Positions 1 through 56,239 of a DNA stretch of 56,239 bases are shown in pieces. Position numbers and translations under genes: made by a program. This stretch comes from a virus. Its lineage: Duplodnaviria; Caudoviricetes. Under the pieces are notes generated by a model. That model saw only the letters and a list, made by a program, of their open reading frames with translations, did no database searches and was not told where the DNA came from. The stretch's first letter is position 1. The number at the start of each line of letters is the position of its first letter. The stretch is from positions 1-56,239 of the IMG/VR virus record IMGVR_UViG_3300044711_000029, one strand, 5' to 3'.

Positions 1-44
1 CCGTCGCACATGTTTCCGCAGGTTTTGAAATCAAGGAATTTTAG

Positions 45-1277
45 TTGAACATCCGAGACCGTATCAAGGAATTTCGCCGGATTAAAGCGTCCGACCTGCG
101 CCCTAACCCGAAGAACTGGCGGAAGCACCCGCAGGCGCAGCACGACGCCTTGCGTGGCATCCTGGCCGAGGTGGGCTACGTCGATGCCCTGATGGCCCGC
201 CAGCTACCGGATGGCAGCCTGATGCTGGTGGACGGCCATTTACGGGCCGAGACCACCCCCGACTCCGAAGTCCCTGTCCTGATCGTGGACCTGACCGAGG
301 AGAAGGCGGCCAAGGTGCTGGCGACGTTCGATCCGCTGGGGGCAATGGCCGAGGCAGACAGCAAGGCGTTAGACGCCCTGCTCCGCGAGGTGAACACCTC
401 GAGTGAAGCGGTGGCTGCCATGCTGGAGGACCTTGCCCATGGGGCCGGTTGCGAGTGGGCTAAGCCGGCAGAGATTGTCGAGGACGAAGTACCGGAGCCG
501 CCAGTTGACCCGGTGACGAAGCCGGGTGACTTGTGGCTGCTGGGGGAGCATCGGTTGCTGTGCGGGGATTCGACGAAGGGGGAGGATGTGGGGAGGGCGA
601 TCGGCGGCCAACTGGCAGACATGGTGTTCACTGATCCACCCTACAACGTGGCGGTTGCCGGTGGCACACATGATTCGAGAGATAAAAAGAACTTTGGGAA
701 AGGTCCAAAGATCCAGAACGACAGCATGAATGATGGCGACTTTCGGAAGTTCTTGCGAGACGCTTTTGGTCGTATGTATTGCGTCGTCAAGCCTGGCGCT
801 GCCGTCTATGTGTCCCATGCAGACACGGAAGGGATAAATTTCCGCTGCGCATTCCTCGAGGCTGGATTTCTTCTGAAGCAATGCCTCGTGTGGGTGAAAC
901 AGCAGTTTGTATTCGGTCGCAGCGACTACCATTGGCAACACGAGCCAATCCTTTACGGCTGGCGTGACGGCGCTGGGCATCAGTTCTTCGGAGAGAGAAA
1001 TCAGGGTACGACATGGACCATAGATCGTCCGATGCGATCCGAGAAAGAACACCCGACGCAAAAGCCGGTTGCACTGCCGGCTAAGGCCATCCGCAATAGC
1101 TCTAAGGGCATGGACATATTGTTTGAGCCATTTGCCGGCGCTGGTTCCACTATCATCGCCGCCGAGCAACTAGGCCGCCGCTGCTACGGACTAGAAATCG
1201 AGCCGCGCTATTGTGACGTTGTTGTGCAGCGCTGGGAAAAACTGACGGGGAAGAAAGCTGAGGTGCAACATGCGTGA
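45..1277 (+). CDS. ParB-like N-terminal domain fused to DNA N6-adenine/N4-cytosine methyltransferase
   Basis: N-terminal NPKNWRKH...VDGHLR (ParB/Srx-like); DPPY catalytic motif, HPTQKP, and EPFAGAGST SAM-binding motif; TTG start; common position upstream of terS. Confidence 0.9.
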   Translation: MNIRDRIKEFRRIKASDLRPNPKNWRKHPQAQHDALRGILAEVGYVDALMARQLPDGSLMLVDGHLRAETTPDSEVPVLIVDLTEEKAAKVLATFDPLGAMAEADSKALDALLREVNTSSEAVAAMLEDLAHGAGCEWAKPAEIVEDEVPEPPVDPVTKPGDLWLLGEHRLLCGDSTKGEDVGRAIGGQLADMVFTDPPYNVAVAGGTHDSRDKKNFGKGPKIQNDSMNDGDFRKFLRDAFGRMYCVVKPGAAVYVSHADTEGINFRCAFLEAGFLLKQCLVWVKQQFVFGRSDYHWQHEPILYGWRDGAGHQFFGERNQGTTWTIDRPMRSEKEHPTQKPVALPAKAIRNSSKGMDILFEPFAGAGSTIIAAEQLGRRCYGLEIEPRYCDVVVQRWEKLTGKKAEVQHA

Positions 1278-1392
1278 GTTGTTCTGGTGGATGACTGACG
1301 AAGAATTCAGCCAACTTGCCAGGGAAGTGCAGACCGGCGTGGCGAGTATTCCTGTTGTTCTGGAAGCGAGCGAGGAAAGTGATGGGAGCTAG
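1270..1392 (+). CDS. possible 40-aa hypothetical protein
   Basis: ATG at 1270 after GAGG, fills the gap between methylase and terS; below ORF-track cutoff. Confidence 0.35.
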   Translation: MRELFWWMTDEEFSQLAREVQTGVASIPVVLEASEESDGS

Positions 1393-1858
1393 AGGCCCCA
1401 AGCCAACACCGACGCACCTGAAGTTGCTACGCGGCAACCCCGGACATCGCGCGCTTCCGCATGGTGAGCCGGCGCCGCAGGTCGGCTTGCCGGACCCGCC
1501 GGAGCACTTGCCGCAGCAATACAAAGACGCGTGGCCTGCTCTCGCCGGGCAGTTGACCGCGTGCGGCGTGGCAACGCTGCTGGATGGTCCGTCCTTTGAA
1601 TTGCTCGTCCGCGCCTATGTGGACCACAACGCAGCGGCGCTGAAGGTAGCCGAGACGCTTGGCCCGGTATGGTTCAAGAAGGACGCAGACGGAATTCCAT
1701 ACGCCGAATTCAACCCGTGGTGGACCGTCGTAAACAAGGAATGGAAGAAGCTGACGACGATGCTGAGTGAGTTTGGCATCGGACCAGCCTCGAGGACGAG
1801 GGTGCAGGTAAACCAGGCACAGGAAAAAACCGGCGTCCCATCCCGTAAGCGAGCATGA
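1382..1858 (+). CDS. terS: terminase small subunit, P27 family
   Basis: MGARGPKPTPT..KLLRGNPG N-terminus, NPW, and EFGIGPASRTRV C-terminal motif; overlaps terL. Confidence 0.92.
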   Translation: MGARGPKPTPTHLKLLRGNPGHRALPHGEPAPQVGLPDPPEHLPQQYKDAWPALAGQLTACGVATLLDGPSFELLVRAYVDHNAAALKVAETLGPVWFKKDADGIPYAEFNPWWTVVNKEWKKLTTMLSEFGIGPASRTRVQVNQAQEKTGVPSRKRA

Positions 1859-3729
1859 GTATCGACCCCACAACCCGTCTCTGGCTCCGCAACGAGTCAG
1901 ACGAACGCGCGGCCGCAAACGGCTGCCGGTTCGACGTGCTGCGCGGCGCGTGGACGGTGTATTGGATCGAGCGCTTTTGCAAACTCTACGAAGGCGAGGG
2001 ATATGCTGGCCAGCCGTTGATTCTTCACGGCTGCCGGGAGTGCGACCATTCCGAATTCTGGGAAGTGAAAGACTGGGACGAAGCCGGTCAGGAAGTTCAC
2101 CTGGAGCGGGCGCGGCTATTCTCGGAATGCGTTGCGGCCGGCCATCGCCTCGACTGGCAATACGAATGCTTCATGCGGCTGTTCGGCTGGGTGCGGCAGA
2201 GCGAACGGTGGGAGCGGGAAATTCGCCGCTTCAAGCAGGCAAGTATCTGGCAGGCGAAGAAGAACAAGAAATCTCCCAGCCTTGCGGCGCTGGGGATGTA
2301 TCTGCTGGCAGGGGACGGAGAGCCAGGGCAAAAGGTTTTCCTGGCCGCAAAGGACGGGGAGCAGGCCCGCACAAATGCCGGCAAGCACGCCGTAGAAATG
2401 TGGATGCAGTCGGAAGAACTCAAGTCCGAATGCACGCTTAACCGCAGCATCCTGCAAATCACACATGAGCCGTCCCGCTCAATCATGCGGCCACTGTCCA
2501 GTTCCAACAGCCGGACGCAGGAGAGTAAGGAAGGTTTGAACGGCTCGATTCTCATTGACGAAACGCACGTCGTGGACCGCGCCTTTGTGGACCGCATCAG
2601 CCGCGCCGGCATCAGCCGCAGCGAACCGCTTATGGCTGAATTCTCTACAGCCGGCAATAACCCAGACGGCTACGGCAAAGAGCGATTCGACTATGCCTCG
2701 GATGTTCTGGCCGGCAAGGTGACGGATGAGGAACTGTTCGCCGCCGTCTATGCCGCACCGCAGGACGTGACCGATGAGCAGCTTGACGCCGACCTGAATG
2801 AATATGCCCGCCAAGCCAACCCATCGCTGGGGCACACCATCGAACTCCACGAACTGCGGCGGGACTATGAGCGGTCGAAGTCAAAGATTGAGAACCTGTG
2901 TAACTTCAAGATGTACCGCCTCAACATCTGGCAGCACAGCAGCAACCCCTGGCTGCGGCCGTCCGATTGGGCGAAATGCGCTGCGGAGTTTGCCGAGAAG
3001 GACTTGCTTGGCCAGACCTGCTACGGCGCGATGGACCTGGCCCTCCGCTGGGATACGTCGGCTTTCGCGCTGCTGTTCCCCTGGGGCGAGCACGAGCAGC
3101 CGCATTTTCGCGCCTTAGTCTATTTCTTCCTGCCGCAGAAGTCGGCGCAAAAGATGGCCGACCGGGCACCGTGGCGCGAGTGGGAAAGCTGCGGCGATAT
3201 CCGGCTGACGGACGGCGACACGACAGACTTCCCACTAATCCGCTCCGTGATCCGCACCGCCCGCGATAAGTTCGACCTGCGGACTGTGGCCTATGACGAC
3301 CGCTTTGCTGAAACGGTTGCGCAGGAGCTTCAGGACGATGACGGGATTCAGATGGTTGACTTCAACCAAACGCCGCAGAACTTTGCCGAGCCGATGGGAC
3401 TCTTAGAGGCCGACGTTATTTCTGGCCGCATCGAACACCCTGACAATCGCTGCCTTAACTGGCAGGCCGGCAACGCCACAAAGAACCGCAAGGGGATGCT
3501 GGTCAAGCCTGAGCAGGACGACATGAAGAAGATCGACGGGATTACGGCGCTGGTGATGGCGCGGGCGATGGCAGCGGCAGATATCAACCCCGGCTCCGTG
3601 TACGACACTCGCGGCATCGTCTCCCTCGGCTCCGCTTCCCAGCCCGAACCGCAACCAGCCTTGGCAACCGCAAGCGATCAGACCAAGCCCGTCGAGTGGG
3701 GCGGAAACTGGGGGAATGATGACGACTAA
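1855..3729 (+). CDS. terL: terminase large subunit (Terminase_1 type)
   Basis: RRF..A.I..AKKNKKS Walker A variant, ILIDETH Walker B, STAG motif, ANPSLG, nuclease motifs GAMDLA..D and KIDGITALVMA. Confidence 0.95.
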   Translation: MSIDPTTRLWLRNESDERAAANGCRFDVLRGAWTVYWIERFCKLYEGEGYAGQPLILHGCRECDHSEFWEVKDWDEAGQEVHLERARLFSECVAAGHRLDWQYECFMRLFGWVRQSERWEREIRRFKQASIWQAKKNKKSPSLAALGMYLLAGDGEPGQKVFLAAKDGEQARTNAGKHAVEMWMQSEELKSECTLNRSILQITHEPSRSIMRPLSSSNSRTQESKEGLNGSILIDETHVVDRAFVDRISRAGISRSEPLMAEFSTAGNNPDGYGKERFDYASDVLAGKVTDEELFAAVYAAPQDVTDEQLDADLNEYARQANPSLGHTIELHELRRDYERSKSKIENLCNFKMYRLNIWQHSSNPWLRPSDWAKCAAEFAEKDLLGQTCYGAMDLALRWDTSAFALLFPWGEHEQPHFRALVYFFLPQKSAQKMADRAPWREWESCGDIRLTDGDTTDFPLIRSVIRTARDKFDLRTVAYDDRFAETVAQELQDDDGIQMVDFNQTPQNFAEPMGLLEADVISGRIEHPDNRCLNWQAGNATKNRKGMLVKPEQDDMKKIDGITALVMARAMAAADINPGSVYDTRGIVSLGSASQPEPQPALATASDQTKPVEWGGNWGNDDD

Positions 3730-3958
3730 GAAGACGGGGATGAACTTTACCCAGACGTGCCATGAATGCCGCACCTGCTTGCTTTGCAACCGGCCCGCGA
3801 TATTCGTTGGGGAATTCAGGCCATTGAAGCACTGGAGACTTCCTCGCGGAATCCCAGAAGGCACTAGATACTTTTATGGTGCGTGCCGAAAGCATGCTGG
3901 AAAGATGGGCGCAATCGAGGAGGAAATCTCAAAGAGAATATCGTCTAGAAATAACTAA
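3719..3958 (+). CDS. small Cys-rich (zinc-binding) hypothetical protein inserted between terL and portal
   Basis: CHEC..CLLC..C..H; start ATGACGACTAAG mirrors the portal start. Confidence 0.6.
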   Translation: MTTKKTGMNFTQTCHECRTCLLCNRPAIFVGEFRPLKHWRLPRGIPEGTRYFYGACRKHAGKMGAIEEEISKRISSRNN

Positions 3959-3981
3959 ATGACCAGTCAACGGGAGCAACC

Positions 3982-5625
3982 ATGACAACTAAGCGGGCGA
4001 CGAAGCCGAAGAAGCAACCGGCCAAAAAGAAGCCGCAGGCCCTCGCTCCGCGCACTGAGCCATCCGACCCGGAGTACAGCGGCACGCGGGGCATGTTCTA
4101 TCTGCCGACGCGCAGCACGGCCGGGGTTGTCGTCACGGAAGATACGGCCCTCACGCAATCGACCGTCTGGGCCTGCATCCGGGTTATCTCGGAATCCCTG
4201 GCTGGTATGCCGTGGCGAGTTGGCAAACTGACGAAAGACGGCGCCATCGACCCGCTGGAAAACCACCCGCTGAACTGGCTGCTGAACTTCGCGGCCAATG
4301 ACGAGACGCAAGCCTTTGCCTTCCGCGAAACACTCTGGGCCTGGGCTTTGGGATGGGGAAATGGCTATGCCGAAATCGAGCGGGATTTCTCTGGAAGGCC
4401 GATAGCTCTATGGCAATTGCACCCAAGCCGCGTTCGAGTGGTTCGGAACGACGCCGGAACGCTGCTATATGAAGTACAGAACTGCGACGAGCCGCCGAGC
4501 TACCTTCCGGCTCGCGATATGTTTCACCTCATGGGGCCGTCGCCCGATGGCTTAGTGGGCTGGTCCGTTATTCGGATGCACGCGCGGACGATTGGCCTGG
4601 CGATGGCGCAGGAGGAAAACGCGACCAGTTTCAACGCCAACGACTCGACGCCGGGCGGAATCCTGAGTCACCCCGGAAAGCTCAGCGACATAGCGCGCAA
4701 GAACCTAGAGGAGTCATGGAACCGCAGGCACCGCGGCCCCAGTAACCGCCGCACGATCGCAATCATTGAAGAGGCGATGAAGTGGGAGCAGACCGGACTA
4801 CCGCCGCAAGAGTCGCAACTTGTCGAGCAGATGCAGCTCACCCCGTCGATGGTCTGCCGCATCTTCCGCGTCCCGCCGCACATGGTCGCGGATTTATCCC
4901 GGTCCACGTTCAGTAACATTGAAAGCCAGAGTTTAGAATTTGTCAAAGATACCCTGCGGCCGTGGGCGGAACGCGGGGAAGCGGAGGCGGACGTAAAACT
5001 CTTTGGCCGGAACAATCAGGCCACGCTCGTTACGGTGATCGACCTAAGCGAGCGGGAGCGAGGCGATACAGCCGCGCAGACTCAGCACGTCAAGGAAATG
5101 ATTTTTTGCGGCGTCTATACGGTCAACATGGCCTTGCGGTATCTCGGACACAAGGGAATCGGACCAGAGGGCGACAAGCGATACATTCAATCCGCGATGA
5201 TTCCTCTGGAAGATGTCGGCAAGGATCGGCAGCCGCCCAAGCCGGCCCCAACTCCAAATCCTCCAGACGAGACGCCGCCAGCCGACAACGCCCCGCTGGC
5301 CCGTGTCCAAGAGCGGAGTATGGCTGTGCTGGTCGATGCCTGCCGCCGGATGCTGAAGCGCGAGAACGATTCCAAAAACCTCGATGGCGATGCCCTGTCC
5401 TCCTGGCTTGCACGCCATCGCGACTACAGCCGGGAGATTATCTTGCCCGCCGCTGGCGTGCTGGGGGCTTGCTTCGATTCCCACCCGGCAGCCGTGGACG
5501 TGGCCGTGTCTCTATTCCTCACCAAGCACTTTGAATCCCTTGGCTCCGACCAACCGCCCGAAGCGAAGGCATTGGAGCTGCGGGATTACATTTTGGCGGC
5601 AGCGTCCGCGAAGGGAGCAGCGTAA
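3982..5625 (+). CDS. portal protein, HK97 family
   Basis: TVWACIRVISESLA, GNGYAEI, LWQLHPSRV, PGGIL, RIFRVPPHMV, TFSNIESQ motifs; follows terL. Confidence 0.96.
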   Translation: MTTKRATKPKKQPAKKKPQALAPRTEPSDPEYSGTRGMFYLPTRSTAGVVVTEDTALTQSTVWACIRVISESLAGMPWRVGKLTKDGAIDPLENHPLNWLLNFAANDETQAFAFRETLWAWALGWGNGYAEIERDFSGRPIALWQLHPSRVRVVRNDAGTLLYEVQNCDEPPSYLPARDMFHLMGPSPDGLVGWSVIRMHARTIGLAMAQEENATSFNANDSTPGGILSHPGKLSDIARKNLEESWNRRHRGPSNRRTIAIIEEAMKWEQTGLPPQESQLVEQMQLTPSMVCRIFRVPPHMVADLSRSTFSNIESQSLEFVKDTLRPWAERGEAEADVKLFGRNNQATLVTVIDLSERERGDTAAQTQHVKEMIFCGVYTVNMALRYLGHKGIGPEGDKRYIQSAMIPLEDVGKDRQPPKPAPTPNPPDETPPADNAPLARVQERSMAVLVDACRRMLKRENDSKNLDGDALSSWLARHRDYSREIILPAAGVLGACFDSHPAAVDVAVSLFLTKHFESLGSDQPPEAKALELRDYILAAASAKGAA

Positions 5626-6468
5626 ATGCCTCAAATGAAATCCACCCCCGACTGGCTTCGTGCCGGCGTCTCGTCCAAAGCGATCGGAGTGGACCGCGAG
5701 AAGAACATTCTTCGCGGCTACGTCATTGCTCAAGAGGGACCGTTCAAGAGCGAAGGCCGCGGGGAATTCGACGTGGCAGCGCTGCAAGCCATCGTCTCGC
5801 TGGCCAAGGCCAAGTCCGGCGGGTTGAAATCGCGATTCACCCACCCCGATATGAGCAACGACGGCTTGGGTAAGTTCCTGGGCCGTGCTCACAATCCGTT
5901 CATGGATTCAGCGATTGACGCCCGCACTGGGAAGAAAGTCGCGGCCGTTCGCGGCGACCTGCACTTCGACAAGACGGCGCTCGAAACGCCGCCGGAAGGT
6001 GGCCGGCCGTTAGGGTTGTACGTTATGGACCTCGCGGAAAGCGACCCGGATGCGCTGTCATCGTCTATTGTGGTTCAGGCAGACCAAGAGGAGCAATTAG
6101 ATAAAGATGGCAAGGCGATGCTGGACAAAGACGGCAATCCGCTCCCGCCTCTCTGGCGCCCTACCGTGCTCCACGCCTCCGATATCGTCGATACCGGGGA
6201 CGCCGTGGACGGTCTGCTATCGGCCAAGGTGGACATCGAACGCCTGCCGCTGGCCGTGCTGTGGAAAGGCGAACAGCTACTTGACGCCGTGTTCCTCGAC
6301 CAGCCGAGGGACGTGATCGAAGCCCGCTTGGCGGCCTACGTGGACCGCTACCTCAATCGCAAGTTCGGCGAACCACCGCCCGCCGCGCCGACTCCCGTAC
6401 TCGATTCCCGACGGCTGCGGATGGACGAGATGCGGGTGCTGGCGGGGAAGATCAGGGAGAAAGTGTGA
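5626..6468 (+). CDS. putative prohead (maturation) protease
   Basis: Position between portal and capsid; candidate catalytic His (RFTH), Ser (LSSSI) and DIVD.G.A motif resembling assemblin-fold phage proteases. Confidence 0.7.
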   Translation: MPQMKSTPDWLRAGVSSKAIGVDREKNILRGYVIAQEGPFKSEGRGEFDVAALQAIVSLAKAKSGGLKSRFTHPDMSNDGLGKFLGRAHNPFMDSAIDARTGKKVAAVRGDLHFDKTALETPPEGGRPLGLYVMDLAESDPDALSSSIVVQADQEEQLDKDGKAMLDKDGNPLPPLWRPTVLHASDIVDTGDAVDGLLSAKVDIERLPLAVLWKGEQLLDAVFLDQPRDVIEARLAAYVDRYLNRKFGEPPPAAPTPVLDSRRLRMDEMRVLAGKIREKV

Positions 6469-6746
6469 TGCAAACCTACGAACAACGGCAATCCGGTTTG
6501 GTGGTTCCGAAAGAGAAGCCAAAGCCGCCAGAGCGGAAGTACGGCCCGCTGGAGATTCAGGAAGCGGAGCAGAGGGCAATTGCCGACAAAGCCCTGCGGC
6601 TACTATGGGATGCGATGGAGTTACGTAGTCCGCCGCGGTTCTGCGTCCCTGGCTGCGAATCCTATGACGCCCACCTTCAAGCGTGGGACTACATCGGCAA
6701 GATGATTCTTGGGAAGGACTGCCCAGAACATGAGGTCTATACGTGA
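6468..6746 (+). CDS. hypothetical protein
   Basis: Translationally coupled (GTGATG) ORF. Confidence 0.6.
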   Translation: MQTYEQRQSGLVVPKEKPKPPERKYGPLEIQEAEQRAIADKALRLLWDAMELRSPPRFCVPGCESYDAHLQAWDYIGKMILGKDCPEHEVYT

Positions 6747-6955
6747 TGGCTGACGAACGCAAAATAATCGGCTACCTCTTCGGCAAGCCGATTTACGAAT
6801 CTGAAGGCATCGGCGCGGACGTTGGTAATCTTTATATGACCCCGCTCACTGAAGAGGTTGCGAAGAAAGCCGCCGAGCAAATGGCGGCGAACGCTATCGC
6901 TAGAAGGCTAGTCGCTGAATCACTAGTGGATGCGTCGCCGACGGAGGGGATGTGA
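6746..6955 (+). CDS. hypothetical protein
   Basis: Coupled ORF flanked by GTGATGGCTGA repeats. Confidence 0.55.
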   Translation: MADERKIIGYLFGKPIYESEGIGADVGNLYMTPLTEEVAKKAAEQMAANAIARRLVAESLVDASPTEGM

Positions 6956-7134
6956 TGGCTGAGCGCGGCAAGCCACTTCCGTTTGCGATGAAGCAAGAGA
7001 TTCAGGCCAAGCGCCGCGAGGCGACCGTGCGCCAGCTTGCGAGTGAGTTAAACCTGAGCAAGACAACCGTGCAAAAGTATGGCAGTAATAGATTGGTACA
7101 AAACCGTTCCCAAGGCGCAAGAAATCTGCAATAA
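6955..7134 (+). CDS. small helix-turn-helix DNA-binding protein
   Basis: TVRQLASELNLSKTTVQKY HTH pattern; GGAGGG RBS. Confidence 0.7.
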   Translation: MAERGKPLPFAMKQEIQAKRREATVRQLASELNLSKTTVQKYGSNRLVQNRSQGARNLQ

Positions 7135-7137
7135 GTA

Positions 7138-7259
7138 AATCCATCAGGCAGCCCGCGCTCTTGGCGTGACCAGAGCAGCGATTGCCGAAAGAACGGATAA
7201 ACGCTTTACGTGTAGGGCGTGGCCCGTTGGTTTTCTCAACCAACCGGCCGCGCCTTTTT
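7138..7259 (+). promoter_or_regulatory. structured 5' leader of the capsid gene with competing hairpin and intrinsic terminator
   Basis: Nested stems 7138-7198; ACGCTTTA/TAGGGCGT hairpin 7201-7220 overlaps the 5' arm of terminator 7216-7254 followed by T5. Confidence 0.6.
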
Positions 7260-7286
7260 ATTTGCGCGGCCCCCAGGGGTCACGCA

Positions 7287-8696
7287 ATGAAAATTGACGA
7301 ATTCAAAGAGCGGCTGCAATTGCTGCTCACGGAGAATGAAACTCTCCAAGCCAAAGCCGATGCGGAGAAGCGGGATTTCACGGTTGAAGAGACCGAGAAG
7401 TTCGACGCCAACCAGGCCGCTTTCACTGCCGCCAAGGAAAACATCGAACGGCTCCAGGCGCACGAGGAGCAGCAGCAACTCCTGCTCAAGCCGAACGGAC
7501 GTAAGACGAAGCCGGAAGCGCCGGCCGAACCCGCCGAGGAAGGCGACGAGAAGCTCAGCCCCAACGGCAATCGCTACAAGCCGAAGACCACGATTCGGGC
7601 CGTCGAAGATTTTAGCCTGAGCAAGAACGGCGGCTTCCGCAGCCTGGGTGACATGGCCTGGGCTGTGGCAAAGGCTTGCAGCCGCGGCGGCAGTTTGGAC
7701 CCCCGCTTGGAACGCAGCGAACGTCTGGCGGCGGCTACGACCTACGGCAACGAAGGTTCCGGCGCTGACGGCGGCTTTGCGGTTCCGCCCGACTTCCGCA
7801 ACTCCATCATGCAGACAATCCTCGCGGAGGATTCGCTGCTCGCCAAGTGCGATCAGGTTACGGTGGACGGCAACCAGTTTACCTGCCCGATGGACGAGAC
7901 GAGTCCCTGGCAGACGACCGGCGGCATTCAGGCGACGTGGGACGGCGAAGCGGTTGCCGCCACGCAGAGCAAGCCAGCCCTGGGCGAGCGGACCATCAAG
8001 GCGAACAAGATTCGCTGCTTGGTTCCGATGACCGAGGAGAGCATGGCCGATGCGTCGGCGCTGGATTCTTGGCTTCGCAAGAAAGCTCCCGAAAAGATCG
8101 GCCACAAGGTTGATCTGGCAATCTTCCAGGGGACCGGAGTTGGCCAACCGCTCGGCGTCCTCAACAGCCCAGCGCTCGTCACGGTGAGTAAGGAAAGCTC
8201 GCAGACGGCCGACACCTTGATTGGCCTGAACGTCATCAAGATGCACATGCGGATGTATGCCCCTTGCCGCAAGAACGCGGTCTGGCTCATCAATCCCGAC
8301 ATTGAGGCCGAACTGCTCAACCTGTCCCTGCCTGGCCGCGATGCGGTGGGCAATGCGGTTACGGGCTGGGGCGGTCTGCTCTACGTTCCGCCGGGCGGGC
8401 TGAGTGCTTCACCGTTCGGGACGCTGCTTGGCCGTCCGGTTGTTCCCAATCAGGTGTGCGAAACCTTGGGCGACAAGGGCGACATCGCCTTTATCGACTT
8501 CACCCAATACCTCGCGGTGCTGAAGTCCGGCCCGAATCCGCGCGTGGAAACGTCCATGCACCTGTGGTTCGACCAGGACTTGATGGCGTTCAAGTTCGTC
8601 CTCCGCGTCGGCGGGATCACGTGGTGGTCGTCCACGCTGTCTGCCCGCGATGGCAGCACGACTTACTCGCCCTACGTGGCGCTCGAAGCCCGCTAA
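7287..8696 (+). CDS. major capsid protein, HK97 fold with N-terminal coiled-coil (delta) domain
   Basis: GADGGFAVP, GTGVGQPLGVLN, TLLGRPV, S.H.WF.QD.MAFKF..RVGG motifs; ATG 7287 after AGGGG. Confidence 0.95.
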   Translation: MKIDEFKERLQLLLTENETLQAKADAEKRDFTVEETEKFDANQAAFTAAKENIERLQAHEEQQQLLLKPNGRKTKPEAPAEPAEEGDEKLSPNGNRYKPKTTIRAVEDFSLSKNGGFRSLGDMAWAVAKACSRGGSLDPRLERSERLAAATTYGNEGSGADGGFAVPPDFRNSIMQTILAEDSLLAKCDQVTVDGNQFTCPMDETSPWQTTGGIQATWDGEAVAATQSKPALGERTIKANKIRCLVPMTEESMADASALDSWLRKKAPEKIGHKVDLAIFQGTGVGQPLGVLNSPALVTVSKESSQTADTLIGLNVIKMHMRMYAPCRKNAVWLINPDIEAELLNLSLPGRDAVGNAVTGWGGLLYVPPGGLSASPFGTLLGRPVVPNQVCETLGDKGDIAFIDFTQYLAVLKSGPNPRVETSMHLWFDQDLMAFKFVLRVGGITWWSSTLSARDGSTTYSPYVALEAR

Positions 8697-8729
8697 ACCA
8701 ACCAGCAAATCCACCGAAAGGAAAACCAT

Positions 8730-9224
8730 ATGACCATCAACGCCAACGCCATGCTGCACGAGCAGGCCAAGATCGTTTACGGGTTGGGGGCGCAAACTCC
8801 CTCGACCAGCACGTCCGACTTCGTATCTCTCAAGGGATACGAGCGATGCCATGTTCTCATTCAGGCGCTGAACGGTTCGACCGTGACCGGCTCAGCAATC
8901 ACGCTCGGTCAGGCAGTGGACGTTGCCAATACCAGCGGCAAAGCGCTAGCCTTCTCGACGCAGTACGCCAACACGGACTGTGCCGCGACCGACACGCTGG
9001 TTGAAACGGCCGTCACGTCCAACACCTTCACTACGAGCACAACCAACTCCAAGCAGTTGATGCACATCATCGACATCAAACCGACGGACTTGGATGTCGC
9101 CGGCGGCTTCGACTGCGTGTGCGTGAAAGCGGCGACGGCAGTCAACACCACTCTGTCGATCACGTTCTATCTGTATCCGGCACGCTTCGCCAAGGCGACT
9201 CCGACTTCCGCAATTCTGGACTGA
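8730..9224 (+). CDS. capsid decoration / head accessory protein (putative)
   Basis: Thr/Ser-rich beta-type protein directly after capsid gene with strong AAGGA RBS. Confidence 0.6.
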   Translation: MTINANAMLHEQAKIVYGLGAQTPSTSTSDFVSLKGYERCHVLIQALNGSTVTGSAITLGQAVDVANTSGKALAFSTQYANTDCAATDTLVETAVTSNTFTTSTTNSKQLMHIIDIKPTDLDVAGGFDCVCVKAATAVNTTLSITFYLYPARFAKATPTSAILD

Positions 9225-9226
9225 TT

Positions 9227-10588
9227 ATGCCTGACTGGGTTTTTCCTGAAGACGTTGACGGTTGGCTTACGCCACTTGAAGGCCGCGCGCTGGCTGATCT
9301 AGCGCGCGGCCGTACCGTGTTGGAAATCGGAAGTTATTGCGGACGGTCAACGATCTGCATGGCGCAGACGGCAAAGCGACTTACAGCCGTTGACTGCTGG
9401 GATGGTAGGGGAACGCCGAATCCACGCGATACGTTCGAGGAATGTATCGCGAATCTACGGCGATATGCGGTATATGGAAATGTGGACCTCCGTGAACCGG
9501 AAGCGGGTTTGCCAGAGCCAAGTTACGATCTCGCTTTCATCGATGGTGCACACGATTACCCATCGGTCATGGCCGATGTGCAGAAGGCGCTCAGGGTGCT
9601 GTCCCCCGGCGGCCGGCTCGCCTTCCACGACTACCGCCTCGCTCCCGGCGAATATGACGGGCGCTGGGATGAAGGCGTGACGCTGGCCGTCAACTCGCTA
9701 TTGGACTGCGGCGCCAAGCTGCTTAGCCGTCACGGTTCGGTGGCAGTGATCGACCCGGCGAATCTGCGGGCTCCGCAACCGGCACCAGCCGCAGCGGACG
9801 ATAAGCCGCTCGTGGCCCTGGCAATGGCCCGCCGCGGTCGCGAGATTGCGGACGATGCCGCAGCGGAAGGCTTCTACCGCTTCCCATGCAAGCGCTGCCA
9901 AATCTCGGTGCTTGTTAAGCCGATCTCAACAATCCTTCCTGATTGCTTTAACCAGGCGTGGGCTGGCGTTCTTAACCTGCGCGATTCCGGCGTGCCGGTT
10001 AAATACTTCGCCATGATTCACGACGATATCGGGCCAGCTCCGTGGTGGGTCGATACGCTCGTGGACGAACTAGAGCGGCTTGGGGCTGACATCGTATCGA
10101 CTGTGTTTCCAATCAAAACGCAGCGCGGCTTGACCACTACGGCCGTTAATACCGGCGATCTATGGTTGCCGCGGCGGCTCACGATGACCGAGGTTCACGA
10201 ACTTCCTGAAACATTCGGCGAAGAGGAAGTCGAGGGTCCGCTGCTGCTCGGCTCAGGTCTATGGGTTGCTGACATCACGAAGCCTTGGGTTGACGCAATC
10301 GACGTAGCACCCGGCGAAGTCGGCGATGCACCGTTCGACTTTCAAACCAGGATTCGTCGCACGGCTGACGGGACGCGAGTCTCTGAGGTAATCCCTGAGG
10401 ATTGGCTGTTCAGCCATCGTGCCTACGAAGCAGGGGCCAAACTCTACGCCACCCGAAAAGTTAAAGTCGATCACAGCGGAACCAGTGACTACCCGAACGA
10501 TATGGCTTGGGGTCAGTGGAAAACCGACGAGGTTTACCGTCAACGAAACGCCAAAAAGGAGCGTGAACTATGCGAATCAAATTCCTGA
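9227..10588 (+). CDS. class I SAM methyltransferase (Methyltransf_24-like) fused to GT-A glycosyltransferase-like domain
   Basis: VLEIGSYCGRST, FIDGAHDY, FHDY in the N-half; FAMIHDD and PEDWLFS in the C-half. Confidence 0.85.
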   Translation: MPDWVFPEDVDGWLTPLEGRALADLARGRTVLEIGSYCGRSTICMAQTAKRLTAVDCWDGRGTPNPRDTFEECIANLRRYAVYGNVDLREPEAGLPEPSYDLAFIDGAHDYPSVMADVQKALRVLSPGGRLAFHDYRLAPGEYDGRWDEGVTLAVNSLLDCGAKLLSRHGSVAVIDPANLRAPQPAPAAADDKPLVALAMARRGREIADDAAAEGFYRFPCKRCQISVLVKPISTILPDCFNQAWAGVLNLRDSGVPVKYFAMIHDDIGPAPWWVDTLVDELERLGADIVSTVFPIKTQRGLTTTAVNTGDLWLPRRLTMTEVHELPETFGEEEVEGPLLLGSGLWVADITKPWVDAIDVAPGEVGDAPFDFQTRIRRTADGTRVSEVIPEDWLFSHRAYEAGAKLYATRKVKVDHSGTSDYPNDMAWGQWKTDEVYRQRNAKKERELCESNS

Positions 10589-10830
10589 AAGACGCTAACT
10601 ATCCGCAGGTCAAGCCTGACGGCTCGCCGGACCTGGAGCGGTCCAAGTCGTACAAGGCCGGCGAGACCCACGACCTGCCGGACGACCATGCGAATCGCTG
10701 GATTCGCCGGAACGCTGCCGTCGAGGTAAGGGACGAGACGGCCAAGCCCAAGGAAACGCTGGTCAAGGAAAAGGAATCCCTCGTTCCTGGCCCCGCTCAC
10801 AAGGGACACGGGAAATCTGAGGCCCTGTAA
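10570..10830 (+). CDS. small head-associated hypothetical protein
   Basis: MRIKFLK...G...DL.D..A..WI type seen between capsid and adaptor genes. Confidence 0.6.
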   Translation: MRIKFLKDANYPQVKPDGSPDLERSKSYKAGETHDLPDDHANRWIRRNAAVEVRDETAKPKETLVKEKESLVPGPAHKGHGKSEAL

Positions 10831-11453
10831 TGTTCGGCCTGCAAGTTACCGTCGCGCCTACCGAGGAGCCGCTGGACCTGGATGAAGCCAAGGGTCAGTG
10901 CGGTCTGCTGGGCAACATCGCGCACGATACCTTGCTGCAAGGGCTGATTACCGCTGCCCGCATTTACTGCGAGCGCGCTACCGGCAAAGCGTTTATTACG
11001 CAGACCTTGAAGCTGACCCGCGATTGCTTTCCTGACTACCGCGAGGAGTACGTGCTTAGGCTGCCGCGACCGCCGTTGCAAAGCCTGACGCCGGATGCGG
11101 ACCATTTGACGCTTGGCATTGAATACGACGACACGCAAGGGGTCACGCAAACGCTGGCGGCTTCGGAATACGTGATTGACACGGCCTGCGAGCCGGGGCG
11201 GGTTGGCTTGGTGCTCGGTGCCGTCTGGCCGTTGACGATTGACCAGCTTGGCGTAGTGCGGGTGACGTACCTGGCCGGCTACGGGGCAAGGGCGGACGTT
11301 CCGCAGACGATTAAGCAGGCGATGCTCCTATTGATTGGGCACTGGTTTGAGAATCGGGAAGCTGTCGGCACAGCGGGCGGGCCATTGGCATTAGCCGTTG
11401 GCTCCCTGCTCGGCTGCGAGGATTCCGGCGCGATGGTAGGGACTTACGGATGA
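10830..11453 (+). CDS. head-tail adaptor (gp6/phiE125 gp8-like)
   Basis: EPL.LDEAK, LITAAR..CE..T, VP..IKQAMLLLIGHWFENREAV. Confidence 0.92.
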   Translation: MFGLQVTVAPTEEPLDLDEAKGQCGLLGNIAHDTLLQGLITAARIYCERATGKAFITQTLKLTRDCFPDYREEYVLRLPRPPLQSLTPDADHLTLGIEYDDTQGVTQTLAASEYVIDTACEPGRVGLVLGAVWPLTIDQLGVVRVTYLAGYGARADVPQTIKQAMLLLIGHWFENREAVGTAGGPLALAVGSLLGCEDSGAMVGTYG

Positions 11454-11782
11454 AAGCGGGAAAGCTGCGGCACGTCGTCAACGTGATGCGGCCTGCAGAA
11501 CCGGCAGGCGATGTACCCGGCAAGAGCCCTCCGACGATTCACAGGGCGGGAGTGTATTGTTCGATTGAACAACTGACGGGACGGGAGGCCGAACGATTCC
11601 AGCAGATGTACGCGACGGCGACATTGAAGGTGAAGATGTGGGGCGACCCCTCGAAACCGCTGCGAGCCGTGGATTGGCTGGAAGAGTTGCCGAACAAAAA
11701 CCGCCTTAACATTCTGAATCCAGACGACCTCAACCGGAACGGCATCGAACTCGAATTGATTTGCGGAGAGGAACCGAAGTAA
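11450..11782 (+). CDS. head closure protein (SPP1 gp16-like)
   Basis: MKAGKLRH.V, IE.LTGRE, LELIC.E motifs; synteny. Confidence 0.85.
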   Translation: MKAGKLRHVVNVMRPAEPAGDVPGKSPPTIHRAGVYCSIEQLTGREAERFQQMYATATLKVKMWGDPSKPLRAVDWLEELPNKNRLNILNPDDLNRNGIELELICGEEPK

Positions 11783-12282
11783 TGTCCAAGTCGTTTGCCA
11801 CTGTTGAGATTGACTCTGCGTCGTTCAATGCGGCTGACGCTCAACTTGCGCGCCTGGAATTCGAGGTTCGGACTAGCGTGTTAGAGAAGGGCGTCCGCGC
11901 TGCTGCCGCCCCGGTCGTGATGCGTGCCCGCCAGCTTGCCCCAGATAGCGTCAAGAGCGGCTCCCGTTCCCGCTGGTCCAAGAAGCTGAAGGCCGCCCGA
12001 CAGAACACAAAGCAGCACAAGGACACGATTGGCGTTTCGTCGATTCGCCACTACCGCGGCTCGACGGTCGCCATCTACGCCGGCCCGCTGCATCCCGCCG
12101 GCAACCTCATCAACGCCATTGGCCATCCGCACAATCAAGTTCTCTGGGGCCGCCATACCGGCGTGACGCTGCCGCCGACCGATTACCTCCAGCGGGCCGC
12201 CAACGAAACGAAGGCAGAGCAGCAGTCTGCTTTTGTCGCCAAGATCACCAGCGAATCCGAGAAGCTCCTAAACCATCCGTGA
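11782..12282 (+). CDS. neck/tail completion protein, HK97 gp10-like
   Basis: AAAAPV..RARQLAP..SG and YL..A motifs; synteny. Confidence 0.75.
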   Translation: MSKSFATVEIDSASFNAADAQLARLEFEVRTSVLEKGVRAAAAPVVMRARQLAPDSVKSGSRSRWSKKLKAARQNTKQHKDTIGVSSIRHYRGSTVAIYAGPLHPAGNLINAIGHPHNQVLWGRHTGVTLPPTDYLQRAANETKAEQQSAFVAKITSESEKLLNHP

Positions 12283-13070
12283 ATCAAGAAACCATTATCG
12301 CGCTTGGCATGCCGCGGCGGTCCAATACCGTTTCGTTCGGCGCTGCGCGCGGCTACTTCTGGCCAGCATCCACAGAGAATCCGGTGAAGGTAAATTACCT
12401 GGATGTCTCGCCGTGCTCCCTGCTCAATCACAACTTCGACCGCCTCTGGGCCGCCGCCCTAAATGCTCGCGACCGTGGCCGGGCTACTCACTTTGCGATG
12501 ATCCACGATGACGTGTGGCCGGACGGTGTATGGCTGGCGGAACTGCACGAACTGCTGACGGAACGCGATGCCGATATCGTCTCATCCGTCATCGCCATTA
12601 AGGACGAACGCGGGCTAACATCCACGGCAGTCTGCTACGGCGATATCTGGACGCGGCGCCGGATCACTGTCAAGGAAGCCCTGGAATTGCCGGAGACCTT
12701 TGGCGGCGAAGATGTGGGCGGGCAACTCTTGCTCAACACCGGGCTATGGCTGTGCGATCTTCGTAAGCCGTGGTGCGACAAAATCAACTTTGGCTCGCTG
12801 GAGCGGATTTGCATTCACGACGGCAAGCATGTGGCGGAAGTAGTTTCGGAGGATTGGCTGTTTAGCTACCGACTCCACGAAATGCTCGGCAATCCGCGGC
12901 TCTACGCTACCCGCAAAATTGGCGTCAAACATGCCGGACAGCAAGTGCTAGTTCCCAGCGACGAAGCGGGGGCGTGGGAAACCGATTCGGACTACTGGAA
13001 CTATACGGGACTAGCGCCGCATCCGATTGTCCGCGAATGCAAGGTCGTCATGCAGGAGGCCGTGGCATGA
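12279..13070 (+). CDS. GT-A glycosyltransferase-like protein (paralog of the C-half of 9227-10588)
   Basis: FAMIHDD, ADIVS, RGLT.TAV, ELPETFG, SEDWLFS shared with the upstream fusion. Confidence 0.8.
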   Translation: MNQETIIALGMPRRSNTVSFGAARGYFWPASTENPVKVNYLDVSPCSLLNHNFDRLWAAALNARDRGRATHFAMIHDDVWPDGVWLAELHELLTERDADIVSSVIAIKDERGLTSTAVCYGDIWTRRRITVKEALELPETFGGEDVGGQLLLNTGLWLCDLRKPWCDKINFGSLERICIHDGKHVAEVVSEDWLFSYRLHEMLGNPRLYATRKIGVKHAGQQVLVPSDEAGAWETDSDYWNYTGLAPHPIVRECKVVMQEAVA

Positions 13071-13489
13071 GCGATGACATCGGCAAATCGGTGCGCGAAC
13101 GCCTCTATGCAACATCCGAGGTGACGGCGATTTGCAAGTCACAGATTTACGCCGACGTGCTAGAGCAGAACGCGCAGCCGCCCGCCGTGGTCGTGTTCGT
13201 CGAAAGCAATCTGGCGCATGAGGATTTGAGCGGAACGAACCGATGCTTCCAGGCGCAAATCCAGGTATTCGCCTACGGCAAGGATCGCGACCAAGCCAAC
13301 CTCCTCGCCAAAGCCATTCGCGATTCTGCCCTGCCGGCCAACTTGCAGGGCATTTACAACGGCATGGACTACAAGGACGTTTCGCTCACTTTTGGGCCGT
13401 CAGAGATGGTCGATCAGCCGGTCGCTGGCGGTTGGGAGTGGCGGAAGATCACCAAGCAAACATTCACAATTTGGGCCAACGCCACCTAG
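13067..13489 (+). CDS. tail terminator / tail completion protein (DUF3168/gp17-like)
   Basis: IY....Q....P.VV, IQV.AY...A..LA.AIR; precedes tail tube gene; GGAGG RBS. Confidence 0.8.
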   Translation: MSDDIGKSVRERLYATSEVTAICKSQIYADVLEQNAQPPAVVVFVESNLAHEDLSGTNRCFQAQIQVFAYGKDRDQANLLAKAIRDSALPANLQGIYNGMDYKDVSLTFGPSEMVDQPVAGGWEWRKITKQTFTIWANAT

Positions 13490-13499
13490 GAGATAAGTT

Positions 13500-13919
13500 A
13501 TGGCAGGTTTCACCGGCTCCGGCGCTGCCGTCACCTTCGCGGGCGGATTCAGCGGCAAGTATCGCGAGATCGGCGAAGTGGACAACGAAGTCGAAGTGGT
13601 TGATTCCACCACGCTTGACGTTGCCGCCGGCAGTTTTGCCATCAACATTCCGGGCGACAATCCTTCGCCTGGGCAGGTTCATTTTCGCACCCGCTGGGCA
13701 GGTGCCACGGCTCCGCCGGCGCTCCGCTCTATCGACACGCTCACGATCACGCTGCCCAAGGAAGCGTCCGGCAGCAACAACGCCGCAACGGTTTCGGGAA
13801 CTGGCTATCTCATCAAGCGCCGGCTGCTGCCGAACCTCCAGCGCAATCAGCTCAACGAGGGGGATTTGGTGTTTCAATTCAACGGCGGCACTGGTCCGGC
13901 ATATACCCTGGAGTCCTAG
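13500..13919 (+). CDS. major tail (tube) protein
   Basis: 139-aa Gly/Thr-rich protein with VD.TTL...IPGD motif, position before chaperones. Confidence 0.75.
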   Translation: MAGFTGSGAAVTFAGGFSGKYREIGEVDNEVEVVDSTTLDVAAGSFAINIPGDNPSPGQVHFRTRWAGATAPPALRSIDTLTITLPKEASGSNNAATVSGTGYLIKRRLLPNLQRNQLNEGDLVFQFNGGTGPAYTLES

Positions 13920-13922
13920 GCA

Positions 13923-14219
13923 ATGGATTTGAAAGTGGAACTGATCCCGCACATTGGGCAAATGAAGATTGACATTGGCGGCGCGAGCGAAACGGTTGAC
14001 GTTGACACCGGGCAATCGTTCGTCCAGGTCAACGGTAAGCGGTTAGGCGTTTATTGCGGGCGAAAGAACGATCCCGGCAGATACCTCTCATTCACGGAGC
14101 CGCTGCCGCTGCCGCTACAAGAAAAGATTGCCGCCGAAGTCACCAAGATCACTGGCGGCGTCGGCAAATTTAGCGCACCACCCCCAGAGGAACACGAGAT
14201 TGCCAATGACAGCGAGTAA
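13923..14219 (+). CDS. hypothetical protein in tail module
   Basis: ORF with GGAG RBS between tube and chaperone genes. Confidence 0.65.
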   Translation: MDLKVELIPHIGQMKIDIGGASETVDVDTGQSFVQVNGKRLGVYCGRKNDPGRYLSFTEPLPLPLQEKIAAEVTKITGGVGKFSAPPPEEHEIANDSE

Positions 14220-14640
14220 TGGATTCGCCAGCCGGGATGATTTCCTCGCGGCTACCAAGCGACGATTCAAGACGGTTCCGATGTGGGGCGGCAAGACGTG
14301 CCGTATCCGCTCGATCACTGAGGCGGAATACGCCGACATCGACGCCCGTAATATCGACTTTCGCAAGGGCGGGCTCAGCGCAGCCGGCATCCGCGGCTCC
14401 AACGTGCGGCTGCTGATTGCCTGCGTCTGCGACGGGGACGGCGAACCGATCTTTACCGAACTGGACGCGGGCAAACTGGCATCCGTCGATACGGCCCTCG
14501 TGGAGCCTCTCGTGCGGGAGATTCGGGAGCATTGCGGCCTGCGTCAGGATGCGGAGGAAGCAATAAAAAACTTCGATGCGACCGGCGGCGAAGGTTCGCC
14601 CTCTTCCTCTGCCGATCGGTCGCTCGCCGCCTCGACGTAA
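14206..14640 (+). CDS. tail assembly chaperone (gpG-like)
   Basis: RLLIACVCD..G.PIF motif; contains slippery A AAA AAC at 14565-14571. Confidence 0.85.
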   Translation: MTASNGFASRDDFLAATKRRFKTVPMWGGKTCRIRSITEAEYADIDARNIDFRKGGLSAAGIRGSNVRLLIACVCDGDGEPIFTELDAGKLASVDTALVEPLVREIREHCGLRQDAEEAIKNFDATGGEGSPSSSADRSLAAST

Positions 14641-14885
14641 ACAACGTACTGGCCACGATCACGCCAGCCGAGTTTGCGGAGTGGGAAGCAATGTATCGTC
14701 TGGAGCCGTGGGGCAATGATTGGGACCAAGCAACACGGATTGAGGCCGCAATTAAGAACGCCTTTTCCTCCTCGCCGGTATGCCCGTCAGAGTTGATTCC
14801 TAACGAGGACAACCGCAAGTCCGCGTCCGAGGAAGTGGATGAAGCGACCCTGAGCCAGAGATGGAAAACTCGATTGGGGTTTTAG
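14565..14885 (+). CDS. -1 frameshift extension of tail chaperone (gpGT-like C-terminal part)
   Basis: Open -1 frame after the slippery heptamer encoding EF.EW.AMY.LEPWG, typical of gpT segments. Confidence 0.8.
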   Translation, partial: KKLRCDRRRRFALFLCRSVARRLDVNNVLATITPAEFAEWEAMYRLEPWGNDWDQATRIEAAIKNAFSSSPVCPSELIPNEDNRKSASEEVDEATLSQRWKTRLGF

Positions 14886-14895
14886 GAGGTGTCCA

Positions 14896-16815
14896 ATTCC
14901 AACGGTGGGGTCAATTGCGTATTCCATAATAGCCGATTCTTCTCGGCTAACGGCTGGCGTTACGGCTTCGCGCGCTGAGCTTCGCGACCTGAAATCCATC
15001 TTCGGCTCAACGCGCACTGACGTTGAGCGATTCTCTATGTCGATGGAGCGACTGGAAGAGTTGCAGCAAAAGTTCCCGGCAAGCACCGAAGCCATCACGA
15101 GAAAGATGGCTGAACTGCGGGCGGAAATGTCGAAGGCTTCCGGCGCTCCGCCAGCTAATTTCTTAGCCGACGTAAAAGCCAAGTCGGCCCTGCTGGAATT
15201 CAACGAGAATCTAAAAGCCACCAAACAGCGTGCCGACGAAGCCAGATCAGCACTGGAGAGGATGGCGCAGATTCGCGCCAATTCGGCGAAATTGGAAGTA
15301 TCTGAGAATCTTAGACTCTCTAGAGAATTTCGCAACGCACAGGTGCCCATCGAAGCAGCAAAGGGATACGACGTTCTAGGTCGTACCATGCAGCACTTGG
15401 GAATCGTAGTTGACCCAGTATCAGCCAGCTTCCAGGCGTTCCACATCGTGATGGGCCTTGTCCACAGCGGGCTACAGGCCATTGAGTCCATTGCCGGCAA
15501 AGTAGCCGCGTCGATGGAGCGACTCGATCAGATTGCCAAAGTTGCCAAGACTCTGGGCATTGATGAGGCTTCACTGACTGGCCTGCGCCGAGCCGCGCAA
15601 GACATTAGCGGTGTGGACGCTGGACAGTTTGATGCCTCATTCCGCAAGATGGGCGTGAATATCGGCGAGGCAGCAATGAGCGGCAAGGGCCCGGCGGCTG
15701 AAGCCTTAGACCGGATTGGCTTGTCGGCTCAAAAGCTGTCCGGCATGTCTCTCGATAAAGCCCTACTGGAGATCTCCGACGCTCTGCAAAAGGTAGAGAA
15801 CGTCGATGAACGACTCGCACTATCCAAGGGGATTCTCGGCAAGGGCGGCGAGCAGCTTGCCACTACGCTAGCCGCTGGCGGAACGGAAATTCGGAAACTG
15901 ATCGACGATCAAACCGAGTTATCCAAGGTCAAGTTCATCGACTTTGCCACGATTGAAAGCGCGAATGACCAAATAGGCAGGCTCACCACGGCGATGGAAT
16001 CCATCGTCGATCTGCTGGCCAGCGACATGGCCCCGCTGATTCGCGACTTTGCCAAGGACTTAGCCGAAGCATTCGGAAAGGGAACCGAGGAAGGAAAACT
16101 GCTTCGGGACGTTCTCCGCACAATCGCCTTCACGATGGCGGGCGTAGTTGACACGCTGGACTCTTGGGAAAAATTATCCAGGGGCGATATCACCGGGGCC
16201 TTCCTCCAAAAGGAAGGGGAGCTGACCCGAACCGAGAAGTTGATGAACGATCTGACCAGTTCACCGGCTATTCGCGCTTCGCAAAACATTTCCTCCATTA
16301 TTCCCAATGAAGATGAGGGCGCGGCTAAAGCTGCCGCGAAGGCCGCCGAGCATTCGCAGCAGGCGTTGCAAGATTGGTGGAATAAATACTTTGACGCCCT
16401 CGACAAGCTCACCCAAGACGAGATTGCCGCCGAGACCAAGCGCATTCAGGAGATAGCCGACAAGGGAGAGAAGCTGGCGGACTCACTGAAGACGCCAACC
16501 GAAAAACTACAGGACCAGTTCACCACCTTGCAGGAGGCGTTCGCCAACTGGTCCATTAGCCCTGAGACGTTCCAGCGGGGGCTGGAAGACTTAATGGACA
16601 AGGCGGAGAAGGGCACACAAGGGATTACTGGGGCTGGCACGACAAAGGCAATCGGCGCTCGCAGCATTGAATCCGTGAAATTGCAATACGCCTCCCAAGA
16701 CCCCAGCCTGAGCGAAGCGAAGAAACAGACAAAGAATCAGGACCAGATGCGTCAACTGCTGTCGGACATTAAGGACGAAATTGCCAAGCAGGCCCCGATG
16801 ACGATTATCGAGTGA
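14896..16815 (+). CDS. tail tape measure protein (possible ATT start at 14896; GTG alternative at 14905)
   Basis: Long Ala/Leu/Glu-rich helical protein directly after the chaperones; AGGAGG at 14884-14889. Confidence 0.88.
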   Translation: MPTVGSIAYSIIADSSRLTAGVTASRAELRDLKSIFGSTRTDVERFSMSMERLEELQQKFPASTEAITRKMAELRAEMSKASGAPPANFLADVKAKSALLEFNENLKATKQRADEARSALERMAQIRANSAKLEVSENLRLSREFRNAQVPIEAAKGYDVLGRTMQHLGIVVDPVSASFQAFHIVMGLVHSGLQAIESIAGKVAASMERLDQIAKVAKTLGIDEASLTGLRRAAQDISGVDAGQFDASFRKMGVNIGEAAMSGKGPAAEALDRIGLSAQKLSGMSLDKALLEISDALQKVENVDERLALSKGILGKGGEQLATTLAAGGTEIRKLIDDQTELSKVKFIDFATIESANDQIGRLTTAMESIVDLLASDMAPLIRDFAKDLAEAFGKGTEEGKLLRDVLRTIAFTMAGVVDTLDSWEKLSRGDITGAFLQKEGELTRTEKLMNDLTSSPAIRASQNISSIIPNEDEGAAKAAAKAAEHSQQALQDWWNKYFDALDKLTQDEIAAETKRIQEIADKGEKLADSLKTPTEKLQDQFTTLQEAFANWSISPETFQRGLEDLMDKAEKGTQGITGAGTTKAIGARSIESVKLQYASQDPSLSEAKKQTKNQDQMRQLLSDIKDEIAKQAPMTIIE

Positions 16816-16820
16816 GCCCA

Positions 16821-17264
16821 TCAATGCTTCAGCTTCAATCCCTTGATCGGAAAAAAAGTAGCGATCTCCTCGTCCGTAGTGAAGTCGTAGAACACGACCA
16901 TTTCTCGCGTCGAGATAGTTCCCTTGCGAGGAACGGATTGGGTTTTGTAGTACCACGCGGCGAGCACAGCCGCGAGGTTTTCCTTGTCCGAAAATGCCAT
17001 CTGTTTCCAAATAATAGGGTCAACGGAAATGTGCGGCGTGGTTCCGTTTTTTCGCTCCGCAACGATCAAGCCAGCCTTCACATAAATGTCGATTGCCTTT
17101 CTTCTGTCGTGCTGCGCCTTGTCGCTGGCCAATGGCTCTTGAGTCTGTTTGGCTTGTGCTGGCTGCCGCGCGGGGGAACGGGACGCAACAAAGAAACATC
17201 CGCCGACGCAGCAGCTAAGGATAGCAAGCCAGGAAATTACCAAAATAGGAACAGCGTATTTCAT
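16821..17264 (-). CDS. membrane-anchored moron protein, antisense within tail operon
   Basis: Hydrophobic N-terminus MKYAVPILVISWLAILSCCVGGCFF; only minus-strand gene inside the tail operon. Confidence 0.7.
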   Translation of the reverse strand: MKYAVPILVISWLAILSCCVGGCFFVASRSPARQPAQAKQTQEPLASDKAQHDRRKAIDIYVKAGLIVAERKNGTTPHISVDPIIWKQMAFSDKENLAAVLAAWYYKTQSVPRKGTISTREMVVFYDFTTDEEIATFFPIKGLKLKH

Positions 17265-17335
17265 TGGAAGTCTCTCGGTGGTGAGCGAACCAGTATTGCA
17301 GACACGGTTGCCGAAAGTCAAATTTCCAGAACAAA

Positions 17336-18250
17336 ATGACTGTCATCAGCTACGGCAGGGAACCCGGATACCCCAAGACGACTCGCCGTCTTGAGGGGCA
17401 ACCACCTTCGCGCAAGGTCGTCACCCGCCACAGGGACCGCCGGCTAATTATCGTCGATAACGAGAATGACTTTGGCGAGGTAATCTTGAGCCAGTTGCCT
17501 TTTCAAATTGGTGACGCTTTCGATTTTCTTGGCTTGGACCCTCCCCTGCTATCTGGCATCGACCTAGAGCGTAGCAAGGAAAGCCGGAACCAATGGTATC
17601 TGGACCTCGACTACGAACCGCTCTCTGACGAAGACAAGAACCGCGACGAGAATACTCCGCCGGACCAACGCCAGCCAGAATGGTATTGGGATTTTGAAAT
17701 CGTAGAGCGGCCTTTTACGCGGGACGTGGATACCGACAAGTTGGTCGCTAGCTCGGCCGGCGAAGTTATCGAAATGGTGACGCAGTACGCAATCCCCATT
17801 TTGCACATCGAGCGGCATCAACTGGACTTTGACCCGAATACGATCACGGATTACGTCAATCACCGCAACTCCGCCGATTTCTGGGGTGTGTCGCCAGGCG
17901 ATGTTCTGATGGCTGGCATCAGTGACCGCAAAGACACGCAGATGATTTGGAACGGCACGTATTTCCGCAAGGTCAGTTACGTTTTGAAGTTCGCCATCCC
18001 ATTCATCCCCGACGTGCAGGAGGGCTGGACGGAACTCCTGTGCGACGCCGGAACGTACTACTACGATATTGACACTGACGACCGCCTCCAATTCATCGAC
18101 CGCCACGGCAACGCGATTACCGGCAGGCTTGACGGTGCTGGTTTCCCGCTGTCGGACTATGAGACGGACCCCAACGCACCGCCCGTCATTTTGAGATTTA
18201 ACCGATTTCCCGAAGCTGACTTCAATGAGTTAGACCTAGGGCCATTCTAA
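17336..18250 (+). CDS. tail protein (distal tail/hub-like)
   Basis: First plus-strand gene after tape measure; SAGE, N...FWG..PG and DF..L C-terminal motifs. Confidence 0.65.
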   Translation: MTVISYGREPGYPKTTRRLEGQPPSRKVVTRHRDRRLIIVDNENDFGEVILSQLPFQIGDAFDFLGLDPPLLSGIDLERSKESRNQWYLDLDYEPLSDEDKNRDENTPPDQRQPEWYWDFEIVERPFTRDVDTDKLVASSAGEVIEMVTQYAIPILHIERHQLDFDPNTITDYVNHRNSADFWGVSPGDVLMAGISDRKDTQMIWNGTYFRKVSYVLKFAIPFIPDVQEGWTELLCDAGTYYYDIDTDDRLQFIDRHGNAITGRLDGAGFPLSDYETDPNAPPVILRFNRFPEADFNELDLGPF

Positions 18251-18260
18251 GGAGTGCCGC

Positions 18261-18629
18261 ATGGCCAACGAGATTCGTATTTCTGAAAGCGTTAATGTTG
18301 TGAACGGCAGTTTTCGGGACAGCTTCGCGCCAGGGCTTGTGACAATTACGCAGGCATCTTCGGGCGGCGGAAATCCAGGAACAGTCAGCATCGGAACGGC
18401 GGAGGAGGATGTGGCGTTCGGAGACGTGACCCCCAGCCTGGTCATCTTGCAAAACTTAGACGGCACAAACTTCGTCCAGTACGGACCAAAATCCGGCGGT
18501 GCGATGATCGCCTTCGGAAAGCTGGCAGCGGGCAAGACGGCAAGGTTCGTAATGGACGCCGCTGTTACGCTGCGAATGAAGGCAGACACCGCCACCTGTA
18601 AAGTTCTCATCAAAGGGTACAACGCCTAA
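18261..18629 (+). CDS. tail/virion structural protein
   Basis: MANEI... NLD.TNFV..G beta-rich protein; AAGGAG RBS. Confidence 0.65.
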   Translation: MANEIRISESVNVVNGSFRDSFAPGLVTITQASSGGGNPGTVSIGTAEEDVAFGDVTPSLVILQNLDGTNFVQYGPKSGGAMIAFGKLAAGKTARFVMDAAVTLRMKADTATCKVLIKGYNA

Positions 18630-18967
18630 TGGCCGTTAATCAGCCGCGTGGATTCACGTTCGGTGAGCAGAAGGCCCACGTTCTTTCCCGTCTGGCCGAT
18701 AGGGAGGGCTTGGAATCCCGGACTCCCAGGACGGGAGTAAGGTACGCGAGGCCGTTGCCTCAGCGAGATCATACCTACATTTGCAAGCCGGACAGCGATA
18801 TTGCAAAGGGCGCATCCGGTACAGTTACTATCTATGTGAATGAGCAAAGCATCGACGAGCAGGTGACGGCAAAGGCATTAGGCGCTGCTGTGACTGCCGC
18901 GAAATGGTGCTTGGTATGGCAAGAGCCAGGCAGCGGAAACCAGTACGTCTGGCCTTGGGAATGCTAA
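18629..18967 (+). CDS. tail-tip protein (C-terminal EC)
   Basis: Coupled ORF with I.KG.SGTV.I motif. Confidence 0.6.
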   Translation: MAVNQPRGFTFGEQKAHVLSRLADREGLESRTPRTGVRYARPLPQRDHTYICKPDSDIAKGASGTVTIYVNEQSIDEQVTAKALGAAVTAAKWCLVWQEPGSGNQYVWPWEC

Positions 18968-18968
18968 C

Positions 18969-19991
18969 GTGCCTGGAAAACCTAATACATGCTCGCCATG
19001 CTGCGATTCCTGCACCATCTTCTCCGATACCTTTGCGTCCGACGACCTCTCCGCCAACTGGACCAACGTATCAGGCACGTTTGCCATCGCCAGCGGGACG
19101 CTCAATTGCACGAGTGCATCTGCTGCTGAAGTGACGAACGCGGCGAGCGGAGCAGGGGCTACAGGGATATACGTGTCGGCGGATATTACATGTGCTACTA
19201 CTTCCGACAAGGGCCGGCTCATAACGGCCTACACGGACTCGAATAATTATTGGTTCTGCGAGGTTCAGCCGGGGGCGACGAATGGAACATTAAAGCTGTT
19301 TCAGCGCAGCGCTGGCGTCGATACCCAGCGAGGATCAACGCAGACGCTAACGGGGTTTCACGCAACTGACGTTATCCACGTCTTCCTCTGTGTCGGTGGC
19401 GGCTTTGTGCGGGTGATGGCCTACGAAACCACCAGCGCAATGTTTTTCATTTCATTTTCATCCTCGCCGACTATTACGAGTAAGCAAGCTGGCTGCGGAA
19501 CTGGGTCCGGTAGCTCAGATGTAAAATTTGATAACTTCTTATTCAGCAAGAGCGGTTTCGAGGACAGCCATTGCCACGACTGCTTTCCGTGCTGCAATCT
19601 ATCGGCCCCTGTCAGCCTGCAAGTCGTCATTGCTGGGATTAGCAACGAATCCTCCAGCGATTGCGCCTCAGCTAACGGAACCTGGACGCTGCCGTTTATA
19701 GAATACTTCAACAATATCTGCGAATGGCGGCTTCAACTTCCCGTGACGTGCGGCGATGGTTATTTCCTTCGCGTGTTCAAGGGCGACATCGGAGCTGGCG
19801 GCGGCATGACGGTTGTGCTGGCTCGGTTCTTCTCCATTACCGGCACGTACCAAACGCAAATTTCATGGAACTCCTCTGGCCACTCTGACGATTGCAGCAC
19901 CTGGGTAGCTGAGTCAATCCCTTGGGCCTTGGACTTTGGCAGCGACTGCTGCACTTCGGATCATACCGCGGCTCTCGTGACTTCATTATGA
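18969..19991 (+). CDS. Cys-rich tail-tip/receptor-binding protein with lectin-like beta-sandwich
   Basis: CC pairs at N-terminus, middle and C-terminus; D.F..W and V.FDNF motifs of concanavalin-like folds. Confidence 0.6.
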   Translation: MPGKPNTCSPCCDSCTIFSDTFASDDLSANWTNVSGTFAIASGTLNCTSASAAEVTNAASGAGATGIYVSADITCATTSDKGRLITAYTDSNNYWFCEVQPGATNGTLKLFQRSAGVDTQRGSTQTLTGFHATDVIHVFLCVGGGFVRVMAYETTSAMFFISFSSSPTITSKQAGCGTGSGSSDVKFDNFLFSKSGFEDSHCHDCFPCCNLSAPVSLQVVIAGISNESSSDCASANGTWTLPFIEYFNNICEWRLQLPVTCGDGYFLRVFKGDIGAGGGMTVVLARFFSITGTYQTQISWNSSGHSDDCSTWVAESIPWALDFGSDCCTSDHTAALVTSL

Positions 19992-20344
19992 ACTGGTGCA
20001 AGTTTACCTACGGGGAGGGCGTTAATAAGCTGGGCTGGCCCAAGGTAGTCTGCACGCGCTGCGGCCACGAACAGTTTGCGCCAGACCCGCCTGAACGCTG
20101 CGGCAGAATGTGCGACGTGCCGGAAGGCGGCGTTGTTCGCAATGGCCCATGCCTCCACCTCGGCCCCGAAGTCCGGCAGCAGGAGTGCCAGGAGTGCCGC
20201 GGAAAGGTGCGGATGAAAATCTATGCCTGCGAGGTGTTTGGTGAATGTAGCTTGGGCAAGCCGCTGGCGGGGGTGCAATACTGCGTGGGCTGTCCGCGAT
20301 ACGAGGCTATCCCGCGGGCGGAAGCGGCGGCGTCAGACGAGTGA
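19988..20344 (+). CDS. Cys-rich small tail-associated protein
   Basis: About 12 Cys including CxxC pairs; C.HLG...C..C.G.V...AC..FG.C. Confidence 0.65.
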   Translation: MNWCKFTYGEGVNKLGWPKVVCTRCGHEQFAPDPPERCGRMCDVPEGGVVRNGPCLHLGPEVRQQECQECRGKVRMKIYACEVFGECSLGKPLAGVQYCVGCPRYEAIPRAEAAASDE

Positions 20345-20516
20345 AGCCGCACGCTCCTTCGGGCGATGGCGGGACGCCTCCCATGCGGTGAGCGGCAGCA
20401 AGGTCCCCTGGCGTGAGCGTGCAAACGTAGTCAGGTCCGAGGCCGCTGATTGTGACTTCGTAGCTGGTTGGCTCAAGCGGCTGGCAGCAATCGGCAGTTT
20501 TCGTCCATCCCCCCAT
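20307..20516 (-). CDS. short ORF or gene fragment similar to the C-terminal domain of the 18969-19991 tail protein
   Basis: CCQPLEPTSYEVTISGL aligns ungapped with CCNLSAPVSLQVVIAGI. Confidence 0.4.
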   Translation of the reverse strand: MGGWTKTADCCQPLEPTSYEVTISGLGPDYVCTLTPGDLAAAHRMGGVPPSPEGACGFTRLTPPLPPAG

Positions 20517-20547
20517 CGTACCCGCGCGGCGGGCGGGAGGCTACATC

Positions 20548-20563
20548 ACCCCTACCCCGGCAG
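20548..20563. repeat. 16-bp direct repeat, copy 1 (ACCCCTACCCCGGCAG)
   Basis: Identical to 21464-21479. Confidence 0.9.
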
Positions 20564-20630
20564 GCTAATTCGGCGGCACCGGCCCATTCTAGACGACTTG
20601 TCTTTTGTGCCGGATTTCCTCTCAATACCC

Positions 20631-20658
20631 TTGACGGCAATCCGAATACGGATATAGT
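20631..20658 (+). promoter_or_regulatory. sigma70-like promoter with palindromic operator
   Basis: TTGACG-16nt-TATAGT; ATCCG-AATA-CGGAT palindrome at 20640-20653. Confidence 0.7.
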
Positions 20659-20729
20659 TAGAGACATGGCAAGCGAGTGACTTGCACCGGCCCACGCGGA
20701 TCAGTGGGAGAGAAAAAAGGGGACTGAAA

Positions 20730-20951
20730 ATGACGACGACAAGCAAAACCAGACTCGACCGGCTGTATGAAATCGTGGATCAGGTCCAGTACGACAAGAG
20801 CGGCGGCCAAGGGCACTGCTGGGTCAACGCGACCGAGGATAACCTGCCAGCCGACGTGCAGGAGGAAATTGCCGCCGAGATCATCGACGGCCGTCACGGA
20901 TCGGTCAGCGACTACACCGCCAGCAACGGTCAGCACTACCGCTGGATGTAG
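20730..20951 (+). CDS. small acidic early protein
   Basis: AAGGGG RBS, first ORF after the 20631 promoter. Confidence 0.7.
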   Translation: MTTTSKTRLDRLYEIVDQVQYDKSGGQGHCWVNATEDNLPADVQEEIAAEIIDGRHGSVSDYTASNGQHYRWM

Positions 20952-20964
20952 TTGAGTCACCCTT

Positions 20965-21002
20965 GCCCCGGTCAGCGCCCTTGGCTGGCCGGGGCCTCTT
21001 TT
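20965..21002 (+). terminator. intrinsic terminator
   Basis: GCCCCGGTCAGC/GCTGGCCGGGGC stem followed by CTCTTTT. Confidence 0.7.
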
Positions 21003-21019
21003 GCACACGGAGAAATAAC

Positions 21020-21265
21020 ATGATCGAGCGCCCGAACAAGCTGATGGCCATGTCTCAATCACCGTCCGGCCGAGTGCTGGTTACCGCCCCAAATCTGACC
21101 AGGGAGGTTGGTGGCGACGATCCTAGCGTCTGGCAAATGTGCAGCGACTCCGTGGCCACCGAGATAGTACCAATGACCGAAGCAGCGTTCGCTGATTTCA
21201 TCTCTCGACATGGCGGCAAACCAATTTATCCGACACTCGCTGCCTATCCTGCACCACGCGGTTAA
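21020..21265 (+). CDS. hypothetical protein
   Basis: GGAG RBS, ATG 21020. Confidence 0.6.
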   Translation: MIERPNKLMAMSQSPSGRVLVTAPNLTREVGGDDPSVWQMCSDSVATEIVPMTEAAFADFISRHGGKPIYPTLAAYPAPRG

Positions 21266-21267
21266 TC

Positions 21268-21459
21268 ATGGACCTCGCCACCACCATCCGCCGTGCGATC
21301 CAATCCAGCGGTCTAACGCAGGCCCAACTCGCCGACAAGTCCGGCGTCGGCCAAGCAAAGATCAGCGAGTTTCTAGCCGGTGCTGACATGCGGCTCGGAA
21401 ATGCCGGCAAGCTCGCGGCGGCGCTGAAGCTCGAACTGCGCGGGAAGCGAAAACGCTAA
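21268..21459 (+). CDS. XRE-family HTH transcriptional regulator
   Basis: GLTQAQLADKSGVGQAKISEFLAG. Confidence 0.9.
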   Translation: MDLATTIRRAIQSSGLTQAQLADKSGVGQAKISEFLAGADMRLGNAGKLAAALKLELRGKRKR

Positions 21460-21463
21460 GGCT

Positions 21464-21479
21464 ACCCCTACCCCGGCAG
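21464..21479. repeat. 16-bp direct repeat, copy 2; contains the integrase stop codon
   Basis: Identical to 20548-20563. Confidence 0.9.
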
Positions 21480-22352
21480 ACGCCACGGGATGAATAGGGT
21501 CGGGTTGTCGCGCTGGGTGAACCGTTTGTCCTCGTAGCTCCGCTCGCTCGTCTCGCTGCTGCTGTGGCCTAAGAGCGGCGAATGCTGGCCAGTCATCCGC
21601 TTGTAATGCGTGTTGTGCGTTACCCTCAGCGAATGCGTTTTATGCTTGCGGTCCACCGGCAAGCCGGCATCTTTGAGAATTCGGTTCAGCAGCGTGTAGT
21701 AGCTCTCCTCGCACTTATCCCACGGCCAGAGGTGGACGCGGCGGGGGTTGGCGGCGATGCAATCGCGCAGCAGCGGCACGGTCTCAGGCCAGAGCGGATA
21801 GCAGGCGCCCTTGATGCCGCCTTTGCGGACGGCTGGCGGTATCATGCAAATCCGCGCGTCTAAATCCACCCAGGCGATTTCAACGGCCAAGGCTGCGGAC
21901 TTCCTCTCCGACGTGTTGAACACAAACGCGAAGAATGAACTGCACCAAATGTCCGCCGGGATGCCTGCAATCAATCCCCGCTCTTTGAAGCACGAGCGGA
22001 AGAATCGTTGCAACTCCTCTTCCGAGAATGCCAGCGGCATCGACTCAGGCACTCGCGGCTTGGTGAACGTCGGGAACTTATCGACAATCCGCCGCTTGGC
22101 GAGCCACGTCCAAAGGCTTTGAATTCTCCCCGCCCGTTCTTTCACGGTGATGGCGGCAAGCCCGTCATCTAACCGCCTGGACATCCAGCAGGTTATCGAA
22201 TCGTCGCCCAGGTCATCGGTCGTTGGGTCACGGCCAAGGAACCGGCCGTAATCCCGCAGAGCAATAGAGTATTGATAACGTGTTGGCTCGTGAATTCTGA
22301 GATTCAGCGGCCAGTAGAGCCGCTCGCAAAGCGAGAGCAGGGTTTCGGACAT
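21468..22352 (-). CDS. int: tyrosine recombinase / phage integrase (short, XerC-like architecture)
   Basis: Catalytic residues R (TSERKS), K (RKGG), HSLR, LGH and Y (ERSY); SAM-like N-domain. Confidence 0.85.
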   Translation of the reverse strand: MSETLLSLCERLYWPLNLRIHEPTRYQYSIALRDYGRFLGRDPTTDDLGDDSITCWMSRRLDDGLAAITVKERAGRIQSLWTWLAKRRIVDKFPTFTKPRVPESMPLAFSEEELQRFFRSCFKERGLIAGIPADIWCSSFFAFVFNTSERKSAALAVEIAWVDLDARICMIPPAVRKGGIKGACYPLWPETVPLLRDCIAANPRRVHLWPWDKCEESYYTLLNRILKDAGLPVDRKHKTHSLRVTHNTHYKRMTGQHSPLLGHSSSETSERSYEDKRFTQRDNPTLFIPWRLPG

Positions 22353-22726
22353 GGAAGGCTTCTCTGTTCGTGTGCATCGTGGTACTCCTCAAGCTGCCCG
22401 CCATTCGTGGCGGTATCCATGTCCTAACGTCGTCAACTGACTGGCGGGTCAGTTCAGCCTAACAGCCTCGTTATCGGCGGTTGTAATACGGAGTGCGCAT
22501 CACGCCCGGAATGCCTAGCAATGGCGGAACCTGCGGAAGAGTTACCGCCGGCAGCAACCCCGCTAAAGGCGGACTGTTCTCAGCCGCACAGAATTGTTGA
22601 TTCAGTCCCGCGTTCGGTAGTTCAGGATTCACGGTAATTAGCGGAGTTGGAAAACGCAAATTGAAACACGCGGCGGGCTGGTTGGGTGCAACGCAGTCGC
22701 ATCCTCTTCGACCCGGCCCGCCGCCT

Positions 22727-22756
22727 TTGACATTACAGCAGCAGTTGCTAAACTGC
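22727..22756 (+). promoter_or_regulatory. promoter of XRE gene with overlapping palindrome
   Basis: TTGACA-16nt-TAAACT with extended -10 TG; GCAGTT-N4-AACTGC at 22741-22756. Confidence 0.7.
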
Positions 22757-22761
22757 AAGGC

Positions 22762-23007
22762 ATGGTAGCAATGTCCGCTAGATTGGCGAACGCCTTTCGT
22801 CGCAACGTCCGCGAGCGAATGCAGCAGCTTGAACTGAGCCAGGATGAGCTTGCCGACAGGCTGAAATGCGGAAAATCTTTCGTCTCGCAAATGCTGAATG
22901 GACACCGCCGTCCAGGGCTAGAAAGCCTAGAAACATTCGCGATTGCGCTGGGGCTCGCCGAACCGGCTGATCTGCTCCGCGAAAAGAAGTTGGCGAAATC
23001 TGCCTAA
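22762..23007 (+). CDS. XRE-family HTH regulator (repressor or Cro-like)
   Basis: LSQDELADRLKCGKSFVSQMLNGHRRPGLESL...IA.ALG. Confidence 0.9.
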   Translation: MVAMSARLANAFRRNVRERMQQLELSQDELADRLKCGKSFVSQMLNGHRRPGLESLETFAIALGLAEPADLLREKKLAKSA

Positions 23008-23013
23008 CTGGTA

Positions 23014-23041
23014 TTGACGGCAGTTTCGCACTTGCTAAACT
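23014..23041 (+). promoter_or_regulatory. early promoter
   Basis: TTGACG-16nt-TAAACT with the same TTGCTAAACT extended -10 as the 22727 promoter. Confidence 0.7.
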
Positions 23042-23166
23042 TTCCGACGTTGCTTAGGTGTCGAAGCCGAGGCAACGCGAAGTAAAGACTGCGGCTCTTT
23101 CGGCTCTCTGCCGAACCTGTCCGCGAAATCACACGGACGACCCGCAAAGCGGGTTAAGGAATCCAA

Positions 23167-24144
23167 GTGTCGGTAGCTGCATCGCTACCCTCGACAAACG
23201 GCAACGCGCGACCACCGATCCGACCTGAGTCTGCGACATGGATTTACTTTCTGAATTACGACAACGAGCGGTTCGTGATGGTAGGCCAGTCCCGCCAGCC
23301 GCGAGGAAAGAGGATGCAACAGCACGCCAAGGGCGAAGTCGGACGCGAAGTGCCGGTCGACCTGCTCTGCGAAGTGCGCGGCAAGGTGGCGGACGAGACG
23401 TTCATCAAGAAACACTTTCGCGGCATCGCCATTCCAGGCGAGGACGAAGTGTTCTGGCCAAAGGCGGAAATTACCGATTACGTGCGGTGGCTTAGAGATC
23501 AGTGGTTTGTCGCGGTGGCGGAAACATCGGACGCAGAACGAGAGAACTTGCCAGTGGTTGACGCAACGACATGGCTCCCGAATAGCACGCGGACAAAGCC
23601 GCGTCCGCAGCATTTGCTGCCGGGCATGTCCGGGGCGTTCGACATGGGGCAGCGTGAAATCACTGGCGACGATTTTTACACGAACGAAATCATTATCGAC
23701 GCAGCCCGCACGCTCATGGGCGGCATCGACCTAGACCCGGCATCACACGCGATTGCCAATCGTGTTGTTCGGGCTACAAGGTTTTTCACGGTCTCCGATG
23801 ACGGCCTCTTGCAGCGATGGTCGGGCCGCGTGTGGCTGAATCCGCCATTTAGTCATTGGGACGAATGGGTCGTGAAGGTTCTATCCGAGTGGCGGGCGGG
23901 TGGCATTCAGGAAATGTGCGTTCTGTCCGCAATGCGGACGCTTACGGCTCGCTACTTCGCGCCGCTCCTGGGTGAGTGCGATGGCGTGTGCATCATTCAC
24001 GGCCGAATCAAATTCTGGGGTGGTGTTGCTGGAGATTCTCCAGACGACGGACACGCCATTTTTTACTTCGGAAGTCGTCGCGCTGAATTTCGAGAGTCGT
24101 TTTCGCAGCTTGGAACGGTGTTCAATTCCTCGCGGGAGTCATAG
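23167..24144 (+). CDS. dam: phage DNA N6-adenine methyltransferase (Dam, PF05869-like) with GIY-YIG/T5orf172-like N-terminal domain
   Basis: DDFYT, IDLDPAS, VWLNPPF, GRIKF motifs; N-terminal WIYF...VG.S...R...H...E. Confidence 0.85.
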   Translation: MSVAASLPSTNGNARPPIRPESATWIYFLNYDNERFVMVGQSRQPRGKRMQQHAKGEVGREVPVDLLCEVRGKVADETFIKKHFRGIAIPGEDEVFWPKAEITDYVRWLRDQWFVAVAETSDAERENLPVVDATTWLPNSTRTKPRPQHLLPGMSGAFDMGQREITGDDFYTNEIIIDAARTLMGGIDLDPASHAIANRVVRATRFFTVSDDGLLQRWSGRVWLNPPFSHWDEWVVKVLSEWRAGGIQEMCVLSAMRTLTARYFAPLLGECDGVCIIHGRIKFWGGVAGDSPDDGHAIFYFGSRRAEFRESFSQLGTVFNSSRES

Positions 24145-24146
24145 CC

Positions 24147-24455
24147 GTGCAAATGGCGTTGTTTGAGTTACCGATGGTGGCCCCCGCCCAGCGTCACAGC
24201 CCCACCTCCATCGCAGCCGCCGAGGCCATGGCGCCCGTCCTCGTCAAGCGGCAACAGGAAGTGCTCGACCTGCTGCGGCGTTTGGGGCCATCCAGCGATA
24301 ACGAAATCATCGCGGCCTGGGTAGCGGCGGGCGGGAACTGCAATACACCGAGGCCGAGAAGGCTGGAACTTTTGCGGATGGGCCTGGTCAAGTCTGCCGG
24401 CTTCACGCGGCACGGGAGTGAGGTTTGGGTCGCTAATTCAGAGGTGCCGCAATGA
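24147..24455 (+). CDS. winged-helix DNA-binding protein (putative)
   Basis: TS.AAA...Q..VL..L...G..D.EI...PRR.EL...GLV pattern. Confidence 0.65.
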   Translation: MQMALFELPMVAPAQRHSPTSIAAAEAMAPVLVKRQQEVLDLLRRLGPSSDNEIIAAWVAAGGNCNTPRPRRLELLRMGLVKSAGFTRHGSEVWVANSEVPQ

Positions 24456-25609
24456 ATAAGAAAATCGAACGACTAACAGCGGAGCAAGAAGCCTACCTGC
24501 CGCGGTTCCGAGAGCAGTGGCTGGATCGTGGCGTGGCGACTGGACCGTGCGATCGCGACAGGACCGAGACCGCGGTAAAAAAGCTGTATGCGGCCAAGAA
24601 CATTCCGGCTCCGAAAATAGTGATCTGGATGGACTCGCCTCTCGGCGGGTGCTTCGCGGCTGGCGTGCTGAAGCAGTTGCCGGCAGCGAAGGACCAGCTT
24701 CGGGACCAGCTTCAGGGCCAGCTTGGGGACCAGCTTCGGGGCCAGCTTCAGGGCCAGCTTGGGGGCCAGCTTTGGGGCCAGCTTCGGGACCAGCTTTGGG
24801 GCCAGCTTTGGGGCCAGCTTCGGGGCCAGCTTCGGGACCAGCTTTGGGGCCAGCTTCGGGGCCAGCTTCGGGACCAGCTTCGGGACCAGCTTTTGGGCCA
24901 GCTTCTGGTCCAGCTTGTGGGCCAGCTTTGGGGCCAGCTTCGGGACCAGCTTTGGGGCCAGCTTTGGGGCCAGCTTCGGGGCCAGCTTCGGGACCAGCTA
25001 AATCAATGCGGCTTCGGTCAACACGACGCTTCCTGGGTCGCGTGGCTGCGCTTTGGTCAGCATATCGGCGCGTCGCTAACGCCTGCCTATGCCATGGACG
25101 GTTTTGACGGTTTGTCGGATGCGGGATGGTGGTGGCCATTCGGCGGTGTTGTGGTGTTTACCGATCGTCCGGCGAGGCTCGTGCGTGACGAGCGCGGCCG
25201 AATGAGCAGCGAAGATGGACCGGCGATTCGATATCAGGACGGATGGCAGCTCTGGTATCTGCGCGGCGTGGCCGTTGATGAGCAGATCGTGATGCGGCCA
25301 GAGACGCAGACCATCCAGCAAATCCGCGGCGAGAAAAACGAGGAAGTCAAGCGGCTGCGAATCGAACGATGGGGCTGGCCACAATATCTCACTGGCATCA
25401 ACGCCAAGCGGATTCATGCCCGTCGGAACGACATCGAAGGCACGCGCGAATCTCTGTATCGCGCCGATGGGCATTGCGTGCTTGTCTGTGCCTGCCCCAG
25501 TACGGCGAAAGTCTTTGCCCTTGAAGTTCCCGCGAACGTCGAAACGTGCGACGGCGCGCAAAGCTATCTGTCGAGTGGTTTGAATTCCAGGATTATCAGC
25601 GCCGCCTAG
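24452..25609 (+). CDS. DUF6745-like protein with tetrapeptide repeat tract
   Basis: I..LT.EQ...W, DSP, GQHDA.W, GWWWP...DRP...D..GR....GPA..Y.DGW motifs. Confidence 0.8.
   Translation: MNKKIERLTAEQEAYLPRFREQWLDRGVATGPCDRDRTETAVKKLYAAKNIPAPKIVIWMDSPLGGCFAAGVLKQLPAAKDQLRDQLQGQLGDQLRGQLQGQLGGQLWGQLRDQLWGQLWGQLRGQLRDQLWGQLRGQLRDQLRDQLLGQLLVQLVGQLWGQLRDQLWGQLWGQLRGQLRDQLNQCGFGQHDASWVAWLRFGQHIGASLTPAYAMDGFDGLSDAGWWWPFGGVVVFTDRPARLVRDERGRMSSEDGPAIRYQDGWQLWYLRGVAVDEQIVMRPETQTIQQIRGEKNEEVKRLRIERWGWPQYLTGINAKRIHARRNDIEGTRESLYRADGHCVLVCACPSTAKVFALEVPANVETCDGAQSYLSSGLNSRIISAA
24692..25003. repeat. 26 x 12-bp tandem repeat G(A/G/T)CCAGCTTNNG encoding (D/G)QLx
   Basis: Directly visible; last unit degenerate. 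Confidence 0.97.
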
Positions 25610-25625
25610 CGGCAAAGGAGTTGCG

Positions 25626-26078
25626 ATGGCTGTCCAGAGTGTTAGCAAGCAAATCGCCGCGGTGGCGAAGTCGGCCGAGAAGATGCACGCGGCAGAGCCG
25701 GCCAAAGTCGGAACCGCATCCGTCGGAGATGTGGTTCGCCAAGGCGATTTGTATTTAGTCTGCCTGGAGTCGTTGCCGGCAGGAACAAAAACGCGGCGGC
25801 AGCTTGCACCGGGTGATACCCAAGGCTCTCGGCACATTGCGGAAGGCGAGTGCGCGGTCTATCAGCCGAAAGAACCGGCTGCCGTGGCTCAACTGATTGC
25901 GACTGTCTGCCGCGGCGCAAACGTACCGCAAGAGTTGGTTGGCCCGCTGGTTGAATGCCACGGCGATACCACGATTGCGCACCCGGAGCACGGCCATCGC
26001 ATTCTGCCGGCGGGAAGCGTGTGGGCTGTTGTGTATCAACGGGCGTTCGCAGAGGAGGTCCGCCGCGTACAGGACTAG
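25626..26078 (+). CDS. RQGD/HPEH-motif protein, partner of the DUF6745-like gene
   Basis: VRQGDLYL, G...G..H, HPEH....P.G....V.QR; AAGGAG RBS. Confidence 0.75.
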   Translation: MAVQSVSKQIAAVAKSAEKMHAAEPAKVGTASVGDVVRQGDLYLVCLESLPAGTKTRRQLAPGDTQGSRHIAEGECAVYQPKEPAAVAQLIATVCRGANVPQELVGPLVECHGDTTIAHPEHGHRILPAGSVWAVVYQRAFAEEVRRVQD

Positions 26079-26082
26079 ACAC

Positions 26083-26181
26083 ATGACCCCCTCCACCCGC
26101 CTCAACGTCCTCGCCATCCGTGCCGTGATGCTGCTCTGCCTAGCCTTGTCGCTGGCCGTGATTCTGGGGAGGAAAAGGTAA
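26083..26181 (+). CDS. small membrane peptide
   Basis: 32 aa with hydrophobic core; AGGA RBS. Confidence 0.45.
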   Translation: MTPSTRLNVLAIRAVMLLCLALSLAVILGRKR

Positions 26182-26201
26182 TGACAACCGGAGTTTTACA
26201 A

Positions 26202-26867
26202 ATGACAACCCTACTGGCCTACCACAACGACCCCGCAATCAAGCGGAAGTACATGCGTCGTGTCGCTGCCCATCGCAAGGCGGACGAACTCTGCCAGGGC
26301 GTTCCGTGGGAGTCGAACGGCGTGACTCGTGGTTGTGCTGTGGGCTGCACGCTGCACGCCTACGACCACTCCCGCTATCCAATCGAACTTGGCGTGCCGG
26401 AGGATATTGCGCACTTAGAGGACGCCATTTTCGAGGGGCTGCCGAAGAAAGACGCCCTGGATTGGCCAACGCGGTTTCTGTCTGCGATTCCTGTTGGCGC
26501 GGATCTCTCTCTCGTTAGCGCTCAATTCGCCGTCTGGTGCCTGACGGATGAGAAGTGGGGAGCGACCGCATTGCCGGATCAACCAGCAGACGCAATTGAA
26601 CGCTGCCGGCGTGTCGCCGCTCTATGGCAGCGCGTCGTTGATGGTGAGTACATCGAAACTCTGCGAGCAGAATTCCGCAAGGAGGAGGCTGGGGCTGGGG
26701 CTTGGGCTTGGGCTTGGGCTTGGGCTTGGGCTTGGGCTGGGGTTGTGGCTTGGGCTGGGGCTTGGGTTGGGGCTTGGGCTGGGGCTGGGGCGCAATTCTG
26801 GCGCGCTGCCGCTGACAAGCTGGAATCGCTACTCAAGGCCGCGCCGCGAAAGGTTGGTGCCAAATGA
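26202..26867 (+). CDS. conserved phage hypothetical protein with Ala-Trp/Gly dipeptide repeat
   Basis: AYH.D...K, GCAVGCT, LED.IFE.L, FL.AIPVGADLS; alternative start 26181. Confidence 0.8.
   Translation: MTTLLAYHNDPAIKRKYMRRVAAHRKADELCQGVPWESNGVTRGCAVGCTLHAYDHSRYPIELGVPEDIAHLEDAIFEGLPKKDALDWPTRFLSAIPVGADLSLVSAQFAVWCLTDEKWGATALPDQPADAIERCRRVAALWQRVVDGEYIETLRAEFRKEEAGAGAWAWAWAWAWAWAGVVAWAGAWVGAWAGAGAQFWRAAADKLESLLKAAPRKVGAK
26688..26789. repeat. 17 x 6-bp tandem repeat (GCTTGG/GCTGGG) encoding AW/AG
   Basis: Directly visible. Confidence 0.95.
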
Positions 26868-27055
26868 GCCCCGAACACTTCCTCTCCTCCGCTGCCGAAG
26901 CCGTCCGCTCCGAATCGGAACGCCGGCGCGGGGACGATGAGCGCCGCTGGCTGTTTGGCGAGGAGAAGCAATCGCCTCGCTGGCTGGTCTGGCTGATGGC
27001 GTGGGCGGCAGTGGTGGGATTGGGGATGGTGGCAGTGTGGGAGATGAGGTTTTAA
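26864..27055 (+). CDS. small protein with C-terminal transmembrane helix
   Basis: WLVWLMAWAAVVGLGMVAVW; ATGA coupling. Confidence 0.6.
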   Translation: MSPEHFLSSAAEAVRSESERRRGDDERRWLFGEEKQSPRWLVWLMAWAAVVGLGMVAVWEMRF

Positions 27056-27067
27056 GGAGAGATTTGC

Positions 27068-27259
27068 ATGGAATGGGACAAGTCGGCTTTTGAACTACGA
27101 AGCGATAAATGGTACGCGGTCGTTGAGCGGATTAGCGGTCTTTGGCGATACCGAATCGTCAACGTTACAGGCTCAAGCGCGATCTGCTCAACGACGCCAT
27201 TCAAGACGAGTGATGACGCCATCGAAGAAGCGGAGAAGTGGATTGGAAAACATAAGTAG
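27068..27259 (+). CDS. hypothetical protein
   Basis: AAGGAG RBS. Confidence 0.6.
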   Translation: MEWDKSAFELRSDKWYAVVERISGLWRYRIVNVTGSSAICSTTPFKTSDDAIEEAEKWIGKHK

Positions 27260-27579
27260 CCCCTGCCCAACGGCGGGGGAGGTTGAAAGCCATAGCGCAG
27301 CGCGCGGAGCCCGTGAAAGCCGGGCTTGCTGGCGTGTTGAGTACACCTCATTGCGACTTACCAGTCACAAGGAGCCAGTTATGAAACGGCGGGTTAAAGA
27401 CCCGCGGGCTTGGTTGCACAGGGAACGCCCCGCAAGGGGAGCCGGGTTCGATCCCCGGAGCCGGGCCTTGATTGAGACACGGACTGGTCGGCCGGGAGCG
27501 ATGGAGCACTGGCCACCGGCAGCCTGCCTTGGAAGGCGTGGCTGCTGCGAACACGGGATGGAACGCCACGGAGGGCAGG
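27260..27579 (+). ncRNA. candidate structured non-coding RNA region (T-loop modules plus GGA-rich hairpins)
   Basis: Dense hairpins including CCGGG-TTCGATC-CCCGG T-arm at 27442-27458; about ten GGA motifs in 27481-27590. Confidence 0.55.
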
Positions 27580-27684
27580 ATGGATTGGGATTTCGTTGGT
27601 CAGTTGGTGCTGGGCCTAATTGCGGCAGCACCGTACGCCGTTTGGCTTTGGAGGAATCGTGACAGAACGACCGCTCACCGCTGA
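27580..27684 (+). CDS. small membrane peptide
   Basis: GGAGG RBS; hydrophobic 34 aa. Confidence 0.5.
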   Translation: MDWDFVGQLVLGLIAAAPYAVWLWRNRDRTTAHR

Positions 27685-27865
27685 CGACCTGCACATCTAT
27701 GGCGAGATCATCGACGGCATCCGCGCCGGCAACCAGCAGGACGTAGCGCTAGGCCGAGCGTGCCTGCAACTGGTGATGCGGAACGCTCCGACTGAAATCG
27801 TCGTGGTGCTGCTAGAGGCGATACGAAGCGAAGCGGTGAAGCAATCCGCGGCAACGCAGAACTGA
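27659..27865 (+). CDS. hypothetical protein
   Basis: GGAGG RBS, GTG start. Confidence 0.55.
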   Translation: MTERPLTADDLHIYGEIIDGIRAGNQQDVALGRACLQLVMRNAPTEIVVVLLEAIRSEAVKQSAATQN

Positions 27866-27866
27866 A

Positions 27867-28064
27867 ATGGACAGACCATTAACCCCCAGAGACTTCAAGG
27901 AGCGCAAGCCGCCTACCCGTGTGCGTGTCGTCGATGCGACCGGCGTACTGTCCGACTGGCTGGAAAATGAGCGGCTTTACACCGGCCTATACAAGATCAC
28001 GTCGCCCGACCCGGTGTGGTTTGGAGCGGAAGTGAATAAGGAACATTTGGAGTTTGAGAAGTAG
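27867..28064 (+). CDS. hypothetical protein
   Basis: Contiguous ORF in early operon. Confidence 0.55.
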   Translation: MDRPLTPRDFKERKPPTRVRVVDATGVLSDWLENERLYTGLYKITSPDPVWFGAEVNKEHLEFEK

Positions 28065-28115
28065 CGTAACCCATTCCCGGCGCGGGCCGGATAACCCAGA
28101 AGGAAAGGAATCGAA

Positions 28116-28364
28116 ATGTCCACAGCGTTAGCGGAACAGGAAGTTGTCGATATGAAAGAGACGCAGGGCGAGCCAGAGGCAGTGGTTGCGGAGTCCAATG
28201 GAAATCCGCCAGTTGATGCGCCGGCTGCGGATGCCCCTGATTACGTCCGCCAGCACTACGAAGCGATTTGCGAGGTGTGCAGCGATGAATTGGGCGGCGG
28301 TATCCATTCCGCTGCCATCGTAAGACAAGAGCGGATGGCGATGAAAAAGGACGGACGAAGATGA
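28116..28364 (+). CDS. acidic hypothetical protein
   Basis: AAGGA RBS. Confidence 0.6.
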   Translation: MSTALAEQEVVDMKETQGEPEAVVAESNGNPPVDAPAADAPDYVRQHYEAICEVCSDELGGGIHSAAIVRQERMAMKKDGRR

Positions 28365-28420
28365 CCCACCTAACCCACCCGCCCGGCCAATCGCCGCGGC
28401 GGATTCAAAGGTAAGCACCA

Positions 28421-28618
28421 ATGCACCTAAAAGCTACCGTCGTGTCCATCGAATCCGCTTCTCGTTTCACCGACGCACTGCCCAGGATCACGCTGCGGCT
28501 GGATGGCTGCGACCCGTTAAACAACGAGATTCGGATGCCGATGACGAGCGGGTTTTGTGCGCTGAATGACCGCTATGTAGTGGAGATTACGCGGGTGGAA
28601 GAGGAGCAGGCAACGTGA
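28421..28618 (+). CDS. hypothetical protein
   Basis: Coupled to next gene. Confidence 0.55.
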   Translation: MHLKATVVSIESASRFTDALPRITLRLDGCDPLNNEIRMPMTSGFCALNDRYVVEITRVEEEQAT

Positions 28619-28818
28619 GCCAATCGCCGCAAACCACCGACCGCGTCAGCCTCGACCTGGCCCACGAGCTAGTGGAGCTGCTCAGCGAGGCGGGCGTGGA
28701 AATATTCAACGCCTACGGGCCTGGCAACGTCGTGCTAATGCGGCTCGCAGTTATGCGGGAGCGGATTCAGAAGGCATCATTAACCAATCTACAGGAGATT
28801 GACCATGCTCGCAGTTGA
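28615..28818 (+). CDS. hypothetical protein
   Basis: GTGA coupling, GAGGAG RBS. Confidence 0.55.
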   Translation: MSQSPQTTDRVSLDLAHELVELLSEAGVEIFNAYGPGNVVLMRLAVMRERIQKASLTNLQEIDHARS

Positions 28819-29374
28819 GACGTTTGAATGCACAGAGACAGCCGCCGAGCCAATCGAGGCGACCGAGGAGGCGGTGGCGTTGATGACTGACCTTGGGCTC
28901 GACGGCCAGTTGCAACTAGTTCGCCACAAGACAGAACAGCAACACGCCGCCCGTTCGCCGTATCGGCTCATTACTGGGGAGGAATCGTTCATCTATGGCA
29001 CGCTTTGCCCTGAGCAAGTGCCACTGGAACAATATCGCGCAGGCCCCATCCCATTGCGAGTGCTGCAAATCGCCTCGCACGTCAAGGCACTGGGAATCTG
29101 CAAGCGGTTGGAAGTTTGGGACAAGGTGTCGGCAGTCGTGCAAGACCCTGTTTTGGTTGGCCATGCTCACGACAGGTACGAATACAATTCCGACAAAATT
29201 CGCACCTTCATCCTGGCCCGCTGGGGCGAAGTTCTGGAGACATTCTCCACGCTCCGCAAGCAGGCGTTGAGCGTCCGCCGCGAGCAGTTGATTCAGCAGG
29301 CACAGAGCATTGCCAAGCAGGCGGAAGGGGCGACGGATGAAGAAGTAATGCGGCACATCTCTGTGCAGTGGTAA
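28805..29374 (+). CDS. conserved phage hypothetical protein
   Basis: CP....Y...IP.RVL...DPVLVG...ARWG; AGGAG RBS. Confidence 0.7.
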   Translation: MLAVETFECTETAAEPIEATEEAVALMTDLGLDGQLQLVRHKTEQQHAARSPYRLITGEESFIYGTLCPEQVPLEQYRAGPIPLRVLQIASHVKALGICKRLEVWDKVSAVVQDPVLVGHAHDRYEYNSDKIRTFILARWGEVLETFSTLRKQALSVRREQLIQQAQSIAKQAEGATDEEVMRHISVQW

Positions 29375-29411
29375 TTCAGCAGGCAGAACTGACGGCGGGG
29401 AGGGAAGTGGC

Positions 29412-29588
29412 GTGAACGACATCTTCGACTACCACGAACGCCAGGCCCGCGAGTCCATCTGGGAGAAGCGGATGGAGAGGGAGGCGAGGTTTGAGCCGCC
29501 GACGCAGGAGGTGGTGGAGAAGGCGCTGGAGGTGAATGGGGTGGTGGTGCCTGTCGAGGCTGAGAAGCCAGAAGGGGAAAGATCGTGA
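29412..29588 (+). CDS. 58-aa hypothetical protein
   Basis: GTG after GGAGGG, GTGA overlap with next gene; below ORF-track cutoff. Confidence 0.5.
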   Translation: MNDIFDYHERQARESIWEKRMEREARFEPPTQEVVEKALEVNGVVVPVEAEKPEGERS

Positions 29589-30487
29589 GTGAGTTGATTG
29601 TCGCACCTGAAAACGAAATGGCCATCGCGCCTGTCCACGAGCAGTTGCCGTCCACGGACCTGCGCCATTCCATGATGATGATGCCGGTGGAGCAGCAGAA
29701 TCAATTTCTCGTCCTCTACAAGGCGCGCCGCGACAACTTCCGCTCGTGGCTGATGTCCCAGCTTATAGAAGGCGTCCATTACGGCGTCGTTCCAGGCTGC
29801 GAACCAAAGAGCGAGCAACGCGCCGACGGAACCTACTACGGCGTTTGGAATGGAAAGAAGAAGGCCCTCGACTGGCATCACGAAAGGCAGTGGACCCCCA
29901 AGCCATCGCTCTATGCCGCCGGGGCTGATTTCATTTGTGACATTCTCGGCGTGCGGGATGAATATGAAACGGACGCCGTTGGTTGGCAGCAGATGGGATC
30001 AAAGGCTGGAAACGCGGTTGTGAAGTGCAAGTTATTCAGCCGGGCAACCGGCGACCTTATCGGCGAATCGCTGGGGGCGTACTACCACCAGTATGACCCG
30101 AACAACGCCTTGAAGATGGCTAGCAAGTGCGCAAAAGTTGGGGCGGTAATTAACGCTTACGACCTTCGCGACCTGTTCACACAGGATGCCCCAGCACAGC
30201 CGCCTCACGATAACCCAGCCCCTAACCCAGCGGCCCCGCAAGAGCAGCCGCGGGCCAAGCGGCAGGCTCCAGCCATCACCAAGGAGCAATGCGCCGCCCT
30301 GCTCGTGGCGTGGCGTCCGCACAATCCAGAGGCGTCTGGCGACGTGAAGAAGTGGAACGAGCGGTTCTACGCCTGGGCCGCCAAGACGGCCGGCAGGCAG
30401 TTCGACGCCAGCAAGTCAGCCAACTGGACACAAGACGATTTCAACGCCTGCGATGCGGCCCTGTCAGTTATGGAGGGCTGCAAATGA
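29585..30487 (+). CDS. putative single-strand annealing (recombination) protein
   Basis: HYGVVPG...KPSLY..GA, N.ALKMA.K.A...A...LFTQD; directly upstream of an exonuclease. Confidence 0.65.
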   Translation: MSELIVAPENEMAIAPVHEQLPSTDLRHSMMMMPVEQQNQFLVLYKARRDNFRSWLMSQLIEGVHYGVVPGCEPKSEQRADGTYYGVWNGKKKALDWHHERQWTPKPSLYAAGADFICDILGVRDEYETDAVGWQQMGSKAGNAVVKCKLFSRATGDLIGESLGAYYHQYDPNNALKMASKCAKVGAVINAYDLRDLFTQDAPAQPPHDNPAPNPAAPQEQPRAKRQAPAITKEQCAALLVAWRPHNPEASGDVKKWNERFYAWAAKTAGRQFDASKSANWTQDDFNACDAALSVMEGCK

Positions 30488-31536
30488 GGAAGGTAACGCC
30501 AGCCGAATACCGCGAGGCCCTCAAGTCGTTCGTTGACCAGCCGGACGGTGGTTTGTACGTGGTGGACCGCAGCACCTTGCAGCACTGGGCAGACTGCCCG
30601 TGGCAGGCCAAGGCAATCGCCGATGGCCGCTGCCGAACCGTTGGAATCGCCGCAGAAGCTGGCTCAGCGGTTCATCCCGCCTTCTCGGCCGTCACTATCG
30701 AATGGATTGCAAGCCAAGGCGCCATGTCCCCCGTGGACCTGCGGCAGGACGTAGAGCACCATCTGCGGAACTCCCGGCCAGACATTCAGCCAGAAGCCCT
30801 CGCAGCAGCCATGCCGTCGCTGTGGCAGTGGGCCAAGCTGATTAGCTCTATTCACCCGGGTAACATCCTCGGATTTGACGGCGGGGAAGAATTGGACCCG
30901 CCCCGCTCTGGGCAACTGGCCTACGACATCGTTGACCTGGGGGTACGAATCACGGGCGAGCTGGACCTGATTTGCTCGACTGAATCTTTGGAAGTGCTGG
31001 ACGTTTACGACTACAAGACCGGCTGGAAAACGCATGAGGTTGGCGACGTTGCCAGCAGCTTTCAATTTCAGTTCTACGCTGTGCTGGCCCTGGAAACGTA
31101 CCCCAAGGTTGAATGCGTCCGGTTCAAGGTGTTTGACACGCGGGCCAACAGGCTGACCTATGCCGTGCCGTTCACGCGGGCACGCAAGCACGATTACATG
31201 GTTCGCATCCGCTCGGCAATCGAGTCGATGAGGACGCACAACCACGACAACCCGCCGACGTGGCCCGTGCTGGAAAAATGCTCCATCTGCCCCGCTGCGG
31301 CCCTCTGCCCGGTGGCAGATGAGGCGATTGCCGACCTCGCAGCAGACCCGCCTGGATTCGTCAAAAAGATGGTGGCGGTTGGCGCTCGCCTGGACGCCAT
31401 GCAAGCCCTTGCCGCGAAGTACGTTGACGCCAGCGGGCAGGACATCGAGTGCGGGGAACTGCGGTTCGGCCGCAACAAGCCGAAGTCAACTAAGAAATCA
31501 CCTGCCACGCTTTACGAACTCTCTATCAAGGAATGA
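30484..31536 (+). CDS. PD-(D/E)XK exonuclease, RecB/Cas4-like
   Basis: CP..., G..VH, GELDL, DYKTG, Q..FY and C..CP....CP motifs. Confidence 0.85.
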   Translation: MRKVTPAEYREALKSFVDQPDGGLYVVDRSTLQHWADCPWQAKAIADGRCRTVGIAAEAGSAVHPAFSAVTIEWIASQGAMSPVDLRQDVEHHLRNSRPDIQPEALAAAMPSLWQWAKLISSIHPGNILGFDGGEELDPPRSGQLAYDIVDLGVRITGELDLICSTESLEVLDVYDYKTGWKTHEVGDVASSFQFQFYAVLALETYPKVECVRFKVFDTRANRLTYAVPFTRARKHDYMVRIRSAIESMRTHNHDNPPTWPVLEKCSICPAAALCPVADEAIADLAADPPGFVKKMVAVGARLDAMQALAAKYVDASGQDIECGELRFGRNKPKSTKKSPATLYELSIKE

Positions 31537-31538
31537 CC

Positions 31539-31757
31539 ATGACAACCGCAGTAGCAAAACCCAAAGCAGCGCGGTCCATCGTGACGACGAAGCTGACCGC
31601 GGAAGGCGTCAAGACGGCGTTATCAAAGTCGGCGAGCGACCAATTGGAACGATCGGCCGAACTGTGCAGCCACCTTGAGGAGCTACCGCAGTTCAAGGAA
31701 TTAGCGCACGCGGCGGGTTTCGCGCTGACTGAGTTACTCGCCAAGTTCAAAGAATAG
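31539..31757 (+). CDS. hypothetical protein
   Basis: AAGGA RBS. Confidence 0.6.
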   Translation: MTTAVAKPKAARSIVTTKLTAEGVKTALSKSASDQLERSAELCSHLEELPQFKELAHAAGFALTELLAKFKE

Positions 31758-31887
31758 CAGTTCGGCGACTTGTCGTCGCCAACAAGGGGCCCCGGCCGTT
31801 GTTGTCCCTATGGCGTCTGGGGCTTTTGAGATAACCATGCCAGGCAGCTTCCGACGATTGCTGAGAAACCTGCGAAAGGTAGATGAA

Positions 31888-32064
31888 ATGAAGGACCGCC
31901 ACATTTGCACCGCTGCCGATCCCTGGACGCCTGAGAAGGGCACGCGGGCCGAGCATCCCGACGCGAAGGAAGTCAGCGACCGGGACTACGGCGGTGGAGA
32001 GTATTGCGTCACGTACAAATGCCCGCACTGCGGCAAGGTTTTTGAAGTGGAGATAGCCCAATGA
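31888..32064 (+). CDS. small zinc-ribbon protein
   Basis: C...H.DA...YKCPHCG. Confidence 0.65.
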   Translation: MKDRHICTAADPWTPEKGTRAEHPDAKEVSDRDYGGGEYCVTYKCPHCGKVFEVEIAQ

Positions 32065-32303
32065 ACGAGACTCTCCAAGCCTTTGCACGGCAGACATTGA
32101 AGGACGGTCTGGCGCAACTGGGTGACGGCGAGCACCGCCTATTCAAGCTGATGTACGGCCGCAATGGTGGCAAGCGAAGCGTGGAGGACGCTTTGGCAAT
32201 GCCAATCGACGCCGTTGTGGATGAAGTCAGGCCCGAACAGCTCGATTGGGCAATGCGGCAAGTAGATGGCTCGTTGTATCAAAAAGCGGAGATATCCCAA
32301 TGA
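32061..32303 (+). CDS. hypothetical protein (cassette flanked by 16-bp repeats)
   Basis: ATGA coupling at both ends. Confidence 0.65.
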   Translation: MNETLQAFARQTLKDGLAQLGDGEHRLFKLMYGRNGGKRSVEDALAMPIDAVVDEVRPEQLDWAMRQVDGSLYQKAEISQ

Positions 32304-32593
32304 GCTTTGAAGACAACCCCGCCGAGGAAGACCCCCATGGCGAATGTCGGCATGAAATCCACGCTCTGCAAACCAAGTTGGCGGCGCTGGTCGCGGCTGT
32401 TCAAGGCTATTGCGGCCTAGATGGTCGCGATGGCTCAAGGGCGATTCAGGCATGGTTTTCGGAATACCACAATCAGGACGACCAGATGCCCCACCCTAAT
32501 ACGTGCGACGAATGCGGCGAACTGGCTGTTGGTTACGACGCGGACAATGGGGCATCGCTGTGTGCCGCTCACTACAGAGCAAAGGGTAAGTGA
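32300..32593 (+). CDS. hypothetical protein with CxxC...CxxH
   Basis: GGAG RBS, coupling. Confidence 0.6.
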   Translation: MSFEDNPAEEDPHGECRHEIHALQTKLAALVAAVQGYCGLDGRDGSRAIQAWFSEYHNQDDQMPHPNTCDECGELAVGYDADNGASLCAAHYRAKGK

Positions 32594-32809
32594 ATGAACG
32601 CCTCCACCCTCTCCACCTTCATCGACGCCCACCGCCGCATCCACGGCCACTTGCCAAAGCTACGGGAACTCGTCGAGCAGGCAGACGGAAAACTGCTTAA
32701 TGTATTGATGTGCCTGATGGAGTTGGACGACGCGCGGAAGGACGAACTGCGGCAGATGGCGAGGGCGGATAGGGCGGAACAGAAGAGAAGGCAAGGGGGG
32801 CGGACATGA
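32594..32809 (+). CDS. hypothetical protein
   Basis: Contiguous ORF. Confidence 0.55.
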   Translation: MNASTLSTFIDAHRRIHGHLPKLRELVEQADGKLLNVLMCLMELDDARKDELRQMARADRAEQKRRQGGRT

Positions 32810-33051
32810 ATGAATCTCTATTGAGCCTCGTTCGCAGCGACGGCCCGGCGACGGTCGAAGAATTCTTCAACGACTGCCGGATTCTGAGATATGCCTGCAA
32901 AAGACCGGACCTGCCGAAGGACGCTGGTGAGCTGTTGGAGCAGATGCTTGAACTGGAACAGGCTGGCAGCGTGCGGCTGACGGAGAAGGGGTGGGAGGCG
33001 GTTTACGCCGAGAGGAAACCGGAGCCAACGGAAAGGCGGTTATTCGCGTGA
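32806..33051 (+). CDS. hypothetical protein
   Basis: Coupled ORF. Confidence 0.55.
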   Translation: MNESLLSLVRSDGPATVEEFFNDCRILRYACKRPDLPKDAGELLEQMLELEQAGSVRLTEKGWEAVYAERKPEPTERRLFA

Positions 33052-33440
33052 ACCGTAAACTCGTTTACCGCTATCACTGTGACTTCTGCAAGAAGGCAAA
33101 TTGCTCCGCGCCTTCGATTGCCAAGCACGAGCGAGGTTGCACGGCTAACCCTGCCCGCGTTTGCGGCATGTGCAAGGCTGTTGGTCATCCACAGATGCTA
33201 CTGACTGACATCTTAAAGGCGCTTAGGCATGACGTAGCCACGACAGAGCCCGACGAGGACGGCCTGCGATCGTGTAAGCCTGGCTTGGCATGGGAAGCGG
33301 CAAACTGCTGTCCGGCGTGCCTCTTAGCAGCAATTCGGCAAATCAAAAAGACAGATGACCTGCAATTCGATTGGGACTTCAAGGCGGCGAAGCAGAGGTT
33401 TTGGAACGGTCACAACCGAGATACAGCAGGAGTGTATTGA
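33048..33440 (+). CDS. Cys-rich zinc-binding phage protein
   Basis: CDFC..HE..C..NP.R.C.MC...CPAC.LAA.RQ. Confidence 0.7.
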   Translation: MNRKLVYRYHCDFCKKANCSAPSIAKHERGCTANPARVCGMCKAVGHPQMLLTDILKALRHDVATTEPDEDGLRSCKPGLAWEAANCCPACLLAAIRQIKKTDDLQFDWDFKAAKQRFWNGHNRDTAGVY

Positions 33441-33527
33441 CATTTAACCGCCGGCCGCGTGGCTGGCAAACCCCGTCCGCACTTCCTAAGCGGGACTTGC
33501 GGCGGGGATTTTACACAAGGGGGTTGC

Positions 33528-33764
33528 GTGGCAGATATTTTGAAATCATCCGAGGTCAGGGTGTTTGGGGAAATCCGCCCAGACTCCCTCTATCGTGCCA
33601 CGGAGGCTTGTCGAAGGCTCGGATGGAGTGCTACGGCCTATCGAACTGCCAGACGCAGAGGGTTGGCCGTAAAGTATTTTGCCAATCGCGCCTATGTAAC
33701 CGGGAAAGCTATTTCTGATTTCATAGCGACCGAGGGCAGAGACACGAAGAATTCACGCGGGTAG
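33528..33764 (+). CDS. excisionase-like HTH DNA-binding protein
   Basis: LY...EA.RRLGW......ARRRGL; AAGGGG RBS. Confidence 0.6.
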   Translation: MADILKSSEVRVFGEIRPDSLYRATEACRRLGWSATAYRTARRRGLAVKYFANRAYVTGKAISDFIATEGRDTKNSRG

Positions 33765-33811
33765 ATGCTTGGGTTTTAGGATTCGAGACGGCAGGGAAAC
33801 GGATTGAGCCG

Positions 33812-34600
33812 ATGGCGCGGTCACGTAACATCAAGCCGGGGTTTTTCACCAACGAGGAGTTGGCAAGGCTGCCGGACGCTGCCCAGCTTCTATTCGCTGG
33901 GCTGTGGACGATTGCAGACCGCGATGGCCGTTTAGAGGACCGGCCGGCCCGCATCAACGCCCAAATCTTCCCCTACAAAAAACGAAACGTGGACCGTCTT
34001 TTAGATGACCTGGCCGGGGCAAGATTCATAGTCAGGTACGAGTCTGCTGGAGGCCGGTACATCCAGGTTTTGAACTTCTTACGGCATCAGACTCCACACG
34101 TAAAAGAACCTGCTAGTACCATTCCTGAACCGGACTTGTCTCAGTCTTTAATCAGTCCTGTCTGTCTTGCCACATATAGAGGGAATCAGGATGAGGGAAA
34201 GGGGAATCAGGAATCAGGAGGTGCAGCCAAGTTTTCGCCGCCGACCGTCGCTGAGGTTGCGGCCCACTGCGCCGAGCGTGCCAACGGCATCGACGCTGAG
34301 GCATTCGTGGCCCATTACGCATCGAAGGGCTGGCGTGTCGGCCGCAGTCCGATGAAGGATTGGAAATCCGCAGTTACGACCTGGGAGAAAAACAAAGGCC
34401 AGTTCAGCGGTGTAAACGGCACGAACGGAACGCCGCCACGGAATCCCCAAGCCGACCAAGCCAAGCGAGCGGAGGCGATTCGGAAGGCCGCCAATGATGC
34501 GGCGGCTAACGACATCATCAAGGCCGGGTTGAGGCTCGGCAAGTCCGACGAAGAAACCGATTTAGAGTTAACGGCCAGTGGGCTGACTCGACCAACGTAA
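33812..34600 (+). CDS. replication initiator / replisome organizer
   Basis: MAR.RNIKPGFF.NE.L, LW.IADRDGRL N-domain; F.PPT..EV...F..HY...GW.VG..PMKDWK.AV.TWE C-domain. Confidence 0.85.
   Translation: MARSRNIKPGFFTNEELARLPDAAQLLFAGLWTIADRDGRLEDRPARINAQIFPYKKRNVDRLLDDLAGARFIVRYESAGGRYIQVLNFLRHQTPHVKEPASTIPEPDLSQSLISPVCLATYRGNQDEGKGNQESGGAAKFSPPTVAEVAAHCAERANGIDAEAFVAHYASKGWRVGRSPMKDWKSAVTTWEKNKGQFSGVNGTNGTPPRNPQADQAKRAEAIRKAANDAAANDIIKAGLRLGKSDEETDLELTASGLTRPT
34140..34218. repeat. candidate origin iterons inside initiator gene
   Basis: GGAATCAGG at 34182, 34203 and 34210; TCAGTC twice; located in the interdomain linker as in lambdoid origins. Confidence 0.45.
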
Positions 34601-34630
34601 CCAGACCCGCCGGCTGATTAGGAGGCAACG

Positions 34631-35110
34631 ATGACCACCACAGAACTATTCGACTGCGGCCCTCGCGTCCCGCTTCCCAGCATGGGCAAGCGCAAAACCT
34701 ATTGCACGCCCGACCTGCCAGGCACCGGCCCGGAAGGCGAGACGTGCGGAACATGCCGCTACTTGGTTCGCAGGCGCAACAGCGAGGGCCGCGGCAACAC
34801 GCATCCCAAATGCGGCAAGATGCAGCACCGCTGGACGCACGGCGCCGCTACAGACATCCGCGTGCGTTGGCCGGCTTGCTCGCATTGGGACACGCTGTTG
34901 CCGGATTGGTGGCAGGACAAAAATCACGGCGACTCGGCAGAAGCCTTTGAGGTTGCCGCCGACTGGTGGCTTGATAGGGGCGAGGATGCTAAGGCGGACC
35001 TGATGCGGCGATGTGCTGTCAAGTTACGGGAGCGAGACGCCCGCCTGCAAGAGCAGGCGCGGCAGATTGTGCGGAAGTTCGACGCGAAGCACCTGGAGTC
35101 CCGCCCATGA
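34631..35110 (+). CDS. Cys-rich protein with C-terminal TIGR02996-like motif
   Basis: GTGPEGETCGTC...KC...W.HG..TDI....AC..W; AFEVAADWWLDRG. Confidence 0.7.
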   Translation: MTTTELFDCGPRVPLPSMGKRKTYCTPDLPGTGPEGETCGTCRYLVRRRNSEGRGNTHPKCGKMQHRWTHGAATDIRVRWPACSHWDTLLPDWWQDKNHGDSAEAFEVAADWWLDRGEDAKADLMRRCAVKLRERDARLQEQARQIVRKFDAKHLESRP

Positions 35111-35334
35111 CCACCAACCCAGCGGCAACGTGCATATCCAACCGTTACATCATCATCGACGACCCTGAATCCCCTGGAAGATTCCTAGTCGTCGGCCATC
35201 ACAAACTAATGGGCATGGACAGGCGCGGTAGCCACGCGACGCTTACGCAAGCTGAGCGGTCGCTTTGGATTTGCCGGCGCGTGCCACAAGCGAAGCGAAA
35301 ATACCCGGAGGCGATTGCGGAGTTTTATTGGTAA
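35107..35334 (+). CDS. hypothetical protein
   Basis: GGAG RBS, ATGA coupling. Confidence 0.55.
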   Translation: MTTNPAATCISNRYIIIDDPESPGRFLVVGHHKLMGMDRRGSHATLTQAERSLWICRRVPQAKRKYPEAIAEFYW

Positions 35335-35368
35335 TGACCAACCCACAACCCAGCGGCGAGGAGGGGTA

Positions 35369-35680
35369 ATGAAGGCGACTGACACTGAACTGTGGGTGGA
35401 ATACGATGAATATGGCAGGGCCGTTATTAGGCCCGATTCCGTTCTTTACGGTGCGCGCCCTGAAGATGTTGGCAAGCAATCCGCTCCAGGCTGGAAGGTG
35501 GCAATGATCGACCCGCAGGACGGACGTGTGATGCACTTACGCATGATTTTCTTTCGCGAGATAGATGCCAACATGGCCAAGGCTGCACTAGAGCGCGCTG
35601 GTCTTGGCTGTGTGCGCGAATTGATTAAGACGACAGCCGACGAGAGGGAACGCATCATGGCCGAGGCCCTTCAGTGGTAG
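35369..35680 (+). CDS. hypothetical protein, paralog of 50282-50584
   Basis: F.RE.DA..A..AL..AGL...LQW shared. Confidence 0.7.
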   Translation: MKATDTELWVEYDEYGRAVIRPDSVLYGARPEDVGKQSAPGWKVAMIDPQDGRVMHLRMIFFREIDANMAKAALERAGLGCVRELIKTTADERERIMAEALQW

Positions 35681-35688
35681 GAGCGAAG

Positions 35689-36120
35689 ATGCAAGAGCCA
35701 ATCGTATTCACGGTGCCAGCAATTCCCGTAGCCCAACCGCGGCCTAAAGCAACCTCGTTTAACGGCCACGCGCGAGTGTATGAAGCCGCCAAGAGTCATC
35801 CAGTACATGCGTTCAAAGCCAGTGTCCGCGCTGCCGCCGCTGCTGCTTACGACGGCCCGCCGCTGGAAATGGCGCTGGCGTTGACAGCCGTGTTTGTGAT
35901 GCCTCGCCCCGGTTCAATGCTATGGAAGAAGCGGCCGATGCCACGCGCCCACTATTGCGTCTCGCGGAACGATTGGGACAACCTAGGAAAATCCGTAAGC
36001 GATGCTTTGAATGGCCTTGTCTGGCGCGATGATGGGCAAATTGTTGTTGCGAGAGTCGAGCGGTGGATAGCGTCCGGTGACGAGCAGCCGCACGTCGAGA
36101 TAGAAATCAAACCCGCATAG
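35689..36120 (+). CDS. rusA: RusA-family Holliday junction resolvase
   Basis: PV.QPRP, DWDNLGKSVSDALNG.VW.DD.QIV. Confidence 0.92.
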   Translation: MQEPIVFTVPAIPVAQPRPKATSFNGHARVYEAAKSHPVHAFKASVRAAAAAAYDGPPLEMALALTAVFVMPRPGSMLWKKRPMPRAHYCVSRNDWDNLGKSVSDALNGLVWRDDGQIVVARVERWIASGDEQPHVEIEIKPA

Positions 36121-36129
36121 GAGCCCCCG

Positions 36130-36816
36130 ATGAGTGAAGTGAAACTAGGACAACTACTTAATGCCTCTGCTAAACGTGACGCAATTCACATTGCCATCGC
36201 GCCGGTGATTGCCAGCGAGAAATTGAACCCTGGGCAGCGAATTGGTTTTGATGAGCCTGGCTGCGAGAAGGTACGCGGTCGCCTGGACGGCATCGGTATT
36301 GTTGATCCGTTCCTGACCGAGCCTATCGTGAAGGGCCAGCGGTTCTACATGCTGTTGATGCCCAACACAATCACGTCACTGCGCCACGAGTGGACGCATC
36401 CGGCGTTCATCGGCGCCAGGAGTAATACGCCTGTGCCGAGCTTCGACGAGCGGCGGGCGTTCCTGGCGGAAATTGCCCTAGCCCCCGATGACGAATTGCC
36501 GCACAAGATTTACGCCGACTGGCTGGAGAAGCACGGGGAGATTGAGGAAGCAAAGAAACATCGGGAGTGGTCGCACGACAAGGCGTCTGCGGAAGATTGG
36601 CTGCGACACTATGCCAAGCGAGTTTGCCCTTACGACGATGAGAACGCTTACGAGCGGTTTATGGATCGTGTGAAAGAAGGAGATATTTTTTATCACGGCA
36701 AACACTGCCACTATTCCGGCGAGGTAGAAGATGCGGATGAATTGTATCGGCGGCTTTCCATCGTGCTTGGCCGACAAGTCGGTGAGGGCAGTTTCACTTT
36801 TTCATGCTCATGCTAA
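36130..36816 (+). CDS. phage protein with inserted TIGR02996-like repeat-companion domain
   Basis: RDAIHIA..GIVDPFL..TSLRH.W.HP.F; ERRAFLAEI...PDD.....IYADWLE.HG; ends FSCSC. Confidence 0.75.
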   Translation: MSEVKLGQLLNASAKRDAIHIAIAPVIASEKLNPGQRIGFDEPGCEKVRGRLDGIGIVDPFLTEPIVKGQRFYMLLMPNTITSLRHEWTHPAFIGARSNTPVPSFDERRAFLAEIALAPDDELPHKIYADWLEKHGEIEEAKKHREWSHDKASAEDWLRHYAKRVCPYDDENAYERFMDRVKEGDIFYHGKHCHYSGEVEDADELYRRLSIVLGRQVGEGSFTFSCSC

Positions 36817-36827
36817 AGGAGCCCTCG

Positions 36828-38159
36828 ATGACGACCCAAAAGCTACCGATGGTTGGCAATTCGATATGCATGATTACGCAAAGCTCGTCCACTCCCGAAC
36901 ATGACGGAGAATGGTTCGTGTGGCGTGGCAACGGCGACACACTGAGTCATCAAGGAACATGGGATCCAAGCTCAGACAAGATCGACTATTGGCCGACCCT
37001 CGCCGGCGCCGAGGCCGCGATACGCCAGTTTGCAGAGAGAGAGCAGGCAGCCGGGACACAGGCAGATCAGCTTTCGAGTCCGCCTGTTCAGTCGCCAGAC
37101 GCTCGGCTGCCTGCCTGCTCTTCTGCGGAATGGAAAGACGCTGATGACAGCCCGCCTGAGTATGGCGTACTGGTTCGTGTGCGTTGCCATGACGGAGTTG
37201 AATTCGACGCCTGCCGTGCGACAAGTGACGGTAAGTACCTCAGAGAGAATTGGGGGACATTCAGTGGCGTCAGGTATTGGAAGCCGTTAGCCGCCCCCAC
37301 CCCCGCTCCTACCTGCTCTGCTGATGACGGTCTCGACAAGATCGACGCTCGCAATGAGCGAACCGATAGAGATTACGAAGCAATGCTAGCCACCCCCGCT
37401 CCTGCCGCCGAGCCGCACAACTTCACCCTCAACCCGACAATCCAGCGGCAAGTGCCAGGGCGGTACGTGACGGATGATGAGCCTGCCGACGTGCCAGCCG
37501 GGAAGGTTGGCGAGAAGGACAATCTATTTTGGCCGCCAGCCGATGATATTGAAACACTGCCCTACGAAGTTCGACACGGCAGAACAAGAGAGTACGTGCT
37601 GATGTCAGCTAGGCAATTGGCGGAATTGCTCACCACCACCCCCTGCCCCCGGTGCGAGGAGTTGGCGGCGGAGAAAGAGTCATGGCAGGCGGACGCAAAG
37701 CTGATCTGGGACAAGCTGCAAGCACTCGCCCCGTGGTGCGAATCAAATGACATGGAATGGATCGACGAAATAATCTGCGGCTTCTCCGGCGTCGAACAGA
37801 ACATCGAGCAGCTAACCGCCGAGTGCGAGCGGCTGCGGGGTGGTAAGTGGACCGACGATGAACTAGACGCCCTTGGCGATAAACTGTCTTGTGCCTGGAA
37901 ACTGATTGCTGACAAGAGGCAAGAGAACCTCGACGCCGCACTATCCAAACTCCTCGCTGCCGAGGCGGAACTAGCGGAACTGCGCGTAAAACTCTCCGCC
38001 CAAATCGACGCCCAACTCGCCTTCGTCCGCGACTTCGACGCCGCTATTCGCGCCAAGTGCCAACACCACGGCATCGAGTTGCCTGTGATTGAGGGGCCTA
38101 TTGACCAGGCGATTGGGCAATGGTTGGCGGAACTGCGGGGGAGAGTACCAAATGCCTAA
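36828..38159 (+). CDS. mosaic multi-module protein (includes DUF551-like segment and coiled coil)
   Basis: W.D....PP....V.V...V.YW.PL segment; repeated TPAP linkers; C-terminal coiled coil. Confidence 0.65.
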   Translation: MTTQKLPMVGNSICMITQSSSTPEHDGEWFVWRGNGDTLSHQGTWDPSSDKIDYWPTLAGAEAAIRQFAEREQAAGTQADQLSSPPVQSPDARLPACSSAEWKDADDSPPEYGVLVRVRCHDGVEFDACRATSDGKYLRENWGTFSGVRYWKPLAAPTPAPTCSADDGLDKIDARNERTDRDYEAMLATPAPAAEPHNFTLNPTIQRQVPGRYVTDDEPADVPAGKVGEKDNLFWPPADDIETLPYEVRHGRTREYVLMSARQLAELLTTTPCPRCEELAAEKESWQADAKLIWDKLQALAPWCESNDMEWIDEIICGFSGVEQNIEQLTAECERLRGGKWTDDELDALGDKLSCAWKLIADKRQENLDAALSKLLAAEAELAELRVKLSAQIDAQLAFVRDFDAAIRAKCQHHGIELPVIEGPIDQAIGQWLAELRGRVPNA

Positions 38160-38334
38160 GAAAGGCCAGCCACGCTGCAAGAAGTGCGGATACTGCAAGT
38201 GGACGTGCTTGAAGATGACCGCCACGACGGCACACATTGCGTGTCAAAACTGCGGGAATCAGACCATTACAAAATCCAAGAGGGCGATGCGAGACTTCGA
38301 CGAACGCGAGCGGCAGTTTCACTATCGCTACTAG
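38152..38334 (+). CDS. small zinc-ribbon protein
   Basis: CKKC...CQNC. Confidence 0.55.
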   Translation: MPKKGQPRCKKCGYCKWTCLKMTATTAHIACQNCGNQTITKSKRAMRDFDERERQFHYRY

Positions 38335-38373
38335 CCGCAGTCGATCCAATCTTTGCCGCGAAGGAGGTGGGGG

Positions 38374-38655
38374 GTGATACTCATTTTGAATGATGAATTC
38401 ATCGAAGCGGAACCAATCACTCCGGCTTACAGCCATCCAATGCCGCTAGGCAGCTATCGGCACGTTGCCGGTGGTTCGGCCGTGGTTAGCTGCCCGCAGT
38501 GCGGCAAATATTTCTACTTCAAGCACGAGATGCACGAGATTGTTCGTCTAGGTAATCACGGCGTAGTGCGGTTCGTTGAATGTCCGCGTTGCGATTGGTA
38601 CGGCACGCTGGCTTTACTTGCGTGGTTTAATAGCCGCGAAGGAGGTGGAGGGTGA
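38374..38655 (+). CDS. zinc-ribbon protein (cassette flanked by 23-bp repeats)
   Basis: CPQC...CPRC; AAGGAGGT RBS with GTG start. Confidence 0.65.
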   Translation: MILILNDEFIEAEPITPAYSHPMPLGSYRHVAGGSAVVSCPQCGKYFYFKHEMHEIVRLGNHGVVRFVECPRCDWYGTLALLAWFNSREGGGG

Positions 38656-39191
38656 GTGCGTTATTTGAAACCACGTCGCACGTCCACCGTTCAGCCGAGA
38701 TTAGTGAGTGTGGCCGCTATCGCTGGTGGCTGCGGCGCTCGTGGCAGCTTTGGGACGGCCAAGGGCTGCACGTCCAGGGCAAAGGTGTCTGCTGCTTTGT
38801 GATGCTCAACCCAAGCACAGCGGACGGGATGCAGGATGATCCGACGATCCGGCGGTGCATCGGCTTCGCGCGAGACTGGGGCTACAACACGCTGAGCGTT
38901 CGTAATTTATTCCCGTGGCGGGCGACGGACCCGAAGGAATTGAAAAATCCAAACGTGGACGTGTTCGGCGGGGACCGAGGCGAATCGGAATTGCTTGCGG
39001 CCTGCACTGCTGATTTCGTCCTGGCAGCATGGGGCGGCGATGTTCCTTTTGGCCGCGGCGAGAGAGCCGTCAAGTTGTTTCAGCATCACTTTCCTGGCAA
39101 GCCACTTCACTGCCTTGGAAAAACAAAAAGTGGCAATCCACGGCACCCGCTGTACGTAAAGGCGTCGGCGGTTCCAATCCCGTTTCCGTAA
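38652..39191 (+). CDS. DUF1643 family protein
   Basis: YR..L.R.W, MLNPSTAD...DDPTIRRC..FA, NLF..RAT.P, AWG, G.PRHPLY. Confidence 0.9.
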   Translation: MSALFETTSHVHRSAEISECGRYRWWLRRSWQLWDGQGLHVQGKGVCCFVMLNPSTADGMQDDPTIRRCIGFARDWGYNTLSVRNLFPWRATDPKELKNPNVDVFGGDRGESELLAACTADFVLAAWGGDVPFGRGERAVKLFQHHFPGKPLHCLGKTKSGNPRHPLYVKASAVPIPFP

Positions 39192-39207
39192 CCCAAGAAG
39201 GAATCCC

Positions 39208-39621
39208 ATGCGAAAACTAGCCCTATTTTTGCTCCTCGCCTTTGCCGCCCCAGTCGCCGCCCAAGACCCAGCGTACCTGCTCTGGCAATACTACGAGTCC
39301 GATGGCGACCCCGGCGAGCCGAACATCCTCTACGTACTGCGTCACTCGCCCGACCATCCGCGGTTCGTTGAACCTGGTAATGACTACATCGGTGCCGAGT
39401 TCACCTACCTATTCAACGGCGTCCCCAACGGTGAGTGGTACAACGATGCCGGCTGGTGCAAGTTTCAGTTCACGACGATTCCTGGCGTGCAGGGCGGAGG
39501 GCGAGTCGTTGGCTTCGGCGATGACTTGGCGGTACTGGCTCCGTGGGCTGTTGGGCTGCCGGATAGATACGCGCCGCCACTTGTGACGACGGCGACGAGC
39601 ACAAAGCGGAAGGGGCGGTAA
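39208..39621 (+). CDS. secreted protein (Sec signal peptide)
   Basis: MRKLALFLLLAFAAPVAA-Q. Confidence 0.7.
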   Translation: MRKLALFLLLAFAAPVAAQDPAYLLWQYYESDGDPGEPNILYVLRHSPDHPRFVEPGNDYIGAEFTYLFNGVPNGEWYNDAGWCKFQFTTIPGVQGGGRVVGFGDDLAVLAPWAVGLPDRYAPPLVTTATSTKRKGR

Positions 39622-39626
39622 AGTCT

Positions 39627-39941
39627 GTGAGCAACCGATTTATCCAACAAGAAATCGAAACGCACGAGGCATTGCTAAGCCGCGCGGCAGATGTTGTCGA
39701 GCAACTTGGGATGCCGACCGCTGCGGAGCATGTTCGCTGGCAAATCGAGTCCAAGGCGATGGAATACTTGGAGATGGCTATTGAGGCGGGCGTTGAAGCC
39801 GAGAAGGAAAAGATGGCAATCCAGTTTGCGATTCGGCGACGGCTGGAGCGAATGGAAGATCAGATTGCCTACCAGATTGCCTTAGCTTCAGTCGGGACTT
39901 CCGGCTGGACGACGCAGGGGTTTAGAACTTTTTATGGATAG
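39627..39941 (+). CDS. hypothetical protein
   Basis: Helical ORF between repeated boundaries. Confidence 0.6.
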   Translation: MSNRFIQQEIETHEALLSRAADVVEQLGMPTAAEHVRWQIESKAMEYLEMAIEAGVEAEKEKMAIQFAIRRRLERMEDQIAYQIALASVGTSGWTTQGFRTFYG

Positions 39942-39980
39942 TGACGGCAACGAGCACGCGAAAGAAAGGGGAAGTGAGCC

Positions 39981-40247
39981 ATGAGCAATAGCAAGCGGAC
40001 GAAGCGACACCCAATCCTGTTAGGCAAGGCGGAAGTTATTGACCCGCCTATTCGGCATGACGTGAAAATCATGCTCGAAAACGAAGGGCTGTATATCGCC
40101 ACAGCGCCCATCCTAGGCCGCGCGGAGGCTCCGCTCGTTTCGATGGGCGGAAAGATTTACGCGCTGGATCAGGGCAAGGAGTTGCCGCCAGAGTCGTTTA
40201 TCGAGGGGTCTCTGTTCTATGGCCCTTATCGAGCACCGACGAAGTAG
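39981..40247 (+). CDS. hypothetical protein
   Basis: AAGGGG RBS. Confidence 0.6.
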   Translation: MSNSKRTKRHPILLGKAEVIDPPIRHDVKIMLENEGLYIATAPILGRAEAPLVSMGGKIYALDQGKELPPESFIEGSLFYGPYRAPTK

Positions 40248-40260
40248 AAAGCGAGCGAGC

Positions 40261-40491
40261 ATGAGCAAGCGGCGAGACCTGAAGTTGAAATCCGGCTTGG
40301 CGAAAAGCTCGCTACTCCGTTACGCGAAGTCGCCGCTGCTGGAACGCACCGAAGATGGCGACAACACACCGATCTATTTTCACAACACGCGGTGTTCCAG
40401 TTTTTGCGACTATGCCTGCAATGGGTCGCATGGGACGGATATCGCCGAGGACATTGCAGCTTTGGAAAGCGAGGCCGAGCATGGCAAGTGA
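40261..40491 (+). CDS. small Cys/His protein
   Basis: H...C.SFCDYACN. Confidence 0.6.
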   Translation: MSKRRDLKLKSGLAKSSLLRYAKSPLLERTEDGDNTPIYFHNTRCSSFCDYACNGSHGTDIAEDIAALESEAEHGK

Positions 40492-40861
40492 CGAGATTAA
40501 AGCGGCGGCGGACTTTCTGCGTCCGTGTATGGACATGGATGAACCGCCAACCCTGGCATCGTCCACGGCTATTAAGGCGATGTGGTGGCTCAGCCGTGCC
40601 TACCTTGCCGAGCGCGACGACCAGCCAATCGCGGAGGAGTGGTTGCGGGGACTGGGGTTTAAGCAGGACGACGAGCGGCCGTTTTTGTGGATCAACGAAG
40701 GCGGGCCGCCGAAAGCTGGAGGCTTTGACCTGTGCATGTGGAACGACGGCGATTGCACGCTCGAAGACCCGGATAACAGCATCATCCTGAATCAATGCAA
40801 AACCCGCGGCGACCTCCTGCGCCTCCTGGCCGCCCTCGGAATCACCCCGGAGAAAACGTAA
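40481..40861 (+). CDS. hypothetical protein
   Basis: PI.EEWL..LGF...TRGDL.RL..ALGI. Confidence 0.65.
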   Translation: MASDEIKAAADFLRPCMDMDEPPTLASSTAIKAMWWLSRAYLAERDDQPIAEEWLRGLGFKQDDERPFLWINEGGPPKAGGFDLCMWNDGDCTLEDPDNSIILNQCKTRGDLLRLLAALGITPEKT

Positions 40862-41178
40862 TGGCAAAGCGTGATGGAGTTTTCAGGAAGTTCAACGTCA
40901 GCCGAACGGATGGCACTGACCAGAAGCCAGGCGACAAGCACTTCAACTGCGTCTATTTTGTGCTGGACATTTCGCATGACCGCTTTGCGGCTGCCGCTCT
41001 GCGGGCCTATGCCAAGGCGTGCCAAATCGAAATGCCGGAACTGGCGAAGGATGTAGCCGACCTCGCCACTGTCAACGAAATCGAAACTGGTGTCGCATCC
41101 GTGACGCCAAAACAATTCCCGCCAGCTTGCTACGGCCCGGTTGTCAAGATCGCGATGGAAACCAAACTCGGAGAGTAG
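40861..41178 (+). CDS. conserved phage hypothetical protein
   Basis: KF.V.RTDG...KH..C.YFVLD..HD..A.AAL.AYA. Confidence 0.75.
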   Translation: MAKRDGVFRKFNVSRTDGTDQKPGDKHFNCVYFVLDISHDRFAAAALRAYAKACQIEMPELAKDVADLATVNEIETGVASVTPKQFPPACYGPVVKIAMETKLGE

Positions 41179-41193
41179 CGATAGGAAAACCAA

Positions 41194-41370
41194 ATGGCAA
41201 AGCGTAAGAAGGTGGCAGCGGTGAAGACCGTCGCAGCGCTCAAGCGACAGAACGCGGCCCTGCTTCGTCTGGTGAGAGAATTAAAGCACAGGCTGTTGAC
41301 GGTCGATTTGGCTGCACGGAGCCATATGCAAACTATCCGCGATGCACTGAATGCCATTTGTCATATCTAG
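41194..41370 (+). CDS. 58-aa basic coiled-coil protein
   Basis: AGGA RBS, start duplicates that of 40861; below ORF-track cutoff. Confidence 0.55.
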   Translation: MAKRKKVAAVKTVAALKRQNAALLRLVRELKHRLLTVDLAARSHMQTIRDALNAICHI

Positions 41371-41397
41371 CCGCCGCCTGTTGAGGAGCAAACGCAA

Positions 41398-41649
41398 ATG
41401 AGCAAGCTGACCACCGCTGAAATTCTCGCCGAGTGCGAGCGGGTGATTGCGCTCGATTCTCTGCGTTCTATTGATCCGCATACTAGCCGTAATCCTGGCA
41501 TTACCCCAGGCGAGTTAGCCGAACTTGGGACGCTGTGTCTTGATCTCGCTCCCCGTCTTGCCCGGCTCGTCAAGCGGCTGGTGGAGGCCCTTAAGCCCTA
41601 TCCAACAACCCTAGAAGCCGCCCTGGCCGACGTGGAGATTTCAGAATGA
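41398..41649 (+). CDS. hypothetical protein
   Basis: GAGGAG RBS. Confidence 0.6.
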   Translation: MSKLTTAEILAECERVIALDSLRSIDPHTSRNPGITPGELAELGTLCLDLAPRLARLVKRLVEALKPYPTTLEAALADVEISE

Positions 41650-42053
41650 GCAAGCTGCTGACGCGGGAAGAATTGGAGTCTCTTACTGTCGCCTGGGATC
41701 GCGAACCACCTGGCGTTTGGTGCAACCGCGAAAAACGACTGGCGGCGATTGAGACCTCCCTGCACTACATAGCCGAGTCCCAACGGCTCGCGGCGGTGGT
41801 GGAGAGGGTGGAATCAAAGCTGCAATGGATTTCCGAGCACGCGAGTTGCGATTATCCGCATTCCAAGGACGACGCTGTTGACGTGACGTGCTATGAGTGG
41901 ACGTGGGGATTCATCGTCACGAAGGGAGATCATCCGTCGTTTTCTGAAGCCGTGGACTACGAGATGGCAAAAACACAAGAGCAGCGGCAAGCAGAGCAGC
42001 AATGGGTGAAGCGGACTTTCTTCCCAGTGCAAGCCGCCCTGAAAACGGAGTAA
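41646..42053 (+). CDS. hypothetical protein
   Basis: GGAG RBS, ATGA coupling. Confidence 0.6.
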   Translation: MSKLLTREELESLTVAWDREPPGVWCNREKRLAAIETSLHYIAESQRLAAVVERVESKLQWISEHASCDYPHSKDDAVDVTCYEWTWGFIVTKGDHPSFSEAVDYEMAKTQEQRQAEQQWVKRTFFPVQAALKTE

Positions 42054-42056
42054 GCG

Positions 42057-42440
42057 ATGCCTGCCGAATACTGGAATACGCTACGGAAGAAACTCAAAGC
42101 CCGCAACGGCTTGACGATGCTATTTGGAAGGGCGGCAATCCCAGGCACGTTCACCGCCGAGGCTTACCACGAAGATTGCCCGATGCCGCTATGCGTCGTA
42201 TGGTTTGGATTCTTCGGCTTGCAGGGCATTCAAATCCAAAACAGTTTCACGTTTGAGTATGTGCGCCGTGCTGGTCTTCGCAGCTTCATTCATGAGCAAA
42301 TGGTCAAGGCATATCCAGATCGGTACGTCCTTTCCGGGGCTGGAACCAAGAGCGGAGAGGCGTGGATGAAGGCTGTCGGCTACCGAAAGACAGCGGCAGG
42401 GTGGGAGTGGCATCCGAAGAAGACAACGAAAACGGAGTAA
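42057..42440 (+). CDS. GNAT-like acetyltransferase (putative)
   Basis: I.NSFT.EYVRRAGL (motif A-like) and T..G.AW...GY (motif B-like). Confidence 0.5.
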   Translation: MPAEYWNTLRKKLKARNGLTMLFGRAAIPGTFTAEAYHEDCPMPLCVVWFGFFGLQGIQIQNSFTFEYVRRAGLRSFIHEQMVKAYPDRYVLSGAGTKSGEAWMKAVGYRKTAAGWEWHPKKTTKTE

Positions 42441-42443
42441 CAG

Positions 42444-42692
42444 ATGGAAGCGAAGGAACGCAACAAACACGGGGGCCAGCGGAGCGTGAGGCGGGAGCGG
42501 GCGAAGTTCCGGCGGAAGTCGCGCCGGGATAGCCGCTCCCATCGTAAGCTCACGATCCGCAAGGGCGACAAGTTTTCGTTCCGCGGGATGGAGATGACAT
42601 TTATCGGCGGGACCGGCAAGTTGACGGCCGACGTGCTGACGCCGGAGCCGTACCGGCATGTGTTCGCGGCGAAACTGGAGGAAAGGTCGTAA
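42444..42692 (+). CDS. basic hypothetical protein
   Basis: GGAG RBS; Arg/Lys-rich. Confidence 0.5.
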   Translation: MEAKERNKHGGQRSVRRERAKFRRKSRRDSRSHRKLTIRKGDKFSFRGMEMTFIGGTGKLTADVLTPEPYRHVFAAKLEERS

Positions 42693-42756
42693 GTCCTTAT
42701 CAGAAAAGCGTTTGCAGCTATCTTTGAAAATCCGTCATTTCCTTGCCGATAATCTA

Positions 42757-42784
42757 TTGTCGCACGCGAATAGTTGTGTATAAT
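42757..42784 (+). promoter_or_regulatory. sigma70-like promoter with imperfect palindrome
   Basis: TTGTCG-16nt-TATAAT; CTATT..TCGC/GCGAATAG dyad over the -35 and spacer. Confidence 0.65.
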
Positions 42785-42826
42785 CAACGCATCGGACACG
42801 CGGACACAAACACAAGGGGAATGAAA

Positions 42827-43000
42827 ATGGAAACCGCACGCAAAGCACTGGAAAGCATGAAAAAAGGCACCGCGACGATCCTGTGGGGTCGGATCGTGAT
42901 GCGGGTCGGGGACCGCTACTTGGTTGGCGAGACGATCAACATTCACGCGGCCGGAGTCAGCATCGACGAAGCGGCTGCGGTTCTGGCTGCGAGGGGCTAA
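42827..43000 (+). CDS. small early protein
   Basis: AAGGGG RBS, first ORF after promoter. Confidence 0.6.
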   Translation: METARKALESMKKGTATILWGRIVMRVGDRYLVGETINIHAAGVSIDEAAAVLAARG

Positions 43001-43098
43001 TGTTGCAATACATTTGGTGCTGCATGTGGCAAGTGAGACTCCTGATGTATCCGGGGGTCTGGGTTTGTAAGAGATGCCACAAGGTTCATTTGGAGTAA
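43000..43098 (+). CDS. 32-aa Cys-rich peptide
   Basis: TAATG coupling; CC...CKRC. Confidence 0.4.
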   Translation: MLQYIWCCMWQVRLLMYPGVWVCKRCHKVHLE

Positions 43099-43103
43099 AT
43101 GCG

Positions 43104-43619
43104 ATGTCTCACCTGCAAACTGACGGCGCTGCGATCATAGCCGCCGAGCGCCATCGTCAAATAGATGTCGAGGGCTGGTCGCACGATCACGACGATAGGC
43201 ACTCTGGTGGTGAGCTGTTGCGTGCGGCAATTGCATATTTGGAGGCCGGCTATGGGCAGGTTCGCGGGAGAGACGTAAAGTCTTTGCCGCCGATGGGATG
43301 GCCGTTTGAGCAATCGTGGTGGAAGCCAAAAGATGCGGAGAGAAACCTTGCCAGAGCGGGAGCGTTTATCGCTGCTGAAATCGACCGCCTGCGAAGAATG
43401 CCGCGTCCTATCTATCGAGTACAACTAGAGGCGGGCGTATGGCTCTCTGCCGGATATGGTGATCCGCCGCGCACGTGCGACCCAGAAAATGCCGCCTCGT
43501 TCACAACCAGAGTTGAGGCCGAAGCTGCGAAATCTGAGGCGCGCTGTTACCGTCCGTTTGTGAACGCGGTGATTCAATCGTCAATCGCACCACTTGGAGG
43601 GAAAAATGCCGCATCCTAA
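43104..43619 (+). CDS. conserved phage protein (ER.RQ..EGW...HDD.H..GEL family)
   Basis: AER.RQ...EGW..HDD.H..GEL..AA..Y, WP...WWKP...R.L..AGA.I.AEI.RL. Confidence 0.75.
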   Translation: MSHLQTDGAAIIAAERHRQIDVEGWSHDHDDRHSGGELLRAAIAYLEAGYGQVRGRDVKSLPPMGWPFEQSWWKPKDAERNLARAGAFIAAEIDRLRRMPRPIYRVQLEAGVWLSAGYGDPPRTCDPENAASFTTRVEAEAAKSEARCYRPFVNAVIQSSIAPLGGKNAAS

Positions 43620-43821
43620 AACCGCCGACGACGTTTGTGAGAACTGCATCCACTGGCGAGTAAAGATAGATTCTGCAACACCAGGAGACAGCCAGGGCGA
43701 GTGTCGGCGATTCCCGCCAGTGCCGTTTCCAGTCAATCAAGGAGAGGGGGCATGGATGTGGGCATTTCCACTCGTAAATCAAGGGCACTGGTGCGGAGAA
43801 TTCGAGGACGTTCGCAAATGA
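43606..43821 (+). CDS. small Cys-rich protein
   Basis: C..C..W...GECRRFPP...FP.V...WCGEF. Confidence 0.7.
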   Translation: MPHPKTADDVCENCIHWRVKIDSATPGDSQGECRRFPPVPFPVNQGEGAWMWAFPLVNQGHWCGEFEDVRK

Positions 43822-44039
43822 TCGACAGATCGAGAGCTAATGTAAAACCTCTCACTCTCGTCTGCTCCACCACCGAAGCCGCCGCCATCCTCGACCTGAC
43901 CGAGGAGCGTGTCTTGCAATTCGTCCGCTCCGGCCGCATCGAAGGGCGGCAACTCAAGCGCGAGTGGGTGCTATCGCTCGCCAGCGTTAAGGCGTTTAAG
44001 CGTAGGCCGCGAAAGCAGGGACGGCCGAAAGCGAATTGA
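43818..44039 (+). CDS. HTH_17 (excisionase-like) DNA-binding protein
   Basis: STTEAAAIL.LT..RV.Q....GRI.G...W......GRP. Confidence 0.85.
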   Translation: MIDRSRANVKPLTLVCSTTEAAAILDLTEERVLQFVRSGRIEGRQLKREWVLSLASVKAFKRRPRKQGRPKAN

Positions 44040-44065
44040 CAGGCAGCCCACAACCGTTCTAAGAT
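44036..44065 (+). promoter_or_regulatory. candidate late promoter
   Basis: TTGACA-18nt-TAAGAT at the boundary of early and late gene blocks. Confidence 0.5.
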
Positions 44066-44111
44066 ACGTACTGAATTGGTGGCTCAGTTCCACCCTTGCC
44101 GGTTGACAAGA

Positions 44112-44161
44112 GCCGGCGCTTTTTGCAGTTCACACTGCGCGAGCGCCGGCCTTTCTTTTTT
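44112..44161 (+). terminator. intrinsic terminator downstream of candidate late promoter
   Basis: GCCGGCGCT/AGCGCCGGC stem followed by CTTTCTTTTTT. Confidence 0.75.
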
Positions 44162-44199
44162 GGCTGGCCGCTCCCGCACACCCATAGCAGGAGCCGCCC

Positions 44200-44850
44200 A
44201 TGCCGACTCTCCTCACCCTCGCCGCCGCCGCGTGGTTGCTCGCCGCCCCTGCGACCATCCGCGCGGCAGGGCCGACCAACACGATCCTGCTCGTCACCAA
44301 GTCCGGCTGCTACGAGTTGACAATCGACGCGGCGGGCACGCCAACCGTCGTTGTGGCACCGAAGCAGTATTCGCAGGTGATCGTCCTGGGCGACCAGCCG
44401 GGGCCAAGCCCAAACCCGGTCCCGCCGCCGATTCCACCGGACCCTACGCCGGGGCCGCTGACTCCGCGGGGGGAGCTAATCAAAACAGCGGCGGCGAAGG
44501 TGACTGGCGACCCGAACCGAGCGGCGACGGCGCAGGGCCTGGCGATGCTGTACCGGGCGATAGCGGAGCAGAAGGTGACGGACCAGGCGACGCTGGACAG
44601 CGTGTTGGTCTCTACCACGAACATGCTGCTGCTCCAGCAGAAAGCGGCCGAGCAATGGAAGCCATACCTCAGCGTGTTCAACACGCAGTGGACGGTCGCC
44701 AGGTCCAAGGGCATCGACGACTGTTTGGCCCTCTTAAAAGAATCGGCGGCTGGCTTAGACGCTAGCGCACCGCAGAAGTCTATCAGCCCGGAATTTCTCC
44801 AGTTCATCATGCAACTTATAACGCTGCTCATCTCGCTATTCGCTAAATAA
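44200..44850 (+). CDS. exported Pro-rich protein with C-terminal hydrophobic helix (lysis/envelope candidate)
   Basis: Signal peptide, PGPSPNPVPPPIPP linker, FIMQLITLLISLF tail. Confidence 0.7.
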   Translation: MPTLLTLAAAAWLLAAPATIRAAGPTNTILLVTKSGCYELTIDAAGTPTVVVAPKQYSQVIVLGDQPGPSPNPVPPPIPPDPTPGPLTPRGELIKTAAAKVTGDPNRAATAQGLAMLYRAIAEQKVTDQATLDSVLVSTTNMLLLQQKAAEQWKPYLSVFNTQWTVARSKGIDDCLALLKESAAGLDASAPQKSISPEFLQFIMQLITLLISLFAK

Positions 44851-44852
44851 TC

Positions 44853-45128
44853 ATGCCGAAGTTTCGCAAAAAGCCGGTGGTGATCGAGGCCATCCAATGG
44901 CTCAATAAAAAGATCGTCGTCGCTGACGATGGGAGCGATCCGTTGGAGTGGTTTTTCCAGGCGGAACGGAACGGCAGCATCCAGTTGGCCGGCGACACAC
45001 TCCACATCAAGACGCTTGAGGGCACGATGCGGGCGGACGTTGGAGACTGGATTATCCGCGGCGTAAAAGGCGAACTGTATCCGTGCAAGCCAGACATTTT
45101 TGAAGCAACCTACGAACCAGTGCAATAA
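44853..45128 (+). CDS. conserved phage protein (KFRKKPVVIEA / PGDYG-like family)
   Basis: KFRKKPVVIEA.QW...I.TLEG.M.A..GDWIIRGVKGE.YPCKPDIF..TY. Confidence 0.85.
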   Translation: MPKFRKKPVVIEAIQWLNKKIVVADDGSDPLEWFFQAERNGSIQLAGDTLHIKTLEGTMRADVGDWIIRGVKGELYPCKPDIFEATYEPVQ

Positions 45129-45131
45129 CCA

Positions 45132-46007
45132 ATGCCCGCCATTTGGACCGACCCCGGCAACTCCAGCATCACGTTCCCCACGGGTGCGACCCCGACGCCG
45201 CGGAGCAGGCTGCTCAAGGCGATGCCGTTCCGCGCCCCGCGGATGGCCGTGCCCGCCGAGTTCAGCCATCCTGTGCCAAAATTTCGTAGCTACTTTCACA
45301 ACGACCGCTACGGCATATGCGTGAGCGCGGAGGAGGCTTTCTCTAAGACTTGCGTCAACCCGGAGCTGTTCGACAGCCAAGCCGCCGTTGACCGTCTCGA
45401 CGCCGCCTGTTTCGCTTGGGCCAGCGCGCACCGCGTTCTGAACGGCGCATCGCTGGATGAAGTGCTCGACTGGATGGCCGAGAGAGGCTTTCAGATCGAC
45501 GCGCAGCTCTTCAACGACGGTCCGAAGCTCGGCGTGGACTACGAGAACGAGGCGCTCTTGAAGGCGGCCATCGCTCAGGGTCCGGTCAAGCTCGCGATTG
45601 GGGCCAGCGCACTGCCAGGCGGCGCCGGTAGTCAGGACGGCACGTACGCGCTCAGCGCCAGGAACTACAGCAGCGATCACTCGACGACTTTGCTTGCCTA
45701 CGGCTCGGTCGAATTTTGCTACGAGAAACTCAAACTTCAGGTGCCGTCGGCCATACCGCCGCATACGCCGGGCTACTTGCACTATACGTGGGCGCACATC
45801 GGGTTCGTGACGGGCGCGTGGGTCAAGGGTGCCGCCGACGAGGCGTGGATCAGGCAGCCAACCACGATTGGAATTCCACCGCTGCCAGGGCCGACGCCAC
45901 CGGGACCGGGACCAGACCCAGATCCACTGCCGGTGGACTACCCGAACTTGTCCATCGACAAACCGCTCGCTCCCGGAACGTATGTCTTACTGCCGAAATT
46001 TGGATGA
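45132..46007 (+). CDS. papain-like cysteine peptidase (candidate lysin)
   Basis: ND.YG.CV.A catalytic Cys context, GPV, DH....AY catalytic His context, TW. Confidence 0.6.
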   Translation: MPAIWTDPGNSSITFPTGATPTPRSRLLKAMPFRAPRMAVPAEFSHPVPKFRSYFHNDRYGICVSAEEAFSKTCVNPELFDSQAAVDRLDAACFAWASAHRVLNGASLDEVLDWMAERGFQIDAQLFNDGPKLGVDYENEALLKAAIAQGPVKLAIGASALPGGAGSQDGTYALSARNYSSDHSTTLLAYGSVEFCYEKLKLQVPSAIPPHTPGYLHYTWAHIGFVTGAWVKGAADEAWIRQPTTIGIPPLPGPTPPGPGPDPDPLPVDYPNLSIDKPLAPGTYVLLPKFG

Positions 46008-46032
46008 TCGAAACCACTAACCCAGAAAGAAG

Positions 46033-46218
46033 GTGATCGTGTCCAAGCGTATCTACATCGCCGCTCTTGTCGCCCTGCTGAGTGCTCCCGCGTTCGCTGA
46101 AGCTGGCCCAATCATCCGCGGCTTGCGGGCCGTCAACCAGAACCGTCCGCACCTGATCCGCAAGGCGGTACAAAACCGGCCGCATTTGCTGGGCAGGTTG
46201 TTTGGCTGCGGAGGCTAA
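46033..46218 (+). CDS. small secreted peptide with internal repeat
   Basis: Signal peptide; QNRPHL twice. Confidence 0.6.
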   Translation: MIVSKRIYIAALVALLSAPAFAEAGPIIRGLRAVNQNRPHLIRKAVQNRPHLLGRLFGCGG

Positions 46219-46219
46219 C

Positions 46220-46333
46220 GTGGACGCTCCCCAAGGCAACCGCGTCATTTGGATTGTGCTCGGACTAGGAGCCGTGGCTCTGGCGGTGTTCGTCTGGCGC
46301 GGCTGCCTGGATATGGTGCATCAGGTGTCGTAA
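46220..46333 (+). CDS. 37-aa membrane peptide
   Basis: GGAGG RBS; single TM. Confidence 0.45.
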   Translation: MDAPQGNRVIWIVLGLGAVALAVFVWRGCLDMVHQVS

Positions 46334-46354
46334 TCAATCCGCGAAAGGTGAGTG

Positions 46355-46555
46355 ATGGCAACGACCAAAAAGAAACGCAGCGGACGGCCACCGAATGTCT
46401 ATCGGTGGTCAGGCCGAGGAATTGACGGCAAGGTCATTGCCCATACTCGCAGCGAGGCCCGCGCGATGCTGAAAAAGAAACTTGGCGTTCCGTCAAATGG
46501 AAGGCTCCCTGAATACGTGCTGATTGGCGGTCCAGAGAAATACGTTGCCGCCTAA
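46355..46555 (+). CDS. basic hypothetical protein
   Basis: A.T.SEARA..K motif. Confidence 0.55.
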   Translation: MATTKKKRSGRPPNVYRWSGRGIDGKVIAHTRSEARAMLKKKLGVPSNGRLPEYVLIGGPEKYVAA

Positions 46556-46638
46556 CCCTATTCGGCTTGTAGCCGGGCGATGCCCCTGCCGCTGGCCTGG
46601 GAAGAATGGCGGCGGGGGCTGAATAATTTGAGACCGCG

Positions 46639-46938
46639 ATGGAAATTCACGTTCACATTCACCACCATTCCGATCCCGTTCTGAACGAAGTCGTCAGCCG
46701 GCTAGGAATCATCGAAGGGAAGATTGACGCTATGCACGCAGAAACGAAGCAGTTGGTCGTCGAACTAAACGACGCCACGAATGTTCTGGCAGCGAAGCTC
46801 GACACGCTGATCGCCAACGCAGCGGAAGGTCTGACCAAGGAAGAGGCGGTCGCCCACAACGCGGAACTGACCGCCCTGCGTGACCACCTGCGAGCGATGG
46901 GCTCCGATCCTGCCAATCCGCTGCCGCCGACTCCCTAA
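46639..46938 (+). CDS. coiled-coil protein with His-rich N-terminus
   Basis: IHVHIHHH then heptad pattern, DP.NP tail. Confidence 0.7.
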   Translation: MEIHVHIHHHSDPVLNEVVSRLGIIEGKIDAMHAETKQLVVELNDATNVLAAKLDTLIANAAEGLTKEEAVAHNAELTALRDHLRAMGSDPANPLPPTP

Positions 46939-47038
46939 CACCCAATCCCTCTTGGCGCCTTGGGGCGAGAGGGAGCTTTGCTGCCACCCGCCGGCTGGCA
47001 TTCGCTGGCCGGCGGGATATTTACAAAGGACAATCCCA

Positions 47039-47257
47039 ATGCCACGTCCCGCCCAAGCCCCGACAATTTCCGGCACACTCGCTGCCGTCAACAAGCGAGT
47101 CATCACCGTCTCGCACACTGGCGGGAAAGCGAACACGCTGCACAACATCTACCCGGACGCGACGATCACTCGCAACGGCTCAGTGGTGACGCTGAGCGAG
47201 TTGCACCTTGGGGATTTGGTGAGCGGGGATGAAACACACATAAATGCGAGTGGGTAA
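47039..47257 (+). CDS. small beta-rich hypothetical protein
   Basis: AAGGA RBS; A.IT.NG....L..L..GD.V. Confidence 0.6.
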   Translation: MPRPAQAPTISGTLAAVNKRVITVSHTGGKANTLHNIYPDATITRNGSVVTLSELHLGDLVSGDETHINASG

Positions 47258-47332
47258 ACTCCGTGACCCCATCGCGGGACAACGTTGTCGATTTTCACCT
47301 CGCCCGCGGTGGGGATTTGAAAGGGAAGAACA

Positions 47333-47545
47333 ATGGTCATCACGATTGCCGGTCTGGTGTCGCTCATCGTCACGTTGCTGGTATTCGGCTGCATCGTGGG
47401 CCTGCTTTTTTATCTAATTTCAATCGTCCCAATTCCTGATCCTTACCGCGGCTGGATAAAGGTGTTACTGCAAGTCCTGGTGGTACTTGTGCTCATTGGC
47501 ATGTTGCTGGGATTTGTTGGCTATCCAATCGTAAGAATTCGCTGA
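47333..47545 (+). CDS. two-TM membrane protein (holin candidate)
   Basis: Two hydrophobic helices separated by IPDP. Confidence 0.7.
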   Translation: MVITIAGLVSLIVTLLVFGCIVGLLFYLISIVPIPDPYRGWIKVLLQVLVVLVLIGMLLGFVGYPIVRIR

Positions 47546-47547
47546 CC

Positions 47548-47580
47548 ATGCTCCTCCGCCTCTACCGCGACGAACAATGA
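47548..47580 (+). pseudogene. remnant N-terminus of a pilin-like gene (MLLRLYRDEQ)
   Basis: Matches the leader pattern of MIKKLWHDES at 48209. Confidence 0.45.
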
Positions 47581-48212
47581 ACACCATCGCGATTTACCGC
47601 CGCCGCATCTCCCGCAGTCTCGAAGGCTGCCGGTTCAAGCCATCGCTGCGGTTGTGCATGTTCGAGCAAGGCTTTTGCTTGGACCTGTTCGGTTTTCTCA
47701 TTGCGCTGCCATTCCTTGACCGCTACCACCGTGACCCGGAAGAAATGATGGAGGCGTGGGGCGTTTACTACGACCTCGATTATCCGGCGATCGTGTGGTG
47801 TTGTGGCGACCGCACCAAGTTCTTTCGGATGCCGTGGGAATTTGTCCATATCAAAACCGACGTGCGACGGCCGGACGGCACGTGGGCGAAGCGTGTCCAG
47901 TGTTATGAGACGGGCGAGTCGGACGGGCGAGAGGAGCTACGCCTGCCGTATCGCTACGTGATGCGGCGGGGAGAAGTGCAAGAGCGCACGGCAACCGTCT
48001 ATGTCGAGCGAATGGAATGGCGGCGACGGTGGACGAAATGGCTTCCATGCTTTGCTAAGGTTCGCCAATCAATTGAAGTCTCTTTCAACGATGAAGTCGG
48101 TGAAGAAACCGGCTCATGGAAAGGCGGCTGCATCGGTTGCGGCTATGACATGCTGCCCGGCGAAACGCCAGAGCAATGCCTGAGGCGCATGGAACGGGAG
48201 AGGAAATTTTGA
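47577..48212 (+). CDS. conserved phage hypothetical protein
   Basis: EWR.RW...I.V.F.DEVGE..GSWKGG..GC.Y....GETP...LRRME.ER.F. Confidence 0.75.
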   Translation: MNTIAIYRRRISRSLEGCRFKPSLRLCMFEQGFCLDLFGFLIALPFLDRYHRDPEEMMEAWGVYYDLDYPAIVWCCGDRTKFFRMPWEFVHIKTDVRRPDGTWAKRVQCYETGESDGREELRLPYRYVMRRGEVQERTATVYVERMEWRRRWTKWLPCFAKVRQSIEVSFNDEVGEETGSWKGGCIGCGYDMLPGETPEQCLRRMERERKF

Positions 48213-48541
48213 TTAAGAAACTTTGGCACGACGAATCCGGCTTTATCATCAGCGCTGAGCTCGTGCTGATCCTTGTGCTGCTCGTGATCGGCCTGACCGT
48301 CGCTCTGACCGCCTTGCGTGACGCCCTGATTGGTGAACTGGCCGGTACAGCGAACTCCCTGAGCCGCCTCGACCAGTCCTACCGCATCCCCGCTGTCGTC
48401 GGCCGCAACGGCTCCATGACCGCTGGCTCATTGTTCACGGACGTTCTGCCGCCGCCCATTGGCCAAGTGCAGGCCGTAGAAGTGCCGCCGCAGTGGCAGG
48501 GTGAGCGGTGTATTCAGGTGGGAGGGATAGCGCTGCCGTGA
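48209..48541 (+). CDS. Flp/type IVb pilin-like protein
   Basis: LW.DESG|FIISAELVLI prepilin-type leader and hydrophobic helix, ...EL...LDQSY; GGAGAGG RBS with TTG start. Confidence 0.7.
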   Translation: MIKKLWHDESGFIISAELVLILVLLVIGLTVALTALRDALIGELAGTANSLSRLDQSYRIPAVVGRNGSMTAGSLFTDVLPPPIGQVQAVEVPPQWQGERCIQVGGIALP

Positions 48542-48930
48542 CAGAGCCAACGCCAACCGACGATCCAAAGGCAGCAGTAATCGCCGATGCGATCATTGCC
48601 GCCGCGGTGAAACTGGCCGCAGCAAAACTGGCTGACGCGCAGGTCGTTGCCGAAGCAAGAGTAGCCGCGGAATTGAAAGTTGCCGAAGCCAGAACTGCGG
48701 AGAAAAAAGACTCACGTGAAACTTTGAAGGCCGTTTATTTACCGATTGCCCTAGCGGCGCTTGTGGCGTTCCCCGGCATCATTGCAGCCTACAGGATCAA
48801 CGTCACGGAAGCGAAGGTCGACATCGTTCACGCGGCAGTCAATAGCCGGCTGACTGAGTTGTTAGAACTCGCGAAGAAGAACAGCCGGGCAGAAGGGGTG
48901 ACGGAGGGGCGAGCCGAGGGGAAAAAATGA
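48538..48930 (+). CDS. membrane protein (holin-like)
   Basis: One TM, then VH..VNSR...AEG...G motif. Confidence 0.6.
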   Translation: MTEPTPTDDPKAAVIADAIIAAAVKLAAAKLADAQVVAEARVAAELKVAEARTAEKKDSRETLKAVYLPIALAALVAFPGIIAAYRINVTEAKVDIVHAAVNSRLTELLELAKKNSRAEGVTEGRAEGKK

Positions 48931-49229
48931 CACATGAAGCACTAGCACCGGCACCAGTGCCTCCATTTCCTCCTGACCCGTGGCCGGAGCGAATCAAGGC
49001 GTTCTTCGCCGGGATGGGAGACCTCACGAGAAGCGTCAAAGACTTGGCGCTGATTATCCTGATGATCGTCGGCGGCTACCAGCAGAGCAACATTGCAACA
49101 CAGCAGCAAGCGATTAAGGCCACTGTGGATTCGACAGAGAAGAAAGCTGACACCGCGGCCGTCGTAGCTCAGGAAGTCAAAAAGGATTTGAAGGCTGCCT
49201 CGTCGGCGGCTGAGAAGGTGGACCCGTAG
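48927..49229 (+). CDS. membrane protein with coiled coil
   Basis: Single TM LALIILMIVGG. Confidence 0.6.
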   Translation: MTHEALAPAPVPPFPPDPWPERIKAFFAGMGDLTRSVKDLALIILMIVGGYQQSNIATQQQAIKATVDSTEKKADTAAVVAQEVKKDLKAASSAAEKVDP

Positions 49230-49254
49230 CAGGAAGCGTGGATGTCAAGGTGCG

Positions 49255-49515
49255 ATGTTATCACTCGAACAATGGCTGGCGGTTATCGGTGTGCAGGCGA
49301 CTTTCGGCATTGCCGCTGTTGGCGCATTGCTCGCGTGGTCAAGTCGAATCGTGCGACTTGAGGAGCGGGTGAGAACGCTGCGGCGAGACGTGGACTGCCT
49401 AGAGAATGAATTTGACGCCCTCGACAGACAGAAGGATTCGATCCCATATAAGGCCCGCAAAAAACGGCAGAACGATTGGCCTTCGCCGTCTGAGAAATCT
49501 GAGGAAGCCGGATGA
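49255..49515 (+). CDS. membrane protein with coiled coil
   Basis: N-terminal TM, RI..LE..V..L. Confidence 0.6.
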   Translation: MLSLEQWLAVIGVQATFGIAAVGALLAWSSRIVRLEERVRTLRRDVDCLENEFDALDRQKDSIPYKARKKRQNDWPSPSEKSEEAG

Positions 49516-50021
49516 TGTTTGAAACGCACCTGATGCTCGTTGGCTTGTGGACCGTGGCCGGGTTTGCCTACGTGTTGCATCGGTACGGCATGGAGCGACC
49601 AGCTAACGCGATGATGTTCGGCGTCGTCTTGGGGCTCAGCGGGCTGGCTGAGTGGAACCATCATCGGCCCACGCCGGCAATTGCCAGCCTCCAGCCTCCA
49701 GCCTCCAGCGTGCAGGCTTCAGCCTCAACCCTCCAGCCTCTAGGCTCCAGCCTCCAGGCTCGTAAGTTCGTCGCCAGCCGCAACGGCAGCGTCTATCACC
49801 TGCCGACGTGCGAACATTATGTGCCGCATATGGTCGGGAAGATTTGGTACGCCAGCGTGGCGGAAGCCGTGGCCGATCACAAGCAGCCGTGCAAAGAGTG
49901 CCTCGGCCGGCTAGTCGCCTTTAGTCCGCAGCCGTTCCACGAGCATCCCGCAGACGAATCCAAAGACGAACAAGATGCCGCCGACGATAGCGGTGGTGAG
50001 CACAGCGCAGCCCTCCCCTAG
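49512..50021 (+). CDS. membrane protein with Ada-type metal-binding domain and heptamer-repeat linker
   Basis: Two TM helices; FVAS..GSVYH...C...EA.....PCKEC. Confidence 0.7.
   Translation: MMFETHLMLVGLWTVAGFAYVLHRYGMERPANAMMFGVVLGLSGLAEWNHHRPTPAIASLQPPASSVQASASTLQPLGSSLQARKFVASRNGSVYHLPTCEHYVPHMVGKIWYASVAEAVADHKQPCKECLGRLVAFSPQPFHEHPADESKDEQDAADDSGGEHSAALP
49685..49761. repeat. 11 x 7-bp tandem repeat, consensus CAGCCTC
   Basis: Directly visible. Confidence 0.9.
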
Positions 50022-50055
50022 CAACATCGGCACTTCAGGCAAAGGAATGCAGAAA

Positions 50056-50277
50056 ATGTCAGACCGCGACCAACTCCGAAACGCCTTGCGGCATGTGCTA
50101 GCCCTGGCACCAACAGACGGGCATGGGAAGCGGTTTATTGAAATAGAACACGGCAGCAGTCCCTACAACAGGATGCCGGTCGCATTCCCCGAAGCGTTTG
50201 ACGTGGCAGCAAGGCTGCTCGATGAGGAGGATGACGATATTGAGGCAGTGAATCGTTCGGGAAGTATGGGGTATTGA
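50056..50277 (+). CDS. hypothetical protein
   Basis: AAGGA RBS. Confidence 0.55.
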   Translation: MSDRDQLRNALRHVLALAPTDGHGKRFIEIEHGSSPYNRMPVAFPEAFDVAARLLDEEDDDIEAVNRSGSMGY

Positions 50278-50281
50278 ATGA

Positions 50282-50584
50282 ATGGCAGCTCGTAAGAATT
50301 GGAAGAAAGGATTGCGAGTCAAGTATTGCGAGTCGGTTGGACGCTGTGACAAACACGCCGGAATGGCAAAGAGGATTGTCGAGCGTTCGCCGGACGCCTG
50401 GTACATCCAGGTGTGCATTTGTGCTAAATGGCGTGCCCTGATGAATCTTCCATTCCAACGCGAGAAAGACGCCTTGCGAGCGGTTCACGCTTTGACGGCG
50501 GCTGGTTTGGATTCCGCGACAGCGATGGAGAGGGCGGGGCCGATGGCGGTCAAACAAGTGGCGTGTGAGTTTTTGCAATGGTGA
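50282..50584 (+). CDS. hypothetical protein, paralog of 35369-35680
   Basis: F.RE.DA..A..AL..AGL...LQW. Confidence 0.65.
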   Translation: MAARKNWKKGLRVKYCESVGRCDKHAGMAKRIVERSPDAWYIQVCICAKWRALMNLPFQREKDALRAVHALTAAGLDSATAMERAGPMAVKQVACEFLQW

Positions 50585-50610
50585 GAGACGCGAAATAGAA
50601 AGGAACGACG

Positions 50611-50871
50611 ATGGCAATTCTCAGCGACCCTGACCGGCTGGCCGGAGCGGCAGATTTCAGCGGCGACATATCCGCTGCCCGCGAAGCTATTGCCGTCTGC
50701 ATTAAGACTGACATTCGCGCCGCCTTCAATGCCCTCGACCAATACCTGAGCGACAACGCCGTGGCGATCAACAACGTGCTACCGGCAGCTGCCAAGGCAA
50801 ACTTGACGGTGCCGCAAAAGGCCAGGCTGCTCTTGGCGGTGATTCGGAAACGATACCTGACGGGAACTTAA
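50611..50871 (+). CDS. small putative virion protein
   Basis: K.D.RAA..A.D......N..LP..A...LT..QKA.L; AAGGA RBS. Confidence 0.65.
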   Translation: MAILSDPDRLAGAADFSGDISAAREAIAVCIKTDIRAAFNALDQYLSDNAVAINNVLPAAAKANLTVPQKARLLLAVIRKRYLTGT

Positions 50872-50881
50872 TACGATACAC

Positions 50882-50937
50882 ACAGGGCTAGGCTCGCTAC
50901 CGAACGAGCGTTTTTCCGCAAGACGCTTCCGCCCTGT
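50882..50937 (+). ncRNA. compact structured cis-element (three-way-junction-like)
   Basis: ACAGGGC/GCCCTGT closing stem, AGG..CCGAA, and GAGCG/CGCTT inner stem. Confidence 0.5.
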
Positions 50938-50976
50938 AACACAAACCAAATTGCGGATAACCAGCGGAGGTGTGGA

Positions 50977-51207
50977 ATGAAGAAAGTCGAGATTACGTGC
51001 GACAATTGCGGGAAGGATTTGAGGCACACAAATTTTGAAGATGAATTCAGGCTAGTTCTGTCCTGTGAACCGAAGTCTCACCCCGGCGACGGGGCTACAA
51101 CGTATGCGACTGGATTCGAGCCCGATATCAACCGACAACACCACTTTTGCGACATGCGATGTTTGGGAGACTGGTTAAAAAACAGGGGTAGCTCCCCTCA
51201 ACCTTAA
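50977..51207 (+). CDS. small zinc-binding protein
   Basis: CDNC...HFC...CL..W; GGAGG RBS. Confidence 0.7.
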   Translation: MKKVEITCDNCGKDLRHTNFEDEFRLVLSCEPKSHPGDGATTYATGFEPDINRQHHFCDMRCLGDWLKNRGSSPQP

Positions 51208-51237
51208 TGCCAAGCGGAAGGCTGCGGACTATGAACC

Positions 51238-51732
51238 GTGGCTTCAGGAAATACCCTCGGAACTTTTTTTCCGGCTGACAACGAGCCGCCAGCGGCGAAC
51301 TACGCCACGCTGGACCTGCGCAACGGACATCCGGTTCTAGACTTCGATGACACCACGCAGGAGGCTGCAATCTTTTCCGGCCGAATGCCGCAGCATTACG
51401 CGGGCGGAAATATCATCTGCAAAATCAACTGCACGTTGACCAGCGCGACCACGGGGACGGTGGGCTGGGACGTGACGATCGAGCGGGATGCGGACGGTGG
51501 CGACGACATGGATTCCGACCAGTACGCCACAGCCAAAACAGTTACGGCCGTCACCGTGCCGGGCACAAGTGGCGTCAAAAAGGAACTGAGCGTGACGCTC
51601 ACGGCTGGGGCGACGGATACTGACTCGCTCGCCGCGGGCGATGACTTCCGTGTGCGGATTCGTCGCGACGTGGCCAATGACACCGCGACGGGGGATGGCG
51701 AATTTTGGAGCCTAGAATTGCGTGAGGCATAA
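51238..51732 (+). CDS. putative virion structural protein
   Basis: Thr/Asp-rich beta protein coupled to the LamG gene. Confidence 0.6.
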   Translation: MASGNTLGTFFPADNEPPAANYATLDLRNGHPVLDFDDTTQEAAIFSGRMPQHYAGGNIICKINCTLTSATTGTVGWDVTIERDADGGDDMDSDQYATAKTVTAVTVPGTSGVKKELSVTLTAGATDTDSLAAGDDFRVRIRRDVANDTATGDGEFWSLELREA

Positions 51733-52484
51733 TGGCTAGAAACTCCAACGACACGACGGCCTATCTTGATTGCGGCGCTGCGAGCGCCCTGCAATTCACG
51801 TTGATCTCCGTGTCGATGTGGGTGCGGCAGACGAGCGCTGCCTTATTCCAGAAGCTGATGCACTACTCGGCCAGCAACGAGCTTCGCGGCTATGGCATCT
51901 ATCTGGACTTTAGCTCTGGAAACATCCCGATCTTCTTCATCGGCGACGGTACGAAGCATACCGTCGATTCGACTTCCGCCCTCTCGCTGAATACCTGGAC
52001 TCATATTGGCGGCACCTATGACGGCACTACGCTGCGGTTCTACTTCAACGGCGCGGCTGCTGGGACGACCTCTTACAGCGGCACGATTTCCTATACCGGC
52101 GTGCAAAACTTTACGCTGATGAATTTACCGGCTTCGATTAGCAACACGCAGGGATTTCTCGGCGACGTGGCGGAAGTTGCAGTGTGGGGGGTAGTGCTTG
52201 ACGCCGCTGAAATGGATTTGCTGGGTCATGGGTATTGCCCAGCGCTTATCCGTCCGTATGCCATCGGAAATTACTGGCCGCTCATTGGCCGCTACAGCCC
52301 AGAGATAGGACTTCGCGGGACTGGCGACGGGACCATCAACGGGACAATAACCGCCGCCGTTCACAGCCGCGTGTATCAGCGGAGGAAAACGCGGACGGTG
52401 ATGGTTCCAACTGTGGCAGTCGCAGGCAATGTACCTTATGACCTCGCCCACCAACCACAACACCAAGCAATTATGGCAATGTAG
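51732..52484 (+). CDS. LamG / concanavalin A-like lectin domain protein
   Basis: SVSMWV, W.HI.GTYDGT..R.Y.NG, F.G..AEVAVW..L...E. Confidence 0.85.
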   Translation: MARNSNDTTAYLDCGAASALQFTLISVSMWVRQTSAALFQKLMHYSASNELRGYGIYLDFSSGNIPIFFIGDGTKHTVDSTSALSLNTWTHIGGTYDGTTLRFYFNGAAAGTTSYSGTISYTGVQNFTLMNLPASISNTQGFLGDVAEVAVWGVVLDAAEMDLLGHGYCPALIRPYAIGNYWPLIGRYSPEIGLRGTGDGTINGTITAAVHSRVYQRRKTRTVMVPTVAVAGNVPYDLAHQPQHQAIMAM

Positions 52485-52486
52485 CT

Positions 52487-53065
52487 ATGCCGCTCGCACC
52501 CAGCCAAACATTCCGAGACCACCGCTCCGTCACCGGAAACGACGTAAAGATCGTCGCCACGAAGAGCCGCGTCTCTGTCGAATTCGGTAAGACAATCGAC
52601 CCGCAGAGTGTGTTCGTGGTGCAGATTTGGCGGCAAGGAAAGATGCTCGTAGAACACCCGCTTAATGCCCGCAACAACTTCGCCTCGTCAGTGCCGCCCA
52701 ACATTGACACGCGGGAATGCGGGGTGCGGGTCTGCTTCCCGACAGGGATTGTGATTGCCGAGCTTGACGTGGCTGTCGATGAGCACCCTTATCGTCGTCC
52801 GCGGGCAGAGCAGGTTCATATAACCGAGAATTACGTTTCGGTTCCGCCGGCATTGACGATCACCGATGAAGTCAATTCCGTGTGGACGCTGGGCCTAATT
52901 GCGGCCCCCAAGCACAAATGCCCGGCAGGTGAGTTTGCATTCGCCGTGCTACGCAATGGCTTTGATGTAGGTGAGATGGCGAGTAGAATCGAACGGCGAA
53001 ACGGAAAGGTGAGGATTTTTACTGTAGAGGGTTGGAAGAAGTGGACTGGAGCGTCATTTTTTTGA
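52487..53065 (+). CDS. hypothetical protein
   Basis: Contiguous ORF in structural cluster. Confidence 0.6.
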   Translation: MPLAPSQTFRDHRSVTGNDVKIVATKSRVSVEFGKTIDPQSVFVVQIWRQGKMLVEHPLNARNNFASSVPPNIDTRECGVRVCFPTGIVIAELDVAVDEHPYRRPRAEQVHITENYVSVPPALTITDEVNSVWTLGLIAAPKHKCPAGEFAFAVLRNGFDVGEMASRIERRNGKVRIFTVEGWKKWTGASFF

Positions 53066-53082
53066 AGTAAGAGAAAACCATA

Positions 53083-53202
53083 AGGGCCGGTGATCGTTCA
53101 TCGGCAACCGAAAGCAAGCGAAACGCGGGGGTCATGTCCCGCCAGACGCTTACACCGTCGCTGCCTGTGTAAGGGGCCAGTGAGCAATCGCTGGCCCTTT
53201 TT
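53083..53202 (+). promoter_or_regulatory. structured leader with intrinsic terminator upstream of the 53234 gene
   Basis: GCCGGTGA/TCATCGGC, AAGCG/CGCTT and CTTACAC/GTGTAAG stems; terminator 53174-53197 followed by T5. Confidence 0.65.
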
Positions 53203-53233
53203 GTTTTCGGTCCCAAACTTCAGGAGGATTGCG

Positions 53234-53725
53234 ATGGCTCGCGAATACACGGTTGGTGCGTTGAATGTGACGGTCACTGCTGCGGTTGACCTAGCCCAAA
53301 CATTTGTTAATCCCGGCACCACTCAGTCGCTGGAATTCCTGCGGGCCTGGGCTTCACAGGCGGCGAATGCAACCAGCGCTCAACAGAGCGTGGCGCTGCG
53401 AACGCAGGTGACGGCGTTTCCGACGCTGACGGGTGCTACGCCCCGAAAGCTAAAGCTCTTGGACCCAATTAGCCAGATTGTCAGCGGCACGGCTGGTGCT
53501 GCCGGAACGTCCGGAACCAACGCCTCTGTCGCCGGCGCTGGTACAAAATCGGAAGTGATCGACGATAACTTCAACGTCCTCAATGGCTGGCTCTGGGTGC
53601 CTACTCCTCGCGAGACGATCATTATGAACGCCTCGGCAGCTTCTGGGTTCGGCATGTATTTCCCGGTGCAACCGACGACGTTGACCTCTTGGAGCTACGG
53701 TCTGACGTTCTCAGAGCTTGGCTAG
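53234..53725 (+). CDS. putative virion structural protein
   Basis: AGGAGG RBS; Thr/Ala-rich, FN.LNGW.W.PTP.E motif. Confidence 0.7.
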   Translation: MAREYTVGALNVTVTAAVDLAQTFVNPGTTQSLEFLRAWASQAANATSAQQSVALRTQVTAFPTLTGATPRKLKLLDPISQIVSGTAGAAGTSGTNASVAGAGTKSEVIDDNFNVLNGWLWVPTPRETIIMNASAASGFGMYFPVQPTTLTSWSYGLTFSELG

Positions 53726-53749
53726 TCGTCTGGTTGAAAGGCGGCTCCC

Positions 53750-54949
53750 ATGCCACAAGCCGGCGGCGTCTATCGTTTCGATCCTCAACCGCAGCAAGGG
53801 ATTCGGTTTGTCCCAATCCCCGCGCAGGGACAGCAGCCTCCCCGCAGGACTATTGCGCTTGGCATGGCCGCCGTCCTGGCATCCTGGCCTACAGGAATGG
53901 AGCCGGGAATACCGCAGCCCGATTATCACCGCAGCCGCATTGCGCCGCTCACTCTTCGATACGGTTCTCAGCCGCCCGTCACTTCAGGTCAGCGTGACAT
54001 TGACTTGCTCTATGAGACGATGGCGATTGCCTGGCTGCCGCCCGATCCACAACCGCAGCCGAATCTCAAGCGGGACAGAATCGCACCGCTGCGGATTGTG
54101 TACGGTCAGCAGCCTCCCCCGGCTGGCGGGATGTCCGACCCCGACATCCTCTATCCGACAATCTTGCAATGGCAACCGCCGCCGCCCCAGCCGCCCAGGG
54201 ACCGCGGCTATATCGTCGCTCAGACGCTTGTCTATGGCAGTCAGCCACCAGTCACGTCCGGCCAACGCGACATTGACCTCCTCTATCAAACCATAGCCGC
54301 TTGGCAACCGGCCTGGATTGCTCCGCAAACCCTTCCAGGGACGGCCGCGTGGAACTTCGTCACGGTTGTTACCACGGCCCAACCGTTCGTTGCTTATCCG
54401 CTTGGAATCATCGCTAGTTGGCAGCCTGCCCCATTGCCGCCGCCATCGCCTGTCAAGGTTGTGCCGCTGACTTTCACTTATGGCGATCAGCCGCCGCCAG
54501 TATCAGGCGTCAAGCAGGCAATCATTAGCTCTTGGGTGCCACAGGACAGCTACCCCTACCAAGCCAAGCCAAGTGCCGCTCCATTCGGCGTGGTCATTGT
54601 CGCGCAGCCGCCATTCACAGGATTGCAGCGGCACATTCTCGCCGCATGGCAGAGCGAGCAAGCGGCGGAAGTCCAAAGAGCAAGGGCAGCGCCGCTGACG
54701 CTGGTTTATGGCGACCAACCGCCACGGCAGTCGAAGGTCAATGAGCGGTTAATTATCGAGTCGTGGCAACCGCCGTTCGTCATCGACTTTCCGCTGGTGA
54801 CGTTAGTGACCGGAGCGCCGCCGCCAACCTTTACCCTCGTTGACCGTTGGTGCGATGTGCTGATTGTGAATTGCGACCCAATGGGCCGAATGGAGTTGAG
54901 CGCCGATGAGTTTGGGCGTGTCGAGTTGCCGTGCGAGGTGAATGAATGA
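53750..54949 (+). CDS. Pro/Gln/Trp-rich repeat protein (fibre-like)
   Basis: Repeated PL...YG.QPP and I..WQP units; YGSQPPVTSGQRDIDLLY twice. Confidence 0.75.
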   Translation: MPQAGGVYRFDPQPQQGIRFVPIPAQGQQPPRRTIALGMAAVLASWPTGMEPGIPQPDYHRSRIAPLTLRYGSQPPVTSGQRDIDLLYETMAIAWLPPDPQPQPNLKRDRIAPLRIVYGQQPPPAGGMSDPDILYPTILQWQPPPPQPPRDRGYIVAQTLVYGSQPPVTSGQRDIDLLYQTIAAWQPAWIAPQTLPGTAAWNFVTVVTTAQPFVAYPLGIIASWQPAPLPPPSPVKVVPLTFTYGDQPPPVSGVKQAIISSWVPQDSYPYQAKPSAAPFGVVIVAQPPFTGLQRHILAAWQSEQAAEVQRARAAPLTLVYGDQPPRQSKVNERLIIESWQPPFVIDFPLVTLVTGAPPPTFTLVDRWCDVLIVNCDPMGRMELSADEFGRVELPCEVNE

Positions 54950-55518
54950 CCCAGACCTACCACAGGCGAATGATTAACGACACGTTGCGGCAACTCAACG
55001 CCATCATCACCGCAGGCGTGAACAATGAGCCCGTGGACCTGTCCGCATTGACGGTCAAGTTCTACATGGAGGAAGAGGCGAGCGGCACGAGCGAGATTGC
55101 CGAGACGGCAACGGGAATCACGATTCATCCGACACAGATATTCACGGGAGCAAGCACTGGTCTGGCAACCTGCAATGGCCACGGAGTCAAGGAAGGCGAC
55201 CAGATCATTGTGGCCAATAGTGGTGGAGCTTTGCCGACCGGACTCGTTGCAGCAACTAGATACTTCGCTGTGAACGTGACGCCGAACGCCTTTGGACTAG
55301 CGAGCCTGCCAGGCGGAAACACGGTCATAACAGCAGCGGGAACTGGCACAAATACGTTCTACGTCGTCGGCTCAGTGCAGTACCAATTCCTCGCGGCTAA
55401 CGTGGATACCGAGCTTCGCTATTCGGCATGGTTTGTGGCGTATTCAGGGACCGCCGCGGCAACGGCCCCGGTGGCGAGGAAGGGGATAACGGTGGATATC
55501 ACGGGAAGGGGAAACTGA
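54946..55518 (+). CDS. BppU-like / fibre-attachment structural protein
   Basis: DT...L...VDLS..TVKF.M...G.V.Y.F....VDT...Y.A.F with inserted HG...GD.I...LP.GL domain. Confidence 0.55.
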   Translation: MTQTYHRRMINDTLRQLNAIITAGVNNEPVDLSALTVKFYMEEEASGTSEIAETATGITIHPTQIFTGASTGLATCNGHGVKEGDQIIVANSGGALPTGLVAATRYFAVNVTPNAFGLASLPGGNTVITAAGTGTNTFYVVGSVQYQFLAANVDTELRYSAWFVAYSGTAAATAPVARKGITVDITGRGN

Positions 55519-55787
55519 TGCTCAATCGACGTGAAGCAATTGGTGCGGCAGTGGGAGCGCTGGCGGCGGGAGTCTTGCCGGCAGTGAAGGTTAGTGAATC
55601 GAACGTGCATCAACTAATGGCGTCTTGCCAAGAGCCTTGGTTCTTCGGAGTTACGTTCTTGGATGGTTCGCATTCCTTGTATCGACTACCAGCCGATCAC
55701 TCGCGAGAGCTACCATCCTATGGGCTGAAGACTGAGTTACTCGCGAAACTCAGGGAGTTGGGAGCAGTGGAGGTGCCATGCCCCTAG
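55518..55787 (+). CDS. small protein with twin-arginine-like signal
   Basis: MLNRREAIGAAVGALAAG. Confidence 0.55.
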   Translation: MLNRREAIGAAVGALAAGVLPAVKVSESNVHQLMASCQEPWFFGVTFLDGSHSLYRLPADHSRELPSYGLKTELLAKLRELGAVEVPCP

Positions 55788-56110
55788 CACCAGGCACAGC
55801 ATGCGTCTGCGGTGGCATCCGAAGGCAGGGTGTATGTATGAGGTGTGGGCCGAGGAAGAGAACTCCGCATGCTAAGACAACAACAGACCGATTGCTCGGA
55901 TGGACATGGCAGAAGTTCAGACTGCGAATACTGAAGGAACGTCCAACTTGCGAGGACCAAGCGTTGAACCACCCAGGACAAGTCAAGGCGCCGTATGAGG
56001 TGCATCACATCATTAAGCGAGAGGCAAGGCCGGACCTGGCCTATGAGCCTACGAATGTACTATCGCTGTGTAAGGACTGCCATCAACTCAGGACTAACAG
56101 ATGTGAATAA
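55778..56110 (+). CDS. HNH endonuclease (HK97 gp74-like packaging nuclease)
   Basis: W...R...L...P.C, EVHHI, N..SLC..CH; last gene before the packaging region. Confidence 0.9.
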   Translation: MPLAPGTACVCGGIRRQGVCMRCGPRKRTPHAKTTTDRLLGWTWQKFRLRILKERPTCEDQALNHPGQVKAPYEVHHIIKREARPDLAYEPTNVLSLCKDCHQLRTNRCE

Positions 56111-56239
56111 ATGATTAGGGACATTGGGTTCGCGCATATGCGGCGCATGTCGATGGCCCTAATCGAACACTGGAGCCATAAGGACTTACGAAAAGTACAT
56201 GGGGGGAGTGGTAATTGTCTGGCAGCGCGCCTTCCTGAC
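56111..56239. other. putative cos/packaging-site region continuing into positions 1-44
   Basis: Non-coding, follows HNH, contains GGGGGG run; circular join restores HNH - methylase - terS order. Confidence 0.5.

Follow-up and report, generated by a model that had tools for sequence, protein, structure and literature searches.

Of 27 consecutive gene junctions in this phage, 9 to 11 (approximately a third of neighbours) carry private initiation-region repeats of 12–33 nt, one copy preceding a small gene and a second copy preceding the next gene. We suggest that these are probably, though far from certainly, junction (target) duplications arising from the insertion or stacking of single genes at translation-initiation regions. 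The window, meaning the whole 56,239-nt stretch of DNA analysed, is that of an uncultured, temperate, siphovirus-like phage of soil origin, and its source record is a soil metagenome assembly (approximately 8–11x word depth) from a sample in which relatives co-occur. The repeats lie in a tightly packed early/accessory block (32–42.5 kb) that also carries a replication initiator, RusA and a DUF1643 gene, the remaining small genes being without known relatives. Gene starts were taken from a purpose-made simple caller. Context genes and repeat copies are as follows:

21468..22352, minus strand: the sole tyrosine recombinase, 10 kb from the array; 22.7 bits, below the Pfam cut-off of 27.1
29585..30487, + strand: probable Rad52/Sak-like single-strand annealing protein; context, outside the array
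30289..31536, + strand: PD-(D/E)XK exonuclease, annealase partner; real start probably downstream of the called start
35689..36120, + strand: RusA Holliday-junction resolvase, the anchor for control loci
38652..39191, + strand: DUF1643 gene, its GTG start supplied within pair 4 copy 2
32045..32064, + strand: pair 1 copy 1, AAGTGGAGATAGCCCAATGA; final codons of gene 31888–32064, RBS, ATGA stop/start overlap
32284..32303, + strand: pair 1 copy 2 (18/20 identical); end of enclosed gene 32061–32303 (80 aa) and start of gene 32300
35107..35126, + strand: pair 2 copy 1, ATGACCA..CAACCCAGCGGC; start and first codons of enclosed gene 35107–35334 (75 aa)
35334..35369, + strand: pair 2 copy 2 (12/12 plus 7/7, with a 4-nt indel); 11-codon remnant ORF MTNPQPSGEEG*, its end forming the RBS of gene 35369–35680
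36119..36133, + strand: pair 3 copy 1, AGGAGCCCCCGATGA; RBS and start of enclosed gene 36130–36816 (228 aa, phrog_11912)
36480..36494, + strand: pair 3 third copy; internal, out of frame, near residue 117 of gene 36130–36816
36817..36831, + strand: pair 3 copy 2 (14/15); RBS and start of gene 36828–38159
38355..38377, + strand: pair 4 copy 1, GCCGCGAAGGAGGTGGGGGGTGA; RBS and GTG start of enclosed gene 38374–38655 (93 aa)
38633..38655, + strand: pair 4 copy 2 (22/23 identical); end of the enclosed gene, RBS/GTG start of the DUF1643 gene
39588..39602, + strand: pair 5 copy 1 (14/15); inside the 3' end of gene 39208–39621
39943..39957, + strand: pair 5 copy 2; within the 39-nt spacer behind enclosed gene 39627–39941 (104 aa)
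40247..40277, + strand: pair 6 copy 1; RBS, ATG 40261 and first codons of enclosed gene 40261–40491
40465..40496, + strand: pair 6 copy 2; RBS, start and first codons of gene 40481–40861
40852..40872, + strand: pair 7 copy 1, GAAAACGTAATGGCAAAGCGT; stop/start overlap plus the MAKR codons, the first four of enclosed gene 40861–41178
41185..41205, + strand: pair 7 copy 2 (19/21 identical); RBS, start and MAKR of gene 41194–41370
41397..41409, + strand: pair 8 copy 1, AATGAGCAAGCTG; start and MSKL of enclosed gene 41398–41649
41645..41657, + strand: pair 8 copy 2 (13/13 identical); ATGA overlap, start and MSKL of gene 41646–42053
42041..42059, + strand: pair 9 copy 1, GAAAACGGAGTAAGCGATG; last codons (KTE*) of gene 41646–42053, RBS, start of enclosed gene 42057–42440
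42428..42446, + strand: pair 9 copy 2 (17/19 identical); KTE* end of the enclosed gene, RBS, start of gene 42444–42692
41615..41625 and 42031..42041, + strand: extra weak pair, AAGCCGCCCTG (11/11); 3' ends of consecutive genes, could be chance

All nine pairs named in the original prediction are present where it placed them, but it had missed two weaker ones, 41615/42031 and a second such pair at junctions 39981/40261. The repeated sequence takes in the stop or final codons of the preceding gene together with the RBS, the start codon and as many as five codons, and all copies are in register with a start codon except the third, internal copy of pair 3 (12/12 to copy 1 and 14/15 to copy 2). Both genes of pairs 7 and 8 open with identical four codons, both upstream genes of pairs 1 and 9 share identical terminal residues, and the ORF enclosed by pair 4 takes its last 7 codons and stop from copy 2. 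The looser likeness of pair 5 extends as far as the start at 39627, and pair 6, once the start of its enclosed gene had been moved from 40219 to the in-frame ATG at 40261, gives a gapped local alignment score of 18 (28/33 columns, 2 small gaps). Collapse of each pair would, as had been proposed, leave a working stop/RBS/start junction. In the gene at 36130–36816, which contains the third copy near residue 117, only residues 6–93 are matched by phrog_17232, a short PHROG family (profile length 115).

Gene boundaries between 31.8 and 42.7 kb were compared as 50-nt windows (-30..+20 around each gene start) by ungapped match. A score of at least 10 was reached by 9/27 adjacent start windows versus 1/351 non-adjacent ones (Mann-Whitney p = 2.5e-5), and the shuffled boundary order never attained the observed nine in 20,000 permutations (mean 0.72, maximum 5), in line with the predicted likeness of adjacent boundaries. 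Within the region no pair at lags 2 to 7 reached this score, and therefore each repeat encloses exactly one gene, as the original prediction held. With gapped scoring of wider windows (-60..+30), 11/27 adjacent pairs exceed the 99th percentile of scores among the 351 non-adjacent ones. A scan independent of gene calls (ungapped, +1/-2) recovered eight of the nine pairs at a score of at least 12, the ninth (40247/40465) requiring gaps; at this threshold it found 12 repeats 150–700 nt apart in the region (2.2 per 100 offsets) versus five over 5000 offsets of 1000–6000 nt (0.1 per 100). The excess of neighbour repeats is real, far above chance and limited to immediate neighbours. The proposed uniqueness of the pairs is borne out by the non-adjacent comparison, but not in full, several genes sharing the start ATGAGCAAG and pair 36119/36817 having its third copy at 36480.

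Enclosed genes and the genes next to them are unrelated, and adjacent proteins are not paralogues: BLASTP among the 29 region proteins gave no significant match for any adjacent pair, and likeness past residue 8 was seen in 0/7 window pairs and 0/27 control pairs. The G+C content of enclosed genes is slightly lower than that of the others (0.551 vs 0.580, p = 0.007; 10 vs 19 genes), the corresponding difference in G+C3 not being significant (p = 0.085). Junction spacers range from -61 to +47 nt; the junctions scanned are without promoter or terminator signal, inverted repeats are found at none of them, and known RNA families have no match in the window.

Neighbour repeats are general among phages at a low rate. 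Across 47 RusA-anchored control loci, 27/1034 adjacent pairs versus 17/12,158 non-adjacent pairs scored at least 12 (odds ratio 19, p = 2e-19), or 25/906 versus 14/10,954 once seven redundant loci were removed, and 24 additional loci gave 13/514 versus 20/6031. In phages carrying the same annealase family the rate is only the ordinary 2.5%, and the window is approximately tenfold denser in such repeats than other phages. Comparable private pairs are present in control loci L059 and L072, and one start region is chained across 3 to 4 genes in L013 and L059. Phage lambda has none among 50 adjacent pairs in the same test, while JBD44 has two pairs scoring at least 12, one of them at two adjacent genes that carry the annotation DUF551 (annotation only).

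In two pairs of control phages, to which the empty-site evidence belongs rather than to the window's nine pairs, one gene is present in one phage and missing from the other; such a repeat marks the exact limits of the difference, and the empty site has a single copy. Locus L052 has two copies of a 10-nt RBS core with an additional gene of 311 nt between them, where L051 has one copy, the two loci being otherwise 100% identical over 772 nt of right flank; L042 has an additional gene, 394 nt long, with GGTGAGATGATTAT on one side and GGTGACATGATTAT on the other, and this gene is absent from L043 and L044. When related control loci were screened by BLAST, a flanking repeat scoring at least 11 stood at only one of seven distinct indels, and the repeat-flanked route is therefore a minority one. 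Close relatives of the window phage were found in none of the collections searched. A co-occurring contig of approximately 87% identity (run X1) has 226 other letters in place of 40858–41382 (two genes), with breakpoints one base 5' of the upstream stop codon and at the RBS of gene 41398; the left one is at 40857, and of repeat 7 the relative has no more than the first 6 bases. The idea that genes enter and leave as single units with breakpoints at the repeats is supported by the exact empty sites of the control phages, but the sole variant seen in this lineage is a two-gene replacement rather than a one-gene collapse, and most control indels in the BLAST screen lack a flanking repeat of that score. 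Together, the non-random pairs, the lower G+C of the enclosed genes and the breaks of the relative contig at gene junctions speak for that idea in part.

It seems unlikely to us that the repeats were not made by insertion but are pre-existing, population-wide "linker" addresses that flank circulating genes and are shared with the recipient junction, ordinary or annealase-relaxed homologous recombination exchanging the single genes. The breaks of the relative contig would fit this, as would the probable annealase and the exonuclease encoded in the window, the chained start regions of L013 and L059, and the L051/L052 RBS core GAGGGAACGA, which precedes at least three successive genes and bounds the indel exactly. 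However, the window pairs are private (1/351 non-adjacent pairs at a score of at least 10), their exact runs of 12–16 nt are shorter than the minimal pairing segment of 23–27 bp given for Red-beta in the relevant passage of PMC3945230, and no second phage was found with any of the nine sequences, in one exact-match search with a nearby 37-mer that returned zero matches. More doubtful again is an active integrase-free cassette system, in which genes would excise as circles via their repeats and re-enter a matching junction. Direct repeats one gene apart, whose collapse leaves a working junction, have the geometry for it, and the passages on PeSL elements of T4-type phages in PMC2839356 document similar mini-circles; yet the sole tyrosine recombinase is distant and under the Pfam cut-off, the repeats themselves are very short, the spacers leave no space for attC, the junctions are without inverted repeat, and the predicted single-gene collapse or circle was absent among one run's contigs, which cannot show rare forms.

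There is a very slight chance that an assembly artefact joined strain variants chimerically at short shared words, given the word depth of the metagenome assembly and the relatives in the same sample. A second assembler's contigs, however, reproduce 31500–34752 and 34867–37322 with 0 to 1 differences, this independent coverage (31500–37322) taking in pairs 1 to 3 only; the repeats are under the usual k-mer length or mismatched within it, joining at a shared word leaves that word single rather than duplicated, and the same pattern occurs in at least 60 other records. Slighter still is the chance of decayed tandem gene duplications or of a shared regulatory site on neighbours (a translational repressor or antisense target): the JBD44 pair at DUF551-annotated genes could be read in this way, but protein similarity is lacking in every adjacent pair, a regulator would require a separate site per pair, and the window has no known RNA family match. 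A chance or general likeness of RBS and start regions, with the best pairs picked by the reader, was tested and rejected by the non-adjacent comparison and the permutations, and its probability is negligible; it is true that ATG and GGAG-like sites occur at all junctions and that several genes begin alike, but non-adjacent junctions of equal composition match in one case of 351.

Boundary or "linker" sequences of lambdoid phages were reportedly described by Clark et al. in 2001 (J Mol Biol 311:657). Like the window's repeats, these are short border sequences proposed as recombination points that spare genes, but they are shared among phages and among many junctions, whereas each window sequence is private to one neighbour pair. 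The linker idea is cited in Pope et al. (2011; PMC3029335), whose sections on mycobacteriophage insertions describe the extra gene 68 of Island3, the last 18 residues of which repeat those of the upstream gene (approximately 50 bp), and genes 43–46 of LRRHood, flanked by 29-bp direct repeats of which relatives have one copy. These have the same anatomy as window pairs 1, 5 and 9; however, the cases in those sections are isolated, have longer repeats and were found via relatives, whereas the window has 9 to 11 private pairs serially in 10.4 kb, mostly covering RBS and start and known without relatives.

Promoter-early stem-loop (PeSL) cassettes of T4-type phages, as presented in the relevant parts of Arbiol et al. 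(2010; PMC2839356), likewise place repeated short elements among small non-essential genes, with single-gene insertion, deletion and replacement, and possible mini-circles. PeSLs are, however, one intergenic promoter-plus-terminator family, whereas the window junctions are without such signals and it is the RBS and start themselves that are repeated, in a sequence that differs between pairs. Relaxed homologous recombination by Rad52-like phage recombinases acts, in the passages concerned of De Paepe et al. (2014; PMC3945230), on diverged homology of at least 100 bp; this phage fits that setting in being temperate, in the mosaic make-up of its early region and in encoding an annealase that is probably of Rad52 type, but the minimal pairing segment given there exceeds the window's exact runs. 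Integron arrays are similar in their serial, mostly promoterless single genes of one orientation, but the window is without IntI, attI, attC or common site, and the proposed integron-like array fails on integrase and attC.

We thus return to junction duplication, for which the repeats themselves, their start-codon register, the adjacency-only excess, the lack of paralogy, the low-rate generality and the exact empty sites elsewhere all argue. That the genes were gained, and are not simply poised for deletion, is our inference, as are the enzymology and any cause of the high density in the window. One small gene may have been slotted into an existing junction, which would duplicate that junction, or, just as plausibly, the resident gene may have been joined by a different occupant of its slot, stacked beside it, in either case by short-homology or illegitimate recombination, or by template switching, among co-infecting relatives. 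Only products in which newcomer and resident both retain a working RBS and start would survive, and it would therefore be the initiation region that ends up duplicated. The same repeats may afterwards permit precise gene loss.

All nine pairs of short direct repeats that the original prediction described, each bracketing a single gene with two copies of an RBS or start region, are present as described, and the observation is confirmed. Genes were called with a simple scorer of codon usage, RBS and start, and junctions were compared through 50-nt windows (-30 to +20 around each start) using the best ungapped local score (+1/-2). In the region that carries the pairs (~31.8-42.7 kb), a score of at least 10 was reached by 9/27 adjacent junction pairs but by only 1/351 non-adjacent ones; over the entire window the corresponding figures are 11/104 and 30/5356. 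When junction order was permuted 20,000 times, such neighbours averaged 0.72 and never numbered more than 5, whereas nine were observed. No junction pair of the region scored at least 10 at lags 2-7, and the likeness is therefore confined to immediate neighbours. A short-repeat scan made without gene calls agrees: it found 12 repeats scoring at least 12 at a spacing of 150-700 nt inside the region and just five over 5000 offsets at 1-6 kb, and with gapped scoring 11/27 adjacent pairs, including all nine, lay above the 99th percentile of the 351 non-adjacent pairs (one start was revised for this, ATG 40261, in frame with ORF 40219-40491, replacing 40219).

The window, which is the entire IMG/VR record of 56,239 bases with an estimated completeness of 74%, is classed by Pfam and PHROG scans as a temperate tailed phage, and the following features were assigned by them.

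Main annotated features of the window
1.4-8.7 kb: small and large terminase, portal and capsid (Pfam/PHROG)
21468-22352, minus strand: tyrosine recombinase, weak match (Pfam, 22.7 bits against a cut-off of 27.1)
Listed after the 21.5-22.4 kb recombinase: Cro/CI-type HTH, then Dam (Pfam/PHROG)
30.3-31.5 kb: PD-(D/E)XK exonuclease (Pfam/PHROG)
33.8-34.6 kb: replication initiator (Pfam/PHROG)
35.7-36.1 kb: RusA (Pfam/PHROG)
38.65-39.2 kb: DUF1643 protein (Pfam/PHROG)
47577-48212: Acb3 homologue of the anti-CBASS family, strong match (Pfam PF25187, E = 1.9e-46)

The early/accessory block comprises ~28 plus-strand genes in tight packing, with spacers of -61 to +47 nt, and most of them have no family match in Pfam or PHROG; seven unexplained ORFs returned only noise from Pfam at E up to 1, and an Rfam scan of the entire window gave zero matches. 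Elsewhere in the window, three methyltransferase genes are recognized by Pfam, at 45-1277 (N6_N4_Mtase), 9119-10588 (Methyltransf_24, located within the head/tail module) and 23314-24144 (Dam). Internal repetition is seen in three further genes: a DUF6745 gene (24452-25609) holds ~25 tandem 12-nt units at 24690-24990, translated as a four-residue repeat (G/D)QL(R/W/Q/L) over roughly residues 80-180; gene 26202-26867 carries a 6-nt tandem array GGCTTG/GGCTGG at 26687-26790 that encodes an alternating Ala/Gly and Trp run (AGAGAWAWAWAWAWAWAG...); and ORF 53750-54949 has several internal repeats at 264-276 nt spacing (53779-54495), which suggests an internally repeated, possibly tail-fibre-like protein.

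Repeat length varies from 12 to 33 nt across the pairs, and while the register of the start codon is kept in every one, the extent of the copied part differs. Pairs 1, 5 and 9 duplicate the last codons of the upstream gene together with the RBS and start, pairs 3 and 4 the RBS and start alone, and pairs 2, 6, 7 and 8 the start with at least the four first codons. Some details of pairs 2, 3 and 4 look like scars. In pair 4, with 22/23 positions identical, the second RBS/GTGA copy supplies the last seven codons and the stop of the enclosed ORF, and the second copy of pair 2 is an 11-codon ORF whose end contains the RBS of the gene that follows. A third copy of the pair 3 repeat (36480-36494) lies out of frame inside the enclosed gene 36130-36816 at about residue 117; phrog_17232, a 115-position profile, matches residues 6-93 only of this gene, which may be a fusion formed at an RBS/start junction. 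The proteins of adjacent genes are unrelated: neighbouring members of the 29 region proteins show zero significant similarity, and none of seven window pairs compared retains protein similarity past residue 8. The enclosed genes (n=10) have a G+C of 0.551 against 0.580 for the other 19 (p = 0.007), and for G+C3 the difference is not significant (p = 0.085).

The same footprint is found in other phages at a low rate. Phage early regions were assembled into two control sets and processed with the same gene caller and junction test at a threshold score of at least 12. Set 1 combined three DUF1643 loci with 45 from IMG/VR that have a RusA homologue as their anchor, and the 47/48 that exceed 6 kb entered the test; set 2 comprised 21 IMG/VR and three genome loci anchored on the annealase family of the window.

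Junction pairs scoring at least 12 in the control loci
Set 1, 47 loci: adjacent 27/1034 (2.6%), non-adjacent 17/12,158 (0.14%), odds ratio 19, p = 2e-19
Set 1 minus seven redundant loci, 40 loci: adjacent 25/906, non-adjacent 14/10,954, odds ratio 22, p = 5e-19
Set 2, 24 loci: adjacent 13/514, non-adjacent 20/6031, odds ratio 7.8, p = 5e-7

Neighbouring junctions in these 71 loci are thus 8- to 22-fold enriched for the footprint, and no paralogues were found among 27 control pairs. With automatic calls the window region gives 7/25 pairs scoring at least 12, about tenfold over the control rate (p = 6e-6), and the densest run of 27 junctions in any set 1 locus holds four such pairs against nine in the window. 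From these rates and this density we conclude that the phenomenon is general but rare, with the window as an extreme case. In the junction test lambda had 0/50 adjacent pairs and JBD44 2/64, and L059, a locus of set 2, reached a score of at least 10 in 5/32 pairs; L059 and another control locus, L072, have private pairs resembling those of the window. A related arrangement, one start region common to several consecutive genes, occurs in control locus L013 and in the phage represented by loci L051 and L052. In these uncultured phages, chains of three to four successive small genes with one common RBS/start were observed at L059 16505-17707, L013 14900-16280 and L051 3883/6539/6897.

Evidence from the lineage of the window itself comes from contigs. 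The only public run holding the region is a soil metagenome, kept as contigs, which is probably the source of the window. Independent contigs replicate 31500-37322 with 0 to 1 differences, and pairs 1-3 are therefore confirmed. A 1010-nt contig from a relative of ~87% identity matches 40624-40857 and 41383-41451, and between these stretches it carries 226 other letters instead of the 525 nt of the window, so that the stacked genes 40861-41178 and 41194-41370 are replaced. One breakpoint falls a single base ahead of the upstream stop codon and the other at the RBS of gene 41398, and junctions are therefore exchange points in this lineage. The event is a two-gene replacement rather than the one-gene collapse that was predicted. 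None of the contigs at 85% identity or more spans most of 37.3-43.5 kb, a hole that is uninformative. No close relative of the phage was found across the collections searched: the 32-44 kb stretch had 0 megablast matches among 50,697 phage records, IMG/VR searches with a 443-aa protein and with the exonuclease gave none, and the 443-aa protein had just two distant matches in a set of 5.8 billion proteins. The DUF1643 protein has relatives in three loci (56-66% amino acid identity), the closest RusA match is at 63%, and a metagenome scan with gene 40481-40858 returned four loci at 31-40%. An exact 37-mer that the window shares with the relative contig had no match in IMG/VR, and when 40 window proteins were run as tblastn queries on all loci, 0 homologues of the enclosed small genes were found.

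Gain or loss of a gene at such repeats can be followed in the control loci, where two clean presence/absence cases are evident among related phages. In L052 an extra gene of 311 nt is flanked on both sides by the RBS core GAGGGAACGA, of which L051 has a single copy, the right flank being 100% identical over 772 nt apart from the extra gene; the extra gene of L042, 394 nt long and bounded by GGTGAGATGATTAT and GGTGACATGATTAT, is absent from L043 and L044. Of the two marks of a junction-duplicating single-gene insertion as in Pope 2011, a gene flanked by a direct repeat of the junction is seen for 9-11 window pairs, and a single copy in relatives lacking the gene is seen in L052/L051 and L042/L043, in other phages only. 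A BLAST screen of related control loci yielded seven distinct indels, five with no flanking repeat above 7 and one with a repeat scoring 11; at the remaining one (L040 versus L024) the start regions are only loosely alike. As just 1/7 has a flanking repeat of at least 11, most indels arise by other routes.

The interpretation offered originally, an integron-like array lacking a common att site, is only partly supported, and its integron component fails. In integrons, each cassette is followed by attC, an imperfect inverted repeat of ~57-140 nt, for which spacers of -61 to +47 nt are too small; an inverted-repeat scan found three pairs, all intragenic and none at junctions, and no integrase (IntI) lies in or beside 32-42.5 kb (Pfam, 79 ORFs), the sole tyrosine recombinase being 10 kb away. 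Nor are the repeats target-site duplications of a transposon or IS, which would have a fixed length: repeat length varies, terminal inverted repeats are lacking and the Pfam/PHROG scans of the region show no transposase. PeSL shuffling is described as yielding mini-circles (PMC2839356). A PeSL combines a sigma-70 promoter with a terminator stem-loop, in one element family placed at many junctions. The array is not of this kind: promoter-like sites number 6 versus 4.4 +/- 1.9 in shuffles and terminator-like sites 8 versus 13.1 +/- 3.4, none of them at a repeated junction, and the window has no common element (1/351 non-adjacent pairs scoring at least 10).

Recombination functions encoded nearby were considered as well. 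ORF 29585-30487 is probably a Rad52/Sak-like annealase, as judged from an AF2 model (mean pLDDT 88.7) that matches RAD52 (Z 7.9, 98 residues aligned), Mgm101 (Z 7.3) and Sak (Z 6.5), middling scores given that dsRBDs equal them (Z 8.5) and that Z below 8 is common; Foldseek E-values are 0.03-0.1. Its family counts 866 cluster representatives at E up to 0.001, with a Pfam match in 0/44 members scanned, and may constitute an uncurated annealase family. The PD-(D/E)XK exonuclease follows directly downstream, an arrangement kept in 14/21 related viral loci. A genome scan with the alignment retrieved only three loci at 25-35%, in a Pirellula MAG (L056) and two Saccharibacteria MAGs (L057 and L058), too distant for a host call. 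The rate of junction repeats in the 24 annealase-family loci is ordinary and not raised, so the annealase has no explanatory power for the density in the window.

The most economical reading of the window is insertion or stacking at junctions followed by selection. Template switching between co-infecting relatives, or recombination that is illegitimate or relies on short homology, would place a small gene in a junction already present; just as well, an occupant competing for one slot could become stacked next to the resident gene. By either course, selection would retain only products with an RBS and start for both genes, that is, with the initiation region duplicated. The minimal pairing segment of Red-beta is quoted as 23-27 bp (PMC3945230), and the exact repeat runs in the window, at 12-16 nt, fall below it, so ordinary homologous exchange at the repeats should be inefficient. 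We think it unlikely that translation-initiation regions act more broadly as recombination addresses, in a general, integrase-free process of single-gene gain, stacking and shedding in temperate phages that would be hyperactive in the window. On this view its footprint is what is visible at ~2.5% of neighbouring junctions everywhere and at ~30-40% in the window phage, where hyperactivity could perhaps come from the annealase-exonuclease-RusA set or from a swarm of relatives that often co-infect.

A 'boundary sequence' proposal for lambdoid phages was reportedly made by Clark in 2001; such linkers would recur at the matching junction in different phages, and the one relative contig found for the window has its breaks at junctions. 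Single cases are also described in mycobacteriophages, in Island3 gp68 and in the 29-bp repeats of LRRHood (PMC3029335). In the literature outside subscription journals we found such cases only one at a time, and no account that describes or counts the footprint in general; what is new here is the serial, dense and pair-specific duplication of junctions, together with the evidence for its generality at a low rate. The origin of the joints in mosaic phage genomes is a long-standing dispute, in which one of two views described holds that random illegitimate joining is followed by selection (PMC3029335, PMC3945230). One route to such joints leaves a footprint that can be counted, the duplicated initiation region, which is present at one third of junctions in one phage; this opens the question to a simple survey of all phage genomes, and the bracketing repeats offer natural material for testing the precise loss and gain of genes at the bench.
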